Assembly (NCBI GenBank): GCA_023265045.1
Contig: JAHFUQ010000003.1
Location: 30,995-94,994 of the forward strand
Length of the DNA: 64,000 nt
Direction of reading: 5' to 3'
Source: Acidimicrobiia bacterium
GTDB taxonomy: Bacteria > Actinomycetota > Acidimicrobiia > Acidimicrobiales > AC-14
Shown here: positions 1 to 64,000 of the stretch, one piece after another
How the letters are laid out: each line of letters opens with the position of its first letter
How positions within the stretch are numbered: position 1 is the stretch's first letter
Made by a program: the position numbers and the translations under genes
The notes under the pieces: model-generated
The model's database searches: none
Seen by the model: only the letters and a program-made list of their open reading frames with translations
Told to the model about the DNA's origin: nothing

Positions 1-1
1 C

Positions 2-568
2 GGCTTCCTGCTCTACGTCCTGCTCGACGTGCTCGTCGACGGGTACTTCGGCGCCGTCGACGCCGTCGAGGACCAGCTCGAGGACCTGGAGGACCAGATC
101 TTCGCCGAACGGCTCGCCGACGAGCAGGCCATGCAGAAGGCCCTGTTCGGCGTGCGCCGACGGCTGGTGCTGTTCCGGCGGGCGGTCGTGCCCCTACGCG
201 AGGTCGTGTCGTCGCTTCTCCGGGGCGAGGTGAAGTGGATCGACGAGCACACCGTCACCTACCTCCAAGACGTCTACGACCACGTCCTGCGGGCGGTCGA
301 CCAGGTCGACGCCCAGCGCGAACTGCTCGGCAACGCCGTCGACGCCCACTTGGCCATCATCTCGAACAAGATGAACCAGGTGATGAAGACGATGACCTCG
401 GGCGGCGCCATCCTGCTCCTTTCCACCCTCGTCGCCGGGATCTACGGGATGAACTTCGACCACATGCCCGAGCTGCACTGGCGCTACGGGTACGCCTACG
501 CCCTGGGGCTCATGGTCCTGATCACGGTCTTCGGCTTCCGCTACTTCCGCAGGAAGAACTGGCTGTGA
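2..568 (+). CDS. corA: Mg2+/Co2+ transporter CorA, C-terminal part (5' end outside window)
   Basis: Frame is open from the window edge. YGMNFDHMPEL (GMN signature) is followed by two C-terminal TM helices. Confidence 0.85.
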   Translation, partial: GFLLYVLLDVLVDGYFGAVDAVEDQLEDLEDQIFAERLADEQAMQKALFGVRRRLVLFRRAVVPLREVVSSLLRGEVKWIDEHTVTYLQDVYDHVLRAVDQVDAQRELLGNAVDAHLAIISNKMNQVMKTMTSGGAILLLSTLVAGIYGMNFDHMPELHWRYGYAYALGLMVLITVFGFRYFRRKNWL

Positions 569-1674
569 CGGCGACCGACAGTCAGGTGTGCACCCGCCAC
601 GGCACGCCCACCCGCCTGACCTGCGCCGCGTGCGCCACGCCGATCTGCCCCGAGTGCCTGGTGCGGACGCCCGTCGGCATGAAGTGCCCCGAGCACGCTG
701 AGGCCGTGCCCGTCCCGACGATCAAGCCGCCCCGGTCCCGTAAGAACCTGCTCATTGTGGTCTTCGCCCTCATGGCGGTCGTCGGCGGCGGCATCGCCCT
801 GGTGGCCAGCCTCGGCGGGAGCGAGAGCGGAGACTCGACCGGGCCCGCCCCGGTCGGGCTCCCGTCGCCCGACAAGATCCGCACGCCCCAGGTCGCCATC
901 ATGGACGCCGACGGCGCCAACAAGCGCCTCCTCACCAACCGGCCGCTGGCCTTCGACGCCGCCCCGGCCTGGTCGCCGGACGGCGCCCGCATCGCCTTCG
1001 AGAGCCAGCTCGACGGGAAACGCTCGATCTGGGTCATGCAGTCCAACGGCGAGGGCATCCGGCGCATCACCGAGGGAACGGGTTCGGACAGCGCCCCCGC
1101 ATGGTCGCCCGACGGCACGCGCATCGCCTTCATGAGCGACCGGGACGGCAACTCGGAGGTCTACGTCATGAACGGCGACGGGTCGGCCGTCCGGCGTCTG
1201 ACCACCCAACCGGGCCAGGACGGGTACCCGGCGTGGTCGCCGGACGGGTCGCGCCTGGCGTTCGTCAGCGATCGCGACGGGGGGCCGAAGATCTGGACCA
1301 TGGCCCCCGACGGCACGGGAGCAAGCCGGTTCCTCGACCTCCCGGCCGCGGCCGCCCGCCCCGCTTACTCGCGCGACGGCAAGCGCATCGCGTTCAGCAC
1401 GGACAAGGACGGCAGCCCGGACATCTACGCGGCCAACGTCGACGGAACGGGACTCACCAAGCTGGCGGCGTCCCCGTCGGCCGACGGCGAGCCCGCGTTC
1501 TCCCCCACCGGCACGGAGATCGTCTTCGCCAGCGACCGCGACGGCGCCCCGGCCATCTACGTCATGGCCGCCGACGGCAGCAACGTCCGCAAGCTCACGA
1601 CCGGCCCGCGGGGCTTCACCCCCGCCTGGTCGCCGGACGGCAAGAGCATCCTCTACATCAGCGACGCGGGCTAA
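565..1674 (+). CDS. TolB-like beta-propeller protein with N-terminal Cys/His zinc-ribbon and one TM helix
   Basis: GTG 565 overlaps the corA stop (GTGA). A CTRHG..CAAC..CPEC..CPEH cluster and TM helix LLIVVFALMAVVGGGIALV are followed by about 7 PD40 repeats (PAWSPDGxRIAFxSDRDGxxxxYVM). Confidence 0.8.
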   Translation: MTATDSQVCTRHGTPTRLTCAACATPICPECLVRTPVGMKCPEHAEAVPVPTIKPPRSRKNLLIVVFALMAVVGGGIALVASLGGSESGDSTGPAPVGLPSPDKIRTPQVAIMDADGANKRLLTNRPLAFDAAPAWSPDGARIAFESQLDGKRSIWVMQSNGEGIRRITEGTGSDSAPAWSPDGTRIAFMSDRDGNSEVYVMNGDGSAVRRLTTQPGQDGYPAWSPDGSRLAFVSDRDGGPKIWTMAPDGTGASRFLDLPAAAARPAYSRDGKRIAFSTDKDGSPDIYAANVDGTGLTKLAASPSADGEPAFSPTGTEIVFASDRDGAPAIYVMAADGSNVRKLTTGPRGFTPAWSPDGKSILYISDAG

Positions 1675-2303
1675 GAGCCGCCCTGAAGGCCGGACTCGAT
1701 GACCAAGGCGTGGTCGGTCAGCGCCCGGGCGGACGCGTCGAACGACTCCCGGTCGGCGATGGCGCGGGCGGCCGAGGCGGTCGCTCGCTGGACCGTCGCC
1801 GGCAGCAAGGGGTGGGCGGCCAGCTTTCCGAGCCGCCGCTCGGCGGTCGCCCGTTCGTGCTCGAGCGACTCGGCCTGGACGCGCAGCAGGACGTGATCCG
1901 GCGCCGCCTCGCGGAGCCGCCACACGATGGCCAGCGCGTCGAGGGTGGCCATGCCCTCCCCGAGCACGTGGCCCAGCAGGTGGGCGACGGACCCAGCCGA
2001 GCCCGCCGCCAACACCGCGTCGGCGGTGGCGAACACCGACTCGACCCAGCCCGCGTACTCCGTCGCGTCCGCCGGCCGGTCCGGCGCGGGCGCCCCGAGG
2101 GCGGCCAGCGCGTCGGCGGTGCGGTCCAGCCGCGCCAGTGCGTCGTCGCGGCGGCGGACTACCTCGTCGCTCTCCTGGCCGATCCGGTGGGCCAGCTCGC
2201 CCTCGGCCCCCCGGGCCGCCTCCGCCAGCAACGCCAACCCGCTGTAGTACGGGCTGGCAGCCGAGGGTGCGTATCCGGCGACGAAGGCGTCCCGCATGGT
2301 CAT
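1671..2303 (-). CDS. Hypothetical all-helical protein (210 aa)
   Basis: ATG 2303 overlaps the stop of the upstream gene (ATGA). Ala/Leu-rich product with high GC3. No family recognised by eye. Confidence 0.55.
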   Translation of the reverse strand: MTMRDAFVAGYAPSAASPYYSGLALLAEAARGAEGELAHRIGQESDEVVRRRDDALARLDRTADALAALGAPAPDRPADATEYAGWVESVFATADAVLAAGSAGSVAHLLGHVLGEGMATLDALAIVWRLREAAPDHVLLRVQAESLEHERATAERRLGKLAAHPLLPATVQRATASAARAIADRESFDASARALTDHALVIESGLQGGS

Positions 2304-2935
2304 CGCGCCACCGCCACCCCGGCCGGCCGGGTTGCGAGCCAGGCGACGGCGACGACGCCTCCGATCAGGTCGAAAACGAGGTCCCACCCGGTGTTGACGT
2401 AGCCGCCGACGTTGGTGTGCGGCAGGAGCAGCGTGGCGAAGAACTCGACGATCTCGTTCACGGCGCCCACGCCCAGCCCAGCCAGCACCACGATGACCGC
2501 GACGGGCCGCGTGACGGCCGGCCGGGGGAGGAGCCGCAGCATGACCCGGCCGCACGCCAGCGTGGCGAAGCCGAACCCGAAGGCGTGGACGAGGCGGTCG
2601 AAGTGCAGCAGCTCGATCGGCAGCACGGCGTTGTACAGCGTGCGGTCGCCGTCGAGGGGGATGACGCCGCCGGCCATGTGGCCGGCGCCCCAGATCGACA
2701 GCCCCCAGAGGGTGCTGGTCCCCAGGTCGTACCGGAGGTCGAGCCGGCAGACGAGAACGATCAGCAAAGCGATCAAGACCGCGTAGGGCACGGCCACGTC
2801 GCTGCCGATCGCCACTCCATAGACCGCGAAGAACCCCAGGTAGGCGACGGTGAACGCGGCCAGGGCCGGGTGGGCGCGTACGACGGTCCGCATGGCCTCG
2901 CCAGCGTAAACAAGGGCTGTGATCATCGTTGCCAT
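2300..2935 (-). CDS. Integral membrane protein (about 6 TM; DUF2238/YjdF-like is only a guess)
   Basis: ATG 2935. Hydrophobic helices FFAVYGVAIG, VLIALLIVLV, VIVVLAGLGVGAV, GGVVAVAWLA. Confidence 0.6.
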   Translation of the reverse strand: MATMITALVYAGEAMRTVVRAHPALAAFTVAYLGFFAVYGVAIGSDVAVPYAVLIALLIVLVCRLDLRYDLGTSTLWGLSIWGAGHMAGGVIPLDGDRTLYNAVLPIELLHFDRLVHAFGFGFATLACGRVMLRLLPRPAVTRPVAVIVVLAGLGVGAVNEIVEFFATLLLPHTNVGGYVNTGWDLVFDLIGGVVAVAWLATRPAGVAVAR

Positions 2936-2985
2936 ATCGCGGCTTCGGTGTCACACTGCGCTGGAGAGAGGGACGAGGAGGGTTC

Positions 2986-3648
2986 ATGCCACGGGCTCGG
3001 GGCCGCCGTTTCGCTACGACGGTGGCGACGACGGTTGCGATGCTCGCGGTGCTCGGCCCCGCACTGTGGATGGCCAGCGCCTACGCGTGCACCAACCTCG
3101 CCACCATCTCGCTCAGCTCCGGCTTCGGCCACCCCGGCGAGCGCATCACCCTGATCGGGACGTCGTTCCCCGTGCCCCGGACCACGAGCACCACGCCCGC
3201 CACGCCGGTGGTCGTCCGGTGGAAGTCGATCGACGGACCGGTCATCGCCAACGCCGTCCCCGACCGCACCGGGACCATCTCGGCCACTTTCACCGTGCCG
3301 CAGAGCGACCCCGGCAACGTCGTCATCGTGGCCGTGCAACGCCGGGCGGTCGTCGACCCGGCCCAGCCCGACAACCCGCCCAGCCTCCTCATCGACGAGG
3401 CCGGCACCCCGGCCCGGGCCACCTTCCGGGTGCTCGCCAACGGTGAGTTCGCGCCCACCTCCGTCCCCTTCAGCCCCGTGCTCGCCACCGGCGAGGGCGA
3501 TGGCGGCTCGACCGCGCTGATCGTGCTGATGGTGCTGTTCGGCGCGGTGGCGATGTCGCTGTTCGCCGGGGGTGTGATCGCCTTCCTGCACCAGGTCCGC
3601 GCCGACCGCCCCGCGCCCGCCCCTCGGGCCGTCTGGCCGCCGTACTAG
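2986..3648 (+). CDS. Secreted protein with C-terminal membrane anchor, unknown function
   Basis: ATG 2986 is preceded by GGAGGAGG. Signal-like N-terminus (TTVAMLAVLGPALWMASAYA) and C-terminal TM helix (ALIVLMVLFGAVAMSLFAGGVIAF). Confidence 0.6.
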   Translation: MPRARGRRFATTVATTVAMLAVLGPALWMASAYACTNLATISLSSGFGHPGERITLIGTSFPVPRTTSTTPATPVVVRWKSIDGPVIANAVPDRTGTISATFTVPQSDPGNVVIVAVQRRAVVDPAQPDNPPSLLIDEAGTPARATFRVLANGEFAPTSVPFSPVLATGEGDGGSTALIVLMVLFGAVAMSLFAGGVIAFLHQVRADRPAPAPRAVWPPY

Positions 3649-3738
3649 TCGCCGCCAGGGCAGGTTCGGCGGGTTGACTACCGCCGGCGGTAGTGAAGAC
3701 GCCGAACCACACGTCGCGAGCGTCGCGAGCAGCGGCCG

Positions 3739-4974
3739 CTAACGGCGCGAGCCGCTGGGGAGCAGCTCGTCCTCCCCCGTCTCTTCGTCCTCGATGAGCT
3801 CGTAGCCGCCCAGTTCGGCCAGGAGGTGGTGGCCTTCGTCCGGCCCCGTGGCGATCAGCTCGTCGCCCGCTTGGAGCACGACGTTGGGGCGCGGCCGGTA
3901 CAGGTAGCGGCCGCCACGGCGGATCGCCAGCAGGTAGAAGCCGGTCTCGGTTTCGAGGCGCAGCTGGGCCAGTGACCGGCCGGCGGCAGGCGATCCGGCG
4001 GCCACCGGGACCCGCACGACCACCTCGTCGGCGTCGCCCAGGGCCAGCGCCAGCACGGGGTGCAGCTCCTCGCCCTCCTCCACGAGCCACACCATCTGCT
4101 GGGCCGCGTCGCCGATCTCCTCGGCGGCCTGGGCCAGATGCACGAGCCCCCGCAGCGGCGACGGGTCGACCCGCTCGTGGGCGGCGCGCAACACCCACAG
4201 CTCGAGCCGTTCCTGCATCTCGTCGAGCCGGTCCTCCAGATGGCTCACCTCGGCCGCCAGGCCATGGTCCCGCAGGACGAGGGCGGAGTAGGCCAGGCCG
4301 ACCGCCACCTCGGAGATGTTCTTCATCTCGACCAGCACGTCGATGGCCCGGTCGAGGTCGGACACCGCTGGTTCCTCGTCCAGCTGCGGCGGCGCCCACT
4401 CCGGAGCCCCGGCCAGCGCCCGCAGCTCGGCGATGCCTGCGGCCGTGCCTTGCAGGAACAGGACGTCGCCCGGCACGAGCACCTGGTCGCCCTCGACGTC
4501 GGTGATCCAGTCGTGCTCGCGGCGGATGGCGACCACCGTCATCCCCACCTCGACGGGCAGTTCGAGGTCGGCCAGGCCGCGGTGGGCCATCTGCGAGCCC
4601 TCGCGCACCCGCACCCGGTGGGAGATCTCCTCCGCCGCCGAAAGGTCGGCGACGAGCGCCCGCGGAATGCCCAGCCGACGCGTGACGATGCGGCCGATGT
4701 CGACGGCGGCGTTGCCCATCCTCTCGATGGCCCCGACGACCTGCAGCACCGACGCCATGGCGTCGGCGTCCCGCGGCGACCGGGCCGCCAGCACGCAGAC
4801 GGCGCGCATCTCGTGCACGAGGTCGGACAGGCGCGTCTCCAACTCGTCGACTTCCTCGGCCATGTCGGGATCGCCGAAGTACACCGACGCGTAGGCGAGA
4901 TCGATCATGAGCTCGGAGGTGTCCTTCGCCTCCGACAGCATCGCCTTGAGATTTCGAGGTCTACCGTCGTCCAT
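3739..4974 (-). CDS. PhoU / TrkA-C (RCK_C) domain regulatory protein associated with cation transport
   Basis: Two PhoU-like helical segments (NLKAMLSEAKDTSELMIDLAYASV; EMKNISEVAVGLAYSAL) alternate with two TrkA-C-like segments (LADLELPVEVGMTVVAIRR; LAQLRLETETGFYLLAIRR). Lies immediately downstream of the MgtE-like gene. Alternative TTG start at 5010. Confidence 0.7.
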   Translation of the reverse strand: MDDGRPRNLKAMLSEAKDTSELMIDLAYASVYFGDPDMAEEVDELETRLSDLVHEMRAVCVLAARSPRDADAMASVLQVVGAIERMGNAAVDIGRIVTRRLGIPRALVADLSAAEEISHRVRVREGSQMAHRGLADLELPVEVGMTVVAIRREHDWITDVEGDQVLVPGDVLFLQGTAAGIAELRALAGAPEWAPPQLDEEPAVSDLDRAIDVLVEMKNISEVAVGLAYSALVLRDHGLAAEVSHLEDRLDEMQERLELWVLRAAHERVDPSPLRGLVHLAQAAEEIGDAAQQMVWLVEEGEELHPVLALALGDADEVVVRVPVAAGSPAAGRSLAQLRLETETGFYLLAIRRGGRYLYRPRPNVVLQAGDELIATGPDEGHHLLAELGGYELIEDEETGEDELLPSGSRR

Positions 4975-5022
4975 GGGGACAAGCCCAATGTAGCGGCCGG
5001 GCACGGGCAAACTGCGCCGCGT

Positions 5023-6258
5023 TCACCCGATGCCCACCAGCACGATGGCGAGGATGAGGGCGAAGGCGCCGATCAGGTCCATGGACGACGTGATGAGCGG
5101 GATGCCGTGGTTGTCAGGGTCGAGGCCCAGGCGGTAGGACGCGATGGCGCCGTAGTAGGCGATGACGACGGCGAAGCTGGTGGCCAGGAACCCGCCGATG
5201 AGCGAGACGGCGACCATGCGCACCACGCCGGGCGTCGCCAGCCCGGCGACGGTGGCGGCGATGTCGGCGGACACGGCGACGAGCACGAACACGGGCGCGG
5301 CGAAGAAGAACGTGAGCCAGAAGTCGCCACGCGCCGCCCGTTGCGGCACGTTGCGGGGCTCGATCAGGCCGAGGTGCAGCTTGCTGGCGAGGCGGCTCGA
5401 GAGGATGCCGCCGAGGGCGCCGGTGTCCTCAAGGAAGGGCGGCACGAGCACGAGCAACCCGGGGAAAACGAGGAACGACGCCAGCCGCTTCTCGATCGTC
5501 ACCCCGGCGAGCACGTCGACGGTCCCCGCCACGAGCAGCACCGGCGCCGACTCGCGGACAATCCGGCGCAGGAGGGGCAGCCCGGCCCGCAAGGCGGCCA
5601 CGAACGCCGCCGCCGAAAGCGTCGCCGTGGCCAGCGCGAGCAAAGGCGAGACCCAGTTCACGCCGATGAGGTAGGTGGCGAGGAAGAGCGAGGGCAGCGT
5701 CACGATGTCCCCCGCGGCGGTGACGAGCGGGGCGGCCACGTTGTCCAGATCCCACCCCTTGGACACCGAGCGGGCGGCCACGGCCAGCGTGAGGACCAGC
5801 ACCACGACCGACGACAGCGCGCCGCCGACCACCGAGATGACGACGAAGTCGACCACCGAGATGGTGTTGGGCACGCCGAAGGCCACCGCCACCGCCTTGG
5901 CCAGTACGGCCAGCGCCAGCGAGATCGACAGTGTCAGGGCGCACGAGGCGAGGATGTTCTGGCCGACGACGGTGTCGCGCCGGCGGGAGACCCGGAACGT
6001 GCCGGCGTGGATGGTGGTGCCGAGGCGGCTGCCCAGGGCCCCGAAGATGTTGCCCCGCATGCCGATGGCGGCGGGCACGAGGACCAGAAGCCCCGGCAAG
6101 TGCTCGAGGGTATGGGTGATGGCGCCGAGGGTCAGCCCGGCGAGGAGGTCACCGCCCGAGGAGACGAGGAGCGCGGCCAAGCCCTGCCGCACGGTTGCGG
6201 CATCCGACCCCAGCCGCGCGCCGAAGCGCGCGCCGACACGGCGCAGGCGACGGGCCAT
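5023..6258 (-). CDS. MgtE/SLC41-type divalent cation transporter (membrane domains only)
   Basis: 411-aa polytopic membrane protein with two repeated halves carrying PLVTAAGDIVTLP / PLITSSMDLIGAF motifs. Confidence 0.7.
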   Translation of the reverse strand: MARRLRRVGARFGARLGSDAATVRQGLAALLVSSGGDLLAGLTLGAITHTLEHLPGLLVLVPAAIGMRGNIFGALGSRLGTTIHAGTFRVSRRRDTVVGQNILASCALTLSISLALAVLAKAVAVAFGVPNTISVVDFVVISVVGGALSSVVVLVLTLAVAARSVSKGWDLDNVAAPLVTAAGDIVTLPSLFLATYLIGVNWVSPLLALATATLSAAAFVAALRAGLPLLRRIVRESAPVLLVAGTVDVLAGVTIEKRLASFLVFPGLLVLVPPFLEDTGALGGILSSRLASKLHLGLIEPRNVPQRAARGDFWLTFFFAAPVFVLVAVSADIAATVAGLATPGVVRMVAVSLIGGFLATSFAVVIAYYGAIASYRLGLDPDNHGIPLITSSMDLIGAFALILAIVLVGIG

Positions 6259-6349
6259 GGGCGACTCGGAGGTTCCATCGGTTGATCTCCCGGGCCAAAA
6301 CGGCGGTGATCTTACGCTTCAACTGCCGCCGGCGTCGCGCTCAATCGGG

Positions 6350-6760
6350 TCATCGGTGCTGGTCAGGGCCAGCCCGCTCGAGGGTGATCTGCACCATGAC
6401 CCGTTCCTGCTCGGCCATCGCCCGGCGGTAGTCGTCCCAGTCGGGGTGCTCGCCCGAGATGCCCCGGTAGTAGTCGACCAGCGGCTCCATGGCGTCGGGC
6501 ATCGAGAGGACCGCGGCCGTGCCCTCCACCTGGATCCACTGCCCCGAGAGCCCGTCGCTGAGGATGAGCAGCGAGACGTACGGGTCGCGCCGCAGGTTGC
6601 GCACCTTGAAGGCGTGCTCACGGCTGCTGACCACGACCCGACCCTCGCCGTCGACGCCCGCCCCGACGGGCGTCATCTGGACGCCGCCGCTCTTCTTGCG
6701 GGTGGCGAGGACGGCGCCGTGGTGCTCGCGTATGAAGGCGCGCGCCTCGTCCAGGTCCAC
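6350..6760 (-). CDS. PPOX-class (pyridoxamine 5'-phosphate oxidase family, probably F420-dependent) protein
   Basis: GTG 6760 lies 2 nt after the CHRD gene stop. 136 aa with a split-barrel-like pattern (GAVLATRKKSGGVQMTPV..VVVSSREHAFKVRNLRRDPYVSLLI). Confidence 0.7.
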   Translation of the reverse strand: MDLDEARAFIREHHGAVLATRKKSGGVQMTPVGAGVDGEGRVVVSSREHAFKVRNLRRDPYVSLLILSDGLSGQWIQVEGTAAVLSMPDAMEPLVDYYRGISGEHPDWDDYRRAMAEQERVMVQITLERAGPDQHR

Positions 6761-6762
6761 CG

Positions 6763-7215
6763 CTACGTCGCCTGCAGCTGGCCGCGGAGGGCGCCAGCGG
6801 GGTAGGTCGGCGTGCTGTGGAGGTTGATGTAGTACTGGCTCGGGTTGGCGGCGATGTTGTCGAGCAGCGCCTCGTTGGCGACTGTTACGCACTGGAAGGT
6901 GCGGGTGGCGCCGGGCGCCGGCACGGCGAAGGGGACCACGACCGGGCCGGGGTCGGTCGGCGGCGCAAAGTGGATGTGGAGACCGCTCGGGGTCCCGTCG
7001 ACGTTGCTCCACCGCAGGGACAGGCACAGCATGTTGGAATCGTCGTCGATGAAGATGACTGCCCGCCCGGTGGCGTCCGGATCGCCGGGGCCCGGTCGTT
7101 CGTTGGCGCCGTTCAGGATGGCCGTGATGATGGCGTCGTCGGCCTGGGCCGGGCCAATGCCGGCGAACAACGCGGCAACGAAAACCATCAGGGCAGCAAG
7201 GGCGAACTTCCGCAT
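6763..7215 (-). CDS. Secreted CHRD domain protein
   Basis: Signal peptide MRKFALAALMVFVAALFAGIGPAQA, then LNGANERPGPGDPDATG..LHIHFAPP..NLHSTPTYPAGALRGQL typical of CHRD. Confidence 0.7.
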   Translation of the reverse strand: MRKFALAALMVFVAALFAGIGPAQADDAIITAILNGANERPGPGDPDATGRAVIFIDDDSNMLCLSLRWSNVDGTPSGLHIHFAPPTDPGPVVVPFAVPAPGATRTFQCVTVANEALLDNIAANPSQYYINLHSTPTYPAGALRGQLQAT

Positions 7216-7253
7216 CGTTGACGTACCTCCGCGCTGGTGTCTGGCGGCGCAGC

Positions 7254-9626
7254 TTACGCCCGCGACAGCTCGACGAGGACGGCCCGCTCGACTTCGCGCC
7301 GGTGGTCGGCGTCGGTGAGCTTCCCGCCGGCGGCGTCGACCACGTAGAAAGCGTCCACCACCTCGTGGCCGAGCGACGCGACCTTGGCATGGCGGATGTC
7401 CAGCTCGAGATCGGCCAGCGCCCGGGTGATCCGGTACAGCACGCCGACCTTGTCGGGCGCGTGCACCTCGATGACAGTGGCGTGGGCCGACGCCTCGTTG
7501 TCGACGGTGACCGACGTGCGCGCCGGCGCGGCCGCAGTCTGCTTCGAACGGCCTGCGTAGGCATGGGCCCGGTCCGCCAGCCGGGCCTCGAGGGACAGCC
7601 GGCCCGCGAGCACGCGCTGGACGTCGGCCTCGACCGCATCCCACTGGGGCTCGCCCCCGAACAACGGCGCCACCCGGAACTCCTCGACGGCCACGCCCTC
7701 GTCGCTCGACCACACCCGGGCCGCCAACACGTCCAGCGAATGCAGCGCGAGCGTCCCCGCGACGCGGCAGAACAGGCCGCGCCGGTCGGGCGCGGCGAGC
7801 ACGACGTGGGCGCCGTCGCCCTCGAGGACGATGTCGCCCCGCGCCGCCGCCCGCTCGATCAGCGCCTGCTGGGCGGCGGTGGGAAACTCGTCGGCCGCGT
7901 CGTCGTGCGGCACACCCGCGAGGGCCTTGCGGGCCCGCCCGACAAGGTCAGCGACCAACCCCGCCTTCCACGGGCTCCACGCCGCCGAACCGGTGGCCAG
8001 CGAGTCCGCCTCGGTCAGGGCGTGCAGCAGCTCGAGGACGCCGGTGTCGCCCACGGCCGCAGCCACCAGCTCGACGGTGGCCGGGTCCTGGACGTCGCGG
8101 CGGGTCGCGGCGTCGGCCAGCAGCAGGTGGTGGCGGACCAGCGTCGCCAGCACGGCGATGTCCTCCGCGGGAAAGCCCATGCGAGCCGCGATCGACTCAA
8201 CCACGGGGACGCCGGTCTCGCTGTGGTTACCGGGCTTGAAGCCCTTGCCGATGTCGTGCAGCCACGCCCCCAGCAGCAGCAGGTCGGGGCGGCGGACGCG
8301 CGCCGCCAGCGCCGCCGCGCCGGCCGCCGTCTCGCTGAGGTGCCGGTCGACGGTGAAGCGGTGGTAGGCGTTGCGCTGAGGCAGGCACCGGACGTGGACC
8401 CACTCGGGCACGAGGCGCACGAGGAGGCCCTTCTGGTCGAGGGCTTCGAGCACTTCGAGCGCCGCCGCGCCTGCCCCGAGCAGCCGGAGGAAGCTCCGGC
8501 GCGCTTCGTCGGGCCAGGGCTCGGGCAGCGCCGGCGCGGTGGGCGCGGCCAGGCGGCTCAGCGTGTTGCGCCCGATGCGGGTTTCCTGGGTGGCCGCGGC
8601 GGCCGCCGCCCGTAGCGCCAAGCCCGGGTCGGTGGACGGGTCGGCCCCGGGCGCCAGCTCGACCAGCCCGTCGCGCAGCACGAGCCCGGCGCCCAGCGGT
8701 TGGTCCTTGGTGGCGACGCGTCCCCCCGGGCCGGCGAGCAACGCGTCGATCCGCTGCCAGGTCTCGTCGCTCGTCCAAGCGATCGTCCGCGCCGCCGCGG
8801 CCACCCGGGCCATGAGGGCGTCGGCGTCGCGGTCCCCGAGGGCGGCCGCGACGGCGTCCTGCTCTTGGAGGAGGAGGCGGTCCGTCGCCTTCCCCGTCCG
8901 CCGGTGCAGCTCGACGCGCACCGCCAGGATCGTCTGGTAGGCGGCGTCGAGGGCCTCGTGGTCCTCCTCGAGCAGGATGCGCTGCGCCGCCTCGGCCCAG
9001 CGCAGCGCGTGGACGTCGCGCAGCCCGCCGCGGCCCTCCTTGAGGTCAGGCTCGAGGAGGAACGCCACCTCGCCCGCCTTGGCGTGCCGCTGCGCCACCG
9101 ATTCGGAGAGCGCAGCCAGCCACCTGGTCGACCGGGCCCGCCACTGCGCGCTGGCGCGCTCGCCCAGCTCGTCGGCCACGGCCGCGTCTCCTGCGATCAG
9201 GCGCACGTCGAGCAGGGCCGTCGCCGTGTCGAGGTCGTTGGCCGCCAGCGCCAGCGCCTCTTTGACCGTGCGCACGGCGTGGCCCAGTTTCACGCCCGCG
9301 TCCCAGACCGGGTACCAGATCCGCTCGGCCACCTTGGCCAGCTCCCGCCGGTCGCCGCGCCGCCCGCCGTCGATCAGGAGCAGGTCGACGTCGCTGCCCG
9401 GGCACAGTTCGGCCCGCCCGTACCCGCCCACGGCGACCAGGGCGACGCCGCGCGGCTGCGCCTCGCCGATCGCGCCGGCGTAGAGCCCCGCCAGCCATGC
9501 GTCGGTGGCGGCCGCGAGCGTGCGGCACAGATCGCCGCCGCGCAGCGACCCGTCGGCCCGGATGTTCAGAATCGTGTCAGGAACGGCGGCCGGCACATTC
9601 CATACTGCCGTGCGGCTGTCACCCAC
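7254..9626 (-). CDS. glnD: [Protein-PII] uridylyl/adenylyltransferase GlnD
   Basis: Nucleotidyltransferase motif GGYGRAELCPGSDVDLLL, HD motif LGAWLHDIGKG and two C-terminal ACT-like segments. Lies downstream of glnK. Confidence 0.9.
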   Translation of the reverse strand: MGDSRTAVWNVPAAVPDTILNIRADGSLRGGDLCRTLAAATDAWLAGLYAGAIGEAQPRGVALVAVGGYGRAELCPGSDVDLLLIDGGRRGDRRELAKVAERIWYPVWDAGVKLGHAVRTVKEALALAANDLDTATALLDVRLIAGDAAVADELGERASAQWRARSTRWLAALSESVAQRHAKAGEVAFLLEPDLKEGRGGLRDVHALRWAEAAQRILLEEDHEALDAAYQTILAVRVELHRRTGKATDRLLLQEQDAVAAALGDRDADALMARVAAAARTIAWTSDETWQRIDALLAGPGGRVATKDQPLGAGLVLRDGLVELAPGADPSTDPGLALRAAAAAATQETRIGRNTLSRLAAPTAPALPEPWPDEARRSFLRLLGAGAAALEVLEALDQKGLLVRLVPEWVHVRCLPQRNAYHRFTVDRHLSETAAGAAALAARVRRPDLLLLGAWLHDIGKGFKPGNHSETGVPVVESIAARMGFPAEDIAVLATLVRHHLLLADAATRRDVQDPATVELVAAAVGDTGVLELLHALTEADSLATGSAAWSPWKAGLVADLVGRARKALAGVPHDDAADEFPTAAQQALIERAAARGDIVLEGDGAHVVLAAPDRRGLFCRVAGTLALHSLDVLAARVWSSDEGVAVEEFRVAPLFGGEPQWDAVEADVQRVLAGRLSLEARLADRAHAYAGRSKQTAAAPARTSVTVDNEASAHATVIEVHAPDKVGVLYRITRALADLELDIRHAKVASLGHEVVDAFYVVDAAGGKLTDADHRREVERAVLVELSRA

Positions 9627-9635
9627 CGCGGGCGG

Positions 9636-11235
<1,600 letters not shown>

Positions 11236-11266
11236 CGCTCCCTCCCCCCGCTACGGATGTGAGGGG

Positions 11267-11309
11267 CGAAAGCTACCGGAAATCAAATCGAAAGGCACGG
11301 GTCAGAAAG
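11267..11309 (-). promoter_or_regulatory. Candidate nitrogen-regulator (GlnR-type) operator upstream of amtB: phased GAAA half-sites
   Basis: cGAAAg at 11267, gGAAAt at 11278 and cGAAAg at 11289 (11-bp phasing), plus aGAAAg at 11304. These lie 32-75 nt upstream of the amtB ATG. Assignment is by analogy only. Confidence 0.25.
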
Positions 11310-11371
11310 GCGGGCGGGTATCAACCGGGCGTCCCGACGACTCAAAGCGTCGAAAGGATGAAAGGACCTCC

Positions 11372-11656
11372 ATGACTGACCTCGCTGTCCCTGTCGAAGC
11401 CGTCGCCATGAGCCCGGCGCCGCCCGGCGCCGCCGCGCCGCAACGCAGCCACCTCCGGGCGACCCTGCACTCGGCCGGGCTGCGGGCGGCCCGCACCTTC
11501 ACCCAGGCGTTCATCGCCGTGCTCACTGCCAGCCCCGTGTTGCACCTCAACGTCAGCGTCGTCAAGACCGCCGCCACGGCGGGGTTCGCCGCCGTCCTGA
11601 CGCTCGCGCAACGCTGGCTCGACGATACGAACGTGCCAACCATCCCGGCGGGCTGA
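11372..11656 (+). CDS. Small membrane protein, phage r1t-holin-like (tentative)
   Basis: ATG 11372 follows GGATGAAAGGA. 94 aa with LRAARTFTQAFIAVL..AGFAAVLTLAQRWL, a pattern resembling actinophage holin-like proteins. Confidence 0.45.
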   Translation: MTDLAVPVEAVAMSPAPPGAAAPQRSHLRATLHSAGLRAARTFTQAFIAVLTASPVLHLNVSVVKTAATAGFAAVLTLAQRWLDDTNVPTIPAG

Positions 11657-11666
11657 GCGCAAGCGG

Positions 11667-11746
11667 GCGCCCCCGCCGGCGCCTCTCAGCTTGGTGCCCG
11701 CGCCCCGCCGGCGCCTCTCAGCTTGGTACCGGCGCCCCGCCGGTAC
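11667..11746. repeat. 32-bp tandem repeat (about 2.4 copies) ending in a GC hairpin; terminator-like
   Basis: cccgccggcgcctctcagcttggt occurs at 11672-11695 and 11704-11727. Hairpin GTACCGGC-gcccc-GCCGGTAC at 11726-11746. Confidence 0.6.
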
Positions 11747-11757
11747 GATGGGCCCGC

Positions 11758-12135
11758 ATGCGGCCGTCAGCGCTCGACCACCTCGTGCTGCGGGTCGCCG
11801 ACGTGGACCGCTCCCTTGGTTGGTACGTCGCCGTCCTCGGGCTCGCGCCCGAGCGGGTCGACGAGTGGCGGCGCGGTGAGGCGCCGTTCCCGTCGGTGCG
11901 GGTCAGCGATCAGGCCGTCATCGATCTCATCGCCGCCGATGCCGACCACACCGCTCCCAACGTCGACCACTTCTGCCTGGCGGTCGAGGACGTCGACCTG
12001 CACGAGGTGGTGGAGTCGGGCCGCTTCGACGTCATCGAAGGCCCCGTCCCGCGGTGGGGCGCGCGGGGAACGGCCACCGCGGTGTACGTGCGCGACCCCG
12101 ACGGCAACATCGTCGAGTTGCGCGTCTACCCATGA
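11758..12135 (+). CDS. VOC (glyoxalase/bleomycin-resistance/dioxygenase) family protein
   Basis: LDHLVLRVADVDRSLGWY..HFCLAVED..VYVRDPDGNIVEL; 125 aa. Confidence 0.8.
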   Translation: MRPSALDHLVLRVADVDRSLGWYVAVLGLAPERVDEWRRGEAPFPSVRVSDQAVIDLIAADADHTAPNVDHFCLAVEDVDLHEVVESGRFDVIEGPVPRWGARGTATAVYVRDPDGNIVELRVYP

Positions 12136-12899
12136 CCGCGCTCGTCACCGGCGCGTCGAGCGGGATCGGGAGGGCGTTCGCCGTCGAGCTGGTGAAGCGC
12201 GGGACCGACGTGGTCGTGGTCGCCCGCCGGCGCGACAAGCTCGAGGAGCTGGCGAAGGAGCTGGACGGCAAGGCGGACGTCGAGATCCTGGTCGCCGACC
12301 TGTCCGACCCCGACCAGCTGGCGACCGTCGAGGCCCGCCTCGCCGACGCCGAACGCCCGATCGACCTGCTCGTGAACAACGCCGGCTTCGGCACCGCGGG
12401 CCCCTTCCACCAGCTGCCCGTCGAGCGGGAGGACGAGGAGATCCGGCTCAACGTGGTGGCGCTGGTGCGCCTCACCCGGGCGGCGCTGCCGGGGATGGTG
12501 GCCCGGGGCCGGGGCGGCGTCGTCAATCTCTCGTCCGTGTCGGGCGAGCAGCCCTTGCCCGGCTGGGCGACCTACGCGGCGACCAAGGCGTTCGTCACCA
12601 GCTTCTCGCGAGCCATCGCCGCGGAGCTGAAGGGCAGCGGCGTGAAGGTACTCAACGTCCTGCCCGGCTTCACCCGCACCGAGTTCCAGGACCACGGCAA
12701 CTTCGGCCAGCACTTCATCCCGGGCCCCGTGTGGATGACGCCTGAGCAGGTCGCCCGCAAGTCGCTCAAGGCCCTCGACCGCGGCCGCTCCGAGGTCGTC
12801 CCCGGGCTCCAGTACCGCTTCGTCGCCCTGGTGACCCGCCTGTCGCCGTGGCCCCTGACGCGGCTCGTGCTGAGGGGCGCCACCCGCAAGATGTGGTGA
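12132..12899 (+). CDS. SDR family oxidoreductase
   Basis: ATG 12132 overlaps the upstream stop (ATGA). TGASSGIGRA, NNAG and YAATKAF motifs. Confidence 0.85.
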   Translation: MTALVTGASSGIGRAFAVELVKRGTDVVVVARRRDKLEELAKELDGKADVEILVADLSDPDQLATVEARLADAERPIDLLVNNAGFGTAGPFHQLPVEREDEEIRLNVVALVRLTRAALPGMVARGRGGVVNLSSVSGEQPLPGWATYAATKAFVTSFSRAIAAELKGSGVKVLNVLPGFTRTEFQDHGNFGQHFIPGPVWMTPEQVARKSLKALDRGRSEVVPGLQYRFVALVTRLSPWPLTRLVLRGATRKMW

Positions 12900-13393
12900 C
12901 GATCCGCGCCGCGACGGAGGAGGACGTTGACGCCACCCTCGACCTGTTCGAGGCAGTGGTCAACGAGGGCACGTGGATGGGCGCCGAGCCAGGTTTCGAC
13001 CGCAACGAGCGGCGCGGGCGCTTCCTCGCCTCGCTCACGGAGGACCGCTGCACCCAGCTGGTCGCCATGACCGACGGGGGCGAGATCGTCGGCATGCTGA
13101 ACCTCGAAGTGGCGCCGTACGGGGTCGCCGGGCTGGGGATGTGCGTGGCCCGAGTGTGGCGGCGCCGGGGCGTGGGCGGGGCGCTGGTGGAGGGGGCCGT
13201 CGACGCCGCCCGCCGGCTCGGCGCCCACAAGCTCAGCCTCCAGGTGTGGCCCCACAACGAGGCCGCCCTCCGCCTCTACGCCCGCCACGGTTTCGTCGAG
13301 GAGGGACGGCTCCGCCGCCACTACCGGCGGCGCAACGGCGAGTTGTGGGATGCGGTCATGATGGGGCTCGTGCTCGAAGAGGAAAACGCCTGA
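12896..13393 (+). CDS. GNAT family N-acetyltransferase
   Basis: GTG 12896 overlaps the SDR stop. VARVWRRRGVGGALV (acetyl-CoA binding loop) and LYARHGF. Confidence 0.8.
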   Translation: MTIRAATEEDVDATLDLFEAVVNEGTWMGAEPGFDRNERRGRFLASLTEDRCTQLVAMTDGGEIVGMLNLEVAPYGVAGLGMCVARVWRRRGVGGALVEGAVDAARRLGAHKLSLQVWPHNEAALRLYARHGFVEEGRLRRHYRRRNGELWDAVMMGLVLEEENA

Positions 13394-14133
13394 TGGCGGA
13401 GAAGGGCTGGCACCGCACCGTCCGCAGCGCCGACGTGCAAGCAGGCGACATCTTCCCGGCCAACGTCGGGCCCCGCTTCATCCTCGTCGCCCGGCTGCAG
13501 AACGGGGACGCCGTGGCGTTCGCGGCCAGCTGTCCCCACCAGGGCACCGACCTCGAGACGGCCACGCTGTGGGACAACAAGATCCGCTGCTCGCGCCATC
13601 AGTACATCTACGACGGCTGCACCGGCCTCAACATCTTCCCCACCGAGCGGTTCGGCCCCGACCGGCTCTGGAAGACCAAGCCCGGCTACCTGCCGACCTA
13701 TGCCACCGAGGAGCGCGCCGGCTGGATCTGGGTCTACCAGGACCCCCGCCCGCCGCCGAAGGGGTACGACCCCAAGCTGGAGATCCCGCCGGAGGGCGCC
13801 GAACGCGAGGCGCCGCTCGAGCCCGAGGAGGACGCAGGCCCCACCGAGCAGGTGAAAGTCGTGCGGGTGCGGGAGGGCGCGGACTTCGAGCTGCGCCTGC
13901 CCATCAACCCCCTGCCCGGCAACGAGTGGCGGGTCGAGGTGGTCGGGGACCTGCTGGAGATCGTCGACGAGGGCCTGCGCCCCACCGACCCGCCCAAGTG
14001 GGGCGTGAAGATCCACGCTCACGAGGCGGGCGAGGACGCCGTCGAGTGCCGCTTCCGGGCGCCGTGGGACGTCGAGCCGTCCGAGCTGCGCCGCTACGTC
14101 GTCCACGTCATCGCCGGCGCGGAGGCCGACTAG
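13393..14133 (+). CDS. Rieske [2Fe-2S] domain protein fused to a chagasin/I42-like C-terminal domain
   Basis: ATG 13393 overlaps the GNAT stop. Rieske ligands CPHQG...CSRHQ. C-terminal DFELRLPINPLPGNEWRVEV ... ECRFRAPWD resembles the inhibitor I42 pattern (NPTTGYxW ... RPW). Confidence 0.65.
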   Translation: MAEKGWHRTVRSADVQAGDIFPANVGPRFILVARLQNGDAVAFAASCPHQGTDLETATLWDNKIRCSRHQYIYDGCTGLNIFPTERFGPDRLWKTKPGYLPTYATEERAGWIWVYQDPRPPPKGYDPKLEIPPEGAEREAPLEPEEDAGPTEQVKVVRVREGADFELRLPINPLPGNEWRVEVVGDLLEIVDEGLRPTDPPKWGVKIHAHEAGEDAVECRFRAPWDVEPSELRRYVVHVIAGAEAD

Positions 14134-14678
14134 CCCGCTCAGGGTGTCCTGTCTGTCATACCCCTTCTGCATCACGGTGTCAGCCGGCCGCGCTCCGGCT
14201 CACCGCCCCCCCCGGACTGAGCGCCCAGTTTGAACGGGTTTGGACGGTGCGGCTCGGCGCCGGATCGTGCACCACCGACCTGTTCGGGCAGTACACGTCC
14301 CGTAGCCGCTCGCCGCGAACTGGGCGACCTCGCCTCCTACGGCTGTCGGGCGGCACGATCACGTACCACCGGGCCTGTTTCGGGCCGCCTTCGGGTTCCG
14401 CGAGTCGACGCGGCCGAGGTCAGCATGGCCAAGGGGTTGTTCGAGATTCCCCGGCGACGTCGGCGTCGTTCCCGGTGCCTCGGCTGCGGCTCAGCGCCGA
14501 GCTGCTCACGAAGAGGTTGGCCGCGAGGCGGAAACACCGCCACCACGAGAACGGTCGCGGCCACCACCGTCAGTGAGAGAAGGCGCCACCCGCCGTTGGG
14601 AACTCGTCCAATTCGCTCCCGTCGTCGCCTCTCGGCATTGTCGTGCCCGTTCGCGGGCCGCGCCAGCGTGGTCGGACG

Positions 14679-14879
14679 CTAGCGCCGGTTCAAGAGGGCG
14701 AGGGCGAGGGTCAGCAGGAGGGAGAGGGCCAGGCAGGTGGCGAGCGGGAAGGAGAAGCGGAAGTTGCCCCGCTTCACGGCGATGTCGCCCGGGAGGCCGC
14801 CGAGCAGCAGCACGGCGCCGACCGCGACCACGAGCAGCCCAACGACGATGAGCGCCTTACCGACGGCGGACGAGTCCAC
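14679..14879 (-). CDS. DUF2905-like small membrane protein
   Basis: GTG 14879. 66 aa with GKALIVVGLLVVAVG..LPGDIAVKRGNFRFSFPLATCLALSLLLTL, matching the DUF2905 pattern. Confidence 0.65.
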   Translation of the reverse strand: MDSSAVGKALIVVGLLVVAVGAVLLLGGLPGDIAVKRGNFRFSFPLATCLALSLLLTLALALLNRR

Positions 14880-15300
14880 TACAGGCCGACGGTACCAAGC
14901 TCGGCTCCGGCATCGGGCCCGCGCTCGGGCGTGCCCGGGCGTCGCCGGCGCGCCGCCCCGCGAGCGCAGCGGACGCCCGCGACCGTGCATGGGAGGCCGC
15001 CACCTGCACAAGCTGGGCGCCCGGCACGATTTCGCCGGGCGTTCGACCGACCGGCCTGGGCGCAGACGACCGAGGCCGTCGGGGTAGGCCAGCAGGCTCG
15101 TGTGGCGCGCTCGATCAGCTCTTGGCGCCGACGGCGCCGGCCCGGGCGCCCGTGGGGTCAGGTCCACCCACCGGTTGCGCCGCTCGCCGAATGCACGACG
15201 GCGACCCCGCGGGGGTGGCCCGCCAACATCTCGCCTCAGGCCGGCGGCCCGCCGACGACGACCAGGGCGTCGTACATAAGGATCGGATTTACCCAGGTCA

Positions 15301-15759
15301 TTGCTGGGTAAGCGTGACGTCGTCGAGTCCAAAACGAAGCTTTCCGCGTGCCCGTCCAGCGTCGGTGCGGCCCGTCGCTTCGTACGCGACGTCCTGTGCA
15401 CCCGCAATGTGAGCGATCGTGTCGCCGACACCGTCGCCCTGCTGACCAGCGAGGTGGTGACCAACGCCATCGTCCACGCCGGGGCGGCGCCCAAGCTGGT
15501 GGTGCGCCTTTCGCGTGGGCGGGTGCGGGTCGAGGTCCACGACCAGCACACCGAGGTGCCGGTGCGCCGCCGCCACGATCCCCTGGCCGTGTCGGGTCGG
15601 GGCATGGAGATCGTCGACCAGCTGGCGCGGGAGTGGGGCGTCGAGCACGTGCCCGACGGCAAGCGGGTCTGGTTCGAGGTGCCCTTCAGCTCCCCCGCGC
15701 TCCCCGACTGGGTCAAGGCCCGCGCCGATCTCGTGCCGCCGCGCGAAGACACAACCTGA
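15301..15759 (+). CDS. ATP-binding anti-sigma factor / RsbW-type serine kinase (HATPase_c_2)
   Basis: ARRFVRDVL..LLTSEVVTNAIVHA..SGRGMEIVDQLAREWG. The start (TTG 15301) is uncertain. Confidence 0.7.
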   Translation: MLGKRDVVESKTKLSACPSSVGAARRFVRDVLCTRNVSDRVADTVALLTSEVVTNAIVHAGAAPKLVVRLSRGRVRVEVHDQHTEVPVRRRHDPLAVSGRGMEIVDQLAREWGVEHVPDGKRVWFEVPFSSPALPDWVKARADLVPPREDTT

Positions 15760-15795
15760 GCTGAGAGCGGCCTGACCCGGCCTTTCGGCACGCCC

Positions 15796-19254
<3,459 letters not shown>

Positions 19255-19257
19255 CTA

Positions 19258-19273
19258 TCGAACATACATTCGT
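19258..19273. promoter_or_regulatory. LexA (SOS) box upstream of dnaE2
   Basis: TCGAAC-ATAC-ATTCGT compared with the mycobacterial consensus TCGAAC-N4-GTTCGA. Lies 4-19 nt upstream of the dnaE2 ATG. Confidence 0.65.
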
Positions 19274-19442
19274 TTGCCGTCCGCCGCCAACAGTGCAAGG
19301 ATGATGGTGCATCAGACCCGTCTCCCAGCCGCGCTCATGGCCGTGAGCAGCACGTTTCCAGCAGCGATCCGGCTGAGACCCCTGGGAGCGCGCTCCAAAG
19401 CTACGGTGCATCCCGTCCCTCCGCCAAGGACCCCGAACACCG

Positions 19443-19772
19443 ATGAACGGCACCCCGCCTCGATCCTTCGCCCTCAACGTCGAGACCGCCGACCAGCGCG
19501 CCACCGTTCAGGTGACGGGCGAGGTCGACCTTGAGACGTCCGCCGCCCTGCGCACGGCCCTCCTCGACCTGGCCAACGACGGCGCCCAACTGGTCACCGT
19601 CGACCTGGCGGAGACGGACTTCATCGACTCGACCGGCCTCCATGCGCTCGTCGTCGCCATGAAGCAGCTGCGCGAACACGGGGGCGACTTGGTGCTGCGA
19701 TCGCCGTCCCGCAACGCCGCTCGCGTCCTCGAGCTGAGCGGGCTCGCCACGGTCGTCAAGATCCTGAACTGA
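19443..19772 (+). CDS. STAS domain anti-sigma-factor antagonist
   Basis: VQVTGEVDLETSAALRTALLDL...VDLAETDFIDSTGLHALV (conserved DST phospho-site region); 109 aa. Confidence 0.85.
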   Translation: MNGTPPRSFALNVETADQRATVQVTGEVDLETSAALRTALLDLANDGAQLVTVDLAETDFIDSTGLHALVVAMKQLREHGGDLVLRSPSRNAARVLELSGLATVVKILN

Positions 19773-19834
19773 CGCCGGTTTCAGAGTAAAGGTCCGAGGA
19801 GTAGCGTAGGCACCCCTACCGGGGAGCCATTGCG

Positions 19835-20857
19835 ATGCCCCACAGCGACCGAGAAGCGGCAAGGCAGGTCGTGCTGCTGGGCGCCTCGGCCGGAGGGGTG
19901 GAAGCGATTTCGACGGTCGTCGCCGGCCTCCCGGCCGACTTGCCGGCAGCCGTGCTGGTGGTCCTCCACATCCCCGCGTGGGGTACGAGCGTCCTCCCGA
20001 GCATCCTGGGACGCTGCGGACGGCTCCCGGTAGCCCATGCGGTCGACGGCGAGCCGTTGCTGGCCGGCCGGGTGTACGTGGCGCCGCCGGACAACCACCT
20101 GGCGACCGAGGACGGCAAAGTCCGCGTCACGCCCGGCCCCAAGGAGAACGGCGTGCGGCCCGCCGTCGACACCCTCTTCCGCTCCGCGGCCCACACCCAC
20201 GGCCGCCACGTGGTCGCGGTCGTACTTTCGGGAACGCTCGACGACGGCACCGCCGGGCTGGTGGCCGTGAAATCTCACGGCGGGATCACGGTGGTCCAAG
20301 ACCCGGCCGACGCCGCCTTTCCGGGCATGCCCGAGAGCGCCGTGCGCTTCGCCCACCCGACCCACGTGGCGCCCGTGCGGGACATCGCCGCGTTGGTCGC
20401 CCAGTGTGTCCTCGACGCAAGCGTCGGCGCCCCGCACGGAGGGGACGTCATGACCGACGGGCCCGACCGCGCGGAGACAGGCGCGGCCGACCAGGAAGGG
20501 GTCCCCTCCGAGCTCAACTGCCCGGAGTGCGGGGGCACGCTGTGGGAGCGCGCCGACGGCGACCTCCTTCGCTTCCGGTGTCGCGTCGGGCACGCCTACT
20601 CGCCCGAGAGCTTGTTCTCGCATCAGCTCGAGTCGCTGGAGGGCGCGCTGTGGACGGCGGTCGTCGCCCTGCAGGAACGGGGCGACCTGGCCATGCGGTT
20701 GGCGAAGCGGATGGTCGGCCGAGGCCACCACGGCCGGGCCGTCCGATACGAAGACCAAGCCGCCGACGCCCGCCGGCGCGCCGACCAGGTGCGGGCCGCC
20801 ATCGTGCAGTTGAGCCGGTCGGATGGCCCCGCCGACCTCAAGGCGACGAAGCGCTAG
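19835..20857 (+). CDS. CheB-type protein-glutamate methylesterase domain protein (no receiver domain) with C-terminal zinc-ribbon/helical extension
   Basis: VVLLGASAGGVEA, DTLFRSAA, VLSGTLDDGTAG, ITVVQDP. C-terminal CPECGG...FRCRVGH. Confidence 0.8.
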   Translation: MPHSDREAARQVVLLGASAGGVEAISTVVAGLPADLPAAVLVVLHIPAWGTSVLPSILGRCGRLPVAHAVDGEPLLAGRVYVAPPDNHLATEDGKVRVTPGPKENGVRPAVDTLFRSAAHTHGRHVVAVVLSGTLDDGTAGLVAVKSHGGITVVQDPADAAFPGMPESAVRFAHPTHVAPVRDIAALVAQCVLDASVGAPHGGDVMTDGPDRAETGAADQEGVPSELNCPECGGTLWERADGDLLRFRCRVGHAYSPESLFSHQLESLEGALWTAVVALQERGDLAMRLAKRMVGRGHHGRAVRYEDQAADARRRADQVRAAIVQLSRSDGPADLKATKR

Positions 20858-20861
20858 GCCC

Positions 20862-22709
20862 ATGGCGATCCCTCCCGCCGACACCGCGTTCGAACAGCTC
20901 CTCAGCTACGTCCGCGACGAGCGAGGGTTCGACTTCACCGCCTACAAGAGGCCCAGCCTCGTCCGTCGCATCACCCAGCGGATGCACCTCGTCGGCACCG
21001 ACGGGGACTACCGCGCCTACCAGGCGCGGCTCGAGGCCGAGCCCCACGAGTTCAACGAGCTGTTCGACACGATCCTCATCAACGTCACCGGGTTCTTCCG
21101 GGACCGCCCGGCGTGGGACTCGCTGGCCGCCGACGTCATCCCTCGGATCATCGAGGAAAAAGAGGAGAGCGCGCCGATCCGCGTGTGGTCAGCGGGGTGC
21201 GCGTCCGGCGAGGAGGCGTACTCCCTCGCCATCTTGTTGTGCGAAGCCGTCGGCGAGAGCCGGTTCCGGGAGCTGGTGAAGGTGTACGGGACCGACGCCG
21301 ACGACCGCGCCCTGTCCCAGGCCCGCCAGGGCCGCTACCCCGAGAAGGCGCTGCACGACGCGCTCGACGACGTGCGGGAGCAGCGCTTCTTCGAAGCCGA
21401 CAACGGGAACGGGGGCCTGGCGTTCCGCAAGGACCTGCGCCGCTCGGTCATTTTCGGCCGCCACGACCTGGTGCAGGACCCGCCCATCTCCCGGATCGAC
21501 CTCCTCGTCTGTCGCAACACGCTCATGTACTTCAACGCCGATACCCAGCGGCGGGTCCTCAACAGCTTCCACTTCGCCCTCAACGAGGGGGGGTTCCTGT
21601 TCTTGGGCAAGGCCGAGGCCCTGGTCACCCGCACGACCCTGTTCAGCCTCGAGGACACCAAGCACCACATCTTCTCCAAGCGCGCCGGGCGCCGCGAGCG
21701 CCCATCGCTTCCCCGCGTCACCCCGGCGCCCATGGCGTTTCGAGCCGGATCGCCCGTCCTGCTGGACTCGGCGTTCGAGAACAGCCCAGTGGCGCAGATG
21801 GTCATCGGGCGCGACGGCATGCTCGACCTGGCCAACCGACACGCCCGTTTGATGTTCGGCCTGGGCATCGGCGACGTGGGCCGCCCTCTCAAGGACCTGG
21901 AGCTCTCGTACCGACCCATCGAGCTGCGCTCGCGCGTCGAGCAGGTGCTCGTCGAGCGGCGGCCGGTGACCATTGGCGACGTGGAGTTCCAGCTGCCGGG
22001 CGGCAGCGTGGACTACCTCGAGATCCAGTTCCTCCCGATCGGCGTCGACACTGCGGGCGTGAGCCTCACCTTCACCCAGCTGGGCCGGCACAAGCTGCTG
22101 CGCGACGAGCTCGAGCGGGCCCAGCGCGAGCTGGAGACGGCCTACGAGGAGCTCCAATCCACGGTCGAGGAGCTGGAGACGACCAATGAGGAGCTGCAAT
22201 CCACCAACGAGGAGCTCGAGACCACCAACGAGGAGCTGCACTCGACCAACGAGGAGCTCGAAACGATGAACGAGGAGCTCCAGTCGATCAACGAGGAGCT
22301 GGAGACCATCAACACCGAGTTGCGGGACCGCTCGTGCGACCTCGACCACGCCAACGCCTTCCTCCACTCCATCCTGACCAGTTTGGGGTCGGGCGTCGCC
22401 GTGCTCAACGCCAGCATGGCGGTAAGGGTGTGGAACCGCCAGGCCGAGGACTTGTGGGGACTGCGGGCCGACGAGGTGCAGGACCAGCACTTCCTGAACC
22501 TGGACATCGGGTTGCCCGTGGATGAGTTGCGCCCAGCCATCCGCGCCTGCTTGAGCGGGAAGTCACCGGGGGAACAGCGGACGCTGGCGGCGGTGAACCG
22601 CCGGGGCCGGACGATCGAGTGCCGGGTGATCGTCTCGCCCCTCGTCGACGGGAACGGGAGCGCGGGCGGCGTCATCGTCCGTATGGACCAACTCGACGGA
22701 CATGGCTGA
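20862..22709 (+). CDS. CheR-type methyltransferase fused to a coiled coil and PAS domain
   Basis: FDFTAYKRPSLVRRI, TGFFRD, IRVWSAGCASGEEAYSLAILL, LLVCRNTLMYFN. Followed by a (NEELxTx) heptad array and a PAS-like C-terminus. Confidence 0.85.
   Translation: MAIPPADTAFEQLLSYVRDERGFDFTAYKRPSLVRRITQRMHLVGTDGDYRAYQARLEAEPHEFNELFDTILINVTGFFRDRPAWDSLAADVIPRIIEEKEESAPIRVWSAGCASGEEAYSLAILLCEAVGESRFRELVKVYGTDADDRALSQARQGRYPEKALHDALDDVREQRFFEADNGNGGLAFRKDLRRSVIFGRHDLVQDPPISRIDLLVCRNTLMYFNADTQRRVLNSFHFALNEGGFLFLGKAEALVTRTTLFSLEDTKHHIFSKRAGRRERPSLPRVTPAPMAFRAGSPVLLDSAFENSPVAQMVIGRDGMLDLANRHARLMFGLGIGDVGRPLKDLELSYRPIELRSRVEQVLVERRPVTIGDVEFQLPGGSVDYLEIQFLPIGVDTAGVSLTFTQLGRHKLLRDELERAQRELETAYEELQSTVEELETTNEELQSTNEELETTNEELHSTNEELETMNEELQSINEELETINTELRDRSCDLDHANAFLHSILTSLGSGVAVLNASMAVRVWNRQAEDLWGLRADEVQDQHFLNLDIGLPVDELRPAIRACLSGKSPGEQRTLAAVNRRGRTIECRVIVSPLVDGNGSAGGVIVRMDQLDGHG
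22146..22318 (+). repeat. About 8 x 21-bp coding repeat (heptad EELxxTN array) within the CheR-PAS gene
   Basis: gaggagct-N13 is reiterated; protein reads EELQSTVEELETTNEELQSTNEELETTNEELHSTNEELETMNEELQSINEELETIN. Confidence 0.8.
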
Positions 22710-24099
22710 CGCTCCGTTTGGGACCGATTTGGCGATGCGTCGAATCCTCGACGAGGCCGCGGTGCGCGAGTCGCGCGAGCGCCTGGTCCATCTCCTCTCC
22801 GAAACCGCCGACGAGGCCTACGCCTCGAAGGAGCACCTGCAGCGGTTCGTCCAGGAGCTGTCGGCGGGGATCGAGGAGCTGCTGGTCGCCGAGGAGGAGC
22901 TGCGGGTGCAGAGCGAGGAGCTCGCCGTGTCGGCCGCCGCGATCGACGCCGAGCGCGAGCGGTACGGCGAGCTGTTCGAGTTCGCGCCTGACGCGTACCT
23001 CGTGACCGACACGCACGGCAAGATCTTGGAGGCCAACAGCGCGGCCAGCCGGATGCTGGGCGTGGCCGCCCGCTACCTCGAGGGGAAGCTGATCGTCAGC
23101 TTCGTCGACGACTCGGCCCGACGCGACCTTCGGGACCTGCTGGCCGCCCTGTCCCCATCGCCGCTTCCCGTGCAGGAGCACTACCTGCGGATGCGCCCGC
23201 GCGACGGCGAGCCGTTCGTCGCCGAGGTCCGCGCCGTGGGGCGGGTGCACAACGGCGTCGTCGTCGTCCGCTGGATGGTGCGCGACATCACCCAGCGGCT
23301 GCGGCTCGAGGAGGAGATCCGGTTCCTGCACACCGAGGTGGAGCTGCTCACCAGCCTGGGACAGGTCGCCCGCCTGACGGCAGAGCCCCAGTCGGTCGAG
23401 GCCATGCTCGACGGGGTCCTCGAGCTGGCCGCCCAGGCGCTCCCCGAGTGTGAGGTCAGCGTGGCGCTGTCCGTACCGGGCGGGGTGCGGTTCCCGGCGT
23501 CGTCCGGCGCTCGGGGACAGCGCCTCGACGAGGCCGCACGAGAGCACGACGGGCCTTGCCTGACCGCCCTCCACGACGATGCGGCCGTGGAAGCGTCGCT
23601 CGCCGAGGCCGTTGGCCGGTGGCCGGCGTTCGGCGCGGTCGGGCAGGAGGTCGGCCTCGTGTCTGCCGGCGGCTATCCCCTCACCGCCCCGGGCGGCCAG
23701 CGCGGCTCGCTGAACGTCTACGCCTTCGCCGAGCTGAGCGCGCCGACGCGGGCGTTGATGCCGCTCCTCGTCGATCAGGTCGTCGTCGCGTTGACCAACG
23801 CCGAGCTGTACGAGGGCGCCCACAGCCTGGCCGGCCACCTGCGGCGGGCGCTTGAGACCCGGGGCGTCATCGAGCAGGCCAAGGGTGTGCTCATCGCCCG
23901 CCAGCGCTGTACCGACGAGCAGGCCTTCGACATCCTGCGGCGGGCCTCGCAGCGTATGAACCGCAAGCTGCGCGACGTCGCCGCCGAACTCGTCGCCCAT
24001 GTGCAGGCGGGCCAACGAGGCCCGTCCAACGACTTCTTGGCGGCCCGGGACGTCGACGCGCCGATGACACCGCCTTTGCTCCGGCCGCCCGCTAGGTAA
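22702..24099 (+). CDS. PAS-GAF-ANTAR RNA-binding (antitermination-type) regulator
   Basis: ATG 22702 overlaps the CheR-PAS stop. Coiled coil EELLVAEEELRVQSEEL, PAS (LFEFAPDAYLVTDTHGKILEAN), a GAF-like middle, and ANTAR (TRGVIEQAKGVLIARQRCTDEQAFDILRRASQRMNRKLRDVA). Confidence 0.8.
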   Translation: MADAPFGTDLAMRRILDEAAVRESRERLVHLLSETADEAYASKEHLQRFVQELSAGIEELLVAEEELRVQSEELAVSAAAIDAERERYGELFEFAPDAYLVTDTHGKILEANSAASRMLGVAARYLEGKLIVSFVDDSARRDLRDLLAALSPSPLPVQEHYLRMRPRDGEPFVAEVRAVGRVHNGVVVVRWMVRDITQRLRLEEEIRFLHTEVELLTSLGQVARLTAEPQSVEAMLDGVLELAAQALPECEVSVALSVPGGVRFPASSGARGQRLDEAAREHDGPCLTALHDDAAVEASLAEAVGRWPAFGAVGQEVGLVSAGGYPLTAPGGQRGSLNVYAFAELSAPTRALMPLLVDQVVVALTNAELYEGAHSLAGHLRRALETRGVIEQAKGVLIARQRCTDEQAFDILRRASQRMNRKLRDVAAELVAHVQAGQRGPSNDFLAARDVDAPMTPPLLRPPAR

Positions 24100-25690
24100 C
24101 CGGCTCGGCCTGCTTGGTCGTCTTGGCGGGCGGTGTGGCGCCGCGGCCCTGGCGGCGGATCAGCAGCACGGCCAGGCACATCGCCAACCCGAGCCCGAAC
24201 AACCCCCCCGCCAGCCCCGCCTGCAGGCCGGTGACCTTCCGGGGCTTGACCTTCCCGAACGTCACCGTACTGGTGAAGATGTCCTGGGTTTGGCTGATGG
24301 CGTTGCCGTTGCGGGTGTCGGACCAGGCGATGATCGCCCCGTTGTTGAACGAGGCGATGGCGACGGGCGACATCACGTCGATGTTGTTGATCCAGCTGCC
24401 GATGGTGCGGTCGATGGGCACGTCGTTGACTTTGGTGTTCTTGTCCCAGGTCTCGCCGCCGTCGCGCGAGCTGGTCATGTAGACGCTTGCCACCCGGCCC
24501 CGGTTGGTGAACAGCGACAGCGTGTTGCCGGCGCCGATCGTGGGCGGCGGGAACGGGTCGTCTCGCCAGTCGTACCACGCCACGTCGATCCGCCCGTTCT
24601 TGCTCAGCGAGATCTGCGGGTAGTGCTGGCCGGTGCGGGTGCCGCGGGGGTCGTCGTTGAGCAGCTTGGGCTGGCTCCACGAGTCGCCATCCTTGGACTT
24701 GGAGAAGTAGACGTCGAGCTCCTTCTCGCGGTTGTCGTGCCAGACCACGTAGAACTGCTGGCGCTCCCGGTCGTAGAGCGGGTACACCTCGCTGGCGTCG
24801 TTGGCCCGGGCGATCTCGACGTCCTTCGTCCACGTCTTGCCGCCGTCGGTCGACGTGTTGACGTACAGCTTGGTCGTCGGCGGCTCGGTCGGCGCGGGGG
24901 CGTTCGGGTCGGTGGACGCCGCCGGCGCCGACTCCCGGTAGAAAGCGTAGAGCTTGTTGCCGACCACGATCGGCCGGGGGCCGTCAAAGCCGTTGTTCTT
25001 CTCGAACATCAGCTGGGGCGGGCTCCACGTGGCGCCGCCGTCGGTCGACGTCGACATGTAGGGCCGGGTCGGCTTGGCTGGTGTGAACCGGTTGAACGAC
25101 CGCCGCCACATGGCGTAGATCGTCTTGGGCTTAGCCGGGTCGATGGCGATGTGGCCCTCGAAGTTGACCTCCATCTGCTGGCCCATCTCCGGCGCGATGG
25201 CGCCGGGGTCGATGACCGAGGTCTCCCACGAACGCCCGCCGTCCCTGGACCGGCCGATGAGCACGCTGCGGCTGCCGTTGCGATCGTCGGCGTTGGCCTG
25301 GAACACGTTGTAGATCGTGCCGTCGGGGCCTTGGGTCAGCTCCTGGCGCAGGTTCTGCGAGGTGGCTCGGCCCTGGGCGCAGTTCTTCGTGTACGGCAGG
25401 AGCGCCGGCGCGTTCTCCTGGCGCCAGCTCAGGCCTTGGTTGGTGGAGACGTAGAACCGGCACTCGCCGGTGGTCATCTCCGTGTTGCCCAGGTAGACGG
25501 TGTTGGGGTCGTCCTGGTCGACCAGCAGCGCCGGCCCCTCGTGGTCGCGCGAGAGCGGCAGCACCTTGTCGTACTGGTCGACCTGCACGTTCTTAGACGG
25601 AGTCGCCGCGCCCTTGGCGGTCGTGGACGAGCATGCCCCCGCCACGAGCGCCAGCACGATCACACCGAGCCCAGCCTGCACCTTCCGCAT
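24092..25690 (-). CDS. BNR/Asp-box (sialidase-fold) lipoprotein with C-terminal TM anchor
   Basis: Lipobox LVAGAC. Asp-boxes SRDGGRSW, STDGGATW, STDGGKTW, SKDGDSW, SRDGGETW. C-terminal TM helix plus basic tail. Confidence 0.8.
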   Translation of the reverse strand: MRKVQAGLGVIVLALVAGACSSTTAKGAATPSKNVQVDQYDKVLPLSRDHEGPALLVDQDDPNTVYLGNTEMTTGECRFYVSTNQGLSWRQENAPALLPYTKNCAQGRATSQNLRQELTQGPDGTIYNVFQANADDRNGSRSVLIGRSRDGGRSWETSVIDPGAIAPEMGQQMEVNFEGHIAIDPAKPKTIYAMWRRSFNRFTPAKPTRPYMSTSTDGGATWSPPQLMFEKNNGFDGPRPIVVGNKLYAFYRESAPAASTDPNAPAPTEPPTTKLYVNTSTDGGKTWTKDVEIARANDASEVYPLYDRERQQFYVVWHDNREKELDVYFSKSKDGDSWSQPKLLNDDPRGTRTGQHYPQISLSKNGRIDVAWYDWRDDPFPPPTIGAGNTLSLFTNRGRVASVYMTSSRDGGETWDKNTKVNDVPIDRTIGSWINNIDVMSPVAIASFNNGAIIAWSDTRNGNAISQTQDIFTSTVTFGKVKPRKVTGLQAGLAGGLFGLGLAMCLAVLLIRRQGRGATPPAKTTKQAEPVT

Positions 25691-25776
25691 GGCTCCCCCT
25701 TCCCCCACGCCGGGTTTCCTAGCCGCCGGACCGCCGCGCTGCAATAGAGGTAGCCGACACCTACCGGGCGCCCCTC

Positions 25777-26241
25777 CTACTTGATGATGAACGTCCCCAT
25801 CATCTGGGTGGGGTGGACCTCGCAGTGGAAGTGGTACGTGCCCGGCCCCGGCAGCTTGTTGGCGGCGATCTTGAAGTCCATCTTCTTCACGCCCGTGATC
25901 TGACCGGTGGAGAAGAAGACCTGGCTGGACTCGTGGCTGGCGAGGACGGCGAACGAGTGCGGCACGCCGTTGTCCTCGTTGTCGAACGTGACAGTGATGT
26001 CCTGGCCGGCCGGGACGGCCAGGCAGTCCTTGTCCCATGCCAAGCGGGCGTTGGGGAGGGCCTGGATCGCGATGGTCGGCCCAGACGGCGAGCACGTCGC
26101 CGTGGACGCGCCGTGGTCGTGGGCGGTGGTCCCGGTCGCCCCGCCCACCGCGTCGTCGCCGGCACTGTCGTTGGAGTCGCTCCCGCACGCCGTCAGTGTG
26201 AGCAGGGCGCCCACGAGCAGAACTGTCCAGGCCTTGCGCAT
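25777..26241 (-). CDS. Cupredoxin (plastocyanin/azurin-like blue copper) lipoprotein
   Basis: Lipobox LTLTAC. Copper ligands in PHSF ... YHFHCEVHPTQMMG. Confidence 0.8.
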   Translation of the reverse strand: MRKAWTVLLVGALLTLTACGSDSNDSAGDDAVGGATGTTAHDHGASTATCSPSGPTIAIQALPNARLAWDKDCLAVPAGQDITVTFDNEDNGVPHSFAVLASHESSQVFFSTGQITGVKKMDFKIAANKLPGPGTYHFHCEVHPTQMMGTFIIK

Positions 26242-26447
26242 CGTTCCGTCATCCTCCTGAGCATGCGGGCGGCCACCCAGCGGGGCAGCCTACTGGGCGC
26301 TCTACGGATGAAGGGCGCAAAGGGATCGGTCGCCGATCAGTGGCTGGTCCCGCCCGCCGCTTTCCGGCGTCGAACACACATCCGGCGTCGAAATGCCCGT
26401 GCCGGTGCTTTGCACGCCGGAGAGCCCGGCCGAGCCCGGGTCGCCCG

Positions 26448-28028
26448 TCAGTCGTAGGCCGCTTCGACGAGCCAGCGACCGCCCTCGAGGCTCAGGAGGT
26501 AGGCGTCGCCGTCGGCGGTGACCACCTGCCAGCGGGCGCGGCGGCGGTGGTCGGAGGGGTCCCACCAGCGCTCGTCGACAGGCCACGGGCCGGCCCACGC
26601 CGCCACTCGGGCCGGGGGGCGACCGTCGACGGCGAGGCGGGCGGGCGGGCCGCTGGCCGATCCCCGGCCGTTCACGTGGACCGTTGCGCCCGTGGCGTCG
26701 ACGACGTCGGCAAGGAGCGGCGCGGCCAGGACGGTCGCCGGCGCGGGCGAGGGCAGCCGCCCGGGCCACGGCGGGCGAGGCGACGTCTCGCCGGCGCGTG
26801 GCGCCCCCCATGGGACGAGGCGGGCCTGCTCGCACGGCCCGCGGCCGCCCACCACCTCACCGGTGGCGACGGCGGCGGGGCCCAGCCGGCCTTGGATCCG
26901 CTCGAGGGCGCGTGCCACCCGCTCGGCGACCGCCCGGTCGCCGCCCCAGAACCCCGCTTGGCGCCCGCCGTCGGGGCGGACCTCTTCCGGCGCCAGCCGC
27001 AGGAGCGTGATCGGCCCCGTCGGGCGGCCCGCGCCCGGATGGTTGAGCCAGCCGTCCAGGTGCCACCGGGCCCGTTCCGCTAAGGCGGCCGCGCCGGCGC
27101 CGGGGCCGCCGCCCGATCCGGCGTCCGATTGATCGTGCAGCCGCCACAGCCGCGACCGCGACTCGCCGTGCTCGGTCTCGGCGTCGATGCGCACGGCGAC
27201 CAGGGCGAGGCCGCGGGCGGCCAGCGATTCGTGCAACTGGGCGGCCAGCGACCGGGCCACGAACGCCGCGGTCTCGACGGACTCGGCGGGGGGGTCGAGC
27301 TCGGCCGCCACGGCCAGGTCGGGAGGCGGGGTGCGCGCCGCCAGCGGCCGCTCGTCGAGGCCGCGGGCGAGCCGGTGGGCCGCTTCGCCAGGGAGGCCGA
27401 AGCGGGCCAGGACGGCCCGGCCCGGGAGGGCGGCGAACTCGCCCAGGGTGCGGATCCCGAGTCGGCGGAGCAGGTCGGGCAGGTCGGGGGCACAAGCGTC
27501 GAGGACCCTGACTGCGAAGGGGGCCAGGAACGCTGGGCTCTCGCCAGGCGGGACGAGCCGGCCTCCCTGGCGTTCGGGCACGCAGCCGGTGCGGGCCGCG
27601 AGCTCGGCCGCGAACCGCCCGTCGGCGATGCCGACGCGGGCGCCGTCGACCTGTTTGGCCACCGCGGCCGCCAGCACGTCAGCGAGGGCTTTGTCGCCGC
27701 CGAAGTACCGGGACGGGCCGCGGGTGGCGAACGCCGCCACCCCGGGGCGGAGGATCTCGACGGTCGGGGTGAACGCCTCCAGCGCCGCCACCACCGGCTC
27801 GAACGCACGGGCGTCGCGGCGGGGGTCGTGGTCGAGGACCGTCAGCCCCGGGCAGCACGCCTCCGCCTGGCGGCGGCGGTGGCCCCGCCGCACGCCATCG
27901 GCGCGGGCGGCAGCCGAGCACGCCACCACCCGGCCCGCGTCGAGGACCGCGGCCGCCTCGGTGGGCGCCACGCCCGCCGCCACGACCGGCCAGTCCGGGC
28001 GCCAGACGACCAGCATGCGCGTCGTCAT
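26448..28028 (-). CDS. imuB: Y-family polymerase-like mutasome subunit ImuB
   Basis: MLVVWRPDWPVVAAG N-terminus typical of ImuB. Located downstream of imuA'. About 526 aa. Confidence 0.8.
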   Translation of the reverse strand: MTTRMLVVWRPDWPVVAAGVAPTEAAAVLDAGRVVACSAAARADGVRRGHRRRQAEACCPGLTVLDHDPRRDARAFEPVVAALEAFTPTVEILRPGVAAFATRGPSRYFGGDKALADVLAAAVAKQVDGARVGIADGRFAAELAARTGCVPERQGGRLVPPGESPAFLAPFAVRVLDACAPDLPDLLRRLGIRTLGEFAALPGRAVLARFGLPGEAAHRLARGLDERPLAARTPPPDLAVAAELDPPAESVETAAFVARSLAAQLHESLAARGLALVAVRIDAETEHGESRSRLWRLHDQSDAGSGGGPGAGAAALAERARWHLDGWLNHPGAGRPTGPITLLRLAPEEVRPDGGRQAGFWGGDRAVAERVARALERIQGRLGPAAVATGEVVGGRGPCEQARLVPWGAPRAGETSPRPPWPGRLPSPAPATVLAAPLLADVVDATGATVHVNGRGSASGPPARLAVDGRPPARVAAWAGPWPVDERWWDPSDHRRRARWQVVTADGDAYLLSLEGGRWLVEAAYD

Positions 28029-28056
28029 CGAACGCCGGCCATCGAACCGCGGGCCA

Positions 28057-28761
28057 TCACCCGGCGCCCGCCATCGCGTCCTGGCCTGCGCAGGCTCGCA
28101 TTTCGGCGTCTTTTCGCAGGCCAGAACCGCCTGACGCCGCCGACGCCCCACCATCGGGCCCGGGCAGCCACAACGCCACCCGTTTCTCCCGCGCCGCCGC
28201 CCCCCGGCCGTTGGCGACCACGTCCACCCGCCGGGCCCCCAACCGGCCGTCGCCCTGGCCGATCCCCTCCCAGGCCGCGCCCGTCACCGCCAGCCGCACG
28301 TCGGCGCCGGGCCAGGACCCGACGGCCACCAGGACCGCCGACCGTTCCCGCGCCTTGGCCGCCAACCGCCGGGCCACGGCCTCCCGCACGAGGCCGGCCG
28401 GCCGGGCCAGGACCACATCGACCGCGTCCATCAGGGCCGCGACCGCCCATGCCCACTCCTCAGGAGAAGGAGGCGCCGCCACCAGCGGGAACCGTTCCAG
28501 TGCGATCCCCACCTCGGCCGCGGCCACCACGCCCAGCGACGCCAACCCCACCGCCGCGCACCACGACCCCGCCGCCGACGCCCCCGCCAGCAGCGCCAGC
28601 GCCAGCGAGGTGGACCCGGCTACCGATATGACCGACCCCCGACGCAGCGCCCCGTCGGGCAGCAACGGCGCCAGCGGGGCGAGCACGGGCAGCAGCCGCT
28701 CGCCCGCCAAGGCGACCGGTCGCGCCTTCTCCGCGAGTGCGTCCAGCCCCATCCCCGCCAT
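28057..28761 (-). CDS. imuA': RecA-fold mutasome component ImuA'
   Basis: GALRRGSVISVAGSTSLALALLAGASAAGSWCAAVG pattern. Gene order imuA'-imuB with a LexA box 6 nt upstream. Confidence 0.7.
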   Translation of the reverse strand: MAGMGLDALAEKARPVALAGERLLPVLAPLAPLLPDGALRRGSVISVAGSTSLALALLAGASAAGSWCAAVGLASLGVVAAAEVGIALERFPLVAAPPSPEEWAWAVAALMDAVDVVLARPAGLVREAVARRLAAKARERSAVLVAVGSWPGADVRLAVTGAAWEGIGQGDGRLGARRVDVVANGRGAAAREKRVALWLPGPDGGASAASGGSGLRKDAEMRACAGQDAMAGAG

Positions 28762-28766
28762 CGTAA

Positions 28767-28782
28767 TCGAATGCTTGTTCGT
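28767..28782. promoter_or_regulatory. LexA (SOS) box upstream of imuA'-imuB
   Basis: TCGAAT-GCTT-GTTCGT compared with the consensus TCGAAC-N4-GTTCGA. Confidence 0.65.
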
Positions 28783-28814
28783 TGCAACCCGCCAGCATGT
28801 GATACACTGAAAAC

Positions 28815-29383
28815 ATGTCGACAGCACCCGAGATCATCGCTAGGAACGTGACTGCCGACGAGTTCCTCGCTCGGGACGACTGGCCTCGCGGATCGCAGCT
28901 CATCGCTGGTGAGGTCATCGTGAACCAGCCGCTCCTTCCCCACCAGTGGTACCTGAGCAGAATTTTCGCCCGCCTATAGGCGTGGACCGAAGCTGGGCTC
29001 GGTCGGGGCTTCGTCTGCCTTTCAGTCGACCTTCGCCTCGGTCCGTCCGACGTCTACGCGCCCGACCTGTGTGGGTGCGCGAGACAAGAAAGCCCGCGCT
29101 CCGCGCCGTGGCGCTCGACGGTTTGCCCGACCTGATCGTCGAGGTCCGCTCCCCCTCCACGTGGCGATATGACACCGGCCGGAAGCGGCTCAAATATGAA
29201 CAGGGTGGTGTCGCCGAGCTATGGCTAGTCGACACCGTGGCCCACGTCGTCCTCGCCCACCGCCGGTCGACCCCAGACCAACCCAATTTCAACGAGGCGC
29301 TGGTCATCCCCGTGAGCGGGGTGCTGGGATCGCCCGTGCTGCCCGGGTTCGCCCTGCCCGTGGCCGACGTCTTCGCCCGGTAG
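28815..29383 (+). pseudogene. Uma2 (DUF820) family endonuclease, disrupted
   Basis: Frame 0 reads MSTAPEIIARNVTADEFLA...SRIFARL, then TAG (28977-28979), then AWTEAGLGRGFVCLSVDLRLGPSDVYAPDL. A 1-nt frameshift near 29066-29075 leads to VWVRETRKPALRAVALDGLPDLIVEVRSPSTWRYDTGRKRLKYEQGGVAELWLVD. Confidence 0.65.
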
Positions 29384-29385
29384 GG

Positions 29386-29697
29386 CTAGGGCGCGACCTC
29401 GTCCACCGCCGGCTCCGCCACCTCGACGCCCGGCCGGTAGTACGTGAACAGGTCCACGATGATCTCGGCCAGCCCGTCGCTCGACGCGCCCTCGGCCAGC
29501 TCCACCGTCACCACGTTCGAGTACACGTGCACGGCCTTCACGCCGGGCTGGTCGAACAGCCGCCGGGCCAGCGCGTCGCACGGCCGGTGGCCCACCGCGT
29601 CGGCCGCCGAGCGGTACCGCTCGTGGCCCATCCCGGTGAGGCTGCGGTTCAGGTCGAACGCGGCCGTGCCCGGTTTGGTCCCCCGTCGCTCGGTCAC
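29386..29697 (-). CDS. Nfu/NifU N-terminal-like scaffold domain protein
   Basis: GTG 29697; 103 aa. ALARRLFDQPGVKAVHVYSNVVTVEL pattern. Confidence 0.55.
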   Translation of the reverse strand: MTERRGTKPGTAAFDLNRSLTGMGHERYRSAADAVGHRPCDALARRLFDQPGVKAVHVYSNVVTVELAEGASSDGLAEIIVDLFTYYRPGVEVAEPAVDEVAP

Positions 29698-29736
29698 CCG
29701 GATCAATTGACCCACGAAGGGGCACACTATCGGGGC

Positions 29737-30669
29737 ATGGCGGACCCGACCGAATTCGCTCGAGCGCTGGTCGACGGCGTCGCGTCCGTCGTCCTCGGCA
29801 AGCGCGACGAGATCGCCCTCGTCGTCGCCGGCCTGCTGGCGGGCGGCCACGTGCTGGTGGAGGACGTGCCGGGTGTAGGCAAGACCCTCCTCGCCAAGAG
29901 CCTGGCGCGCTGCGTCGGCGGCAGTGTCGGCCGGGTCCAGGGCACCGCCGACCTCATGCCGACCGACATCACCGGCGTGAGCGTCTTCAACCGCCAGAGC
30001 GGCGAGTGGGACTTCCACCCCGGCCCGGTGTTCCACCACGTGGTGCTGGTGGACGAGATCAACCGGGCCACCCCGCGCGCCCAGTCCGCCCTGCTCGAAG
30101 CCATGGCCGAGGGCCAGGTCACCGTGGACGGCCGCGGCCACACCCTGCCCCAGCCCTTCTTCGTCATCGCCACCCAGAACCCGTACGGCGACGTGGGCAC
30201 CTTCCCGCTCGTCGAAGGCCAGTGCGACCGCTTCGCCCTCGTGGTCTCCCTCGGCTTGCCCGATCGCAACGCCGAGCGGGCCATGCTCCAGGGCGACGGC
30301 GGTCCCGCCGCCCTCGACCGCGTCGAGCCCCTCGCCACCCCGGAGTCGTTGGCCCAGGCGGTGGCCGCCATCGACGGCGCCTACGTGGCGCCCGGGATCC
30401 TCGACTACGTCCTCGACGTGGTGGCCGCCACGCGGGCCCACCGCGAGGTCGACCACGGAGCCAGCCCCCGCGCCGCCGGCGCCCTCCTGCGGGTGGCGAA
30501 GGCGTACGCGGCCGTGTCCGGCCGCGACTTCGTCACCCCTGACGACGTGAAGGCGGTGGCCGTCGCGGTGCTCGCCCACCGGGTCGGCGCCGTCACCCGA
30601 AGGGGGACGGAGGCCATGCGCCCGCTCCTGCGCGACCTCCTCGCCACCGTCGCCGTCCCGCCCGTGTGA
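29737..30669 (+). CDS. MoxR family AAA+ ATPase
   Basis: Walker A DVPGVGKT, Walker B VVLVDEINRA, VIATQNP, GASPRA. Confidence 0.9.
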   Translation: MADPTEFARALVDGVASVVLGKRDEIALVVAGLLAGGHVLVEDVPGVGKTLLAKSLARCVGGSVGRVQGTADLMPTDITGVSVFNRQSGEWDFHPGPVFHHVVLVDEINRATPRAQSALLEAMAEGQVTVDGRGHTLPQPFFVIATQNPYGDVGTFPLVEGQCDRFALVVSLGLPDRNAERAMLQGDGGPAALDRVEPLATPESLAQAVAAIDGAYVAPGILDYVLDVVAATRAHREVDHGASPRAAGALLRVAKAYAAVSGRDFVTPDDVKAVAVAVLAHRVGAVTRRGTEAMRPLLRDLLATVAVPPV

Positions 30670-31646
30670 GCGACCGCCCGGCCGCGCGGGCCGACGGGCG
30701 CGACACCCAGTGGCGCACCACCGGGCTCACCTTCGCCGCCGGCCTGCTCGCCTACGCCACCTGGCAGGTGTGGCGCAACAGCGGTTCGCGGCCGTGCCTG
30801 TTCGTCTGTGTGGCGACCGTGGTGATCGCCCTCGTCGATGTCGTCTGGGCGCGGGTCTCGACCCGTCGCACCCAGGTGCGCGTCGTCGCCAACCCCTCCG
30901 AGCTCTACGCCGGCGACCCCGTCGCCGTGGAGCTCGACATCGCCGGCCCCCGCCGCAGCGTCGGCGTCCGCCTGGCGACGTTCGACCAGGACGCCGAGAG
31001 CGCGGCCGCCGACATCCCCTCCCGCCGGCCGTTCCACGGTGTGGCCGCCACCCGCCGGTTGCACACGGAGATCACCGTCGAGGTGCACGGCTTCGGGCTG
31101 GCCGGGCTGCTCTCCACGATCCGGCGGTTCACCGTCCCCCTCGCCCGCCCCCTGGCGGTCGGGCCCCGCCCCGTCGAGGCCGCCCAACCGCTCCCGGACC
31201 TGTTCCGGAGCTGGGGCGACGGCGAGCCCCGCCCCTCGCACACGGGCGACGTCGTGCGCGGGGTGCGCCCCTACGTCCCCGGCGATCCCGTCCACCGCAT
31301 CCACTGGCGGGCGACGGCCCGTACCGGCGACCTGGTGGTCAAGGAGGTGGACGAGACCGGCGCGCCCCGGTTGACCATCGCCCTCGACCTGGGCGGCGGC
31401 GGGATGGCGGGTGAACGGGCCGCCGGCCGGGTCGCGTGGTATGCGCTCGAAGGCCTGCGGCGCGGCTACGCCGTCGTCGTCCTCGCCACCGAGCGGCGCC
31501 AGACCGTGCGCGGCGCGGTCACCTCCGCATCCGACGTGATCCGCCGCCTGGCCGCGGCCACTGCTCCCGGCGCACCCGACCTGTCCGTGGACGACGAGGC
31601 GTCGGTCATCCTCCTCGTGACCGACCAAGGCGACTCGTGGCGCTGA
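30666..31646 (+). CDS. DUF58 domain protein
   Basis: GTG 30666 overlaps the MoxR stop. VRGVRPYVPGDPVHRIHWRATARTGDLVVKE. Confidence 0.85.
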   Translation: MSDRPAARADGRDTQWRTTGLTFAAGLLAYATWQVWRNSGSRPCLFVCVATVVIALVDVVWARVSTRRTQVRVVANPSELYAGDPVAVELDIAGPRRSVGVRLATFDQDAESAAADIPSRRPFHGVAATRRLHTEITVEVHGFGLAGLLSTIRRFTVPLARPLAVGPRPVEAAQPLPDLFRSWGDGEPRPSHTGDVVRGVRPYVPGDPVHRIHWRATARTGDLVVKEVDETGAPRLTIALDLGGGGMAGERAAGRVAWYALEGLRRGYAVVVLATERRQTVRGAVTSASDVIRRLAAATAPGAPDLSVDDEASVILLVTDQGDSWR

Positions 31647-33550
31647 CCGCGGCGCTGGCGGCAGCCGTCGCCGCCGTCTGCGCCGCCGCCGCCACCGGGT
31701 TCGCGCCCGCCCTCGTCGCCCTGCTGCTCGTCCCCGGCGTGGCGCTCACGGCCGCCCGGCCCGGTCGCCGGGTGGTCGCTCCGCCGTGGGTCGCGAAATG
31801 GCTCCCGATCGCGGGGGCGGCCCTCGGCTTCGCGGTGCTGCTCTCCCTCCGGACGCCCCGGCCGTCCCGGTACCTGATCCTGCTCGCCGTGGCGCTGAGC
31901 CTTCTGTGGCCCCAAACCGTCCGGATGAGCCTGTTCGTCACCGCCGCCTGCCTGCTCGGGGCCGGCCCGTCCCTGAGCGCCGTCGCCCTCCCCCTCGCCG
32001 GCTTCGCCGCCGCCAGCGCCGTCGTCCTCGTCGCCGCCAACCGCACGATGGGCACGAAGGGAGGGCCGTGGGCAGGACCAGGGCCGGGGCGGGGCCGGGG
32101 GACGGCCGTCGACGCCGCCACCCTGCTCGCCATCGCGGGCCTCGTGGCGCTGCTAGCGGCCGCCCTCCTGCCGAGCCCGGACACCGCCAACCGGCCCTCG
32201 GCCGGCCGGTCGCCGGGCAAACCCCGAGCTCGGGCCTCGGCGCCGGCCGCGCCGTACCTCCAGCCCACCGACGAGCTCGACGCGGGCGGCCCGGGCACGG
32301 GCAAGGGCGACCAGATCGTGTTCCGGGTGACCGCGCCCCGGACGGCGCTGTGGCGGACGATGACCTTCGACGAGTACGACGGGCGCACGTGGCGCCGGTC
32401 GCCCCAGCTCTCGCCGGCGCCCGCCCGTTCCGGCCCGAACGTCTTCGTTCCCGGGGGCCCCACCGACGAGCCGGACTACCGGCAGCCGCCGCTCGTCCAG
32501 CGCATCCGGATCGAGGCGCCGGCCGTCGGCGTGCTTCCCGCGGCGGCGCGCCTCCTGAGCGTCGAGCTGCCTGGGCAGGGCGGCGCCGCGGTCGCGCCCG
32601 ACGGCACCGTCCAAGCCACCCCCCAACTGGGCAAGGGCGCCACGTACATCGCCACGAGCTACGTGCCGGGCCCGCCCCGCGCCGCCCCAACCGGCGAGGA
32701 CGTCCCCCCTGAGCTGGCCGCCCAGTACCTCGGCTTTCCCGCCCTGCCCGAGCGGGTTGCTCAGCTGGCTCGCGAGATCGTCAGCGGCGCGGGCCCGACG
32801 GCGTACGCAAAGGCTCAGGCCGTCGAGGGCTGGTTCCGCGCCAATACCGACGTCGCGGCCGGGACGCCCGCCCTCGCGCCGGGCGCCGACCCGATCGAGG
32901 AGCTCCTGTTCACCGAGCGGCGCGGGTCCTCGCAGCAAGCGGCGTCAGCCATGGCGGTCATGCTCCGCGCGCTGCGCATCCCCGCCCGCCTCGCCGTCGG
33001 GTACGTGTCGCCCCGGCCCTTCGCCGTCGGCGGCGAGATGACCGTCCGCGCCCGCCACGCCCACGCCTGGGTCGAAGCCTGGCTTGCGGGCGCGGGCTGG
33101 GTGGCGTTCGACCCGGCGGGCCGGTTCACGGCGCCGGGCCAGGACGTCGAGTCGCTCTGGTCCCGTTTGAAGCGCCTCGTCGCCGCCCTGTGGTGGGTCC
33201 TCGCCGTGGTCGTGGCCGCTCTCGCCCTCTGGCTCGGCTCACGGCTCTGGCGCAAGCAGCGCCTGCGCCGGTCCCGCCCGTGGGCCACCCAGGCCTACGA
33301 ACGCATCGCCGCCGCCGGCGAAAAGCGCGGCCGCCCCCGGCGGCCGGCCGAGACGCCGATCGAATACTGCGCCGCCCTCGGCGCCGAAGTGGGCGACGGC
33401 GCGCTCGCCGTCCGGCTAGCCCGCGTCGGCGCGCTCGTGACCGCCGCCGCGTGGTCGCCGTGCGAGCCGCCCGACGACGAACGGGCGTGGGCCGACGACG
33501 TCGTGCGCGACCTCCAGGCGTCCCCGGGGAGCAAGCACGTCGCTGGGTAG
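31637..33550 (+). CDS. Transglutaminase-like membrane protein (nucleophile position is Ser, not Cys)
   Basis: GTG 31637 overlaps the DUF58 stop. N-terminal TM helices, then the core RRGSSQQAASAMAVMLRALRIPARLAVGY ... HAHAWVEAW ... WVAFDP. Confidence 0.8.
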   Translation: MALTAALAAAVAAVCAAAATGFAPALVALLLVPGVALTAARPGRRVVAPPWVAKWLPIAGAALGFAVLLSLRTPRPSRYLILLAVALSLLWPQTVRMSLFVTAACLLGAGPSLSAVALPLAGFAAASAVVLVAANRTMGTKGGPWAGPGPGRGRGTAVDAATLLAIAGLVALLAAALLPSPDTANRPSAGRSPGKPRARASAPAAPYLQPTDELDAGGPGTGKGDQIVFRVTAPRTALWRTMTFDEYDGRTWRRSPQLSPAPARSGPNVFVPGGPTDEPDYRQPPLVQRIRIEAPAVGVLPAAARLLSVELPGQGGAAVAPDGTVQATPQLGKGATYIATSYVPGPPRAAPTGEDVPPELAAQYLGFPALPERVAQLAREIVSGAGPTAYAKAQAVEGWFRANTDVAAGTPALAPGADPIEELLFTERRGSSQQAASAMAVMLRALRIPARLAVGYVSPRPFAVGGEMTVRARHAHAWVEAWLAGAGWVAFDPAGRFTAPGQDVESLWSRLKRLVAALWWVLAVVVAALALWLGSRLWRKQRLRRSRPWATQAYERIAAAGEKRGRPRRPAETPIEYCAALGAEVGDGALAVRLARVGALVTAAAWSPCEPPDDERAWADDVVRDLQASPGSKHVAG

Positions 33551-33561
33551 GCTCGCAGCGC

Positions 33562-34821
33562 ATGGCTGAGGAGCGACCGGTTCCCGTCAAGACGATCCTG
33601 GTCTCGATCGGCCTGGTCGTGGCCAGCTACGTCGCCCTGTACCTCGTCGTCAAGCTTGTCCACATCTGGACCCTGATGGTCGTCGCCCTCTTCTTCGCCA
33701 TCCTCTTCACCCCGCCCGTCGACTTCCTCAAACGCCATCTCCATGTGACCAAGGGCATCGCCACGACCCTCGTCCTGCTCCTCACCCTGGGCCTCGTCGC
33801 GGGGATGATGTACGCCTTCATCTCGCCCCTCGTCGACCAGACCCGTCACTTCGTCGACCGCTTCCCGGTGTACCTGGAGGACGCCCGCGCCGGGCGGGGC
33901 CCGGTCGGCCACCTCGTCCGCAAGTACGACTTGGACCAGAAGTTCGAGGACAACCGCACCAAGATCAACGACGCCATCAGCGGGGCGGGCAGCAGCGTCT
34001 TGAAGTACAGCCGCAAGGTCTTCGCCGGGGTCATCTCCGGCCTGACCGTGCTCGTGCTGTCGATCCTCATGATCCTCTACGGCCCCCAGATGCTGGCCAA
34101 CGGTCTCGGCGCCCTCTCGCCACCACGGCAGGAGCGGTGCAAAGCGGTGGCGCGCGACTGCGCGCGCGCCCTCACCGGCTACGCCATGGGCAACCTCCTC
34201 ATCAGCGTCATCGCGGGAGTGTGCACGTTCATCGCGCTGTGGATCTTCGGTGTGCCCTTCAAGGGCGTGCTCGCGCTGTTCGTCGGGTTCTGCGACCTCA
34301 TCCCCCTCATCGGCGCCACCCTCGGCGCCATCCCGACGATCCTGGTGGCCTTCCTGCACTCCACCACCGCGGGCGTGGGCATGATCATCGTGTACGTCGT
34401 GTACCAGCAGTTCGAGAACCACGTCCTGCAGGTGGCGATCATGTCCAAGACGGTCAACATCAACCAGTTGGTCGTCATCACCAGCGTGCTCATCGGCGTC
34501 GAGCTGGCCGGGTTCCTGGGCGCCCTGCTGGCCATACCGGTGGCCGGGGTGCTGCAGGTGATCGCCCGCGACGTCTGGGACAACCGCACCGGGCGTCTCA
34601 AGCACGAGCCCACCATCGGCGCCGACGAGATCCCCGTCTCGGAGCTGGACGACGACACCAGCGGCGCCGACACCAGCGGCGCCGACACCAGCGGCGCCGA
34701 CACCAGCGGCGCCGGCGATCCGCCCGGTGCCAGCGACCCTCCCGACGCCGCCGACGCCCACCCGCTCGCCGACGGCGCCGACACTGCCGGCGATCCCACG
34801 CCGGTGCCCTATGGCGACTGA
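33562..34821 (+). CDS. AI-2E (PerM/UPF0118) family transporter
   Basis: 8 TM helices. GFCDLIPLIGATLGAIP and YVVYQQFENHVLQ motifs. Acidic repeat tail. Confidence 0.85.
   Translation: MAEERPVPVKTILVSIGLVVASYVALYLVVKLVHIWTLMVVALFFAILFTPPVDFLKRHLHVTKGIATTLVLLLTLGLVAGMMYAFISPLVDQTRHFVDRFPVYLEDARAGRGPVGHLVRKYDLDQKFEDNRTKINDAISGAGSSVLKYSRKVFAGVISGLTVLVLSILMILYGPQMLANGLGALSPPRQERCKAVARDCARALTGYAMGNLLISVIAGVCTFIALWIFGVPFKGVLALFVGFCDLIPLIGATLGAIPTILVAFLHSTTAGVGMIIVYVVYQQFENHVLQVAIMSKTVNINQLVVITSVLIGVELAGFLGALLAIPVAGVLQVIARDVWDNRTGRLKHEPTIGADEIPVSELDDDTSGADTSGADTSGADTSGAGDPPGASDPPDAADAHPLADGADTAGDPTPVPYGD
34654..34713 (+). repeat. 4 x 15-bp coding tandem repeat (DTSGA)4
   Basis: gacaccagcggcgcc reiterated four times in the 3' end of the AI-2E gene. 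Confidence 0.9.
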
Positions 34822-36025
34822 ACGCGTCGCCGTCGTCGGCCACATCGTCGACTCGTTGATCCTGGCCAAGGTCCTCGACCTCATCCTCGACGCCGGCGCC
34901 GACTACCACATCGTCGACTTCGAGATCGGGCGCACCAGCGCCGACCCCAGCCGGGCGGTGATCGACGTCACCGCCGACGACGAGGACCTGCTGGCGCGCC
35001 TGCTCGTCGAGCTGCAGGCGCACGGGGCCAACCCGGTGGCCGAGGCCGACGCCCGCGCCGCGCCCGCCGACCGCGACGGCGTTCTCCCCGAGGGCTTCTA
35101 CTCGACGACGAACCTCCCGACCCAGGTCCGGCTCCACGGCCGGTGGGTCGACGTCGAGAACCCCGAGATGGACTGCGCCCTCGTCGCGCTTCCTGACGGC
35201 CGGGTCCGCACCGAGCCCATGCACCGGGTCCACGTCGCCGACCAGGTCGTCGTCGGAAGCGACGGCGTGCGGGTGCAGCCCCTGAGCCGGCCACGCGGCG
35301 CCACGCCCTTCGAGTTCATGGCGTCGGAGGTCTCCTCCGAGAAGCCCAAAGACCTGATCGTCGCCGAGGTGGCGGAACGCATCCGCCAGGCGCGCCGAAC
35401 GGGCGGCAAGGTCCTCGCCGTCTGCGGGCCGGCGGTGGTGCACACCGGCGCCGCGCCCCACGTCGCCCGGCTGGTACGGGGCGGATGGATCGACGTGCTG
35501 TTCGCGGGCAACGGGTTCGCGACCCACGACATCGAGTCGAACGTCCTCGGCACCTCGCTGGGCGTCACCCTTATTCACGGCAACCCCACCGAAGGCGGCC
35601 ACAGCAACCACCTCCGGGTCATCAACGAGGTCCGCCGGCGGGGCTCGATCGCCGCCGCCGTCGCTGACGGTTACATCCCCGGCGGGGTGATGTTCGAATG
35701 CGTGAGCCGGGGTGTGCCCTTCGTGCTCGGTGGCTCGGTGCGCGATGACGGTCCCCTGCCGGACGTGCACACCGACGTGGTAGCGGCCGCCGACGCTATG
35801 CGAGCCCAGCTCCCCGGCGTCGCGGTGGCCCTGATGCTGGCGTCCACCCTGCACGCCATCGCCACGGGCAACCTGCTGCCCGCCGGGGTCGAGACGTTTT
35901 GCGTGGACATCAACCAGGCCGTCGTCACCAAGCTGGCCGACCGGGGCAGTCACCAGGCCCTGGGCATCGTCACCGACGTCGGCCTCTTCCTCCACAACTT
36001 GGCCGACCACCTGGCCCCGGCATGA
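34811..36025 (+). CDS. LOR/SDH-domain protein (TIGR00300-like; archaeal-type ornithine cyclodeaminase family)
   Basis: ATG 34811 overlaps the upstream stop. IVDSLILAKVLD, FEFMASEVSSEKP, VCGPAVVHTGA, FAGNGFATHDIE; 404 aa. Confidence 0.65.
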   Translation: MATERVAVVGHIVDSLILAKVLDLILDAGADYHIVDFEIGRTSADPSRAVIDVTADDEDLLARLLVELQAHGANPVAEADARAAPADRDGVLPEGFYSTTNLPTQVRLHGRWVDVENPEMDCALVALPDGRVRTEPMHRVHVADQVVVGSDGVRVQPLSRPRGATPFEFMASEVSSEKPKDLIVAEVAERIRQARRTGGKVLAVCGPAVVHTGAAPHVARLVRGGWIDVLFAGNGFATHDIESNVLGTSLGVTLIHGNPTEGGHSNHLRVINEVRRRGSIAAAVADGYIPGGVMFECVSRGVPFVLGGSVRDDGPLPDVHTDVVAAADAMRAQLPGVAVALMLASTLHAIATGNLLPAGVETFCVDINQAVVTKLADRGSHQALGIVTDVGLFLHNLADHLAPA

Positions 36026-36090
36026 CCCTCCCGCTCGATTTCGCGCCTTTCCACGTCAGGGGGGCCATTCGCGCGGAGTGCTCGGGATAG

Positions 36091-36942
36091 GTGGGGGTCC
36101 TCCCGTGGGGGCGGCGTTTCCTCATGTGTCCCCCCGAGCACTTCGAGGTGCTCTACGAGATCAACCCCTGGATGCACGCCGAGGTGGCGGTCGACCCGGA
36201 GCGGGCGCGGGCCCAGTGGGAGGCGCTCGCCCAAACCCTGCGTGACGCCGGCGCCGAGGTGGAGACGCTGGCCCCGCAACCCGGCCTCCCCGACATCGTC
36301 TTCACCGCCAACGCAGGAGTCGTCAACGGGCCTCCACATTGGGCGCCGGCGGCGGCGCCGCGCTTCGTGCCGAGCCGCTTCCGCCACCCCCAGCGCCAAG
36401 CGGAGACGCCGCACTACGTGGCCTGGTTCGAGGCCCACGGGTACGAGGTCTTGGCCCTCCCCGAGAACCTTTCCCACGAGGGCGCCGGCGACGCCCTGCC
36501 CTTCGGCGGCGCGTACCTCTCGGGCTACCGCTTTCGCTCCGACGCCGCCGCCCACGTCGAGCTGTCACGGCTCCTCGGCGCGCCGGTCCACCCCGTCGAG
36601 CTGACCGACCCGCGCTTCTACCACTTCGACCTGACGTTCTGCCCGCTCGACCAGCGGCGCGCGCTGGCGGCACCCCAGGCGTGGGACACCTACGGGCGCA
36701 AGGTCGTGGCCGCCGCCGTCCCCGAGCTGTTCGAGCTCGATGCGGACGAGACGGGCACGTTCTGCGCCAACTCGGTGGTCGTGGGGACGACCATCGTGAT
36801 GCCGTCGTGCCCGCCGCGGGTCGGCCGCCAGCTGGAGGCGTGGGGGTTCGACATCGCCGTCGTCGACGTGGGCGAGTTCCTCAAGGCAGGGGGCGCGTGC
36901 CGCTGCCTCACGCTCGCGCTCGACGTCGTCGTCCCTCGTTAG
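36091..36942 (+). CDS. Guanidino-group-modifying enzyme (amidinotransferase / arginine dihydrolase / DDAH fold)
   Basis: FLMCPPEHFEVLYEINPWM, FTANAG, HEGAGD, FYHFDLTFCP, and C-terminal catalytic Cys context GGACRCLTL. Confidence 0.7.
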   Translation: MGVLPWGRRFLMCPPEHFEVLYEINPWMHAEVAVDPERARAQWEALAQTLRDAGAEVETLAPQPGLPDIVFTANAGVVNGPPHWAPAAAPRFVPSRFRHPQRQAETPHYVAWFEAHGYEVLALPENLSHEGAGDALPFGGAYLSGYRFRSDAAAHVELSRLLGAPVHPVELTDPRFYHFDLTFCPLDQRRALAAPQAWDTYGRKVVAAAVPELFELDADETGTFCANSVVVGTTIVMPSCPPRVGRQLEAWGFDIAVVDVGEFLKAGGACRCLTLALDVVVPR

Positions 36943-36967
36943 CCCCGTTCCGGCGTAGGTTGCCGGC

Positions 36968-37579
36968 GTGTGCATCGGGATCCTCGGCACGGGCAAGGTC
37001 GGGACCGCGCTCGGCGGCGGCTGGCTGGCCGCTGGCCACGACGTCCTCTACGGCTCGCGCTCCCGCCGGCCTGCCCTCCACGACACCGAGCTCGGCGCCG
37101 CCGTGAGCGACATCGCGCACACGGCCCGCCGGGCCGCGATCGTCGTGCTCGCCACGCCGTTCGAGGCGGCGCTCGACACCATCGCCGCCGCCGGCGACCT
37201 CTCCGGCAAGCTCCTGATCGACGCCACCAATCCCATGGGCGCCACCCTGCCCCGCCCGCACCGCTCCGGCGCGGAAATGGTGGCGGCGGCCGCCGGGCCG
37301 GGGGCCATCGTCGTCAAGGCGTTCAACACGATGGGGTTCGAGACGATGTGGGATCCCGAGGTCGACGGGCGGGCCGCGCTCGGCCTCGTCGCTGGGGACC
37401 ACGCAGAGGCCAAGACGACCGTCCTGCAACTGGCGCGCGACCTTGGGTTCGACGCGGTCGACGCGGGCGGCCTCGACGCAGCTCGGATGCTCGAGAACCT
37501 GGCCGAGCTGTGGGTCCAGCTCGCCATCCGGCAGGGCCACGGCCGCGGGGTGGCCTTCGCCCTCCTCCGCCGCGACTGA
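36968..37579 (+). CDS. NADP-binding oxidoreductase (NADPH-dependent F420 reductase / P5C-reductase-like N-domain)
   Basis: GILGTGKVGTALGGGWLAAGHDVLYGSR Rossmann motif. VVKAFNT. Confidence 0.7.
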   Translation: MCIGILGTGKVGTALGGGWLAAGHDVLYGSRSRRPALHDTELGAAVSDIAHTARRAAIVVLATPFEAALDTIAAAGDLSGKLLIDATNPMGATLPRPHRSGAEMVAAAAGPGAIVVKAFNTMGFETMWDPEVDGRAALGLVAGDHAEAKTTVLQLARDLGFDAVDAGGLDAARMLENLAELWVQLAIRQGHGRGVAFALLRRD

Positions 37580-38199
37580 TGGAGAAGGCGCGCGTCGAGG
37601 CGTTCAGCGACGGCGTGCTCGCCATCGCCATCACGCTGCTGATCCTCGAAATCCGCGTCCCCGAGCCCGAGGCGTTGAACGGCGCCGGCCTCGCCCACTA
37701 CCTCGGCCAGCAGTGGTCCAGCTACGCCGCCTACCTGCTGAGCTTCGCCGTCATCGGGATCATGTGGGTCAACCATCACGCCATCTTCCAGGCCGTGGCG
37801 AGAGTCGACCGCACCCTCCTGTTGCTCAACCTCCACCTGCTGCTGTGGATCGCGTTCCTTCCCTTCCCGACGGCGCTGGTCGCCCGCTACTTCCGGCGCG
37901 GCTACGACGCGGGCGTGGCCATGGCCGTCTACAGCGGCGTCATGTTCGTGATCGGCCTGTCGTTCCAGCTGCTCTGGCGGTGGATCACCCGCGACGATCG
38001 GCTGCTGCACGGCCACATCGACCAGCCTCAGGCCCACGCCCGCGCCACTCGCTTCGGCCTCGGGCTGGGCGTCTACCTGGCCGCGGTGGGCCTGTCGTTC
38101 CTCAGCGCGTTCGCGACGCTGATCCTGCACTTCCTCATGGCCGGCTACTACGTCGTGGATCAGCTGGCGGTGGGGGGACAGGCGCCGGACCGCGCTTGA
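37579..38199 (+). CDS. TMEM175 (DUF1211) family potassium channel
   Basis: RVEAFSDGVLAIAITLLILE signature; 6 TM; 206 aa. Confidence 0.8.
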   Translation: MEKARVEAFSDGVLAIAITLLILEIRVPEPEALNGAGLAHYLGQQWSSYAAYLLSFAVIGIMWVNHHAIFQAVARVDRTLLLLNLHLLLWIAFLPFPTALVARYFRRGYDAGVAMAVYSGVMFVIGLSFQLLWRWITRDDRLLHGHIDQPQAHARATRFGLGLGVYLAAVGLSFLSAFATLILHFLMAGYYVVDQLAVGGQAPDRA

Positions 38200-39613
38200 T
38201 CAGCTCGCCCAGGTCGATGTGGCGTTCGTCGACCACGGCGTGGGTCGCCGCCGCGAGTGCGGCCCACGGGCCCGCGTCGGCGTCGATGAGCCCGCTCAGG
38301 CGATCGAGGAGCGGGTTCGGGGCGTCCGCGTGCACCTGGGCGAGGCGCACCCGGTAGTCCTCCTGGTTGTAGACGCGCAGCGACGCGACGTTGAGGTCCT
38401 CGTCGAGCAGGATGGCGGCGCCTCCCTGGAGGGGGGCCGACCGTTCGCTGTCGACCACCCAGCCGCCGGTGTTGTACACCGACACCGGGCCGCGGTACCC
38501 CTTCGGCGCCAGCTCGACCTCGAACGGCTTGTGGGTATGGCCGAAGACGAACGTCAAGTCCTTCGGCACGTCGGGCAGCTCGTACCACTTGTCGCCAATC
38601 TCCTCGAGAAGCTGCGAGCGCAGCGGGCCTTGGAGGTACAGGTGCAAGCCCTGGTCCGCCTTGGCGCTCAGCGGCTTGCTCGGATCGCTGCGCTCGAGGC
38701 GGCTCGCCAGCCGCACCAGGCGGCCCAGCCCGAAGTCCAGCACCTTGCCCCCCAGCCACCGCATCGGACTCGGCCACGTCAGCTTGCCGGCGATGCCCGT
38801 GGCCAGGTTGTGCGCCAACTGCTTCATCGCCGGCTCGCTCTGCAGGGAGGCGTACACCAGGCCGACATCAGCGCCCACCTCACCGGAGCGGCCCAGCGTC
38901 GACCAGAAGAAGTCGATCCAGGCGAAGTTCTCCGCCTCCCACTCCCAGATCTTGTCGGCCGGCGGGCGGCCGGGGAAGACCATGTCCTTGAGCGTGGTCA
39001 TCAGCCGGTACATGCCCTCCACGAAGTGCCCGTGGTGGACGACGACGCTGCGCTCGCCCGCGGTCAGCCGCAGGTTGGGGTAGACGGCCACGACGGTCGC
39101 TTCGCGCAGGTGCTGGTAGCGACGCATGAGCGTGGTGAGCAGCTCGGCCTCGACCGCCTCCTCCTTCGGGGGGACCATTCGTGTCGTGTGCCAGGGGATG
39201 GACAGCTCCTCTTCCGGCCCCGGCGCCTGCTTGCTCACGTACTTGGCGTACTGCCGCTCCCGCGCCGTCTCCCAGAGGTGGTGGTCGTGGTTGCCGGGGA
39301 CGAAGTAGACCGTCTTGTCGAACAGCGGCCCATTGGGCGGGAACGCCTTCTCGAGGAACCGGTCGAACACCATCGCCGCGATGTTGTCGGTCGCCAGCGC
39401 CAGCTCGAGGATGTCGCCGCACAGGATGAGCTGGGGCTGGTCCGGACCCTCGTTCTTCGTGACGAGCTCGGCCAGGCATTCCACCAGGCTTTCCATGACT
39501 GCGCTCGGCTTGTGCGGATCGGCCTCGATCCCCCCCGGCTTCAGGCTGGTGAGGACGCTGTTCTCAGCCCCGAAGTGAAGGTCGGACAGGATGACGTAGC
39601 GGATGTCCGGCAT
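38135..39613 (-). CDS. Calcineurin-like metallophosphoesterase
   Basis: ILSDLHFG, CGDILE, VPGNHDH, VVHHGHF, FGHTHKP motifs. The 3' end overlaps the convergent TMEM175 gene by 65 nt. Confidence 0.8.
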   Translation of the reverse strand: MPDIRYVILSDLHFGAENSVLTSLKPGGIEADPHKPSAVMESLVECLAELVTKNEGPDQPQLILCGDILELALATDNIAAMVFDRFLEKAFPPNGPLFDKTVYFVPGNHDHHLWETARERQYAKYVSKQAPGPEEELSIPWHTTRMVPPKEEAVEAELLTTLMRRYQHLREATVVAVYPNLRLTAGERSVVVHHGHFVEGMYRLMTTLKDMVFPGRPPADKIWEWEAENFAWIDFFWSTLGRSGEVGADVGLVYASLQSEPAMKQLAHNLATGIAGKLTWPSPMRWLGGKVLDFGLGRLVRLASRLERSDPSKPLSAKADQGLHLYLQGPLRSQLLEEIGDKWYELPDVPKDLTFVFGHTHKPFEVELAPKGYRGPVSVYNTGGWVVDSERSAPLQGGAAILLDEDLNVASLRVYNQEDYRVRLAQVHADAPNPLLDRLSGLIDADAGPWAALAAATHAVVDERHIDLGELIKRGPAPVPPPPADPRRSSRP

Positions 39614-39646
39614 GGAGCTCGCCCCTCTCTGTGCCATCGTGGACAC

Positions 39647-39862
39647 ATGTGCCGCAGCATCATCACCCTACGGGGATCGGAACGGGCAAGCGAGGAGGAG
39701 ATGCGAGCCGCCGCCCTCCAGTTCGTGCGCAAGGTCAGCGGCTACCGCCAGCCCTCCAAGGCCAATACCGAGACCTTTCAACGAGCGGTCGACGAGATCA
39801 CCGACTCCGTGCAACGGTTGCTGGACAACCTCGCCCCCGTGCGGGGGCCGGCGGGGCCCTAA
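39647..39862 (+). CDS. DUF2277 family protein
   Basis: MCRSIITLRG..EEEMRAAALQFVRKVSGYRQPSKANTETFQRAVDEI; 71 aa. Confidence 0.8.
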   Translation: MCRSIITLRGSERASEEEMRAAALQFVRKVSGYRQPSKANTETFQRAVDEITDSVQRLLDNLAPVRGPAGP

Positions 39863-42492
39863 CTCGCCTGCTGCGACTGCGGCTCCGGGGGTTGCGGCGG
39901 CTTCTCCGGTGGCGGCGACCACGTCAGCAGCCGCTTCCCGTCGGGCGCGAACGTCACCCCCCGCCGGCGGGTCCCGAACGCCGGGATGGTGCACACCGGG
40001 TCTTGATTGCCGAGGGCCCAGACGGAGACGACACCGTCCTCGGTCGCGGCCGCGATTCGGTCGCCGTACGGGGAGACGGCCACGGCGGCGACGGCGCCGG
40101 GCGAGCGGAACGTCTCCCGCAACCCGCTGGGACCGCCAATCCAAACTCCGGTGTCCCGTGATCCGGACTCGAAGTCGGTCACCCCGACAAGCCGTCCGGA
40201 CCGGTCCCCGGGCAACGGGACAACCGCGACCTCGGCGTGAAGGCCGCCAAACTCGACCGCCTCGCCGCCACCCGTTTTGCGCATCGCGACCCGTCCGTCG
40301 TGCGACGCGTACGCCACCGATGCGCCATCCGGAGAGAAGCCGCCGAAAGCGACGGGTTGGCCGAGCAACGCCAGCTTGCCGGGGCCCTCGCTGACGGCGA
40401 GGGTGACCAGGGCGCCTTCGCCGTTCTCGTCGGTGGTCATCCCGACATCGGCGATGGGCGACAGGGCCAGGATCGGCGCCCGCTGGTAGAAGGTGTTCAG
40501 CATGCGGCCGGTGGCGAGGTCGTGGGTGAGCACCGCGCCGCCCGACACCGAAACGATGCGGGCGCAGTCAGGTGAGACGGCAACCGCCGACACGGCGCCG
40601 TCGTGGCCGTAGATCGTCAACAGCTCGTAGCCGGTGGAGACGTCCCAGACCTTCAGCGTCCGGTCGGCCGAGCCGGTGACGACGCGCGTGCCGTCGGGCG
40701 TCCACGCCGCCGCGGTGACTCGGCCGGTGTGGCCCTCGAACCCCACGAGCCGCCAGCCGGTGGCGATGTCCCACAGCTCGGCGGGCCACACCCGCGTCAT
40801 CGTCAGCCCGGGGTGCCCGAAGAACTGGAGCGTGAAGCCCGCCATCTCGCCGACCGGCGACGACCGCACTTGGCGGAGCACCTCGGCTGCTGCCACCCCA
40901 CCAGGGAGCGCTTTTTCGTAGAACTCCTCGCCGACGCCTGCCATGCGGTCGGCGGCGGCCACCCAGCGGGCGACGATTGCGCCAACCGCCCCGCTCGTGA
41001 GCCGGCTCTGAGCCGAGAAGACCTGGAAGGGCTCGTCGAGGTACGTGAATTGGGGCCGGACCGACGCGGTCGCGCCGCCCGCACCCGCGCCCAGGTGCAG
41101 CAGGTCGGTTTGGCGCATGGCCTTGGAGGGCTCGGGGTTGACCGGGAAGGCATCCCACCCCGAGACGATCGCCTCGGTCACCGGGCCCCCGGCGTACCGC
41201 ATGTCGTCGATCGCCAGGTCGAGGGGCAGCGGCAGGGGCTGGCCAGCCAACCAGTGGGCGACGGCCGCCTGGGCGCCCAGGAATGGCGGGCCGTCTGGGA
41301 ACAGCGGCTCGCGCAGCGGCACGAGCTCCCACGGGAGGGGCGGATAGTCGGCGACGACGAGGAGGCTCGGCGGCCGGCCCGTCCCGCCTGTGAAGGCGGC
41401 CCGTTGCAGGACGTCCCAGAACACGCCGTCCTCCATCGCCCGGCCCAGGGCCTCGCCCACCTTGAACTGCTCGTTCAGCGACGACGCCGAGCGGCTCATG
41501 GCGACGACTTCCTCAAGGTCGAGGGGCAGGCCGACCACGGGGCCTGACTCGAGGTACGGCGACGTGATCGAGAGCTCGAAGCCGCCGTCCGGCGGGCGGA
41601 CGAGGTCGAGGCGGATGTCGATCTGCGGCACGACCAGGCGGTGCGAGGCGCCGAGGCCGTCCTCGACCGCGACGTCGCCGGCCGCGTCGACGACCCGCAC
41701 GTCGCCGTAGCGCAGGGCCACGGTGCGGGGCATGCCGTTGTCGTCCGCACCCGACACGCGCAGCACCAACGCGTCGGAGGCCGGCACGGAGATGCGGTGG
41801 GCACGCGGCCGCGGCGGGTAGGTCAGTTCGACCGCCCCCTCGAACAGGCGAAGGCCAACAGCCGCCTCGGTGATGTCCTCGGGGAGGACGGCGGCGAGGC
41901 GAGCGGCCGTCCCCGGCGGCGGATCGCCGGCCAGGACGCGCCGCCCGCCGATCCGCGCCCCCGCTCCCATCGCCAGCAGCCATGCGGCCTGTGACGACCG
42001 GACATCCTCGGGCAGGCGGGGCACGGCGCGCGCCGCCCACCGGGCCACGTTCGCCCCCTGGTCCGGCGCACCGACCATGGCCTTCACCGCCGACAGCAGC
42101 TCGCGGTCCACTTCCTCCTCGCCGCCAGGCCGGGCCGACAGCCATGCGACCCGCTCCTCGAGCTGCACCGCGGGCGGCGAGCCCCTGTGCATCCGCTCGG
42201 TCAGCGCCCACGCGTCGGCGAGCACCTGCGGGCGGGCCGCAAGCCGCCCGCGCAAGACCTCCGCCACTTCCGCGCCGAGGACGAACCCCAACGGGCCGCG
42301 CGACTCGACCAGGGGGCTCCACCACAGGTCCGCCTCCGCGGAGACGTCGACGTCGGGCAGCAGCGCCAGGCGCGCCGCCCGCAGGAGCGCGGGCTCGATG
42401 TGGACCGCCAACGACACCACTTCGGCGAGCGCGGCGACGCCGGCGCGCTCTCGCGCCACCGCCCCAACCAGGGCGGCGGCCGGCGTCGTCAC
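39859..42492 (-). CDS. Large protein: helical N-region + CHAT-like domain lacking the His/Cys dyad + WD40 repeats
   Basis: GTG 42492 overlaps the upstream stop (GTGA). The 5' 219 codons of the 1096-aa ORF are Arg/Pro-rich, overlap the neighbouring gene, and were rejected. CHAT-like motifs: SLLVVADYPPLPWELVPL, DLLHLGAGAGG, QVFSAQSRLTSG, EEFYEKAL. WD40 motifs: GHTGRVTAAAWTPDGTRVVTGSADRTLKVWDV, GHDGAVSAVAVSPD, EDGVVSVWAL. Confidence 0.75.
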   Translation of the reverse strand: MTTPAAALVGAVARERAGVAALAEVVSLAVHIEPALLRAARLALLPDVDVSAEADLWWSPLVESRGPLGFVLGAEVAEVLRGRLAARPQVLADAWALTERMHRGSPPAVQLEERVAWLSARPGGEEEVDRELLSAVKAMVGAPDQGANVARWAARAVPRLPEDVRSSQAAWLLAMGAGARIGGRRVLAGDPPPGTAARLAAVLPEDITEAAVGLRLFEGAVELTYPPRPRAHRISVPASDALVLRVSGADDNGMPRTVALRYGDVRVVDAAGDVAVEDGLGASHRLVVPQIDIRLDLVRPPDGGFELSITSPYLESGPVVGLPLDLEEVVAMSRSASSLNEQFKVGEALGRAMEDGVFWDVLQRAAFTGGTGRPPSLLVVADYPPLPWELVPLREPLFPDGPPFLGAQAAVAHWLAGQPLPLPLDLAIDDMRYAGGPVTEAIVSGWDAFPVNPEPSKAMRQTDLLHLGAGAGGATASVRPQFTYLDEPFQVFSAQSRLTSGAVGAIVARWVAAADRMAGVGEEFYEKALPGGVAAAEVLRQVRSSPVGEMAGFTLQFFGHPGLTMTRVWPAELWDIATGWRLVGFEGHTGRVTAAAWTPDGTRVVTGSADRTLKVWDVSTGYELLTIYGHDGAVSAVAVSPDCARIVSVSGGAVLTHDLATGRMLNTFYQRAPILALSPIADVGMTTDENGEGALVTLAVSEGPGKLALLGQPVAFGGFSPDGASVAYASHDGRVAMRKTGGGEAVEFGGLHAEVAVVPLPGDRSGRLVGVTDFESGSRDTGVWIGGPSGLRETFRSPGAVAAVAVSPYGDRIAAATEDGVVSVWALGNQDPVCTIPAFGTRRRGVTFAPDGKRLLTWSPPPEKPPQPPEPQSQQAS

Positions 42493-43454
42493 GAGCCCAC
42501 CACCTGGCGGACCACCCGCACGCTCGTGGACCGGTCCCAAGGGATCACCGTGATCGCCCGGCGCAGAGCCGGCGGCACCCGCGCCGCGGGGTAGGGGACG
42601 AACGCCACAAGCGGGCACCCGGCCCTGCGCACGGTCGCCGCGAAGTCCTCCCATTCCGCCGCCGTCGCCCGCTCCGGCGATCCGGTCTCCACCAGGCCGA
42701 GGTCGGAGACGACGACCACTGGGCGGCCGCGGCGCGGCGGCTCGTACCCGATCCACGTCGCCCGCGACTTCGGCCCCGTACCCCGCGAGGGGCAGCCGGC
42801 GAAGCGGAGCACCTCCACCTGGTCGCGGCCGACGAGGGGGACGGCGGCGTCGACGATCTGGCGCTGATCGCCCCGGAACGCCAGCATGCCGTCGCCCATG
42901 TCCAGCAGCACCTGCGCGCCGAACCGGTTCGTGGGCCACGGCAGGCGCGGCAGTTGTTGCAGCGGGCGTCCGGCGGCCAGGTCGTCGACGGCCCGCTCGA
43001 CGTCGAAAGGACCGTCTTCGCTCCGGGTTGCCACCGCCGCGGTCAGGATGCCGCGCGCCCAGCGCGGCACGAAGAGGGGTTCGAGCGCGGGTGGCGGAGC
43101 CACCGGCCCGGCCGGCGCGTCCGCCAGTGCGTCGACTTCGGCCAGCCACGTGGCCGTGCGCCGGGTGGCCGACCGGCTTGCCACCGGCTCGAGCGAACTG
43201 GCGAGCGCCTCGTCGCCGTGCTGCGAGGGGGCCTTGCCACCGAACTGATCGGGCTGCTCGACGTCGCCAGCCGTGGGGTCGCCGGCGTCGGGCGCCGCGG
43301 CTGGAGTCGTCGGCGACACGGAGGGCTCCCCCGCCGGGGCGGGGGGCGCCCGTAAGCCGAGGACCACGGCGATCCGGTCCAGCGTGTCCTGGTCGACGGG
43401 ATGCAAAGCGCCGGCGGCGCGGAGGAAGTCGCCGATCGAGATCTGCGGCAGCAG
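42489..43454 (-). CDS. vWA-like protein with degenerate MIDAS (start uncertain)
   Basis: A high-GC3 frame begins right after the stop at 43472. Candidate starts are CTG 43454, TTG 43406, GTG 43367 and ATT 43508. The core QVLLDMGDGM ... RPVVVVSDLGL resembles vWA beta1/beta4. Confidence 0.55.
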   Translation of the reverse strand: MLPQISIGDFLRAAGALHPVDQDTLDRIAVVLGLRAPPAPAGEPSVSPTTPAAAPDAGDPTAGDVEQPDQFGGKAPSQHGDEALASSLEPVASRSATRRTATWLAEVDALADAPAGPVAPPPALEPLFVPRWARGILTAAVATRSEDGPFDVERAVDDLAAGRPLQQLPRLPWPTNRFGAQVLLDMGDGMLAFRGDQRQIVDAAVPLVGRDQVEVLRFAGCPSRGTGPKSRATWIGYEPPRRGRPVVVVSDLGLVETGSPERATAAEWEDFAATVRRAGCPLVAFVPYPAARVPPALRRAITVIPWDRSTSVRVVRQVVGS

Positions 43455-43471
43455 GCCCCGCTCGGCGAACC

Positions 43472-44461
43472 CTATGTCTGGCTCATCGGCCCGACGCGCT
43501 TGCGCAATGTCGCTCGTATGACCTCCTCCCAGTTCGGGGCAACGGTCGAGAGCTCGAGCTCCGCGGCGGCCCGCACGGCGTCGAGGTACTCGGCCGTGCT
43601 CGGCGCCGGCGACCCGTCTGTCGGCTTGCCCAGCCGCTTCACCTCCTCGGCGATCTTGCGGTGCTGGTCCGCGTCGCCGGACGGGAAGTGGGCCGCGGCG
43701 ATGCTGACCAGCCGGTCCACCAACTTGTCCTCGGGCGGGTCGGGGATGGGCAGGGACACACAACGCCGGAGGAACGCCCGGGGCAGCTCGCGCTCGTCGT
43801 TGGTGGTGATGATGATGAGCGGGACGCGCTCGGGCGCGACGGACACGGCCCGGCCCGACTCGTCGACCTTGAACCCCAGCGACCCCAGCGCCACCAACAG
43901 GCTGTTGGGGACGTCGGGATCGGCCTTGTCGATCTCGTCGATGAGCACGACGGCGCGGTCGCTCTCGCGCGGCGTTCCCGGCTCGAGTGGCGCCCGCCAA
44001 CCCTCGGGGAGCTCGTCGTCCTCGGGGAGCCCGCGCCGCTCGGCCTGGGCCCGGTCGAACGCCCACCACAGCACGCCCGGCTCCACGTAGGCGTCATCGA
44101 CCATGACCGCCTGGTTGGCCTGGGCGTCGCTCAGCCGGCGCACGACGTCGAACCGCCACAGGAGGTCGCGCGCCTGGGTGCGGGCCGTCACCACCGCCTC
44201 GTAGTACCGCCATCCCATCCACATCGCCACGCTGGCCGCCAGCGACGACTTGCCCGAACCCGGGTTGCCGCTCACCAGCAGGGGACGCCCGGTGGCGAGG
44301 GCGATGTTGACGGCGAGGACGATGTCGTCGGTGTACTCGTAGACCTTGCCGTCCCGACGATCGCCGACCGCCCCGCCGGCGGGCGCCGCCTTCGTCGGTC
44401 CCTGCCGCTCGGGCGCCGGTTCCAGCACAGGCTGGGGATTGAAGAACTTCTGGTAGCCCAT
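43472..44461 (-). CDS. MoxR-like (AAA_5-type) AAA+ ATPase
   Basis: ATG 44461 directly abuts the upstream stop (TGAATG). Walker A GNPGSGKSS, Walker B VVLIDEIDKAD, IIITTNDERELPRAFLRRC. Confidence 0.85.
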   Translation of the reverse strand: MGYQKFFNPQPVLEPAPERQGPTKAAPAGGAVGDRRDGKVYEYTDDIVLAVNIALATGRPLLVSGNPGSGKSSLAASVAMWMGWRYYEAVVTARTQARDLLWRFDVVRRLSDAQANQAVMVDDAYVEPGVLWWAFDRAQAERRGLPEDDELPEGWRAPLEPGTPRESDRAVVLIDEIDKADPDVPNSLLVALGSLGFKVDESGRAVSVAPERVPLIIITTNDERELPRAFLRRCVSLPIPDPPEDKLVDRLVSIAAAHFPSGDADQHRKIAEEVKRLGKPTDGSPAPSTAEYLDAVRAAAELELSTVAPNWEEVIRATLRKRVGPMSQT

Positions 44462-45547
44462 TCAGGTCCTCCCTGCACCGCACGCGCGCTTGGCGTCGCG
44501 TAGGGCGCGGTTGATGTCCCGCCAGTACGCGGCTTCGCGCGCCGGGTCCAACTCGGGAACCACGTAGTCGACGTCGGGGAGCGCCAGCGCCGCGAACTCA
44601 GGGCGGGTCATCTCGCCGGTGAGGAACAGGAAGCTGACCTTGGCGTAGCCCTTGGCCCGGATGGCCTGGAGGTCGGCGGCGGTGGGAACCGGCGGCGGGA
44701 ACACGAGCACGACGGGCAGGGCGCTGAGCTCTTCGTCCAGGTCCTCGGGGGGGAACCCGAGCGCCTCTTCCACCGCGCTGGCCACGCGTTGCTCGAGGTC
44801 GGCGAGGTCGGGACCCCAGCCGCCCGGGACCTCCTGCACGCCCCACATCGGGGGCGCCCAGCACGCGGCGCCGGTCACCATTCGCCCCGTCTCGGTGCGC
44901 GCCGACTTGACCCCGAGGCCGCGCCGCGACGGCACGGCGTCGCGAACCAGGGCGACCGCGGCCTGATCGATGCACGCGAACGGCGCGGCCACGGTGACCA
45001 CGGCGCCGGCCCGCTCGCACAGCTGTGAAGACAACGCCGTGACGGCCGACACCAGCGTCTCCAAGTCGGTCTCCAGCAGCCTGCGCGCGAGCACCCAGCG
45101 CATGTCCTCCTCCGTGCCGCTGAGGACGACGCCGAGGATCTCCCCGGCCTCCTTGTAGAGCCCGACGTCAGCGCCCTTCAGCAGCCCGGCAAGCTGACCC
45201 TCGACGTGGTGGCGAGGGGTCTTCTCCACGATCTGGACGGATGCCGCCGGGCTCGCGGCGACGGTGATGTTGAAGATGTCGCCACCGGCGACGTCGCCGA
45301 CGTTCACCGAGCCCGCAATGGCGCCCTTGAAATCCACGACGGCGCGCCCGACGCTGACCGCCTTGGCGCCGACCAGTGCCTCGATGAGCTCGGCTTCGGC
45401 CGCGAGCGCGTCCTTCGCGGCTTCGGGGGTGGTGCCGCCATTGGCGAGGTCGGCGACGATCCGCGCCAGCGTGGGGACGCGCCCCTTGAGGGCCGGCGGG
45501 GCCGCCCGCTCGAGGACGGCCTCGAGGTCCGACGAGGAGACGGTCAC
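44462..45547 (-). CDS. Hypothetical protein sharing a Gly/Val-rich ~34-aa motif with the upstream caspase (adaptor candidate)
   Basis: GTG 45547 overlaps the caspase stop (GTGA). Helical N-terminus of about 60 aa, motif VDFKGAIAGSVNVGDVAGGDIFNITVAASPAASV, then an alpha/beta-like C-terminal domain. No family recognised. Confidence 0.7.
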   Translation of the reverse strand: MTVSSSDLEAVLERAAPPALKGRVPTLARIVADLANGGTTPEAAKDALAAEAELIEALVGAKAVSVGRAVVDFKGAIAGSVNVGDVAGGDIFNITVAASPAASVQIVEKTPRHHVEGQLAGLLKGADVGLYKEAGEILGVVLSGTEEDMRWVLARRLLETDLETLVSAVTALSSQLCERAGAVVTVAAPFACIDQAAVALVRDAVPSRRGLGVKSARTETGRMVTGAACWAPPMWGVQEVPGGWGPDLADLEQRVASAVEEALGFPPEDLDEELSALPVVLVFPPPVPTAADLQAIRAKGYAKVSFLFLTGEMTRPEFAALALPDVDYVVPELDPAREAAYWRDINRALRDAKRACGAGRT

Positions 45548-46788
45548 CCGTGCGTGCGGGCCCGCTGCAACAACACGCCCACGGCGTCGCTCAACGTCTC
45601 CGGCGCGCCCATGGCCAGCAACGCCCGCTGCGCCGAGTCCAACTTTTCGAGCATGCGCCGGTCGTCGCCCGCGTCGCCCGCCTCCTTGGCCTTGCGGAGG
45701 TCGTCGGCGGCGTCCTCCTGGCGGCCTTTCTGCGCGGCTGGCGCGGCGAGGCCGGCGACGTCGGCCCGCGCCCCGGCGATGGCGGCGAGAAGGTCGGCGC
45801 GGCCCGTCACCGCCGCCGCCGCAGCGGGCGTGGTCGTGATCTTCACGATGTCGCGCCCGGCCACGTCGCCCATCGTCACCGAACCGATCGTCGCACCCTC
45901 GAACGACACGACGCTCGTCTTCTCGACAACCGCCACCGGGAACGTCTCCACGGCGCCGTCAGGGAGGCTCTGACGTATGGCCGGCGCGCCGAGGGCGGAC
46001 CGGTCGACGATGCCGTCGCCGAAGAACGAGACCGCGAACGGGCCCACCCCTTCGGACAGGTTGAGGACGGGCTCCTGCGCGACCCGCAGCTCGGCCGCCC
46101 CCGCGATGACCGTCTTGTACAGGTACTCGTATAGCTCGAACAGGCCGACGTAGCCCGGACGGTCCATGCCCTTGCCTCGCAGCCCGTCGATGAGCGCCTG
46201 CCCGAACAGCGTCGTCGGCGCCTGCGGCCGGTAGTACGACGACTGCGTGGCGCGCGCCGCGGTGATGACGGCCCGGCCCTCGCCGCTGGCGAGCACGCGG
46301 GCGCTGAGAGCGGGCGTCGGGGGAGCGCTCTCGGCCCCCAGGGTGGCGTGGATCTCGCCCGACAGGCACGCGTTGATGACGAAGAGGAGCTTGCGGGCCT
46401 TGATGGCCCGCAAGGCGGCCAGCAGCGCCGGCTCGCCCAACCCGGTCCCCTGCAGCGCCAGCTTCCCGGGGCTGAACTGGGTGTCATGGGTCGCCAGCGT
46501 GTACTGCCCGTCGTCGCCCGGGACCCCGTGGCCGGCGAAGAAGATGAGCACGACGTCGTCGGCGGTCGCGCGCGCCGCCAGGTCGGCGAAGGCGTCGTTC
46601 ACCGCCTCGAGCACGGCGCCCTCGTCGTGCAGCAGCCCGACCTGGCCGGCCGGATAGCCGGCGACCTTCTCGTCAATGAGCGCGTCGCGCACTCCTGTCG
46701 CATCCCCCACGGTGATGGGAGCGCTCCACCCCGGGGCCTGGTACTGGCCCACTCCGATCACCAGCGCGTGGCCTTCCGCGAACGCCAT
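45544..46788 (-). CDS. Caspase-like (peptidase C14) protease with C-terminal Gly/Val-rich motif and helical tail
   Basis: HALVIGVGQY start of the domain. Catalytic contexts VVLIFFAGHG (His) and LLFVINACLSG (Cys). Alternative GTG start at 46818. Confidence 0.8.
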   Translation of the reverse strand: MAFAEGHALVIGVGQYQAPGWSAPITVGDATGVRDALIDEKVAGYPAGQVGLLHDEGAVLEAVNDAFADLAARATADDVVLIFFAGHGVPGDDGQYTLATHDTQFSPGKLALQGTGLGEPALLAALRAIKARKLLFVINACLSGEIHATLGAESAPPTPALSARVLASGEGRAVITAARATQSSYYRPQAPTTLFGQALIDGLRGKGMDRPGYVGLFELYEYLYKTVIAGAAELRVAQEPVLNLSEGVGPFAVSFFGDGIVDRSALGAPAIRQSLPDGAVETFPVAVVEKTSVVSFEGATIGSVTMGDVAGRDIVKITTTPAAAAAVTGRADLLAAIAGARADVAGLAAPAAQKGRQEDAADDLRKAKEAGDAGDDRRMLEKLDSAQRALLAMGAPETLSDAVGVLLQRARTHG

Positions 46789-46846
46789 GGCGCGGGAGCC
46801 TACCGACGGACGAACCACGCCGCCCCTGGTCCTCTACCATGCCGCC

Positions 46847-47587
46847 GTGGCAGGCCCAGAGATCACCAAGCAGCCCCAGCGCCAGACCGTCGCCGCCGGC
46901 ATGCCGGCGCGCTTTGAGGTCGTCGCCACCGGCGCCACCGAGTATGCGTGGGCGAACGAGGCGGGACCGATCGCGGGAGCGACATCGGCCACCTATGTCG
47001 TCACCGCGACGGCCGAGCTTTCCGGGACGAAATACCGCGTCACCGTCAAGAACGCGGCCGGGGAATCACGCATCAGCGACTGGGCGACGTTGACGGTCGC
47101 CGCCGAGGTTCCCGTCGTCTACGAACCGCGGTTCGCGGCAGTCGCCGCGGCCGCCTTGCTGGCGACCTTCCTTGTGGTCCTGTGGCCGATCTGGGCAATC
47201 GCCGGGCGGGTCGCGTTCAACAAGAACGTGAGCTTTCCCGCGGTCATCGCCGTGCAGCTGGTGATCGTCGGCGTGCTGATCGCCCTGGCCGGCGTGTACC
47301 TCTCGCTGCTCGAGTTCCGGGGCCGGGCCCGCACCATGGCCGAACTGCGCCCGCCCGCCGGTCCCGAGGCGGCGGCCGTCGGGGACCTCGGCGCGGTCGA
47401 CGAGGTCGCCAAGTCCATCCCCGAAGCCCTCAAGGCCTTCGGTCAGCTCAAGGCGCCGGCGGCCGCCATGGCCGTCGCCGCCCTGCTGTTCATCTGCGCG
47501 ACGGCGATCTCGTGGCGCGGCCTCCCGTCGACGTCCTCACCAACCGCCCCGACGACCACAGCCGCGCCCACCACGACCAAGCCATAA
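46847..47587 (+). CDS. Membrane protein with N-terminal Ig-like domain
   Basis: GTG 46847. PEITKQPQRQTVAAGMPARFEVVATGATEYAW...GTKYRVTVKNAAGESRISDWATLTV, then 3 TM helices and a Thr/Pro tail. Divergent from the caspase operon. Confidence 0.65.
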   Translation: MAGPEITKQPQRQTVAAGMPARFEVVATGATEYAWANEAGPIAGATSATYVVTATAELSGTKYRVTVKNAAGESRISDWATLTVAAEVPVVYEPRFAAVAAAALLATFLVVLWPIWAIAGRVAFNKNVSFPAVIAVQLVIVGVLIALAGVYLSLLEFRGRARTMAELRPPAGPEAAAVGDLGAVDEVAKSIPEALKAFGQLKAPAAAMAVAALLFICATAISWRGLPSTSSPTAPTTTAAPTTTKP

Positions 47588-47786
47588 CCCCAGGCGCCCG
47601 CGCGGCCGCGGGCGCAGTCGACGGGGCCCTGCTCACGACCGGTCCGCCGTAGAAGCCGCCTTCGCGAGCCGGGGCAACGAGCTCGCCCAGCCCCACGCCC
47701 GGCGCAGCCACGGACGGCGTTTTCGTTGACGCTCGGCCACGCGGGCGCGACCATGCAGCTTCGCGTCAGGCGAAAGGTGGGCGAGC

Positions 47787-49403
47787 ATGAAGCGTCGCGG
47801 GATGCTGCTATTGGCCCTGTTGGCGGTCGTCCCCGCGGGGCCGGCCCTGGCGGCGGCGAAAACGTTCCCACCCAACGTGGACAGCTCGGTCCAGGTGACG
47901 ACCGACCCGAGCGCGTCGCGAGCCCACACGGTGCCGGCCGTCGCCGTCAGCCCGAAGGACGACAACATCGTCGCCATCGCCGAGGCGGACGCCTACTCGT
48001 CGCAATGCGCCGTCCACATCTCGACCAACGCGGGCCTGAGCTGGACGACGGCGGCCGCGCCCAAGACGGTCGGCGACTGGCCGAACTGCGCCTTCGTCCC
48101 CTTCGGCCCCGTGGTCGACGTGGCCTTCGGCCCCGACGGCGCCCTCTACTACGCCTACAGCGGCTTCAACCCGATCAGCAAGAAGTCGCGGGTGTTCCTC
48201 TCCCGCTCGAACGACCTCGGCACCACGTGGGAAACGACCATGCTGCCGTGGATCGCGCCGGACCTGACCAAGGGCGAGGCGGGCGTCGACGCGGTGCCGT
48301 CGATCGCCGTCGACCCGCACAACGCCCAGCACGTGTGGGTGGGGTGGGGGTCCAACTGGGCCACCTACACGCTCAACGCCGAGGTCTTGCAGAGCAAGCT
48401 GTACTACTGGGACGTGATCGAGCGGGTCTACGTGGCCGCGTCGACCGACGGCGGCAAGACTTTCGCCGACCCGGTCAACGTGGGCGACGGGCTCAAGCTC
48501 ACTCCGGACATCGAAGGCGTGAAGCCGCCGCCCCAGGTCATCGCCGGCAACAACGGCGAAGTGTTCGCCCTCTTCGGCGAGTACTCGCGGGGCGGCTCCC
48601 GGGACGTTCGCACCGGCAATGCGCCCCCCGCCCACGTGTACTGGGCGGCGTCGACCGACGGCGGCAAGACGTACACCAACAAGTCGATCTACACCCAGCC
48701 GACGCCGACGATGACCTCCGACTGGACGTGGGTGCCGCGCGGCGGCATCGACCGCTCCAACGGCAACCTCTACGTGGCGTGGGAGCAGATGTCGGCGGCG
48801 GGGGCGGCCGTGCAGATCTCGACCATCCGCTCGGTCGACGCGGGCAAGACCTGGAGCCAGCCGGCGAAGGCCAACGACTACACCCCGGTCCGGCAGTGGA
48901 ACTACCCGGAGGCCTACCCGGCGCTCAGCGTCGCGCCCAACGGCCGGGTCGACGTGGCCTGGTACGACTACCGCAACGACTCCACCTACGTCGCGCCCGC
49001 CCGGGCCAACAACTTCCAGGACGTCTATTACACCTACTCGACCGACGGCGGCCGCACGTGGGCGCCGAACGTGAGGATGACCGACCGGCTGATCGACCGG
49101 CGGTTCGGGCCGTCGCAACAGGGCGGCATCCGGGGGCCGGTGGGGCTGGCGTCGCGCGACGACACGGCCTTCGTCGCGTGGGACGACTCGCGCAACGGCA
49201 GTCCGACCAATGCGTCCCAGGACATCTACTTCGCCCGCGCCCGCCTCGACTCGCCGGCCGAGGTGTTCGGGTCGCCGCCGGGCACGTCCCGGGTAACGTG
49301 GGCGTTCCTCGGCGCCGCCATCGCCCTGGGCGTCGGGGGGTTGGCGCTGGTCCTCGCCTTGGCGACGGTGCGCCGCCGCCAACCCGAGGCGGCCGCCTCC
49401 TAA
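47787..49403 (+). CDS. BNR/Asp-box (sialidase-fold) protein with signal peptide and C-terminal TM anchor
   Basis: Asp-boxes STNAGLSW, SNDLGTTW, STDGGKTF, STDGGKTY, SVDAGKTW, STDGGRTW. Paralogue of 24092-25690. Confidence 0.8.
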   Translation: MKRRGMLLLALLAVVPAGPALAAAKTFPPNVDSSVQVTTDPSASRAHTVPAVAVSPKDDNIVAIAEADAYSSQCAVHISTNAGLSWTTAAAPKTVGDWPNCAFVPFGPVVDVAFGPDGALYYAYSGFNPISKKSRVFLSRSNDLGTTWETTMLPWIAPDLTKGEAGVDAVPSIAVDPHNAQHVWVGWGSNWATYTLNAEVLQSKLYYWDVIERVYVAASTDGGKTFADPVNVGDGLKLTPDIEGVKPPPQVIAGNNGEVFALFGEYSRGGSRDVRTGNAPPAHVYWAASTDGGKTYTNKSIYTQPTPTMTSDWTWVPRGGIDRSNGNLYVAWEQMSAAGAAVQISTIRSVDAGKTWSQPAKANDYTPVRQWNYPEAYPALSVAPNGRVDVAWYDYRNDSTYVAPARANNFQDVYYTYSTDGGRTWAPNVRMTDRLIDRRFGPSQQGGIRGPVGLASRDDTAFVAWDDSRNGSPTNASQDIYFARARLDSPAEVFGSPPGTSRVTWAFLGAAIALGVGGLALVLALATVRRRQPEAAAS

Positions 49404-49633
49404 TACGGCCGGCTCGCCGCCTCCTCACGAGCACGCAGGCCGCGGGCCGCCTTCGAGGCGACGCGCCACATCCCCACCGCGAACGTGACCGAGATGACGG
49501 CCAGGGTCACGTGCACCACTTTGAAGCCGACCGCCCGGCCGCGGTCGCCGAGCAGGTTCTTGACGAAGACGGCCCAGACGAAGGACGTCCAGAGGGAGGC
49601 GGCACGGAGCAGGAGGACGTCACGGCGGGACAT
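49400..49633 (-). CDS. Small 2-TM membrane protein (SCO4848-like, tentative)
   Basis: LRAASLWTSFVWAVFVKNLL...VHVTLAVISVTFAVGMW; 77 aa. Confidence 0.5.
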   Translation of the reverse strand: MSRRDVLLLRAASLWTSFVWAVFVKNLLGDRGRAVGFKVVHVTLAVISVTFAVGMWRVASKAARGLRAREEAASRPY

Positions 49634-49646
49634 TGCCGTGACGGTA

Positions 49647-49811
49647 CTAGTAGCCGGGACGGTTGCTGCCGGCGGTCGTGGTCGGGCCTTGGATGACCCC
49701 GCCGTTGTCAGAACTGCCGCAGCCCGCCGCGCCGAGGACCGCGAGCGTGGCCGCCACCGCCGCCACGGCCGCCCACCGGCGCAGGCGCCCCAACCCCGGT
49801 CGTGCGGTCAT
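49647..49811 (-). CDS. Small putative lipoprotein
   Basis: ATG 49811 overlaps the rnhB stop (ATGA). Lipobox LAVLGAAGC. 54 aa. Confidence 0.4.
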   Translation of the reverse strand: MTARPGLGRLRRWAAVAAVAATLAVLGAAGCGSSDNGGVIQGPTTTAGSNRPGY

Positions 49812-50521
49812 TCGTCCCACAGGGCGCCTTGCCCGTCGTCGCGCACGAGCCGAGGCACGCCGCCCCAGGGGATGTGGTCCATGAACACCCAGGCCCGGCG
49901 GTGGATCGACGTCGGCCCCCACGCCGCCAGCGCCGCCTTGTGGCGCGGGCACGGGTAGCCCTTGTTCAGCTCGAAGTCGTAGCCCGGGAAGTGCTCGGAC
50001 TCGGCCCGCATGATCCGGTCTCGGGTGACCTTGGCCAGCACCGATGCGGTGGCGATCGACAGGCATGACGCGTCGCCCTTGACGATCTTTTGGACCCGGA
50101 CCCCGCCCACGAAGTCCCAGCTGCCGTCGACGAGCACCGCGTCAGGCGTCACGCCCAGCCCCTCGATGGCCCGCCGGGCGGCCAGCTTCTGCGCCGCCGA
50201 CATGCCCAGCTCGTCGCACTCGGCCTGGCTCGCGTGGCCGACGGCCCACGCCGCGCACCACCCCGCCAGCCGGGGGAAGATGTGCTCGCGCTCGGGCTCG
50301 GTGAGCATCTTGGAGTCGCGCACCTTGTAGACCCGCCGGTCTCGGGGCAGCACGGCGGCGCCGACCGAGATCGGGCCTGCCCACGAGCCGCGGCCCACCT
50401 CGTCCACCCCCACGACCACCTCGCACCCCTCGTCCCACAGCTCTTTTTCGGTGGACAAGCTGGGGACAACCTGGCGGCGCACCACCGGCGGGCGAACCGC
50501 AGCGGTGAGGGCAAGCGCCAT
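49808..50521 (-). CDS. rnhB: Ribonuclease HII
   Basis: VVGVDEVGRGSWAGP, VRDSKML, and HFPGYDFELNKGY motifs. Confidence 0.9.
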   Translation of the reverse strand: MALALTAAVRPPVVRRQVVPSLSTEKELWDEGCEVVVGVDEVGRGSWAGPISVGAAVLPRDRRVYKVRDSKMLTEPEREHIFPRLAGWCAAWAVGHASQAECDELGMSAAQKLAARRAIEGLGVTPDAVLVDGSWDFVGGVRVQKIVKGDASCLSIATASVLAKVTRDRIMRAESEHFPGYDFELNKGYPCPRHKAALAAWGPTSIHRRAWVFMDHIPWGGVPRLVRDDGQGALWDE

Positions 50522-50575
50522 ACGCCCTCGAACATAGCGCCGACACCACCGCCAGCGGTGGCTCAGCCGACCGGC

Positions 50576-51049
50576 TCAGCCTTCGGCAGCCCGCACAGCT
50601 GTGACCGGCGGCTGCCCGCCGATCACCGAGACCAAACCGGGGAGGTAACCGGAGGTCATGGCTTCGTTCGTTCGCGCCAGTTCATCGAGCACGGCCCCGA
50701 ACTGGTGCTCCTCCAAATGGGCCTCGCCCAAGCCGACGCCGCTGCGGAAGCGCACCTCGCCGTCGTCGACGTCCATGTCGAACGTTCCCGAGTTCATGCC
50801 GTAGCTGGCCCTGAGCACATACTCCGCCACGGGCGCCCTGGCCTCGGGCGGGACGTGTTCCTCGAAGATCGAGATGAAGGTGACCTGGCCGGTGCGCACA
50901 TGGACCTGGAGGTAGTCGTGCCACCGCCCCGGGACCCCGTCGTCGATACGGAAGATCGTGTCCGCGTCGCCGCCGTCCTCCTCCCACGCCGACCCCCGAG
51001 CGCGGAGCCACGCCCGTGCCCATCCCAACCACTCGGCCTGCGCGGCCAC
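50576..51049 (-). CDS. YbjN-like (T3SS-chaperone-fold) protein; immunity/chaperone candidate
   Basis: GTG 51049 shares a base with the upstream TAG. 157 aa. The pattern VTFISIFEEHVP...YVLRASYGMNSGTFDMD..GEVRFRSG resembles the YbjN family. Confidence 0.55.
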   Translation of the reverse strand: MAAQAEWLGWARAWLRARGSAWEEDGGDADTIFRIDDGVPGRWHDYLQVHVRTGQVTFISIFEEHVPPEARAPVAEYVLRASYGMNSGTFDMDVDDGEVRFRSGVGLGEAHLEEHQFGAVLDELARTNEAMTSGYLPGLVSVIGGQPPVTAVRAAEG

Positions 51050-51549
51050 TACGGAACGTTGTAGGTCGATTTGGTCCACTGCTTGACGTTCTTGGACCCG
51101 AAGACCGTCTCTAAATCGCTCTCCGACACCGTGATCCCATAGGTATCGCCGTACTTGAAGTGGTGGGCGCCGCCCGACTGGGTCAGGCCGCCGGCGTCGC
51201 CCATGTGGACGTGGAGCTGGTCGCGCCAATCGTCGGTCATGCACCAGAAGCCGGTGTTGAACTGCTTCTTGCCCGATGCGGAGCGGCCCTTGTTGAACTT
51301 GAGGTTGCCGTGTGTGCCTTCGCCCCTGTTCACGCTGAACGGTCGCAGCGCCCTGCCGCTGCGGTTCCACAGCCGCTGCACGGTGATGGCTTGCGTGACG
51401 GCGGCATTGCCAGCCAGGCGCTGGAGGACGAGGATGCCAGCCACGTCCCCGCCTCGGCGGTGGTGCGCCGTCGCCCTGAGGCTTACACCATGATCCCTGG
51501 TTGCATATTCGCGCACGTGTTCCCCCGTTCGCCTGCCCCTTCCTGTCAC
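51049..51549 (-). CDS. Small toxin-like protein with LQRxAGNxAV-type N-terminal motif
   Basis: ILVLQRLAGNAAVTQAITVQR is followed by a ~100-aa Lys/Gly/His-rich domain. Local GC visibly lower (about 55% over the 3' 120 nt). The start (GTG 51549) is uncertain. Confidence 0.5.
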   Translation of the reverse strand: MTGRGRRTGEHVREYATRDHGVSLRATAHHRRGGDVAGILVLQRLAGNAAVTQAITVQRLWNRSGRALRPFSVNRGEGTHGNLKFNKGRSASGKKQFNTGFWCMTDDWRDQLHVHMGDAGGLTQSGGAHHFKYGDTYGITVSESDLETVFGSKNVKQWTKSTYNVP

Positions 51550-51600
51550 GGGAGGATACCGCGGCCGGCGCCCCGAACGAGGGCGACGACGGCTCGCCGT

Positions 51601-52614
51601 TTAGCCCAGGTGGACGCCGGCGGGCCCGTCGGTGACGCGCCCGATCGTCACGAACCCGGCCCCGGCCAGGGCGGGGTCGCCGGCCAGGTCGGGCGACAGC
51701 GCGGCCAGGAGCCCGCCCGAAGTCTGCGGGTCGTAGCAGAGCGCCTCCAGCTCGGGGGCGAGGTGGCCCATGCTCACCCGGCCCTCGAGGTACTGGCGGT
51801 TCCGGGCGTCGCCCCCGGTGCGCACCCCGGCCTCGGCCGCGGCCAGCGCGCCCGGGTACAGGGGCAGTGCCTGGGGATCGATGAACAGCCGGGCGCCTGA
51901 GCGCTCCGCCATCTCCCAGGCGTGGCCGAGCAGGCCGAAGCCGGTCACGTCGGTCACGGCGTGGGGCGGCGCGGGCAGCGCCGACAGCGCCTCGGCCGCC
52001 TCCCGGTTGAGGCGGCGCATGTTGGCGATGGCCATGTCCTTGTCGTTCGGCTTCCCGCCCGCCAGCAGGATGCCCGTCCCGATCGGCTTCGAGAGCATCA
52101 CCACGTCGCCCGCCTGGGCGCCGGCCTTGGTCCAGATCCGGTCGGGGTGCACCAGGCCCTGCACGGCCAGCCCGAAGATGGGCTCCTCGGACCGGATGGT
52201 GTGGCCGCCCGCCACCACGCCGCCCGCCTCGGCCACCACTGCCGCCGCGGCGGCGAGGATGGCCGCCACTGCGTCGACCGGCAGCCGCTCGGGGAAGGCG
52301 GAGATGTTCAAGGCCAGCACCACCCGCCCGCCCATGGCGAAAACGTCACTGCAGGCGTTGGCGGCGGCGATGGCGCCGAAGTCAGACGGGTCGTCGACCA
52401 GCGGCGGGAAGAAGTCGGTCGTCGACACCAAGGCGGTGTCTTCGGACACCCGGTAGACGGCGGCGTCGTCGAACGGCGCCAGGCCGACCAGCAACGACGG
52501 GTCGAGCGCCGTCGCCAGCGACCTCACCAGCCCGGCCAGGGGCGCCCCGCCCCACTTGGCGGCGCACCCGCCGCAGCTGGTCCATTCGGTGAGCTTCAAG
52601 TCGGTGAGGGACAC
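51601..52614 (-). CDS. selD: Selenide, water dikinase (selenophosphate synthetase), Cys-type
   Basis: LTEWTSCGGCAAKWG (Cys/Lys active-site loop) and PurM-like domains (DDAAVY, GGHT). Confidence 0.85.
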   Translation of the reverse strand: MSLTDLKLTEWTSCGGCAAKWGGAPLAGLVRSLATALDPSLLVGLAPFDDAAVYRVSEDTALVSTTDFFPPLVDDPSDFGAIAAANACSDVFAMGGRVVLALNISAFPERLPVDAVAAILAAAAAVVAEAGGVVAGGHTIRSEEPIFGLAVQGLVHPDRIWTKAGAQAGDVVMLSKPIGTGILLAGGKPNDKDMAIANMRRLNREAAEALSALPAPPHAVTDVTGFGLLGHAWEMAERSGARLFIDPQALPLYPGALAAAEAGVRTGGDARNRQYLEGRVSMGHLAPELEALCYDPQTSGGLLAALSPDLAGDPALAGAGFVTIGRVTDGPAGVHLG

Positions 52615-52627
52615 GGCGGCCAGTATC

Positions 52628-53497
52628 TCAGCGGTTGGGCGTGAACGTGTCGTTGAGGCCGTCCGCCAGCAGGTTGACGGCGATCACCGCCACCGCCAGC
52701 GTCGCCCCGGGGAACACCGACATCCACCACGCCACCCGGATGAAGCGCTGGGCGTTGGCGACGAGGAAACCCAGGCTCATGACGTTGGCATCCCCCAGCC
52801 CGAGGAAGCTAAGGCTCGCCTCGAGGAGGATGACGCGCGACGCCAGCAGGGCGATCATCACGACCGCGGCAGGCACGACGTTGGGCAGGATGTGGCGCAC
52901 CACGATGCGGGCGTCGGACGCGCCGACGGAGCGGGCCGCCTCCACGAACTGGCGCTCCCGCAACGACAGCACCTCGGCGCGGACCACCCGGGCGAGCAGC
53001 GGCCACGAGGTGAAGCCCAGGGCGATGATCAACAGGCGGGTGCCGCTCCCGAACACGGAGAGCACGAGCAGCACGAGGAAGAACCGGGGGATGGCCTGGA
53101 ACAGCTCGGTGAGGCGCATCAGCAGGTCGTCGACCAGCCGGCCGAAGTAGCCGGCGATGGCACCGATGACGAGCCCAATCACCGAGGAGATGGCGATGAC
53201 CCACAGCACGACCAGGGCGGACGTGCGCATCCCGTGGACGATGGCCTTGGCCACGTCCCGGCCCAGGTTGTCGGTGCCGAACCAGTGGGCGCCGGACGGC
53301 GGTTGCAGCGGTTTGCCGGCGTAGGCGAAGGGGTCGCCCGGCGCCACGTGGCGCGCCAGCAAGCCGACGGCGACGAGCAGGATCGTCAGCGCCAGCCCCA
53401 CGACGCCCGCGGGGTGCCGGAGGAAGCGGCGCGCGCCTACCCGCCGCGGTGCGAGCGGCAGTTCAGCGGTAGCGGATGCGGGGATCGATCCAGGCAT
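52628..53497 (-). CDS. ABC transporter permease (DppC/OppC-like)
   Basis: 6 TM helices; SLRERQFVEAARSVGASDARIVVRHILPN (EAA loop). Confidence 0.85.
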   Translation of the reverse strand: MPGSIPASATAELPLAPRRVGARRFLRHPAGVVGLALTILLVAVGLLARHVAPGDPFAYAGKPLQPPSGAHWFGTDNLGRDVAKAIVHGMRTSALVVLWVIAISSVIGLVIGAIAGYFGRLVDDLLMRLTELFQAIPRFFLVLLVLSVFGSGTRLLIIALGFTSWPLLARVVRAEVLSLRERQFVEAARSVGASDARIVVRHILPNVVPAAVVMIALLASRVILLEASLSFLGLGDANVMSLGFLVANAQRFIRVAWWMSVFPGATLAVAVIAVNLLADGLNDTFTPNR

Positions 53498-54428
53498 AGA
53501 TCAGGTCGGTGACGAGATTGACGACGAGGACGCTGAACGCCACGAGCAGCACGAGGCCCAGCAGCACAGGGTGGTCGCGGGTCTCCGCCGCCCGGACCAG
53601 CAGGAGCCCGAGGCCGGGCCAGCCGAAGACCGACTCCACCAGCACCGCGCCCGAGAAGAGGCCCCCGACGCGGGCGCCGATGACCGTGACCACCGGGAGC
53701 ATGGCGTTGGGCAGCGCATGGTGGAGCAGCGATCCGCCGGGCGAGAGACCTTTGGCCTTGGCCGTGCGGACGTAGTCCGAGCCCTGCTGCTGGATGAGCC
53801 CGGTGCGGGCCACGCGCGCTACGAGGGCCACCTCCGACACCGCCAGCACCAACGCCGGCAGCGCCAGGTGGCGGGCGACGTCGAACACGTGCGCCCAACC
53901 CGTGTAGTCGGCGCGGGCGTCGGTCATGCCCTGGATCGGGAACCAGCCGGCCCGGAAGGCAAGGCTGAGGAGGGCCAACTGGGCCAGCCAGAACACCGGC
54001 AGGGCGTAGCCGACCAGCGCCGCGGTGCTCACCGCCAGGTCGGTCAGCCCCAATGGGCGGCGAGCGGCGAGCAGACCCAGCAGGATCCCACCCACGCTCG
54101 ACGCGACCAGGGCCGCGCCGGTGAGCAGGAGGGTGGCCGGGATGCGGTCGCGGATAAGCGTCGACACCCGCTGGCCCTGGGCGAACGAGACGCCGAGGTC
54201 GCCGCGGAACACGTTGCCGACGTACGTCTTGAACTGCGCCACCAGCGGGCGGTCGAGCCCGAACTTGTGGCGCATGAACGCGTAGTAGGCGCCGTCGCCG
54301 TTGCCGCTGGCGACCGCGTCCACCGGATCGCCGGGCGCCAGGTGGATGACGCCGAACGTGATCACGAGGATGGCCGCCACCGACGGGACGACCTGCAACA
54401 GGCGCCGGACGACGTAGCGCGCGTTCAT
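53463..54428 (-). CDS. ABC transporter permease (DppB/OppB-like)
   Basis: MNARYVVRRLLQVVPSVAAILVITFGVIHLAPGDP N-terminus; QQGSDYVRTAKAKGLS (EAA loop). Confidence 0.85.
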   Translation of the reverse strand: MNARYVVRRLLQVVPSVAAILVITFGVIHLAPGDPVDAVASGNGDGAYYAFMRHKFGLDRPLVAQFKTYVGNVFRGDLGVSFAQGQRVSTLIRDRIPATLLLTGAALVASSVGGILLGLLAARRPLGLTDLAVSTAALVGYALPVFWLAQLALLSLAFRAGWFPIQGMTDARADYTGWAHVFDVARHLALPALVLAVSEVALVARVARTGLIQQQGSDYVRTAKAKGLSPGGSLLHHALPNAMLPVVTVIGARVGGLFSGAVLVESVFGWPGLGLLLVRAAETRDHPVLLGLVLLVAFSVLVVNLVTDLIYAWIDPRIRYR

Positions 54429-54583
54429 CTGCTCGTCACCGGGACAGGGACCACGCCCCCAGAATGGCTCCTCGCGAGCGCGGCCGGCGTACGCCGCCGC
54501 CCGCGGCCTGGTTCGGCGTTTCACTACCTCGGGCGGTAGCCAACCCGCCGAACCTGGTCCCGGCGGCGACCTAGCCTTCGCCC

Positions 54584-55891
54584 GTGAGCCGTGTCCTGGT
54601 CGGGGTCCCCACCGCGCCGGGCGCCGGGGTCGGCCCGGTGGTTCGCTTCGACGGGCGCCCGGTCGACGCCGCTCCCCAGGTGGTCGTCGCCGCCGACCTC
54701 AGCCCGGCGGACGTGGCGTCGTTCGCGGGCGCCGTGCCGACGGCGCTGGCCACGGTGGCAGGGGCGCCGTTGTCCCATGCGGCCATCCTGGCCCGCTCGC
54801 TCGGGATCCCGGTCGTCACCGGCCTGGGCCCTGAGCTCCTGGCGGTGCCGCCCGGCACGACGGTCCTTGTCGACGGCGACGCCGGCACCGTGCGGGTCAC
54901 ACCGACGTCGGAGGAGGTCGAGGCGGCGCATGCCCGCCAGCTCGCGGCCCGGCGCGCGGGGGACAAGGCCCGCCGCCTCGGCGCCGCGCCGGCGCTGACA
55001 CGCGACGGGCGCCTGGTCCTGGTGGTCGCCAACGTCGGTAGCGCCGACGACGCCGGGCGGGCCGTGTCCGAGGGGGCCGACGGCGTCGGGATGCTGCGCA
55101 CCGAGTTCGCCTTCCTGAACCGGGCCAGGCCACCGTCCGAACAGGAGCAGTACCTCGCCTACCGGTCCGTGGCGGACGTGATCGGGGCGCGGCCGCTTGT
55201 CGTGCGGACGCTCGACCTGGGGGCGGACGTTCCCGCCTGGGACCTCGATCCCGAGCCGAACCCGGCCCTCGGCAACCGGGGGATCCGCCTCGCCCTGGCC
55301 CGTCCCGACCTCCTCCGGACCCAGTTGCAGGCGCTCGCCCGGCTGGCCGAGGTCCGCCCCATCGACGTGATGTTCCCCATGGTGACGACGGTCGACGAAC
55401 TGCGCTTGGCGAAGGCGGCCGTGCCCCTGCGCGCCCGTGTCGGCATCACCGTCGAGGTTCCGGCCGCGGCGCTCACCGCCGAGCGGTTCGCGCCGATCGT
55501 CGACTTCTTCGCCATCGGCACCAACGATCTCACCCAGTACACGCTCGCCGCCGATCGCGGCAATGCCGCCGTCGCCGCCCTGGCCGACGGCCTGCACCCG
55601 GCGGTGCTGCGCTTGATCGCCGAGGTGACCGCCGCCGGCCGGCGCCACGCACGCCCCGTCTGCGTTGTCGGCGAGCTCGCTTGCGATCCGCTCGCGATTC
55701 CCGTACTCCTGGGGCTCGGGGTGACCAGCCTCTCGGTCCGCCCGAACGCGGTGGCCGCGGTCAAACAGGTCGTGCGCACCGTCTCGATGGACGACGCACG
55801 CACGCTGGCCGCGGCGGCCGTCGACGAGGAGTCCGCCACCTCCGTGCGCGCCCTGGTGGCGCACGCGAGGGCGGCGGCTTGGCCCCGCTGA
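54584..55891 (+). CDS. PEP-utilising enzyme (PTS enzyme I-like) lacking the N-terminal HPr-binding domain
   Basis: Mobile-domain His context GAPLSHAAILARSLGIPVV. TIM-barrel motifs GVGMLRTEF, NPALGNRGIR, FFAIGTNDLTQY. 435 aa. Confidence 0.75.
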   Translation: MSRVLVGVPTAPGAGVGPVVRFDGRPVDAAPQVVVAADLSPADVASFAGAVPTALATVAGAPLSHAAILARSLGIPVVTGLGPELLAVPPGTTVLVDGDAGTVRVTPTSEEVEAAHARQLAARRAGDKARRLGAAPALTRDGRLVLVVANVGSADDAGRAVSEGADGVGMLRTEFAFLNRARPPSEQEQYLAYRSVADVIGARPLVVRTLDLGADVPAWDLDPEPNPALGNRGIRLALARPDLLRTQLQALARLAEVRPIDVMFPMVTTVDELRLAKAAVPLRARVGITVEVPAAALTAERFAPIVDFFAIGTNDLTQYTLAADRGNAAVAALADGLHPAVLRLIAEVTAAGRRHARPVCVVGELACDPLAIPVLLGLGVTSLSVRPNAVAAVKQVVRTVSMDDARTLAAAAVDEESATSVRALVAHARAAAWPR

Positions 55892-56092
55892 GCGAAAGCA
55901 TGCTGCATCGGTTTGCCATGATCTCCATGGACGAGATCAGCGCCGCCCGCCACGATGCCGGCTTCGATGACCTGAGGGCTCACACGAGTTGGAAGGCGGC
56001 GTCGCCGGGACCGCCGGTAGGCGCTCGGCTGAAGGTCAGTGCCCGCCGGCCGCCGCCCCTGAATACCGCCCGGCCGAACGGCGGTGAGCCGG

Positions 56093-57292
56093 TCAGGCGA
56101 CCGGTGTCTGGGCGACCGGTTTGCCACCCCTCCCTCGGACTTCAAGCAGGAAGGGGCGCCCGCCCGTCGCGACCAGAGCCCACCCGTCGCCGCCGACCGC
56201 GGCGGGGATCGTACGCCCGTCGACGAGCACGGCCACGACGCTCCGGGCCTCCGGTCCGAGCCGGGCGAGGACGATCGTCGCCGGGAGCACGGGGCCCTTG
56301 CCGGGAGCGAATGCCTGCCCTTGGGGTGGGCTGGGCGGCGAGCCCGAGTTCGCCGAGACGGCCACCACCTCGACCGCGCTGCCCGTGGGCCGGCCCGCAG
56401 AGCAGCCGCCGGCCAGCGGCTGGGTGGCGCCGGCCAGCGCCACGTCGGCGCAGTCGCCGTCGGCGCGCCCCGTGTAGGTCGTCCCCGGCAGGGTGAAGGA
56501 CACGACCTCGCGTGCCTGGCTGCCCGGCGCTTGGCCGGAGTCGAACCCGGGCCGGCTCCCCGGCGGCGGCGGCGGCGGCGGGCCCGGGGGCGGGGGCGGG
56601 GTGACACCAGGCGCCATGCGTTGGAGGCGGACGGTTGCCGCCATCGCCTGCGCCTCCTGCATCAAGCCCGGGTCGGCGCGCGGCCCGAAGTAGGCGGCCA
56701 GGGTCCGGATCGATTGGGGGACATCGCCGAGCCGGACCACGACGCCGCCAGGCAGCGGCTTCTGCGGCCCCAGGTCGAGCGCAGGGCCTGGCCCGATGAC
56801 CGCGTCGGGGCTCAGCTGCACGACCTCGCCGCCGGCGGCGGTCGTCGTCCGTGTGGCCTTGGACGGATCACCGACGTACTTCGCCTTGAGCCGGTCGCCG
56901 CCCACGACCAGCACGGCGCCGTCGGCTGGGAAGGCGGAGAACGCCACGTCGTCGCGCGCCAAGACGGCGAGGAGGAGGTCGCGCGAAACGAGCGGTCGGG
57001 TGCCGACGACGAGCTTGTCGCCGTCGGCGAAGAGCGTCTGCCACCCGGGCTGCAACTGCAGCTCGACAGTGGGCGGCGCGGGCGTGGGCATGCCGAGGAT
57101 CGGGACCGCAGTGTCGGTGCCGGCGCGAAGGGTTGCCGCGCCGTCGTGACGTCCGGGGAGGCGAGGCGCCGCTACCCCGGCAGCAAGGGCAAGGGCGGCG
57201 ACCGCCACACCGGCGACGAGCCACGGCCGACGATTGCCACCCGTCGCCGCGGTCGCGACGACATCGGGCTCATCCCGCCGAGCAAGCACCAC
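56093..57292 (-). CDS. Membrane-anchored Pro-rich hypothetical protein
   Basis: GTG 57292/57289. TM helix WLVAGVAVAALALAAGVAA and a PPPPPGPPPPPPPG tract. The 5' end of the listed ORF covers an intergenic palindrome and was trimmed. Confidence 0.5.
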   Translation of the reverse strand: MVLARRDEPDVVATAATGGNRRPWLVAGVAVAALALAAGVAAPRLPGRHDGAATLRAGTDTAVPILGMPTPAPPTVELQLQPGWQTLFADGDKLVVGTRPLVSRDLLLAVLARDDVAFSAFPADGAVLVVGGDRLKAKYVGDPSKATRTTTAAGGEVVQLSPDAVIGPGPALDLGPQKPLPGGVVVRLGDVPQSIRTLAAYFGPRADPGLMQEAQAMAATVRLQRMAPGVTPPPPPGPPPPPPPGSRPGFDSGQAPGSQAREVVSFTLPGTTYTGRADGDCADVALAGATQPLAGGCSAGRPTGSAVEVVAVSANSGSPPSPPQGQAFAPGKGPVLPATIVLARLGPEARSVVAVLVDGRTIPAAVGGDGWALVATGGRPFLLEVRGRGGKPVAQTPVA

Positions 57293-57390
57293 CCCAGGAT
57301 GGTACGCCCGGCGGCCCGCCACGACCAGGGAATCCCCGGGAGCGTTGGAGTCGCATCGCCGCGGCGTGGCGCGACTGGCGACCCCCGGGT

Positions 57391-57431
57391 TCTGAGTGAA
57401 AATGGCTGTATAGCAGCCATTTTCACTCAGA
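57391..57431 (-). terminator. AT-rich perfect hairpin (18-bp arms, 5-nt loop) downstream of the TIGR01777-like gene; terminator or operator
   Basis: TCTGAGTGAAAATGGCTG-tatag-CAGCCATTTTCACTCAGA. Lies 19 nt after the stop at 57450. No U-tract. Confidence 0.4.
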
Positions 57432-57449
57432 GTCACACCTCGCTGGCAA

Positions 57450-58355
57450 TCATCGCGGGCCGAGGAGGTCTTCGAGGGCGGGCGCCAACTCCGGGAACCT
57501 GAAGGCGAAGCCTGTGGACAGAAGCCGTCCGGGAAGACAGCGCCGTCCCGTCAGGGCCAGGGCGGGGTCAGTGCGAAGGACGGCCGCGCCGAGACGGACA
57601 AGCGCCGCGGGAGTGGGCAGGGCGACCGGGCGGCGCAGGACCCGGCGCAGCCCACGCATCAAGTCCGCGTTCTGAACCGGGTTCGGGCCGGTGACGTGCA
57701 CGACGCCCGCGAGACGCTGGTCATCGAGGAGGGCGACCACGGCGGCGAGGAAGTCGGCGATGTGGATCCAGCTCACCCACTGGCGTCCGAGCCCCATCCG
57801 GCCCCCGAGCCCCCGGCGGGCCAGGCCCGCCAGCCGGTCGAGCGCGGGGGTGTCCCGGTCGAGCACGATGCCGGTGCGCATCACGACCAAGCGGCGCGTG
57901 TTGGCGTCCGCCGCCGCCCCCTCCCAAGCCCTCGCCACGCCCGCCATCTGGGGAGGCCCGGCCGCGGGTCGCGCACTCTCGTCGAGCACCGTGTCCCCGG
58001 CGTCGCCGTAGATGGCGAGCGTGCTCGCCTGGAGCCAGACGGGCGGCGGATCACACAGGGCGGCCGCGGCCGCGACGAGCGCTCTGGTCGGCTCCACCCG
58101 GGAGCGCTTGAGCAGTTCGATGTTGGACGGTGTCGGCCGCCGGTCGACGAGGGCGCCCGCCAGGTTGACCACGGCCGCGCCGGCGAGCTCGCCGGCCCAC
58201 GACCCCATGTGGCGACCGTCCCACGCAACCTGGCGATGGGGGGCCGTCGACGACGGCGTGCGGGTCAGGACGACGACCTCGTCCCCTCGCTCCGCCAGGT
58301 GGGCCGAGATGCGCCGCCCCAATGCTCCGGACCCGCCCGCGATGACGACCTTCAT
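57450..58355 (-). CDS. TIGR01777 (SDR39U1/YfcH-like) epimerase family protein
   Basis: MKVVIAGGSGALG Rossmann motif; C-terminal DUF1731-like LLSTGFAFRFPEL. Confidence 0.8.
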   Translation of the reverse strand: MKVVIAGGSGALGRRISAHLAERGDEVVVLTRTPSSTAPHRQVAWDGRHMGSWAGELAGAAVVNLAGALVDRRPTPSNIELLKRSRVEPTRALVAAAAALCDPPPVWLQASTLAIYGDAGDTVLDESARPAAGPPQMAGVARAWEGAAADANTRRLVVMRTGIVLDRDTPALDRLAGLARRGLGGRMGLGRQWVSWIHIADFLAAVVALLDDQRLAGVVHVTGPNPVQNADLMRGLRRVLRRPVALPTPAALVRLGAAVLRTDPALALTGRRCLPGRLLSTGFAFRFPELAPALEDLLGPR

Positions 58356-58867
58356 GCGGCGCGGCGCATCTCGCACCAGCGGTGCGGCCGGACCTCCGGG
58401 CCCCCGACCCATGCCCGTGCGATCGAGGACCGGGCGGGCACAAGCACCAGGCACACCAGCGCGTTCAACACCACGAGGACCACCGCGACGCCGCCGAGGG
58501 TGTCCCACCCGCCGAGCAGGACCCAAAGGGCGAGGACGGCGATGTCGAGGACCGCCACGACGGCGCCGAACACGATCGCGAGGTCCCGCTGGATCGCTTC
58601 GAAGCTCGCCGGGCGGGGATGGCGCCGGTGCAGGACGGCGACGACGGCGAGACCGCCGACCACCGTGGGGAGGATGGCGACGAGCACGCCGTAGAAAAGG
58701 CCTGCCGAGGTGAGAAGCAAGGCCAACCACAGATTGCCTGCGCCGGCGCCCGCCAGAAGCCCGATGACCGCCGCCGGCAGGCCACCCGCAAACGCGCCCG
58801 TGGCGAGTCCCCAGCCGAGGCACCGGAGATAGAGCCGAGGGAGCGTCACGGGCGCATCGTTGAACAT
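58352..58867 (-). CDS. Hypothetical polytopic membrane protein
   Basis: ATG 58867. 4-5 hydrophobic helices. The stop overlaps the downstream start (ATGA). Confidence 0.55.
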   Translation of the reverse strand: MFNDAPVTLPRLYLRCLGWGLATGAFAGGLPAAVIGLLAGAGAGNLWLALLLTSAGLFYGVLVAILPTVVGGLAVVAVLHRRHPRPASFEAIQRDLAIVFGAVVAVLDIAVLALWVLLGGWDTLGGVAVVLVVLNALVCLVLVPARSSIARAWVGGPEVRPHRWCEMRRAA

Positions 58868-58948
58868 GTTCAACTTGTACGCCGGCCGTGCCCCTTCGTC
58901 AAGGGTTTTTTGAACGCGCTCAACTCTTCGCCGCCGTCCAGCTCGGAC

Positions 58949-60643
58949 TTACCGCTTGCAGTAAGCCGCCTCCGCGAACAGGCCGGTGTTCATGAGGTTG
59001 AAGCCGGTGCACTGGGCGTTCCAGACCCGGGTGTTCACCGTTTCGGCCAGCCAGATGTACGGGAGATCCTTGACGGCCAGGTCCTGGATCTTCTGGAAGA
59101 TCGCCTGGCGCTTGACCGGGTCGGCCTCGGTGGTCGACTGGTCCCACAGGGCGTCCATCTCGGGCGTCGAGTAGCCGGAGGCGTTGGTGAACGCTGTCGT
59201 GCTGATCTGGCTCGAGTGGTACTGGCGGCGGACGCCGATCAGGGGGTCGGCCTCGTTGCAGTACGAGATGGCCGACGTATCGAACTGGCGGTCACGGAAG
59301 ACGTTGGCCGACAGCGTCGGGTTGTCCTCCTGCTTGGTCTCGACGTCGATCCCGATCGCCTTCCACTGCTGCTTCAGCGACTGGCCGTAGTCGATCTGGC
59401 TGCCGACGAAACCGTGGTAGTCGATCTTGAACGGCGTGCCGTCGGGCACGCCGGCGATGCCCTTGGCGACCCTCGTGCCGCCCTGGTCGACCCAGCCCGC
59501 CTGGTCGAGCAGCGTCTTGGCCCGGGCCTGGTCGAACGCCGGCAGGGTGATGCCGGTCGCCTTCGCCACCCCGATCGCGGTGTTGATGGGCTGGGTCGCG
59601 AGCTTGCCCTGGCCGAACAGCACGGTGTCGAAGCCCTGCTGGCGGTTGGTCGCCGCCCACAGCGCCTGGCGCACTCTCACGTCGGAGAAGAAGCTGGTGC
59701 GGCCGGCGGGGGGCTTGAGGTTGAACGCCACCGTCAGCACGCAATTGCCGCCACCCGGGCCGCGGGGCGCATCGCCGGTGGTGAGGCCCTTGTCGGCCTT
59801 CACGGTGGCCAGGTCAGACCCCTGCACCGTCCAGACCCAGTCGACCTCGTGCTTCTGCACCGCGAGGGTCCGCGTGCCCGGGTCGGTGATGAAACGCTCG
59901 GTGAGGTTGTCGAGGTAGGGCAGCCCGCTGCGGAAGTAGTCCGGGTTGCGGGTCATCTTGATCTCGGTCGTGTCGTACGAGACGAACTTGAACGGACCGG
60001 TGCCCACGGGTGTCTTGTTGGCCGCGCACCCGGCGACGGTGTTGATGGTGGCGCCGCACGGCTCGTAGACCTTCTTGGGGATGATCGGCGCCTCGGTCAC
60101 GTTCAGCTGCTGCAGGAGCGGCGCGTAGGGCGCCGGGAACGTGAAGACGACGGTCTTGGGGTCCGGGGCGGTGATGGCGACCTTGGCCGCCGTGAGCGAC
60201 GCCGAGGTGCGGGAGTGGAACTTCAACAGCGCCTGCTCGAAGGTGAACTTCACGTCGTCGGACGTGAACGGCGAGCCGTCGTGGAACTTCACCCCGTCGC
60301 GCAAGGTGAACCGGTAGACGGCGCCGTTCTGCTCGATGGTCCAGCTCGCAGCCAGCTCGGGCGTGGGCTTGCCGTCCTTGTCGAGGCCGACAAGGCCGTT
60401 GAACATGGGCTCGGAGGCGGTGTGGACGCCGCCATTGGACGTCACCGCCGGGTTGAGGCTGCCCGGGTCGCCGCCGTCGAGGGCGACGACGAGCGTGCCA
60501 CCCCGCACCGGCTGTTCGGGCTGGGTGGTGGACGGCTGGGCCGTCTTGTTGCCGCCCTTTTCGTCCTTGGCGCAGCCTGCGGCGAGCAGGCTCAGAAGGG
60601 TCAAAGCGAGGGCCGTGCGGACGGCCCGACTACGCGTCCTCAT
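58949..60643 (-). CDS. ABC transporter substrate-binding lipoprotein (family 5, peptide/nickel type)
   Basis: ATG 60643 follows GGGAG. Lipobox LLAAGC. Family-5 SBP length and patterns (RGGTLVVAL..; FHDGSPFTSDDVKFTF). Confidence 0.85.
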   Translation of the reverse strand: MRTRSRAVRTALALTLLSLLAAGCAKDEKGGNKTAQPSTTQPEQPVRGGTLVVALDGGDPGSLNPAVTSNGGVHTASEPMFNGLVGLDKDGKPTPELAASWTIEQNGAVYRFTLRDGVKFHDGSPFTSDDVKFTFEQALLKFHSRTSASLTAAKVAITAPDPKTVVFTFPAPYAPLLQQLNVTEAPIIPKKVYEPCGATINTVAGCAANKTPVGTGPFKFVSYDTTEIKMTRNPDYFRSGLPYLDNLTERFITDPGTRTLAVQKHEVDWVWTVQGSDLATVKADKGLTTGDAPRGPGGGNCVLTVAFNLKPPAGRTSFFSDVRVRQALWAATNRQQGFDTVLFGQGKLATQPINTAIGVAKATGITLPAFDQARAKTLLDQAGWVDQGGTRVAKGIAGVPDGTPFKIDYHGFVGSQIDYGQSLKQQWKAIGIDVETKQEDNPTLSANVFRDRQFDTSAISYCNEADPLIGVRRQYHSSQISTTAFTNASGYSTPEMDALWDQSTTEADPVKRQAIFQKIQDLAVKDLPYIWLAETVNTRVWNAQCTGFNLMNTGLFAEAAYCKR

Positions 60644-60697
60644 GGGGAGAGCTCCCAACCTTTCATCGCCGTTGCGCCGCCGTGGCGCAAGGAAACG

Positions 60698-61219
60698 TCA
60701 GTCTACCGGCCGACCGGCGGGCGCCTTCGGTGGTGGACGCCGGCGATGCACGAGGCCGAGGCCGGCGATCCCCGCGACCAGGAAGCCGAGCCCGGGCCCG
60801 AGGTCGTTGCCGCCCCCCGTGTTGGGGTGCTCGACGATCGTCGGCGTCGTCGTCGTGGCGCCAAACAGGGTCGTCGTGGTCGTGGCGCCCGGGACCGTGG
60901 TGGTCGTGGCCAGCGTCGACCGGGTGATTGTGGTCGTCGCTTGGCCGGCCACCGATGTGGTCGTCGCTTGGCCGGCGACCGATGTGGTCGTCGCTTGGCC
61001 GGCGACCGATGTGGTCGTCACTTGGCCGGCGACCGACGTGGTCGGGGTCGTGCTCGTCGCGGGCCGGGTCGTGCTGGTCGTGATGGCCGTGGTGGTTGTG
61101 GCGCCAGGCCCGCTGGCCGTGTTCGTCTCGTCCCCGCGGCGCTTGATCACGGTGGCGACGCCGATGCCGAACAGGATCAGGATGAGGAAGATGAGAAGGT
61201 TACGGGGGGCGCGGCGCAC
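60698..61219 (-). CDS. Thr-rich repeat surface protein with sortase-signal-like C-terminus
   Basis: N-terminal TM/signal LLIFLILILFGIGVATVI, (TTTSVAGQA)x4, then HPNTGG + hydrophobic stretch + HRRRPPPK tail. Confidence 0.6.
   Translation of the reverse strand: MRRAPRNLLIFLILILFGIGVATVIKRRGDETNTASGPGATTTTAITTSTTRPATSTTPTTSVAGQVTTTSVAGQATTTSVAGQATTTSVAGQATTTITRSTLATTTTVPGATTTTTLFGATTTTPTIVEHPNTGGGNDLGPGLGFLVAGIAGLGLVHRRRPPPKAPAGRPVD
60930..61037. repeat. 4 x 27-bp coding tandem repeat
   Basis: gtggtcgtcgcttggccggcSaccgat reiterated; encodes TSVAGQ(A/V)TT units on the minus strand. Confidence 0.9.
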
Positions 61220-61232
61220 GTTGGGCGTGAGC

Positions 61233-62189
61233 CTATGGCAACCTCGATGACCAAATGAGCGATCCCCCTGCGGCGGCCAGGGCGAAGAGCAGCCCGAGAC
61301 CGACGAACCACGCCGTCACTTCGCGGGGCACCGTCCGGTACCCGATGGAGCTGCCGATGTCGGCGTAGACCTGCTTCAGCTCCTTGCCCGACGTTGCGTC
61401 GAACGCCTTGCCCCCGGTCGTCTCGGCCAACTGGCGCAGGGCGTCGCGGTTCACCGGCACGGGGACGAGCCGGCCCTCGACGGCCACCGTCCCGTCGTCG
61501 GTGCCGAAGGCGATGGTGTACACCGGGACCTTGGCCTCGGCTGCGGCCTGCCCGGCTTGCTCGTTCGGCCGGCCGACGGTGGTCTCGCCGTCGGACATGA
61601 GCACGATGCGGGCCGGCGGCTTGCTCTGGCCCGGCTCGCTCGGGACCGAGTTGATGCTTTGCAGCGACAGGAACACCGCCTCGCCGATGGCGGTGCGGGG
61701 GCCGAGCTCGAGGGTGGAGATGCTGCGTTTAACCAGGTCGTGGTCGGTGGTCGGCGACACCAGCACCTGCGCCGTGCCCGAGAACGACACGAGCCCCAGG
61801 TTCAGGCGGGCGGGGAGCAGGTCGACGAAGGAGGCGGCGGCGTCCTTGGCCGCGGCGATGCGCGTCGGGTTGACGTCGGTCGCCTCCATCGAGAGGGAGA
61901 CGTCGATGGCCATGACCACCGTCGCCCGCTCCCGCGGGACCTTCTCGGGACGGGACGGCTTGGCGAAGGCGGTGACGAACACCGTGAGCGCCATCAGCGA
62001 GGCGATGGCGGGAACGTGGCGCCGCCACGCCGGGCGCCTGGGCGCGATGCGGTCGAGCAGGGCCAGGTTGGTGAAGCGCACCGCGTAGTGCTTGCGGCGG
62101 AATTGCTGGACGACGTACACGGCGCCCAGCCCGGCGACGACCACGAGCAGCCACAGGCGGGCGCCGGCTTGGAAGCTGAGCGCGGTCAC
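61233..62189 (-). CDS. vWA domain protein (BatA-like) with N-terminal TM helices
   Basis: GTG 62189 overlaps the DUF58 stop (GTGA). MIDAS MAIDVSLSM, LVSFSG, VLMSDGETT. Confidence 0.85.
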   Translation of the reverse strand: MTALSFQAGARLWLLVVVAGLGAVYVVQQFRRKHYAVRFTNLALLDRIAPRRPAWRRHVPAIASLMALTVFVTAFAKPSRPEKVPRERATVVMAIDVSLSMEATDVNPTRIAAAKDAAASFVDLLPARLNLGLVSFSGTAQVLVSPTTDHDLVKRSISTLELGPRTAIGEAVFLSLQSINSVPSEPGQSKPPARIVLMSDGETTVGRPNEQAGQAAAEAKVPVYTIAFGTDDGTVAVEGRLVPVPVNRDALRQLAETTGGKAFDATSGKELKQVYADIGSSIGYRTVPREVTAWFVGLGLLFALAAAGGSLIWSSRLP

Positions 62190-63172
62190 GGCGTCGCCAC
62201 GGTCACATTGGTGGCAGGGGCCGGGGCGGTGAACCCCGCGCCCCGGCGCTTCGTCGTCACCACGAACTGCACGATGTCCCGTAGCCAATCACGGTCGGTG
62301 CGCAAGATCACGTGTTGGGCGCCAGCCCGGCGGATCGACGCCGCGATCTCGGCCCGCTCCGCGGCCGCCGCTTGGGCATACCGGTCGCGCAGGCCCTTCT
62401 TGGCCGTTTGGATCTCGCGGAGCCGCCCGGTCTCGGGGTCCACCACCGTCAGGTACCCGACGTTGGGCAGCTCCAGCTCCCGGGGGTCGACGATCTCGAT
62501 GGCCATCGTCTGGTGGCGGGTCGCCAGCGCCCGCAGCGGCCGCTCCCATCCCTTGGGCGAGAGGAAGTCGGACACGACCACCACCAGACCGCGCCGGCGG
62601 GGCGGCCGCAGCAGCATCTCGACGCCCGCGGCCAGGTCGGTCGAGCCGGCGCCGTCCCCGGTCGGTGGTTTGGTCAGCAGGGTGTGGAGGAGGGCGAGCA
62701 TGGCCTGGCGGCCCGGGCGGGCGGGCACCCGGGCGCTCCCGCCCGGCCACACCATGACCCCGCCCATGCGGTTGCCGGTGCGGGCCGTCAGGAAGGCGAT
62801 GGCGGCGGTGGCGGCCACGGCCAGGTCGCGCTTCTCGCACAGGGCGGTGCCGAACAGCAGGCTGGCCGAGCAGTCGACCAGCGCCCACGTCTCCAGCTCC
62901 CGGTCGGCAATCAGGTCCCGGACGTGGGGGACGGTCGTGCGGGCGGTCAGGTTCCAGTCCATGCGGCGGATGTCGTCCCCGGGCTGGTACTCGCGCCCCT
63001 CGCCCGGCTCGCTGCCGGGACCGGGCAGGAACCCCCCGTAATCGCCCTGGAGGAGGCCGTCGAGGCGGCGCGTGATGAGCAGGTCGAGCTGGCGCAGCAC
63101 CTCCTCGGCCCGCCCGATGCGGATCGACGGCGGCGCCACCCCCCACTGGCGGGCCGGGGCCGTGGGTTTCAC
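62186..63172 (-). CDS. DUF58 domain protein
   Basis: GREYQPGDDIRRMDWNLTARTTVPHVRD. Start uncertain (GTG 63172 lies inside the repeat). Confidence 0.8.
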   Translation of the reverse strand: MKPTAPARQWGVAPPSIRIGRAEEVLRQLDLLITRRLDGLLQGDYGGFLPGPGSEPGEGREYQPGDDIRRMDWNLTARTTVPHVRDLIADRELETWALVDCSASLLFGTALCEKRDLAVAATAAIAFLTARTGNRMGGVMVWPGGSARVPARPGRQAMLALLHTLLTKPPTGDGAGSTDLAAGVEMLLRPPRRRGLVVVVSDFLSPKGWERPLRALATRHQTMAIEIVDPRELELPNVGYLTVVDPETGRLREIQTAKKGLRDRYAQAAAAERAEIAASIRRAGAQHVILRTDRDWLRDIVQFVVTTKRRGAGFTAPAPATNVTVATP

Positions 63173-63329
63173 CGGGCCGCCGCCTTCGGCGGCCGCCCCG
63201 CTGAGCGGGGCTGCTGTGACACTGGCTCGCTCGCCTGCGGCTCGCTCACCGGGTCGCCGCCTTCGGCGGCCGCCCCGCTGAGCGGGGCTGCTGTGACACT
63301 GGTTCGCTCGCCTGCGGCTCGCTCACCGG
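63170..63329. repeat. 77-bp intercistronic tandem repeat (2 copies + 6 nt) with two GC hairpins per unit
   Basis: Units 63170-63246 and 63247-63323 are 75/77 identical. Hairpins GCCGCC-ttcg-GGCGGC and CCCCGC-tga-GCGGGG. The repeats fill the whole MoxR-DUF58 spacer. Confidence 0.9.
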
Positions 63330-64000
63330 ATGCTCCCGCCCGCAACGCTCGGCGGCGGGGGCGGGTACGAGGCGCCGGCGGCGACCTCCCCGGCCGACAT
63401 CCCCGCGGTCGGATCCTGGCTGGGGGCGAGCCGCGGCGCCGGCACCGCGGCGAGGACCTTCTGGATCAGGTCGTCGACCGGCACGCCGTCGGCCAGCGCC
63501 TCGTAGGACAGCACGAGGCGGTGACGCAGGACGTCGAGCCCGATATCGACCACGTCGATGGGAAGCACGTAGTCGCGACCTCGCAGCAGCGACAAGGCCC
63601 GGGCGCCGGCGATCAGGCCCAGGCTGGCGCGGGGGCTGGCGCCGTACGAGATCATCGGCGCCAGGTCGGGCAGCCCGTACTCGGCGGGCTCGCGGGTGGC
63701 GAACACGATGCGCACGGCGTAGTCCATGATCGCCCGATGGGCGAACACCGCGTCGGACGCCGCCTGGAGCCGGATGAGGTCGTCCAACTCGAGCACCCGG
63801 TTGGCGTGGGGCGGGTTCACGCCCATCCGCTGGACGATCTCCAGTTCCTCCGCCCTCGTCGGGTACCCCACGACCACCTTCATCAGGAACCGGTCGCGCT
63901 GCGCCTCCGGAAGGGCGTACACCCCCTCGGACTCGATCGGGTTCTGCGTGGCCATGACGAGGAACGGCCTCGGTACTTGGTGGGTCACGCCGCCGATCGA
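63323..64000 (-). CDS. MoxR family AAA+ ATPase, C-terminal part (5' end outside window)
   Basis: FLVMATQNPIESEGVYALPEAQRDRF, YGASPRASL. Frame open to the window edge. Confidence 0.85.
   Translation of the reverse strand, partial: SIGGVTHQVPRPFLVMATQNPIESEGVYALPEAQRDRFLMKVVVGYPTRAEELEIVQRMGVNPPHANRVLELDDLIRLQAASDAVFAHRAIMDYAVRIVFATREPAEYGLPDLAPMISYGASPRASLGLIAGARALSLLRGRDYVLPIDVVDIGLDVLRHRLVLSYEALADGVPVDDLIQKVLAAVPAPRLAPSQDPTAGMSAGEVAAGASYPPPPPSVAGGSIR

Follow-up and report, generated by a model that had tools for sequence, protein, structure and literature searches.

Five co-directional genes on the minus strand of the window (the whole 64,000-nucleotide stretch of DNA analysed) probably form a single operon for a MoxR–vWA ternary conflict system of the TERNS3 type with a caspase executioner, in a rare arrangement absent from the published catalogue. 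The probability of this reading is put at about three in four. TERNS3-type MoxR–vWA ternary systems were predicted by Kaur, Iyer, Burroughs and Aravind in 2021 to be putative anti-invader or regulated cell-death machines (PMC8195603). No experimental phenotype for TERNS3, or for any MoxR–vWA ternary system of the same layout, was found in the literature searched; the defence function itself is therefore a prediction.

Operon layout and class membership

An ORF check of the window places the five genes at 39859-46788 (Table 1), as in the preliminary description, and the three junctions quoted there are present in the sequence: GTGA at 45544-45547 (g1/g2), TGAATG at 44459-44464 (g2/g3) and a GTGA overlap at 42489-42492 (g4/g5). 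The catalytic peptides that it gave for proteins 1 and 3 were located in those genes. GC3 is 0.91-0.93 and GC2 ~0.5 in g1, g2, g3 and g5; right past the g3 stop, GC3 read in the g4 frame climbs to 0.94. Homologues were found for all five products. The operon is flanked in the window by housekeeping-like or metabolic genes, and no defence or mobile genes lie beside it there. The window also contains a separate classical MoxR–DUF58–VWA operon.

Conservation of the neighbourhood, which the preliminary description had suggested as a check, is evident: all five genes are found together on three further complete contigs (L083, L084 and L086/L087), in unrelated genomic contexts and with gene order kept, and the first genes of the cassette are found on the partial contigs L082 and L085. 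The distribution is patchy and extends across phyla.

Table 1. Positions of the genes, domains and motifs of the operon in the window
Feature	Positions	Strand	Description
g1	45544-46788	-	caspase-like (C14) protease, 414 aa, ATG start
FFAGHG of g1 (res 83-88)	46525..46542	-	catalytic His87; F83, A85, G86, H87, G88 invariant in 6 orthologues
INACLSG of g1 (res 138-144)	46357..46377	-	catalytic Cys141; N139, A140, C141, G144 invariant in 6 orthologues
Beta-motif of g1 (res 293-319, VVSFEGATIGSVTMGDVAGRDIVKITT)	45832..45912	-	BLASTP vs g2; motif HMM
g2	44462-45547	-	hub/third component, 361 aa, GTG start; N-terminal adaptor + TERNS3-N+TERNS3, no TIR
Adaptor module of g2 (res 1-105, ~105 residues)	45233..45547	-	N-terminal; helical part, then beta-motif
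Beta-motif of g2 (res 70-96, VVDFKGAIAGSVNVGDVAGGDIFNITV)	45260..45340	-	BLASTP vs g1; motif HMM
TERNS3-N + TERNS3 of g2 (res 129-355)	44483..45163	-	hhalign A4 vs A5; transitive BLAST/HMMER links
g3	43472-44461	-	MoxR-class AAA+ ATPase, 329 aa, ATG start
Walker A GNPGSGKSS of g3 (res 65-73)	44243..44269	-	K71
Walker B VVLIDEIDKAD of g3 (res 171-181)	43919..43951	-	D175/E176
g4	42489..43477 (upper bound; about 43475)	-	vWA-like co-chaperone, ~320 aa
N-terminal stretch of g4			includes LLPQISIGDFLR
Conserved N-terminal helix of g4 (ISIGDFLRAAGAL)	43404..43442	-	D19, A23 near-invariant in A1
LLDMGDGM of g4	42885..42908	-	MIDAS DxSxS position, degenerate as DxGxG
VVVVSDLG of g4	42696..42719	-	beta4 strand with conserved Asp ('TDG'-like vWA element); D261, G263 invariant
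g5	39859-42492	-	vWA-L linker protein + variable C-terminal payload, 877 aa, GTG start
vWA-L module of g5 (res 1-~290)	41623..42492	-	helical domain + small beta domain
Middle region of g5 (res 291-570)	40783..41622	-	possibly degenerate, inactive CHAT-like domain
WD40 beta-propeller of g5 (res ~572-877)	39862..40779	-	Pfam WD40 80.4 bits, 3 repeats

The operon had been suspected of being a MoxR–vWA "ternary" conflict system of the Aravind-group kind, and homology to catalogued systems now bears this out and identifies the family as TERNS3. The systems of S. olindensis (KDN76873.1, L004) and Methylibium (KNZ33320.1, L006) are catalogued as "TIR+TERNS3-N+TERNS3 -> MoxR -> vWA -> vWA-L+..." (PMC8195603). 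The MoxR, vWA and vWA-L proteins of the window are 43-48%, 34-48% and 36-38% identical, respectively, to those of the two systems, and the C-terminal modules of the vWA-L homologues differ widely, as the family description of Kaur et al. requires. Catalogued TERNS3 systems already have the split vWA/vWA-L pair, beta-propeller payloads and protease-bearing hubs; only the combination of a trans-encoded caspase with an adaptor-TERNS3 hub, instead of a built-in TIR, is new. No five-gene caspase cassette occurs among about 80 published TERNS3 neighbourhoods, and PADLOC gives no system-level match for the operon.

The five components

In g1, the caspase domain (~res 6-227) is joined by a linker to a beta-motif shared with g2, after which comes a helical C-terminal tail. 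It matches Pfam Peptidase_C14 (29.8 bits; GA 21.4), PADLOC "caspase" (57 bits) and NCBIfam caspase_w_EACC1 at 102 bits, which is under the family cut-off of 140. With the caspases found in five other cassettes it shares 37-58% identity. The C14 assignment holds, the His/Cys dyad is intact and, because both residues are invariant, the protease is predicted to be active.

The TERNS3 hub g2 was linked to the published family by profile comparison and by transitive searches. Its family (A4) aligns with the catalogued TIR+TERNS3 proteins (A5) with an hhalign probability of 97.1% (E 5.9e-11, res 129-355), and a BLAST/HMMER chain leads from g2 through P0027, P0034 and P0069 to KDN76873.1 and KNZ33320.1. 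HMMER matches among 1.84 billion representatives were modular: the g2-type adaptor is also found at the N-termini of NACHT, NB-ARC, TPR, TIR, pentapeptide and SAVED proteins, and in L099 it is present on three neighbouring genes. The NACHT, NB-ARC, SAVED and TIR proteins among these are of immune type. No Pfam or NCBIfam model matches the adaptor module. Nearly all catalogued TERNS3 members carry a TIR, whereas the g2 hub has the adaptor in its place. Judged by these alignments, g2 is the family-defining third component. The preliminary description, in which g2 was a "motif-sharing partner", was right about the motif; the part assigned to g2 is that of the hub and not of an accessory.

The shared beta-motif, 27 residues rich in Gly, Val and Asp, occurs in the g2 adaptor and again in g1, and in BLASTP the two regions are 56% identical over 36 residues (E 3e-7). 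A motif HMM with no caspase in its training set picks out g1 and g2 and nothing else in the window (g1 E 4e-10). Applied to 1.27 Mb of other loci, the same HMM matches the caspase of each of the five cassettes and otherwise only training proteins. The L003 cassette has a different motif, which matches solely its own partner.

The ATPase g3 is, on homology, the MoxR AAA+ motor, as had been proposed: it matches Pfam AAA_5 (49 bits) and bpMoxR (28.8 bits, with only the P-loop part of the model covered). Its identity to the MoxR proteins of the catalogued TERNS3 systems is 48% (L004) and 43% (L006); for the MoxR proteins of L002 and L005, which have a like organisation, the figure is 49-50%, and for those of the other caspase cassettes 55-72%. 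A third peptide quoted for g3, IIITTNDERELPRAFLRRC, spans res 216-234.

In the vWA-like protein g4, a disordered Pro/Ala linker of ~70 residues separates a pair of N-terminal helices from an alpha/beta domain. Sequence searches of Pfam, NCBIfam and PDB with g4 gave no matches. Twenty homologues were aligned (A1); over 193 aa, g4 shares 48% identity with the vWA gene product of the system catalogued in S. olindensis. In the AF2 model (pLDDT 77, core >90), a long helix comes after the strand at 190-195. Compared with PDB by Foldseek, the model best matches NorD of the NorQD complex (E 4.7e-4, at a low TM of 0.24/0.32). D195 is invariant in A1 and the MIDAS serines are absent throughout. VVVVSDLG is in register with VVVVSDF of the window's DUF58 protein, a match that is not significant. 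The degenerate MIDAS of the preliminary description is upheld; the vWA fold itself is weakly indicated, through homology to proteins named vWA in the literature and one marginal fold match.

The N-terminus of g5 is identified by its homologues as the known vWA-L linker. This module is common to proteins with C-terminal TIR, PLD, trypsin, VipA/VipB, TIR+CHAT, CBM48+amylase and TIR+NB-ARC+TPR, architectures that agree with the "vWA-L+effector" entries in the source data of Kaur 2021 (PMC8195603). The payload that follows appears non-catalytic. Its WD40 propeller had been recognised earlier and is clearly matched by Pfam; the C-terminus also matches many other beta-propeller families in Pfam. The CHAT-like assignment fared less well. 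The middle region, common only to other WD40-type cassettes (P0104, L084), is matched by Pfam CHAT, its sole family match, in 1/3 orthologues (E 0.019), and hhalign, PDB search and AF2 gave no informative match. The order of LPWEL, LLH, FSAQS and FFGHPG follows that of CHAT landmarks, but there is no conservation at the catalytic His and Cys positions; the region is possibly a degenerate, inactive CHAT-like domain.

Proposed mechanism and alternatives

At rest, the vWA-L/WD40 protein would be bound to the vWA protein, on which the MoxR hexamer would also sit. The engagement of MoxR is drawn by analogy with NorQ/NorD, in which the vWA finger enters the AAA+ pore and the linker is remodelled (NorQD, PMC13036017). 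The WD40/CHAT-like module may bind an invader-derived ligand, as sensor or bait; ATP-driven remodelling would then act as a threshold switch, upon which the TERNS3 hub oligomerises. The hub motif would pair homotypically with the caspase copy, concentrating and activating the caspase. As the sole degradative enzyme in the operon, the caspase would be the executioner, cleaving host or invader proteins and leading to abortive infection or growth arrest.

We infer the sensor and effector roles in this scheme; they are the reverse of those in the model of Kaur et al., in which the modules fused to vWA-L are effectors and the third-component peptidases or TIR are signalling domains (PMC8195603). 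Following these published roles, the caspase would be a signalling or processing protease recruited by the hub, cutting the vWA-L protein or the long linker of the vWA protein and freeing the CHAT-like/WD40 module as the effector, which might serve as a decoy, bind in a dominant-negative way or provide a scaffold that forms a superstructure. The long disordered or linker regions of g4 and g5 could be cut, and the abstract of Kaur et al. describes many payloads as inactive versions of cellular modules that serve as decoys (PMC8195603), as a non-catalytic g5 payload could be. However, it is not evident how a WD40 propeller joined to a dead CHAT-like domain would stop an invader, and no conserved cleavage site was found. 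The slot is also not uniformly a decoy, since in sister systems it holds the clearly toxic TIR, PLD and trypsin domains. This assignment of roles is considered unlikely.

It is extremely improbable that the operon encodes a housekeeping chaperone of the NorQ/NorD, CoxD/CoxE or RavA/ViaA type, maturing a cellular complex with the caspase as processing protease and with no part in immunity. The best-known role of MoxR–vWA pairs is that of maturation chaperones, NorD is the best fold match of g4 and the flanking genes are metabolic or housekeeping; but homologous cores bear very different payloads, with heads of the TIR, trypsin or caspase kind, the distribution is scattered across phyla in varied contexts, and NACHT, NB-ARC and SAVED proteins carry the adaptor too. 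Moreover, no conserved client gene lies in the vicinity, and a classical MoxR–DUF58–VWA operon is already at hand in the window. Decay of the cassette, with the vWA gene having lost its start codon and the switch not being made at normal levels, is very unlikely too, and turns on the g3/g4 boundary. This boundary, on which the preliminary description gave no detail, is not a normal coupled junction: there is no in-frame ATG, GTG or TTG for g4 between 43700 and 43406, where the first canonical start, a TTG, lies past the conserved N-terminal helix, and the upper bound of g4 is an ATA overlapping the g3 TAG. With no canonical start at the expected place, the expression level and even the integrity of g4 are uncertain. 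Yet GC3 holds at 0.94 and the amino acids are conserved across the region. The diverged L084 and L086 share the start anomaly and the NTAG geometry, and their vWA genes keep the conserved residues PVPEGDLPPL upstream of the helix, which favours selection over decay. The other genes of the operon are all intact.

Affiliation of the operon to the TERNS3 class

Five minus-strand genes, g1 to g5, encode a caspase, a hub protein, a MoxR-type ATPase, a vWA-like protein and a protein that joins a vWA-L module to WD40 repeats. As in the preliminary description, the ORFs span 39859-46788 with coupled junctions (GTGA at 45544-47, TGAATG at 44459-64 and GTGA at 42489-92), and all the peptides quoted there were located: FFAGHG and INACLSG in g1; GNPGSGKSS, VVLIDEIDKAD and IIITTNDERELPRAFLRRC in g3. 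The window, from a metagenomic contig, has a GC content of ~72%. Because GC3 is 0.91-0.93 in g1, g2, g3 and g5, and 0.94 in the g4 frame directly after the g3 stop, the ORFs are considered real coding regions, not chance ORFs of high-GC DNA. PADLOC gave no system-level match for the operon, and g2, g4 and residues 1-570 of g5 had zero matches in Pfam, NCBIfam and PADLOC. Promoter/terminator, tRNA and Rfam scans were uninformative. The g5 stop (TAG, minus) overlaps the stop of a convergent DUF2277 gene (TAA, plus, ORF end 39862) as CTAA at 39859-39862, with neither intergenic space nor a terminator-like hairpin between the two genes.

Features of the operon, of the rest of the window and of fetched homologous loci (L handles); identities are those of the cassette proteins to the window proteins
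Feature	Position	Strand	Details	Identity
g1, caspase	45544-46788	-	414 aa, ATG	40-58%
g2, hub	44462-45547	-	361 aa, GTG	31-49%
Adaptor module	g2 residues 1-105, 45233-45547	-	helical part + GDVxIGDVAGGDI beta-motif; also in homologous proteins P0039-P0102 and loci L096-L103	
g3, MoxR	43472-44461	-	329 aa, ATG	55-72%
g4, vWA-like	42489 to ~43475	-	uncertain start	41-47%
g5, vWA-L/WD40	39859-42492	-	877 aa, GTG	33-40%
Gene divergent from g1	46789-47587	+	246-303 aa protein, hydrophobic stretch, no family match	
Gene divergent from g1	47787-49403	+	538 aa, secreted-looking, BNR/sialidase-like, weak Tli3-like match	
Second MoxR operon	61233-63988	-		
Composition swing	24001-28000			
L002 vWA-L fusion	10621-15090		payload CBM48+alpha-amylase (two CBM48 + catalytic domain)	
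L003 variant cassette	5124-14121		payload TIR+CHAT	
L004 vWA-L protein			payload CHAT	
L005 vWA-L protein			payload TIR+NB-ARC+TPR	
L006 vWA-L fusion	10025-12820		payload VipA+VipB (T6SS sheath)	
L007 vWA-L protein	8881-12114		payload TIR+FGE-sulfatase; vWA and vWA-L apparently one ORF	
L083 split g5-like gene	11053-13925		at least two frames, gene-caller gap	
L084 vWA start region	4471-4531		CTAG	
L086/L087 vWA start region	10050-10130		CTAG	
L095 plasmid relative (NZ_CP107864.1)	391360-406406		TIR-type core beside ParB	
L099 adaptor gene run	2034-7821		three consecutive genes	

The operon is a rare variant of the predicted TERNS3 class of MoxR–vWA ternary conflict systems. It has a separate caspase, a vWA gene with an odd start and an adaptor module that lacks annotation. 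The class was defined by computational prediction (Kaur, Iyer, Burroughs, Aravind 2021, eLife 10:e70394; PMC8195603) and comprises a third component (TERNS3-N+TERNS3, usually TIR-fused), MoxR, a separate vWA protein, and the alpha-helical vWA-L linker joined to variable effectors. The gene order is the same in the window, and each of the four core proteins has homologues in the catalogue. The earlier reading as a MoxR–vWA conflict system was right in kind; it was imprecise as to the family, which the profile alignment of g2 and the catalogued homologues show to be TERNS3, and it overstated the novelty. Beta-propeller and caspase domains are already among the catalogued payloads. What differs is that the hub bears a ~105-residue adaptor in place of TIR, and that the protease is a separate upstream gene product sharing a 27-residue motif with the hub. 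The whole TERNS3 source table, with ~80 neighbourhoods, contains no such arrangement; closest to it among the catalogued cases are, one each, a fused CASPASE+TIR+TERNS3, a trypsin+TERNS3, and an EAD1+TERNS3 with EAD1-linked ubiquitin-system genes.

The hub is modular. When 1.84 billion representatives were scanned in full with HMMER, g2 residues ~108-350 matched the C-terminal halves of N-terminal-TIR proteins of ~405-430 aa and N-terminal-trypsin proteins of ~485 aa, which are the published TIR+TERNS3 and trypsin+TERNS3 architectures, and residues 2-105 matched the N-termini of many unrelated proteins. An hhalign comparison of g2 and four orthologues with four TIR+TERNS3 proteins (KDN76873.1 of L004, KNZ33320.1 of L006, and those of L002 and L005) gave a probability of 97.1% and an E value of 5.9e-11 over g2 residues 129-355. 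The source table of Kaur et al. lists KDN76873.1 (S. olindensis, 422 aa) and KNZ33320.1 (Methylibium sp. NZG, 444 aa), and both can be aligned over their full length with the intermediates that g2 matched. From the HMMER modularity and the profile-profile alignment, g2 is therefore an adaptor followed by TERNS3-N+TERNS3, encoded 5' of MoxR and lacking TIR. No TIR or peptidase was found in it by Pfam or NCBIfam, residues 1-105 being the adaptor module; since one EAD1+TERNS3 case is catalogued, an N-terminal TIR or peptidase is typical of the family, not defining. BLAST and a 6-sequence HMM of TIR+TERNS3 proteins gave no link to g2 (4.8 bits only), and a word-indexed homologue search with g2 returned only g2 itself. 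The full g2 architecture occurs in only four other 50%-identity clusters of the 1.84 billion representatives. A JGI metagenome scan with the g2 family added further N-terminal adaptor modules only and no new full cassettes.

Protein 3 is the MoxR-like AAA+ ATPase that it had been taken for, with a 49-bit match to Pfam AAA_5 and intact Walker A and B motifs. It is encoded directly 3' of g2 across the TGAATG junction and is 48% and 43% identical to the catalogued MoxR proteins of L004 and L006. A MoxR scan of GTDB species genomes recovered a clade at 39-50% identity in seven loci, hosted by Actinomycetospora, an Anaerolineales MAG, two Streptomyces, Methylibium, Thiothrix and a verrucomicrobium. 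Five of the seven have downstream homologues of g4 as well as of the g5 N-terminus; in L007 and L008 g4 alone was matched (27-29% identity). Upstream of MoxR, again in five of seven (L002, L004-L007), is a gene for a protein of ~420-500 aa with a TIR-type N-terminus, confirmed by Pfam TIR for L002. The other ~70 matches fall in a more distant MoxR clade, whose members lack such neighbours. A viral-contig scan yielded only distant MoxR relatives (23-28% identity), and PDB sequences only weak Midasin P-loop matches to g3.

Co-occurrence of the five genes in other genomes had been named as a check, and it is found: the order caspase, adaptor-TERNS3, MoxR, vWA, vWA-L...WD40 is complete in L083, in L084 and in L086/L087, where it lies on a 2.6 Mb contig, and partial in L082 and L085. 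Flanking genes differ between the contigs; the cassette therefore moves as a unit. The two genes divergent from g1 are not kept next to the other cassettes. The broken g5-like gene of L083 is probably a long-read assembly frameshift, not biology. In L003, from Anaerolineales, the same five-gene layout is found; its caspase has a Pfam TCAD2 tail, and its hub has a weak TIR_2 match of 23.9 bits, below the gathering score of 28. Core relatives are also carried on large Streptomyces plasmids, where the RefSeq name of the vWA gene is 'hypothetical protein'. At L095, on a 417 kb linear mobilizable plasmid of Streptomyces europaeiscabiei, the genes encode a TIR protein of 690 aa, MoxR, the 'hypothetical protein' (vWA homologue) and a TPR protein of 1489 aa.

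The caspase and the motif shared with the hub

The caspase g1 matches Pfam Peptidase_C14 with 29.8 bits (gathering threshold 21.4), a family found above threshold in 6/6 orthologues, and the predicted His/Cys dyad, H87 and C141, is invariant in the six. The closest model for the caspase domain is NCBIfam 'caspase, EACC1-associated type' (102 bits, under its cut-off of 140); the PADLOC 'caspase' model gave 57 bits, and no match was found among PDB sequences. This caspase is the sole degradative enzyme encoded by the operon. A TCAD2 label for its tail was dropped because the Pfam TCAD2 model matches the L003 caspase tail alone.

A 27-residue Gly/Val/Asp-rich motif with the consensus hhSFGxGSQxGDVxIGDVAGGDIxKhxh occurs at g1 293-319 (VVSFEGATIGSVTMGDVAGRDIVKITT) and g2 70-96 (VVDFKGAIAGSVNVGDVAGGDIFNITV). 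The two copies are 56% identical (E 3e-7), and the term "motif-sharing partner" used for protein 2 is apt. A motif HMM was made, without any caspase, from 34 N-terminal modules, 29 of them from unrelated, mostly NLR-like proteins and five from g2 and its orthologues. When it was run on every six-frame ORF in the window it found g1 and g2 only, at E 4e-10 each, and in 1.27 Mb of fetched loci it found only the training proteins and every cassette's caspase, at E 1e-4 to 1e-8. The same short motif is present in the products of adjacent genes, one a hub and the other an executioner candidate. Since the flanking helical regions of g1 and g2 are unrelated, the beta-motif is a portable unit. A permuted duplication relating the helical tail of g1 to the helical N-terminus of g2 was rejected by hhalign, the beta-motif alone being common to the two. 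Within the WD40-type group the motifs are too alike to reveal cognate pairing, and no partner-specific co-variation was found. The L003 motif is clearly partner-specific: hub and caspase share a different, Q/N-rich motif, VGxxAxVxQAAAGxNIQQ, in two copies in the caspase, and it matches its own caspase only (score 77 versus 39 or less).

The beta-motif belongs to a ~100-residue module with the consensus ...ALPxxL...LAxLLAD...LSPEEAQ..LA..P.L..AL.ALAG....G..hISFGxGSQxGDVxIGDVAGGDIxKL. This ~105-residue adaptor module has no model in Pfam or NCBIfam, and defining it would improve the annotation of bacterial immune genes. It heads NACHT, NB-ARC-TPR, TIR-TPR, pentapeptide-repeat and SAVED proteins. 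The run of adaptor-bearing genes at L099 encodes a small protein, a NACHT+FGE-sulfatase protein and a NACHT protein; two other NLR contexts examined had no neighbouring partner with the module. A literal-string literature search for the motif found nothing. In this the module follows the 'EAD principle' of Kaur et al. and resembles amyloid signalling pairs.

The likeness to such pairs is one of layout. In the BASS pairs (NLR/Bell, Dyrka et al. 2020; Bab/Agp BASS11, E. coli antiphage defence, Ibarlosa et al. 2024), neighbouring genes likewise share a ~20-30-residue Gly-rich beta-motif, one encoding a receptor or hub and one an executioner, and the same motif likewise appears at the N-termini of NACHT/NB-ARC proteins. 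In contrast to BASS, the window motif is non-terminal in both proteins and a protease takes the place of the Bell pore-former as proposed executioner. Amyloid coupling has an experimental precedent in Bab/Agp (Ibarlosa et al. 2024 preprint); Agp belongs to the TPR-GreA/B-C-PIN class described by Kaur et al., whose archetypal member has an EAD10 adaptor.

The vWA-like protein and the vWA-L/WD40 protein

Twenty homologues share the plan of g4, in which a pair of helices at the N-terminus (I..GDLxRA...LLGL) is followed by a disordered Pro/Ala-rich linker of ~70 residues and an alpha/beta domain of ~190 residues, right after which the ~320 aa g4 protein ends. It is 48% identical over 193 aa to the gene product catalogued as vWA in L004, and 34% to that of L006. 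The AF2 model has a pLDDT of 77 overall and >90 in the core. Its best PDB fold match by Foldseek is chain G of the NorQD complex, presumably NorD, the vWA partner of a MoxR ATPase (E 4.7e-4, probability 0.96, TM only 0.24/0.32); all other fold matches are generic Rossmann-like folds. At the MIDAS position g4 has DxGxGM where DxSxS is expected, and the beta4 'TD' element is kept (VVVVSDLG). Pfam gave no match, and the g4 profile found nothing in PDB sequences at E<=10. Compared with the DUF58 protein of the window, the beta4 segment alone aligned, not significantly. The designation 'vWA-like' is accepted for g4 as a prediction from homology to catalogued vWA genes and a marginal fold match of the model.

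The start of g4 is unusual. The conserved N-terminal helix LLPQISIGDFLR has its codons at 43404-43442, upstream of TTG 43406, which is the first canonical start, and back to 43700 the frame has no ATG, GTG or TTG. The frame is -1 relative to g3; the codon over the g3 TAG is ATA ('ATAG'), followed by CTG CTG and ATC. In L084 and L086/L087 the same NTAG geometry recurs as 'CTAG' with no canonical start, and PVPEGDLPPL[IV]FA is conserved upstream of the vWA helix. L083 and the TIR-type loci have a normal ATG or GTG vWA start at the MoxR stop. A MoxR–vWA fusion by frameshifting was set aside as less likely, as there is no slippery site and vWA-frame residues upstream of the stop are not conserved; non-canonical initiation or termination-reinitiation seems most likely. 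That the missing start is conserved hints at deliberately low or coupled translation of the vWA switch subunit. The vWA start is also a blind spot of gene finding, in which the true N-terminus is missed: the gene finder shortened the protein in the window, L084 and L086/L087.

The last gene, g5, encodes a vWA-L module with a variable payload. Residues 1-~290 comprise two domains, one helical and one a small beta domain; 16 alignment columns are invariant in ten divergent homologues. This part aligns with the N-termini of proteins bearing TIR, PLD, trypsin, VipA/B, TIR+CHAT, amylase or NB-ARC+TPR. Among the g5-like proteins of the MoxR-clade loci, similarity is confined to the first ~250-290 residues, and divergence is complete beyond them. 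The published TERNS3 catalogue includes VipA/VipB and FGS payloads, and the amylase-type payload may correspond to the catalogued 'TIM_barrel_glycosyl_hydrolase'.

Residues 291-570 of g5 are common only to other WD40-type cassettes (the homologous protein P0104, and L084). By eye, LPWEL, LLH, FSAQS and FFGHPG are collinear with CHAT landmarks; the CHAT catalytic His/Cys positions are not conserved among the orthologues. The sole family match of this middle region is to Pfam CHAT in 1/3 orthologues (E 0.019), the window protein itself having none. Comparison with two CHAT domains gave an hhalign probability of 0.2% and a non-significant phmmer result, an hmmsearch of PDB sequences was likewise non-significant, and the AF2 model of the region had a pLDDT of 33. 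The WD40 module reported earlier is well supported: Pfam WD40 scored 80.4 bits with 3 significant repeats, and propeller families cover residues 572-~870. The g5 payload is non-catalytic.

Related systems and the proposed mechanism

The VMAP and iSTAND/iSTAND2 systems (Kaur et al. 2020, eLife 9:e52696; 2021) follow the same logic: a MoxR–vWA thresholding pair, a third component with an N-terminal peptidase or adaptor, and effectors behind vWA-L. The 'EAD principle', by which neighbouring genes carry matching adaptors, also applies to them. However, Pfam and NCBIfam detect no VMAP-C, VMAP-M or iSTAND domain in the window products, and the g3 N-terminus is without the WxhapG / PsWRxa motifs of VMAP-system MoxR. 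The beta-propeller ternary systems (Kaur et al. 2020, subsystem 4; bpMoxR) likewise combine MoxR, a vWA-like protein and a propeller-ended protein; their MoxR often has a GxxxTAKS P-loop, and their third component has a TM segment, TPR and propeller (Kaur et al. 2020). By comparison, g4 is without a C-terminal propeller, the propeller sits on g5, in which Pfam finds no TPR, and the P-loop of g3 is the canonical GNPGSGKS. A marginal bpMoxR match of g3 (28.8 bits, gathering threshold 27) covers model positions 17-87 of 205, the P-loop third.

The caspase domain of g1 is nearest the NCBIfam model of the EACC1–caspase two-gene system (Kaur et al. 2020, System 4). No EACC1 model match was found in g2 or its neighbours, and the window partner is TERNS3 and lies downstream, whereas EACC1 lies upstream. 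The NorQ/NorD, RavA/ViaA and CoxD/CoxE pairs resemble the window in having an AAA_5/MoxR motor adjoining a vWA-like partner with a long linker; unlike them, the window pair has no client enzyme, a degenerate MIDAS and a variable, effector-bearing operon. MoxR, vWA and beta-propeller sensors are also used in the Esr pathway of oral Actinomycetales (bioRxiv 10.64898/2026.09.08.750141), which has been studied experimentally and which its authors relate to the Aravind ternary systems. In contrast to the window, the Esr propellers are surface-exposed, and the pathway has a kinase/phosphatase pair, FHA proteins and an Esx secretion output, and no TERNS3, vWA-L or caspase.

By analogy with NorQ/NorD (PMC13036017), the MoxR hexamer would engage the vWA protein and remodel a linker. 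In Kaur's model the MoxR–vWA pair would set the activation threshold; the hub would then recruit its signalling enzyme, here the caspase, by homotypic motif contact. The published convention assigns these roles differently: the protease is a processor and the vWA-L payload is the effector. This remains a live rival. We favour a sensor or bait role for the WD40/CHAT-like protein and an executioner role for the caspase, because the vWA-L payload is non-catalytic and the caspase is the sole degradative enzyme. The motif may act through simple pairing or through templated beta-assembly. In a bolder version, which we judge rather unlikely, the motif would be an undescribed amyloid-like templating signal: once the hub oligomerises under the control of the MoxR–vWA switch, it would seed a beta-assembly whose polymerisation recruits and activates the caspase, and the same module would likewise prime many NACHT, NB-ARC, SAVED and TIR proteins. 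If so, motif templating would correspond, in bacteria, to the prion-like CARD/RHIM step of caspase activation.

Putative roles in immunity or cell death have been assigned to the large family of MoxR–vWA ternary systems wholly by computational prediction, and the family is enriched among bacteria that are filamentous or multicellular. In the literature searched, the name TERNS3 is confined to a single paper, and no phenotype or mechanism is reported for any TERNS3-type member. With a single degradative enzyme, a simple dead-mutant control and a 27-residue link that can be mutated or swapped, the five-gene operon offers a compact test case. It could test whether an AAA+/vWA pair gates a caspase in bacteria, and could tell plain homotypic contact from a prion-like templated assembly of the kind found in eukaryotic death-fold and RHIM signalling.

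Two further features of the window lie outside the operon. Towards the window end is a second, classical MoxR operon (AAA_3/AAA_lid_2 ATPase, DUF58, VWA/BatA), unrelated to the five-gene operon except in the MoxR–vWA theme. The composition swing takes GC from 0.673 at 24-26 kb to 0.779 at 26-28 kb, against a background of ~0.72.

What the first reader, a model, noticed from the sequence alone, without database searches (positions are those of the whole stretch)
40798..41595. CHAT-like domain that appears to have lost both catalytic residues, fused to WD40 repeats (pseudo-protease scaffold?)
The region keeps CHAT hallmarks:
- PLPWELVPL
- a helix resembling the terminal FY..AL helix, EEFYEKALPGGVAAAEVLRQ

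Both catalytic positions appear substituted:
- Where CHAT/caspase folds carry H.a.HG, the sequence reads DLLHLGAGAGG.
- Where they carry L(S/N)AC.S, it reads QVFSAQSRLTSG (Cys replaced by Gln).

An inactive protease paralogue encoded in the same operon as an apparently active caspase suggests a regulatory or decoy partner. This would be analogous to pseudo-caspase regulators in eukaryotes.
Basis: inference. Interest (0 to 1): 0.6.

Follow-up and report, generated by a model that had tools for sequence, protein, structure and literature searches.

The report
Dead CHAT protease domain fused to WD40
A bacterial immune-type operon encodes a protein whose caspase-like (CHAT) domain has lost its cutting residues but kept its fold, so it most likely serves as a binding or scaffold piece next to a WD40 sensor; dead proteases of this general sort are already known in such systems.

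Summary
Residues 290-572 of an 877-aa protein (window 39859-42492, minus strand) form a true CHAT homologue. Pfam's CHAT model misses it. However, phmmer links it (best E 4e-14) to proteins that match PF12770, and an AlphaFold model (pLDDT 83.6) hits only CHAT and separase structures.

The catalytic His column (His in 75/75 active relatives) holds Gly470. The domain contains no Cys at all.

At least two other proteins share this loss. One has the same three-part layout: N-terminal module, dead CHAT, WD40. The inactive form is therefore old and has been retained.

The N-terminal module marks the third gene of a conserved core: MoxR ATPase, a ~320-aa vWA-like protein, then the module with a variable C-terminal part. 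I saw this core four more times. All four have an upstream TIR gene rather than a caspase. Their C-terminal parts are PLD, STAND NTPases with repeats, and an active TPR-CHAT.

I read the dead CHAT plus WD40 as the sensor or scaffold head of a MoxR-driven conflict system. It is not a cFLIP-like paralogue of the operon's caspase. Inactive caspase-fold domains in MoxR-vWA systems were already described (Kaur et al. 2020), so this is a new variant of a known kind. The scan has not reported this domain on other DNA.

The parts
39859..42492 (-). Whole gene: 877-aa protein made of an N-terminal module, a dyad-less CHAT domain and a WD40 propeller
   Evidence: ORF and translation. The GTG start overlaps the upstream stop. 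GC3 is 0.91.
41623..42492 (-). N-terminal module (residues 1-290). No family match. It is shared with proteins whose C-terminal parts are PLD, peroxidase, STAND+SBP, NB-ARC+TPR or TPR with an active CHAT.
   Evidence: Pfam gives no hit at E<=10. A full-length orthologue, P0165, is 33% identical over 732 aa.
40777..41625 (-). Dyad-less CHAT (pseudo-CHAT) domain, residues 290-572. The finding's 40798-41595 corresponds to residues 300-565.
   Evidence: phmmer E 4e-14 to PF12770 proteins. AlphaFold pLDDT 83.6, pTM 0.86. The top 28 Foldseek hits in the PDB (all those at E<=0.001) are CHAT/Csx29 or separase entries, apart from one unrelated entry (7n6g).
41314..41340 (-). PLPWELVPL motif (residues 385-393), the conserved N-terminal CHAT hallmark
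   Evidence: P-W-E-L is invariant in 76 sequences.
41074..41106 (-). Degenerate His motif DLLHLGAGAGG (residues 463-473). H466 is kept; the catalytic His column holds G470.
   Evidence: The column is His in 142/150 and 75/75. The model has pLDDT <50 just after it, at domain positions 182-189.
40999..41031 (-). Remnant of the Cys strand, PFQVFS, followed directly by the helix AQSRL (residues 488-498). The 17-residue loop ACQVGxGxxxLGDYxGx that carries the nucleophile is deleted.
   Evidence: Column counts. The domain has no Cys. Strand at domain positions 200-202 and helix at 206-211 in the model.
40870..40929 (-). EEFYEKALPGGVAAAEVLRQ helix (residues 522-541), the conserved C-terminal CHAT helix
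   Evidence: Y525 is invariant; F524, R540 and R543 are nearly invariant.
39913..40776 (-). WD40 beta-propeller (residues about 573-860)
   Evidence: PF00400 E 8e-23 plus many propeller models. It is collinear with P0011 and P0100 across the CHAT-WD40 junction.
42489..43406 (-). vWA-like middle component (about 305 aa; start uncertain). It is conserved next to the MoxR gene in every related locus.
   Evidence: 36% identity to the 324-aa and 330-aa proteins of L002 and L003. Conserved GxQxLxDxG and SDLGL motifs. No Pfam, NCBIfam or PDB match.
43472..44461 (-). MoxR-type AAA+ ATPase
   Evidence: AAA_5 E 8e-13. bpMoxR PF20030 scores 28.8 bits against a cut-off of 27. MadB-family ATPase E 8e-17, below its cut-off.
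44462..45547 (-). 361-aa protein with no family match. It shares a Gly/Val-rich motif with the caspase's C-terminal part.
   Evidence: The motif is visible in the translations. No Pfam or NCBIfam hit.
45544..46818 (-). Caspase-like protease with an intact His/Cys dyad, the likely executioner
   Evidence: NCBIfam caspase_w_EACC1 E 3e-29, below its cut-off. Peptidase_C14 E 6e-7. PADLOC caspase E 4e-16. Motifs FFAGHG and INACLSG.

Best explanation
What is shown:
- Residues 290-572 are a CHAT-family caspase-fold domain that keeps the core fold.
- It has lost the catalytic His (now Gly470), the whole Cys-bearing loop, and a segment between the two catalytic strands.
- It sits between a ~290-aa N-terminal module and a WD40 propeller.
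- The N-terminal module defines the third gene of a conserved core: MoxR ATPase, a ~320-aa vWA-like protein, then the module with a variable C-terminal part.

What is inferred:
- The domain does not cleave peptide bonds.
- Together with the WD40 propeller it forms the ligand- or partner-binding head of the third component.
- When a signal is bound, the MoxR ATPase and its vWA-like partner remodel the complex.
- This releases or activates the separately encoded caspase. That caspase is probably tethered through the motif it shares with the neighbouring 361-aa protein.
For: Homology and fold:
- phmmer gave 276 hits; the best non-self hit has E 4e-14.
- Eight of ten sampled hits match PF12770.
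- The profile of the active subfamily matches the solved CHAT protein 8rot_B at E 2e-13, with the HG and AC motifs aligned.
- The AlphaFold model has pLDDT 83.6.
- Its best structural matches are Csx29/TPR-CHAT (8d9f_A, E 6e-8, TM 0.60) and separases.

Loss of the dyad:
- Column counts are 142/150 and 75/75 for His, and 140/150 and 75/75 for Cys. The query has Gly and a gap.
- The domain has no Cys.

Retention:
- The query, P0011 and P0100 form one clade (SH-like support 96), and all three lack the dyad.
- P0165, from the same cluster as P0100, is collinear over module, dead CHAT and WD40: 33% identity over 732 aa, E 9e-91.
- GC3 is 0.91 in frame.

System context:
- bpMoxR is above Pfam's cut-off.
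- The same gene order recurs in L002, L003, L165 and L166.
- The vWA-like proteins are homologous.
- The C-terminal parts vary and include an active TPR-CHAT and NB-ARC+TPR.

Published background:
- Inactive peptidase domains in MoxR-vWA systems have been read as peptide binders or decoys (PMC7159879).
- A WD40 sensor signalling through MoxR-vWA has been tested experimentally in oral Actinobacteria (bioRxiv 10.64898/2026.09.08.750141).
Against: - No binding partner, ligand or activity was tested.
- The vWA identity of the middle protein rests only on two conserved Asp-containing motifs.
- The gene context of the orthologues P0165 and P0011 could not be fetched. It is therefore unknown whether a caspase always accompanies the dead CHAT.
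- In sister systems the same position carries real enzymes (PLD, peroxidase, active CHAT). The position may be an effector slot, in which case the dead CHAT would be a disabled effector rather than a sensor part.
Confidence: 0.6

Rival explanations
1. cFLIP-like or dominant-negative regulator. The dead CHAT pairs directly with the operon's caspase, or competes for its substrates, and keeps it off until the system fires.
For: - A dyad-less caspase-fold domain and an intact caspase lie in one co-directional, translationally coupled cluster.
- Kaur et al. proposed dominant-negative roles for inactive peptidase domains in MoxR-vWA systems.
Against: - The two domains belong to different families (CHAT versus the C14 / EACC1-associated type), so a paralogue-type heterodimer is not expected.
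- Related systems with the same N-module pair with TIR effectors, and none of them has a dead CHAT.
- The substrate-side loops, including the loop after the Cys, are deleted. This argues against substrate mimicry at a preserved cleft.
Confidence: 0.2
2. Integrated decoy. The dead CHAT mimics an active host CHAT protease. It is bound by an invader's protease inhibitor or protease-targeting factor, and this binding is the trigger that the MoxR machine senses.
For: - Active CHAT proteins of the same subfamily exist as separate defence-like genes (350 genomic relatives).
- An active TPR-CHAT occupies the same slot in a sister system.
- The decoy idea was raised for inactive enzyme domains in these systems.
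Against: - The own genome has no other copy of this CHAT subfamily to protect or mimic, although the genome is only 85% complete.
- The active-site loops that an inhibitor would be expected to bind are deleted.
- There is no direct evidence.
Confidence: 0.1
3. The domain is still a hydrolase that uses other residues, for example a Ser with the retained His466.
For: - H466 is kept.
- By an ungapped register anchored on the invariant Asn, the relatives P0100 and P0011 carry Ser where Cys would be.
- Bacterial pseudo-orthocaspases also carry Ser at the Cys site (PMC6426788).
Against: - In the query the whole nucleophile loop is absent.
- H466 is Arg in P0011, so no alternative pair is conserved within the clade.
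- The region after the His strand is predicted disordered, with pLDDT <50.
Confidence: 0.05
4. A functionless relic: a decaying domain kept only as a linker between the N-module and the WD40 propeller.
For: - Two deletions and loss of both catalytic residues.
- A long branch in the tree (1.9 changes per column).
Against: - Fold-determining motifs are kept (PWEL, FLGAQ, W414, FY, GHP).
- The fold prediction is confident.
- The dyad-less domain persists in orthologues at 30-35% identity with the same layout.
Confidence: 0.05

Closest known systems
CHAT-family proteases (Pfam PF12770): Csx29/TPR-CHAT of type III-E Craspase, separase, and PDB 8rot_B 'CHAT domain-containing protein'
   Same: - Same fold: Foldseek E 6e-8 to 8d9f_A and 2.6e-7 to separase 7nj1_A.
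- Clear sequence homology through the active subfamily.
- Fusion to repeat domains (TPR, WD40) is also seen in its relatives (P0166, P0011 and P0100).
   Different: - No catalytic His.
- The Cys loop is deleted.
- The domain is about 58 residues shorter.
- It scores below any threshold of the Pfam model itself.
Inactive caspase-like and trypsin-like domains on the vWA component of VMAP-type MoxR-vWA ternary conflict systems (Kaur, Burroughs, Iyer, Aravind 2020, eLife; PMC7159879)
   Same: - A dead peptidase domain inside a MoxR-ATPase-centred, multi-gene conflict-type system that also has an active peptidase or TIR gene.
- The proposed roles are the same: peptide binding, dominant negative, decoy.
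   Different: - Here the dead domain is a CHAT, not the caspase type described there.
- It sits on the third component, not on the vWA protein.
- That third component carries an N-terminal module that matches none of the Pfam models, VMAP and bpX included.
- Only the MoxR matches, via bpMoxR.
Bacterial pseudo-orthocaspases (Klemencic et al. 2019, PMC6426788)
   Same: Prokaryotic caspase-fold proteins that have replaced the His-Cys dyad and are conserved as such.
   Different: - They belong to the C14 family and carry Tyr/Ser substitutions.
- They have no loop deletions, no WD40 fusion and no MoxR context.
Eukaryotic pseudo-caspases such as cFLIP, and the pseudo-protease half of separase (from general knowledge)
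   Same: A non-catalytic caspase-fold module used for regulation or binding.
   Different: - cFLIP works by heterodimerising with its close paralogue caspase-8.
- Here the neighbouring caspase is not a close paralogue, and no interaction was tested.
Esr threat-sensing pathway of oral Actinobacteria (bioRxiv 10.64898/2026.09.08.750141)
   Same: [quoted passage not shown]
   Different: - The Esr sensor is secreted, with Ig-like repeats, and signals through a kinase and FHA relay.
- It has no caspase-fold domain.

Membership tests
CHAT domain (Pfam PF12770; caspase-hemoglobinase fold) | Match to the family's own profile above its gathering score | tested here: not met
   hmmscan of residues 290-572 against Pfam-A at E<=10 returned nothing.
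CHAT domain (Pfam PF12770; caspase-hemoglobinase fold) | Significant sequence homology to bona fide members | tested here: met
   phmmer gave 276 hits, the best at 4e-14. Eight of ten sampled hits match PF12770, six of them at 1e-15 to 7e-21. The subfamily profile hits PDB CHAT 8rot_B at 2e-13.
CHAT domain (Pfam PF12770; caspase-hemoglobinase fold) | CHAT/separase-type fold | tested here: met
   The model has pLDDT 83.6 and pTM 0.86. Of the 28 Foldseek hits at E<=1e-3, 27 are Csx29/TPR-CHAT or separase entries and one (7n6g) is unrelated.
CHAT domain (Pfam PF12770; caspase-hemoglobinase fold) | Catalytic His-Cys dyad (needed for an active protease, not for homology) | tested here: not met
   G470 occupies the His column. 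The Cys column falls in a 17-residue gap. The domain has no Cys.
MoxR-vWA ternary conflict systems (Kaur et al. 2020) | MoxR-clade AAA+ ATPase | tested here: met
   AAA_5 E 8e-13. bpMoxR PF20030 scores 28.8 bits against a cut-off of 27, covering model positions 17-87 of 205 only. RefSeq names the counterparts 'MoxR family ATPase'.
MoxR-vWA ternary conflict systems (Kaur et al. 2020) | vWA co-chaperone with Asp residues at the ends of strands 1 and 4 | tested here: inconclusive
   No Pfam, NCBIfam or PDB match. Two conserved Asp motifs (LxDxG and SDLGL) in three homologues fit the description. No fold model was made.
MoxR-vWA ternary conflict systems (Kaur et al. 2020) | A conserved third component of one of the four described types (VMAP, iSTAND, FtsH, or propeller on the vWA protein) | tested here: not met
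   A conserved third component exists (five loci), but its N-module has no Pfam match. The propeller is on the third component and not on the vWA-like protein.
Pseudo-caspase regulators of the cFLIP type | Close paralogy to, and heterodimer formation with, the caspase that it regulates | not testable with these tools
   The two proteins match different family models, and the nearest relatives of the dead CHAT are CHAT proteins. Complex prediction and binding tests were not available.

The most novel reading that the evidence does not exclude
The dead CHAT-WD40 head is an integrated decoy or bait. It mimics an active CHAT protease so that an invader's anti-protease factor binds it. The MoxR/vWA-like machine reads that binding and unleashes the tethered caspase. 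This would be a bacterial counterpart of plant NLR integrated decoys, built on a previously undescribed MoxR system type defined by the N-terminal module.
Probability: 0.1. Interest if true: 0.7.

Novelty: new variant of a known kind. Interest (0 to 1): 0.4.

Why it matters
The case shows an immune-type protease fold being turned into a non-catalytic part. The catalytic residues went first: the relatives P0100 and P0011 still keep the loops. The active-site loops were then deleted in this lineage, while the core fold and the WD40 fusion were kept.

The case also exposes a recurring core: MoxR, a vWA-like protein and an N-module protein, with swappable C-terminal ends (PLD, peroxidase, STAND+repeats, active CHAT, dead CHAT+WD40). 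This core does not match the four published MoxR-vWA subsystem types by their Pfam models.

If the dead CHAT proves to be the sensing or docking surface, it would give a simple handle on how MoxR-type chaperones gate caspase or TIR effectors. The general principle is already in the literature, however, so the gain is incremental.

Tried and rejected
- **Pfam, NCBIfam, PADLOC and PDB sequence searches.** Run on the domain alone, they gave nothing or only noise. That could have been read as 'no CHAT similarity'. I rejected this reading once the exhaustive phmmer search linked the domain to PF12770 proteins.
- **Word-indexed homologue searches.** All three found only 2-5 proteins each.
- **First AlphaFold job.** It used a 7-sequence alignment and failed (pLDDT 37.7). 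I did not use that model.
- **The single metagenome scan.** It was captured by a WD40 pattern. None of its 80 loci holds this CHAT subfamily, so I did not obtain the gene context of the orthologues P0011, P0100 and P0165.
- **Searches in related genomes.** 200 genomes of the same order had no copy of the domain. Among 400 genomes of the class, one had an N-module protein and one had a CHAT-like match.
- **'Cys replaced by Gln'.** It fits an ungapped register, but I rejected it in favour of deletion of the Cys loop, because A494 to A502 align column by column with the helix after the loop.
- **The downstream metallophosphoesterase (38135-39646).** I considered it as part of the system. It is not conserved in the sister loci whose downstream flank could be read (L003, L165, L166), and its match to an anti-phage phosphoesterase model is far below the cut-off (22 bits against 420).
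Full report
**Where it is.** The window is about 72% G+C. It comes from an incomplete genome assembly: 4.3 Mb, 323 contigs, 85% complete, 5.9% contamination. The finding lies inside one long minus-strand ORF. The listed ORF (39859-43149) starts too early. The real gene most likely begins at the GTG at 42492, which overlaps the stop of the upstream gene as GTGA, and gives 877 residues. The finding's coordinates, 40798-41595, correspond to residues 300-565. G+C at third codon positions is 0.91 in this frame across the region, so it is coding.

**The neighbourhood.** Six co-directional genes sit on the minus strand:
- A caspase-like protein with an intact dyad (45544-46818). NCBIfam caspase_w_EACC1 gives E 3e-29, below its cut-off. 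Peptidase_C14 gives E 6e-7.
- A 361-aa protein with no family match (44462-45547).
- A MoxR-type AAA+ ATPase (43472-44461). AAA_5 gives E 8e-13. bpMoxR scores 28.8 bits against a cut-off of 27.
- A protein of about 305 aa with no family match (42489 to about 43406).
- The 877-aa protein.
- After a 212-base gap, a metallophosphoesterase (38135-39646).

**Is the region a CHAT domain?** Pfam's own CHAT model does not see it; hmmscan at E<=10 returned nothing. A PDB sequence search gave only noise. An exhaustive phmmer search of residues 290-572 against 1.84 billion representative proteins gave 276 hits at E<=1e-3. Twenty of them were at E<=1e-10, and the best non-self hit was at 4e-14. I scanned ten of these hits against Pfam. 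Eight match PF12770 CHAT, six of them at E between 1e-15 and 7e-21. The two that do not match are P0047, which also lacks the dyad, and a fragment.

A first AlphaFold run on a 7-sequence alignment failed (pLDDT 37.7). There were 350 relatives, and 80 loci were kept. I cut out 75 domains and aligned them behind the query. The second model is confident: mean pLDDT 83.6 and pTM 0.86. The only stretch below 50 is domain positions 182-189, directly after the degenerate His motif.

Against the PDB, the model has 28 matches at E<=1e-3. Twenty-seven are Csx29/TPR-CHAT of type III-E Craspase (8d9f_A, E 6e-8, TM 0.60) or separases (7nj1_A, E 2.6e-7); one (7n6g) is unrelated. The profile of the active subfamily also hits the solved CHAT protein 8rot_B at E 2e-13. 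In that match HfavHG lines up with dlAtHG, and fLnACqvG with vLAACEGG. The domain is therefore a real CHAT homologue.

**Are the catalytic residues gone?** Yes.
- In a MAFFT alignment of 150 sequences, the second His of HFAxHG is His in 142 of 150. The query has G470. The first His, H466, is retained.
- The Cys of NACQVG is Cys in 140 of 150. The query has a gap there.
- In the independent set of 75 genome-derived members, both columns are 75 of 75.
- The domain has no cysteine at all.

That fits an ungapped reading, PFVFLNAC against PFQVFSAQ. However, A494-Q-S-R-L-T-S-G-A lines up column by column with the helix A-E-A-F-L-x-A-G-A that follows the Cys loop. The model also begins a helix at Q495. 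The better description is that the 17-residue loop ACQVGxGxxxLGDYxGx is deleted. A second deletion of roughly 25-30 residues removes the segment between the His and Cys strands. The domain has 283 residues against a family median of 341.

**Is the loss old and retained?** A FastTree of 145 domains places the query with P0011 and P0100 (SH-like support 96). All three lack the dyad. The query's branch is long, so this placement is provisional.
- P0011 is CHAT-like plus WD40 and is collinear with the query across the junction (E 2e-35).
- P0100 is a 5'-truncated call. Its cluster mate P0165 (959 aa) aligns with the query over the N-module, dead CHAT and WD40: 33% identity over 732 residues, E 9e-91.
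- P0100 and P0011 still have the two loops. They carry Pro or Ser at the His column. By the register anchored on the invariant Asn, they carry Ser at the Cys position. MAFFT put other non-Cys residues there.

Catalysis was therefore lost first, and the loops were deleted later in this lineage. A second, separate pair also lacks the dyad: P0014 from Planobispora and P0047 from Streptosporangium.

**What system is it part of?** Residues 1-290 have no family match, but they recur at the N-terminus of proteins with quite different C-terminal parts:
- P0004 has a PLD domain.
- P0005 has a STAND NTPase plus SBP_bac_5.
- P0006 has an animal-type peroxidase domain.

A tblastn search of plasmids found two more, on linear Streptomyces plasmids:
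- NZ_CP108601: module + TPR + CHAT with an intact dyad (HFSGHG, LSACFSG; PF12770 E 1.5e-36).
- NZ_CP107864: module + NB-ARC + TPR.

In all four loci where flanks could be read, the gene order is TIR protein, MoxR ATPase, a 318-345-aa protein with no family match, then the module protein. The middle proteins are homologous to the one in the window (36% identity). They share LxDxG and SDLGL motifs, which fit the two Asp residues that define vWA domains, but nothing confirms the fold.

The active CHAT subfamily from which the dead domain derives is not linked to this machinery. None of its 80 loci has a MoxR, vWA-like or module gene within 6 kb. The system is rare among relatives:
- No copy of the domain was found in 200 genomes of the same order.
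- Among 400 genomes of the class, one had a module protein and one had a CHAT-like match.

PADLOC does not know the system.

**How it most likely works.** The following are shown:
- a dyad-less CHAT fold;
- its fusion to a WD40 propeller and to the module;
- the conserved three-gene core;
- an active caspase in the same cluster.

The following is inferred. The domain is non-catalytic. With the propeller it forms the binding head of the third component. MoxR and its partner remodel the complex on a signal and release or activate the caspase. The caspase is probably held through the Gly/Val-rich motif it shares with the 361-aa protein.

This follows the model of Kaur et al. 2020 for MoxR-vWA ternary systems. 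[quoted passage not shown] A recent preprint shows a WD40 sensor acting through MoxR and vWA in Actinobacteria.

The system here differs from the four published subsystem types. The variable end is on the third component, the vWA-like protein carries no extra domains, and the module matches no VMAP, iSTAND or bpX model.

'Inactive' is right. 'Paralogue of the operon's caspase' is not, because the two belong to different caspase-fold families. In addition, sister systems pair the same module with TIR proteins rather than caspases. A regulatory or decoy role is not excluded. It needs the orthologues' gene contexts and interaction tests, neither of which I could obtain.

**Novelty.** Dead caspase-fold domains are known in bacteria, both in MoxR-vWA systems (PMC7159879) and as pseudo-orthocaspases (PMC6426788). 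What is new here:
- The dead domain is a CHAT.
- Its active site has eroded in stages within one small clade.
- It is fused to WD40.
- It sits on a module-defined third component of a MoxR core that does not fit the published subsystem types.

I rate it a new variant of a known kind, of moderate interest.

Noticed in passing
L002, L003, L165 (NZ_CP108601 107023-114005), L166 (NZ_CP107864 392829-401415), and window 39859-46818: A recurring gene set: an effector (TIR or caspase), a MoxR ATPase, a 305-345-aa vWA-like protein with no family match, and a protein with a shared ~290-aa N-terminal module and swappable C-terminal ends (PLD, STAND+SBP_bac_5, NB-ARC+TPR, active TPR-CHAT, dead CHAT+WD40). 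A peroxidase-ended module protein (P0006) was also seen, but its contig was too short to show neighbours. The set fits none of the four published MoxR-vWA subsystem types by their Pfam models. Two copies lie on linear Streptomyces plasmids near transposases.
   Followed up: partly
L004-L083 (genome contigs): The active CHAT subfamily (motifs EPYVPWEL, HFAVHG, PFVFLNACQVG, AYQFFGHP) has 350 relatives among species-representative genomes. They are mostly Chloroflexota, Actinomycetota and Acidobacteriota genome bins. Several members have an N-terminal part with a hydrophobic stretch and a Pro-rich linker. All members seen are unnamed or called 'hypothetical'.
   Followed up: partly
L056 2-9043: An active member of that CHAT subfamily lies downstream of a separate WD40 protein and a subtilase (Peptidase_S8), and upstream of a DUF7379 protein. 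This may resemble the state before the CHAT-WD40 fusion, or it may be a peptidase-cascade locus.
   Followed up: partly
window 43406-43520: The vWA-like gene has no ATG, GTG or TTG between the MoxR stop (43472) and the TTG at 43406, although the frame looks coding from the stop onward. The start is uncertain.
   Followed up: partly
window 38135-39646: A 503-aa calcineurin-like metallophosphoesterase lies 212 bases downstream of the dead-CHAT gene on the same strand. It has a very weak match to an anti-phage phosphoesterase model (DS9_1, 22 bits against a cut-off of 420). It is not conserved next to the sister systems whose downstream flank could be read.
   Followed up: partly
P0014 (Planobispora longispora BFE78025.1) and P0047 (Streptosporangium WP_440104793.1): A second, apparently independent pair of dyad-less CHAT-like proteins in Streptosporangiales. 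They also have a shortened Cys region. Their nearest neighbour in the tree is an LRR-CHAT protein, P0071, with an intact dyad.
   Followed up: partly
window 45236-45909: The caspase's C-terminal part and the 361-aa protein share a motif: V.F.GA.IGSV..GDVAG.DI..I. It is visible in the translations. It is the subject of another note of this scan and was not studied here.
   Followed up: no

What the first reader, a model, noticed from the sequence alone, without database searches (positions are those of the whole stretch)
45236..45909. A ~34-aa Gly/Val-rich motif is shared between the caspase and the adjacent gene product (amyloid/prion-like signalling pair?)
The two motif copies:
- Caspase, coords 45808-45909: VSFEGATIGSVTMGDVAGRDIVKITTTPAAAAAV
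- Next gene, coords 45236-45337: VDFKGAIAGSVNVGDVAGGDIFNITVAASPAASV

The alignment is gap-free, about 60% identical in protein and about 70% in DNA. The rest of the two proteins looks unrelated. A V(A/Q)(V/I)VEKT element lies next to the motif in both.

Short beta-prone G/V/N/T-rich motifs shared by an effector and the neighbouring regulator are the hallmark of amyloid signalling pairs. Examples, recalled from memory, are fungal HET-S/NWD2 and the bacterial BASS motifs described by Dyrka and co-workers.

Here the motif is attached to a caspase and to a non-NLR partner inside a MoxR/vWA operon. That would be a new context for templated activation.
Basis: partly seen in the sequence, partly recalled or inferred. 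Interest (0 to 1): 0.85.

Follow-up and report, generated by a model that had tools for sequence, protein, structure and literature searches.

The report
Shared adaptor motif couples caspase to sensor
A roughly 35-residue glycine/valine/aspartate-rich strand motif shared by a caspase and the next gene's product is real, and it most likely docks the caspase onto a MoxR-type bacterial immune complex; whether it does so as an amyloid is untested.

Summary
The motif sits at the stated coordinates, with 20/34 identical residues (BLASTP E 3e-7). These are the only two copies in the window, and nothing else in the two proteins is related.

- **Family.** The motif is the core of an unannotated family, with no Pfam, NCBIfam or PADLOC hit.
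  - In the partner it ends a ~105-residue N-terminal module (helical bundle plus motif). That module also heads NACHT/NB-ARC, TIR and membrane proteins, mostly in filamentous Chloroflexales.
  - Caspases carry only the motif, followed by their own helical tail.
- **Structure.** AlphaFold2 models both flanks confidently but leaves the motif disordered in both proteins.
- **Partner identity.** Relatives of the partner's C-terminal domain carry TIR or trypsin in place of the module. The downstream genes are homologous to a Streptomyces SLATT–TIR–MoxR–vWA–(vWA-L+CHAT) locus. This matches the published TERNS3-type MoxR–vWA ternary system.
- **Conservation.** Five operons keep the motif in both genes, and true pairings score best of 120 permutations. 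Another locus shows locus-specific shared variants.

Best reading: a new homotypic adaptor that follows the published "effector-associated domain" principle. Amyloid templating is neither shown nor excluded, and the motif matches no published BASS family.

The parts
45808..45909 (-). Motif copy in the caspase (V294-V327 of the 414-aa protein): VSFEGATIGSVTMGDVAGRDIVKITTTPAAAAAV
   Evidence: Translation. Matches module-HMM positions 65-104 at E ~1e-9. AlphaFold2 pLDDT is 35-37 over residues 291-310.
45236..45337 (-). Motif copy in the partner (V71-V104 of 361 aa): VDFKGAIAGSVNVGDVAGGDIFNITVAASPAASV
   Evidence: Translation. It forms the C-terminal part of the conserved N-terminal module. pLDDT is 49-63 over residues 71-110.
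46021..46773 (-). Caspase (Peptidase_C14) catalytic domain with an intact His87/Cys141 dyad. The whole gene is 45544-46788.
   Evidence: Pfam PF00656 and NCBIfam caspase_w_EACC1-like, the latter below its cut-off. Conserved H/C columns. Foldseek matches to GSU0716, MALT1 and metacaspases.
45550..45801 (-). C-terminal four-helix tail of the caspase (residues 330-413). It is conserved in the caspase family and unrelated to the partner.
   Evidence: AlphaFold2 pLDDT 85-98. Conserved ...LSDAVGVLLQRAR end in homologues.
45374..45535 (-). N-terminal helical bundle of the partner (residues 5-58). With the motif it forms the ~105-aa adaptor module.
   Evidence: AlphaFold2 pLDDT 87-96, four helices. 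The module is conserved at the N-terminus of NACHT/NB-ARC/TIR/TM proteins.
44474..45211 (-). C-terminal alpha/beta domain of the partner (residues 113-358), most likely TERNS3-N + TERNS3. The whole gene is 44462-45547.
   Evidence: pLDDT >95, with no PDB fold match. Homologues carry N-terminal TIR or trypsin instead of the module. Homology chain to the TIR protein of a Streptomyces SLATT-TIR-MoxR locus.
43472..44461 (-). MoxR-like AAA+ ATPase
   Evidence: Pfam AAA_5 E 8e-13 and bpMoxR 28.8 bits. Conserved after the partner gene in all five loci.
42489..43406 (-). 305-aa protein, the putative divergent vWA component
   Evidence: 40% identical (E 3e-39) to the gene following MoxR in the Streptomyces locus L037. 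No Pfam or PDB sequence hit. The vWA assignment rests on the published TERNS3 gene order.
39859..42492 (-). 877-aa protein: an N-terminal vWA-L-like region followed by WD40 beta-propeller repeats
   Evidence: WD40 hits. The N-terminal 275 aa are 34% identical (E 1e-23) to the N-terminus of the CHAT-TPR protein of L037.

Best explanation
The motif is the interacting core of a previously unnamed homotypic adaptor of the effector-associated-domain (EAD) type.

**The system**
- The partner is the third component of a TERNS3-type MoxR–vWA ternary conflict system. In most relatives, the N-terminus of this protein carries a TIR or trypsin domain directly. Here that position holds a helical bundle ending in the motif.
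- A stand-alone caspase carrying the same motif is encoded immediately upstream.

**Proposed mechanism (inferred, not shown)**
1. The two motif segments are disordered on their own. They pair as beta strands, and this tethers the caspase to the complex. The motif has hydrophobic strands flanking three GD[VI]xx units, with F, A and G as its invariant residues.
2. The WD40/vWA-L/TERNS3 parts sense an invader, and the MoxR ATPase remodels the complex.
3. The complex oligomerises and brings the caspases together.
4. The caspases are activated by proximity, as with CARD–caspase-9 or BCL10–MALT1, and cleave downstream targets.

**What is shown and what is inferred**
- Shown: the homology, the architectures, the gene order, the pairwise conservation and the predicted disorder.
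- Inferred: the binding, the stoichiometry, the activation step and the substrates.
For: 1. **Pairwise conservation.** The motif is kept in both genes in all five orthologous operons.
2. **Co-variation.**
   - True caspase–partner pairings give the highest summed similarity of all 120 permutations.
   - Partner-family modules share the caspase-type (V/I/L)DF, where most NLR-type modules have ISF.
3. **Limited homology.** The shared region is only the ~40-aa motif.
4. **Conditional folding.** AlphaFold2 with alignments models both flanks at pLDDT ~90 or higher, but the motif at 35-63 in both proteins. This fits a segment that folds only on binding.
5. **Domain swapping.** Homologues of the partner's C-terminal domain carry N-terminal TIR, or trypsin in P0024 and P0038, in place of the module. 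This swap is a defining trait of EADs (PMC7159879 sections 9 and 30).
6. **System identity.**
   - The downstream genes are homologous to a Streptomyces plasmid locus with the order SLATT – TIR protein – MoxR – 318-aa protein – vWA-L+TPR+CHAT.
   - That locus matches the TERNS3 operon strings published in PMC8195603.
7. **Wider use of the motif.**
   - The module or motif heads NACHT, NB-ARC and TIR proteins.
   - It clusters in adjacent genes: the L010 pair, the L025 triple and the L038 quadruple.
   - L038 shows locus-specific variants. GDVVGG replaces the GDVAGG found in all 39 aligned modules, and QSRKVIDFGSG is shared by the caspase and two NLR-like neighbours.
   - Orphan motif-caspases occur in genomes that also hold other motif proteins, for example Oscillochloris sp. 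ZM17-4.
Against: - No binding data exist, and I could not run a complex prediction.
- The shared piece is far smaller than published EADs and is predicted to be disordered rather than a small globular domain.
- It matches no Pfam EAD or bDLD model.
- The permutation test has only five loci, and phylogenetic or compositional co-drift could add to the signal.
- TERNS3 identity rests on architecture and a chain of moderate E-values (2.4e-6, 1e-12, and hhalign 1.7e-3 at only 16% probability). No public TERNS3 model was available.
- The vWA assignment of the 305-aa protein is not supported by any direct hit.
Confidence: 0.6

Rival explanations
1. Amyloid or prion-like signalling. The activated partner, or an NLR in other loci, folds its motif into a cross-beta or beta-solenoid rung. 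That rung templates open-ended polymerisation of the caspase's motif, as in HET-S/NWD2 or Bab/Agp (BASS), and so switches the caspase on.
For: - The motif is short and shared by adjacent effector and receptor genes.
- It is predicted to be disordered in both monomers.
- Its composition is G 16%, V 13%, I 11%, with K 2.4% and P 0.5%. BASS motifs are reported as enriched in G/V/I/N/Q and depleted in K/P/L.
- Three successive GD[VI]xx units flanked by hydrophobic strands could form one beta-arch rung. That rung would need stacking partners.
- Relatives place the motif near the N-terminus of NACHT/NB-ARC proteins in filamentous bacteria.
- BASS motifs attached to CHAT, TIR and hydrolase effectors are already known.
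Against: - It resembles no published BASS cluster. Only stray pentapeptide matches occur in clusters C02 and C06, and this was a weak test.
- No paper in the library holds the core heptapeptides.
- In this window the motif is internal. It lies 70 residues from the partner's N-terminus and 87 from the caspase's C-terminus, next to conserved folded helical bundles. Classical motifs are terminal.
- The receptor here is not an NLR.
- I did not search for, or notice, an obvious pseudo-repeat on the effector side.
- There are several conserved acidic residues per motif.
- No fibril data exist, and no amyloid-motif predictor could be run.
Confidence: 0.25
2. The shared motif is a protease recognition or cleavage site. 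The caspase would cut after an Asp in GDVAG(G/R)D, both in itself (autoprocessing that frees the helical tail) and in the partner (removing its N-terminal bundle).
For: - The caspase is closest to the EACC1-associated type. For a member of that type, Asp49 was modelled as the putative cleavage site in EACC1, whose cleavage by the protease was shown in vitro (bioRxiv 10.1101/2025.11.14.688446).
- The motif lies in a disordered linker between folded parts in both proteins.
- The motif holds three Asp positions.
Against: - None of the Asp positions is invariant: D31/39, D30/39 and D26+N11 of 39. The invariant residues are F, A and G, which points to packing rather than a P1 site.
- Several caspases have N at these positions.
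- The motif also occurs in adjacent NLR-like genes in fetched stretches that hold no motif-bearing caspase homologue: L010 and L025.
- A 30-40-aa conserved block with flanking hydrophobic strands is much longer than a cleavage site.
Confidence: 0.08
3. The motif is a remnant or part of a common globular beta-helix domain, bactofilin- or pentapeptide-repeat-like, present in both proteins by descent. No interaction between the copies is implied.
For: The GD[VI]xx periodicity resembles pentapeptide repeats. Some Chloroflexales caspases have longer G/D-rich periodic stretches around the motif.
Against: - There are only about three units here, less than one coil.
- No Pfam pentapeptide or bactofilin hit appears even at E ≤ 10.
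- AlphaFold2 does not fold the region in either protein, although both flanks are confident.
- Homology stops at the motif edges.
- Simple common descent does not explain the pairwise and locus-specific similarity.
Confidence: 0.04

Closest known systems
Effector-associated domains (EAD1-12, bDLDs) of MoxR–vWA ternary and related conflict systems (Kaur, Burroughs, Iyer, Aravind, eLife 2020 PMC7159879; Kaur et al., eLife 2021 PMC8195603)
   Same: - One copy sits at the N-terminus of the system-specific third component, and a second copy sits on a signalling peptidase encoded by the adjacent gene.
- In other versions of the core protein, a directly fused enzyme (TIR or trypsin) replaces the adaptor.
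- Cognate copies are more alike than non-cognate ones.
- Extra and orphan copies occur in the same genomes.
- The family is enriched in filamentous bacteria.
   Different: - No sequence match to any Pfam EAD or bDLD model.
- The shared part is only ~35-45 residues, beta-prone and predicted to be disordered, rather than a small folded (mostly helical) domain.
- The helical bundles next to it differ between the two proteins.
TERNS3-type MoxR–vWA ternary system (Kaur et al. [quoted passage not shown]
   Same: - The gene order is third component → MoxR → separate small 'vWA' gene → vWA-L + effector repeats.
- Relatives of the third component are ~400-aa TIR fusions or ~485-aa trypsin fusions.
- The downstream genes are 34-40% identical to those of a Streptomyces SLATT–TIR–MoxR–vWA–vWA-L+CHAT locus.
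   Different: - In the parts of the published table that I read (5-7), the N-terminal partners are TIR, trypsin, transglutaminase, EAD1 and 'bcl2?'. None is this module with an upstream motif-caspase.
- No SLATT gene is present here. Instead there is a divergently transcribed Ig-like membrane protein.
Bacterial and fungal amyloid signalling motifs (BASS1-11, HRAM/HET-s, PP/RHIM; Dyrka et al. 2020 bioRxiv 10.1101/2020.01.06.895854; Ibarlosa et al. 2024 bioRxiv 10.1101/2024.11.07.622273)
   Same: - A short motif shared by an effector and a receptor encoded side by side.
- G/V/I-rich and K/P-poor composition.
- Disordered as a monomer.
- NLR-like N-terminal location in relatives.
- Found in multicellular bacteria.
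- Non-Bell effectors, including caspase-like CHAT, are known.
   Different: - Its sequence is unrelated to the published clusters.
- It is internal and flanked by folded helical bundles.
- The receptor here is not an NLR.
- No amyloid evidence exists.
Death-fold adaptors in animal caspase/paracaspase activation (CARD–caspase-9 apoptosome; BCL10–MALT1)
   Same: Both use a homotypic adaptor that brings a caspase-fold protease to an NTPase-regulated platform for proximity activation. The catalytic domain here is structurally closest to GSU0716, MALT1 and metacaspases.
   Different: The adaptor here is a short beta motif rather than a six-helix death fold. This is an analogy only.

Membership tests
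Effector-associated domain (EAD) pairs | One copy is fused to the terminus of a core or third component, and another to an effector or signalling enzyme encoded by an adjacent gene | tested here: met
   The partner's N-terminal module and the caspase in the adjacent gene, in five loci
Effector-associated domain (EAD) pairs | In other versions of the core component, the adaptor is replaced by the enzyme fused directly | tested here: met
   Homologues of the partner's C-terminal domain carry N-terminal TIR or trypsin
Effector-associated domain (EAD) pairs | Copies encoded side by side are closer to each other than to copies elsewhere | tested here: met
   True pairing is best of 120 permutations, with n = 5 loci only. 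L038 shows locus-specific GDVVGG and QSRKVIDFGSG variants. The sample is small.
Effector-associated domain (EAD) pairs | A small, folded, non-enzymatic domain | tested here: inconclusive
   It is non-enzymatic and small. However, the shared part is ~40 aa with pLDDT 35-63 in both monomers.
Effector-associated domain (EAD) pairs | Sequence membership in a described EAD or bDLD family | tested here: not met
   No Pfam or NCBIfam hit for the module or motif, even at E ≤ 10 or ≤ 1
Amyloid signalling motifs (BASS / HRAM / PP) | A ~20-40-aa motif shared by an effector and a receptor encoded by adjacent genes | tested here: met
Amyloid signalling motifs (BASS / HRAM / PP) | The motif lies at the extreme C-terminus of the effector and the extreme N-terminus of an NLR/STAND receptor | tested here: not met
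   In the window the motif is internal in both proteins and the receptor has no NTPase domain. Some relatives do have it within the first 35-120 residues of NACHT/NB-ARC proteins.
Amyloid signalling motifs (BASS / HRAM / PP) | Sequence membership in a published motif family | tested here: not met
   Core pentapeptides give only stray, non-alignable matches in the published BASS datasets. No paper holds the heptapeptides. No profile or grammar scan could be run.
Amyloid signalling motifs (BASS / HRAM / PP) | Beta-prone composition, enriched in G/N/Q/V/I and poor in K/P, and unstructured before assembly | tested here: met
   Composition against the description. Low pLDDT.
Amyloid signalling motifs (BASS / HRAM / PP) | Forms cross-beta fibrils and templates its partner (prion-like) | not testable with these tools
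   Needs ThT, EM, fibre diffraction, ssNMR and cross-seeding
TERNS3-type MoxR–vWA ternary system | Operon order: third component → MoxR → vWA → vWA-L + effector | tested here: met
   The gene order is conserved in five loci. The 305-aa and 877-aa proteins are homologous to the corresponding genes of L037.
TERNS3-type MoxR–vWA ternary system | The third component contains the TERNS3 alpha+beta domain | tested here: inconclusive
   No public TERNS3 model was available. The link is indirect: partner–P0037 at 2.4e-6, P0037–L037 TIR protein at 1e-12, and hhalign at 1.7e-3, colinear but at only 16% probability. The model is a confident alpha/beta domain with no PDB match.
TERNS3-type MoxR–vWA ternary system | A vWA domain protein follows MoxR | tested here: inconclusive
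   No Pfam or PDB-sequence hit for the 305-aa family. The assignment rests on position and on the published annotation of the system.
Pentapeptide-repeat / bactofilin beta-helix domain | Many tandem repeats forming a stable beta-helix in the monomer | tested here: not met
   Only three GD[VI]xx units, no Pfam hit, and not folded by AlphaFold2

The most novel reading that the evidence does not exclude
The motif founds a new family of bacterial amyloid-type signalling motifs. Each molecule would contribute a single beta-arch or solenoid rung, built from GD[VI]xx units, that can only fold by stacking on copies from other molecules. Through it, both NLR-like STAND sensors and a MoxR–vWA (TERNS3-like) machine would activate caspases by templated polymerisation. 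That would link AAA+ chaperone-gated immune complexes to prion-like signal transmission in filamentous bacteria.
Probability: 0.25. Interest if true: 0.8.

Novelty: new variant of a known kind. Interest (0 to 1): 0.55.

Why it matters
- **A new connector.** It adds an unannotated, widespread connector to the wiring of bacterial cell-suicide and immune systems. The connector links caspases, TIR proteins and NLR-like ATPases in filamentous Chloroflexales and in this high-GC, probably actinobacterial, contig. It also shows that a TERNS3-type MoxR–vWA system can recruit a caspase in trans rather than carry a fused TIR.
- **A tractable test case.** The shared piece is a short, conditionally folding beta segment rather than a helical death-like domain. 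It therefore sits between two ideas that have developed separately: Aravind's effector-associated domains and Saupe and Dyrka's amyloid signalling motifs. That makes it a good case for asking whether these are really different mechanisms.
- **Annotation.** A profile of this module would annotate currently blank N-termini of many predicted immune proteins.

Tried and rejected
- **Word-indexed homologue searches.**
  - The partner returned only itself.
  - The caspase-tail alignment returned two fragments.
  - Ala-rich words probably saturated the candidate list. The exhaustive phmmer search was what opened up the family.
- **Locus scans.**
  - The search for related loci with the 39-sequence module alignment failed for lack of a conserved stretch. 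A 7-sequence subset worked.
  - The metagenome scan with the partner alignment brought only N-module hits and no new operons.
- **Complex prediction.** I built a fused partner(1-114)-linker-caspase(C-terminus) construct with a paired alignment to approximate a complex. The first alignment misplaced the module motifs onto the caspase copy.
- **Partner C-terminal domain.**
  - Foldseek against the PDB gave no significant match. The best hit was E 0.05, with weak AAA+/ORC/NLR-like hits.
  - tblastn of the partner against plasmids found nothing. A TIR-fused relative (P0037) was needed as a bridge.
- **TERNS3 cross-check.** Exact look-ups of ten TIR-fused relatives returned no NCBI accessions to compare with the published TERNS3 table.
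- **Annotation libraries.** PADLOC, NCBIfam and PDB-sequence searches of the module returned nothing meaningful.
- **Rejected ideas.**
  - The VEKT heptapeptides as a second shared element: they are not colinear and not conserved.
  - Recent gene conversion as the source of within-locus similarity: DNA identity is only 64% in the window and 48-67% in L038.
Full report
**1. Observation**

The two peptides are encoded exactly where stated, on the minus strand.
- They align without gaps at 20/34 identities. BLASTP of the two whole proteins gives one significant segment (E 3e-7) and nothing else.
- Regex and profile scans of all six frames of the window find no third copy.
- The upstream protein is a genuine caspase-fold peptidase. 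It hits Peptidase_C14, keeps the His87/Cys141 dyad in 29 homologues, and its model matches GSU0716, MALT1 and metacaspases.
- The VAVVEKT/VQIVEKT resemblance is real in this window but lies on opposite sides of the motif. In orthologues the two positions follow different consensus patterns. I treat it as incidental.

**2. Anatomy of the locus**

The window is 72% G+C and equals a 110-kb metagenomic contig. The minus strand carries a five-gene operon:

| Gene | Size | Window coordinates |
|---|---|---|
| Caspase | 414 aa | 45544-46788 |
| Partner | 361 aa | 44462-45547 |
| MoxR-like AAA_5 ATPase | 329 aa | 43472-44461 |
| Unannotated protein | 305 aa | 42489-43406 |
| WD40 protein | 877 aa | 39859-42492 |

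The same order recurs in four further independent loci: L003 (a partial contig holding only the first three genes), L004, L005 and L007-9. A divergently transcribed membrane protein with an Ig-like domain precedes the caspase in four loci.

**3. What the motif belongs to**

An exhaustive phmmer search with the partner gave 81 hits in two classes.
- **Class i** matches residues ~108-350. These are ~400-aa proteins whose N-terminus is a TIR domain, or trypsin in two cases.
- **Class ii** matches residues 3-105, almost always at the N-terminus of otherwise unrelated proteins of 133-1445 aa. They include NACHT or NB-ARC with TPR, TIR and membrane proteins.

So the partner's first ~105 residues are a conserved module: a helical part followed by the motif. 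The motif consensus is [AS][LV][ILV][SD]-F-G-x-G-[SA]-Q-x-G-D-V-[ST]-I-G-D-V-A-G-[GR]-[DN]-[IV]-[IV]-K-h-x-h.
- F, A and G are invariant in 39 sequences.
- The core is three successive GD[VI]xx units.
- The module has no hit in Pfam, NCBIfam, PADLOC or PDB sequences.
- A genome scan places it almost entirely in Chloroflexales.

The caspases match the module profile only over positions ~60-104, which is the motif and not the helices. Thirty-six caspase homologues mostly share the layout caspase – beta-rich spacer – motif – Ala-rich linker – conserved helical tail.

**4. Structure predictions**

| Protein | Alignment depth | Confident regions (pLDDT) | Motif region (pLDDT) |
|---|---|---|---|
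| Partner | 59 sequences | helical bundle 5-58 (~90); alpha/beta domain 113-358 (>95) | residues 71-110: 49-63 |
| Caspase | 29 sequences | catalytic domain; four-helix tail 330-413 | residues 291-310: 35-37 |

The shared segment is therefore not part of a common folded domain, and it is predicted not to fold on its own.

The partner's C-terminal domain has no significant PDB fold match.

**5. Identity of the system**

Kaur et al. 2021 (PMC8195603) describe TERNS3 ternary systems.
- A 5' gene encodes [TIR, or less often a peptidase or EAD1] + TERNS3-N + TERNS3.
- MoxR follows, then a separate vWA gene, then a vWA-L + effector gene.
- The many operon strings listed include trypsin fusions and beta-propeller effectors.

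A TIR-fused class-i relative (P0037) hits a Streptomyces plasmid locus by tblastn. That locus has the published layout: SLATT – TIR protein – MoxR – 318-aa protein – vWA-L/TPR/CHAT.

Links from the window to that locus:
- The 305-aa protein is 40% identical to the 318-aa protein (E 3e-39).
- The first 275 residues of the WD40 protein are 34% identical to the N-terminus of the CHAT protein (E 1e-23).
- The partner family aligns colinearly with the C-terminal part of the TIR protein, weakly (hhalign E 1.7e-3, probability 16%).

I conclude that the operon is a TERNS3-type MoxR–vWA system in which the usual fused TIR is replaced by the new module. TERNS3 and vWA identities remain inferred, because no public models exist and there are no direct hits.

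**6. Pairing evidence**

- All five operons keep the motif in both genes.
- Over a 29-column motif alignment, the true caspase–partner pairing has the highest total similarity of all 120 permutations: mean identity 0.55 against 0.47. This is the best possible rank with five loci, but the sample is small.
- Partner-family modules share the caspase-type (V/I/L)DF, where most other modules have ISF.
- In L038, a caspase sits among three STAND/NB-ARC proteins that all carry the module.
  - The caspase and the upstream STAND protein both have GDVVGG, whereas all 39 aligned modules have GDVAGG.
  - The caspase and the two downstream proteins share QSRKVIDFGSG.
  - DNA identity there is only 48-67%, so this is not recent gene conversion.
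- Other clusters of adjacent motif genes:
  - L010 has a NACHT-TM protein next to a P-loop STAND-like protein. By eye the latter looks NB-ARC-like, but it has no Pfam hit.
  - L025 has a small module-only protein, a NACHT–FGE-sulfatase protein and a NACHT protein.
- Several motif-caspases are orphan genes. At least one lies in a genome, Oscillochloris sp. ZM17-4, that also encodes another motif protein.

All of this is the published behaviour of effector-associated domains. It is equally the behaviour of amyloid signalling motif pairs.

**7. Mechanism**

Best supported (0.6): the motif is a homotypic adaptor.
1. The two disordered segments pair as beta strands and tether the caspase to the TERNS3-like third component.
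2. Sensing and MoxR-driven remodelling then cluster the caspases for proximity activation.

The architectures, homology, conservation and predicted disorder are shown. Binding, stoichiometry, activation and substrates are inferred.

**8. Rivals**

- **Amyloid templating (0.25).**
  - For: composition, disorder, NLR-N-terminal relatives and a one-rung-like design.
  - Against: no resemblance to published BASS clusters, an internal position between folded bundles, and a non-NLR receptor here.
  - No experiment or dedicated predictor was available.
- **Cleavage site (0.08).**
  - For: a putative Asp cleavage site modelled for an EACC1-type caspase.
  - Against: no Asp in the motif is invariant while F, A and G are, and the motif occurs in fetched stretches without a motif-bearing caspase.
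- **Shared globular beta-helix (0.04).** Contradicted.
- **Chance.** Excluded by the E-values and by conservation.

**9. Novelty and verdict**

- The principle is known: a duplicated adaptor linking an effector to a MoxR–vWA third component or to an NLR.
- The motif and module family is not in Pfam or NCBIfam, and it is absent from the papers searched.
- It differs in kind from described EADs, being a short, conditionally folding beta segment.
- I did not see the caspase-in-trans version of a TERNS3-like system in the parts of the published table that I read.
- I rate it a new variant of a known kind, with interest 0.55. Interest would rise to about 0.8 if amyloid templating were shown.

Noticed in passing
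window 46847-47587 (+): A 246-aa protein is transcribed divergently, just upstream of the caspase. By eye, its translation and alignment suggest an Ig-like domain and 2-3 transmembrane helices. A homologous gene holds the same position and orientation in L004, L005 and L007, with a shared ...LPFIGGGWG...GVL.GQAIAGLYG.L.GYLFG core. It may be a sixth, membrane-bound component or effector, in the place where related Streptomyces loci carry SLATT.
   Followed up: partly
L038 860-13347 (GCA_037025645.1, JBAIHA010000137.1): Four consecutive genes all carry the module or motif: a 1596-aa STAND protein, the caspase P0093, a 1073-aa P-loop protein and an NB-ARC protein. They show locus-specific variants (GDVVGG; QSRKVIDFGSG). 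In the two downstream proteins, an insert separates the helical part from a caspase-type extended motif.
   Followed up: partly
L014 834-2546, L016 7734-8600, L017 6951-8282; proteins P0020, P0054: In Chloroflexales a second conserved element, TGGGDYAEG[NS]IDKR[KRQ]G, follows the motif at a variable distance. It occurs in caspases, in a small stand-alone protein, and in at least one NLR-type module protein (P0054) plus a short protein (P0020). The shared region is therefore longer, possibly a second rung, in that lineage. It is absent from the window's pair.
   Followed up: no
L015 3437-4384, L019 414-1556, L021 7554-8561: A family of ~300-aa P-loop ATPases (AAA_16/AAA_22-like) carries the motif in the middle of the protein rather than at a terminus.
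   Followed up: no
L036 1-8031: An NB-ARC/TPR protein with the N-terminal module (P0046) lies about 3.7 kb downstream of adjacent MmeI-type restriction-modification and Mrr restriction genes. This is a defence-island context and fits an immune role for module-bearing proteins.
   Followed up: no
window 39859-42492 (-), middle of the 877-aa protein: A long unannotated region of roughly 300 residues lies between the vWA-L-like N-terminus and the WD40 repeats, and it has no Pfam hit. In the Streptomyces counterpart the C-terminal effector is TPR+CHAT instead.
   Followed up: no
protein P0105 (caspase homologue): One caspase relative carries Pfam PF19971, 'Ternary complex associated domain 2', instead of the motif layout. 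This independently ties the caspase family to MoxR–vWA ternary systems.
   Followed up: no
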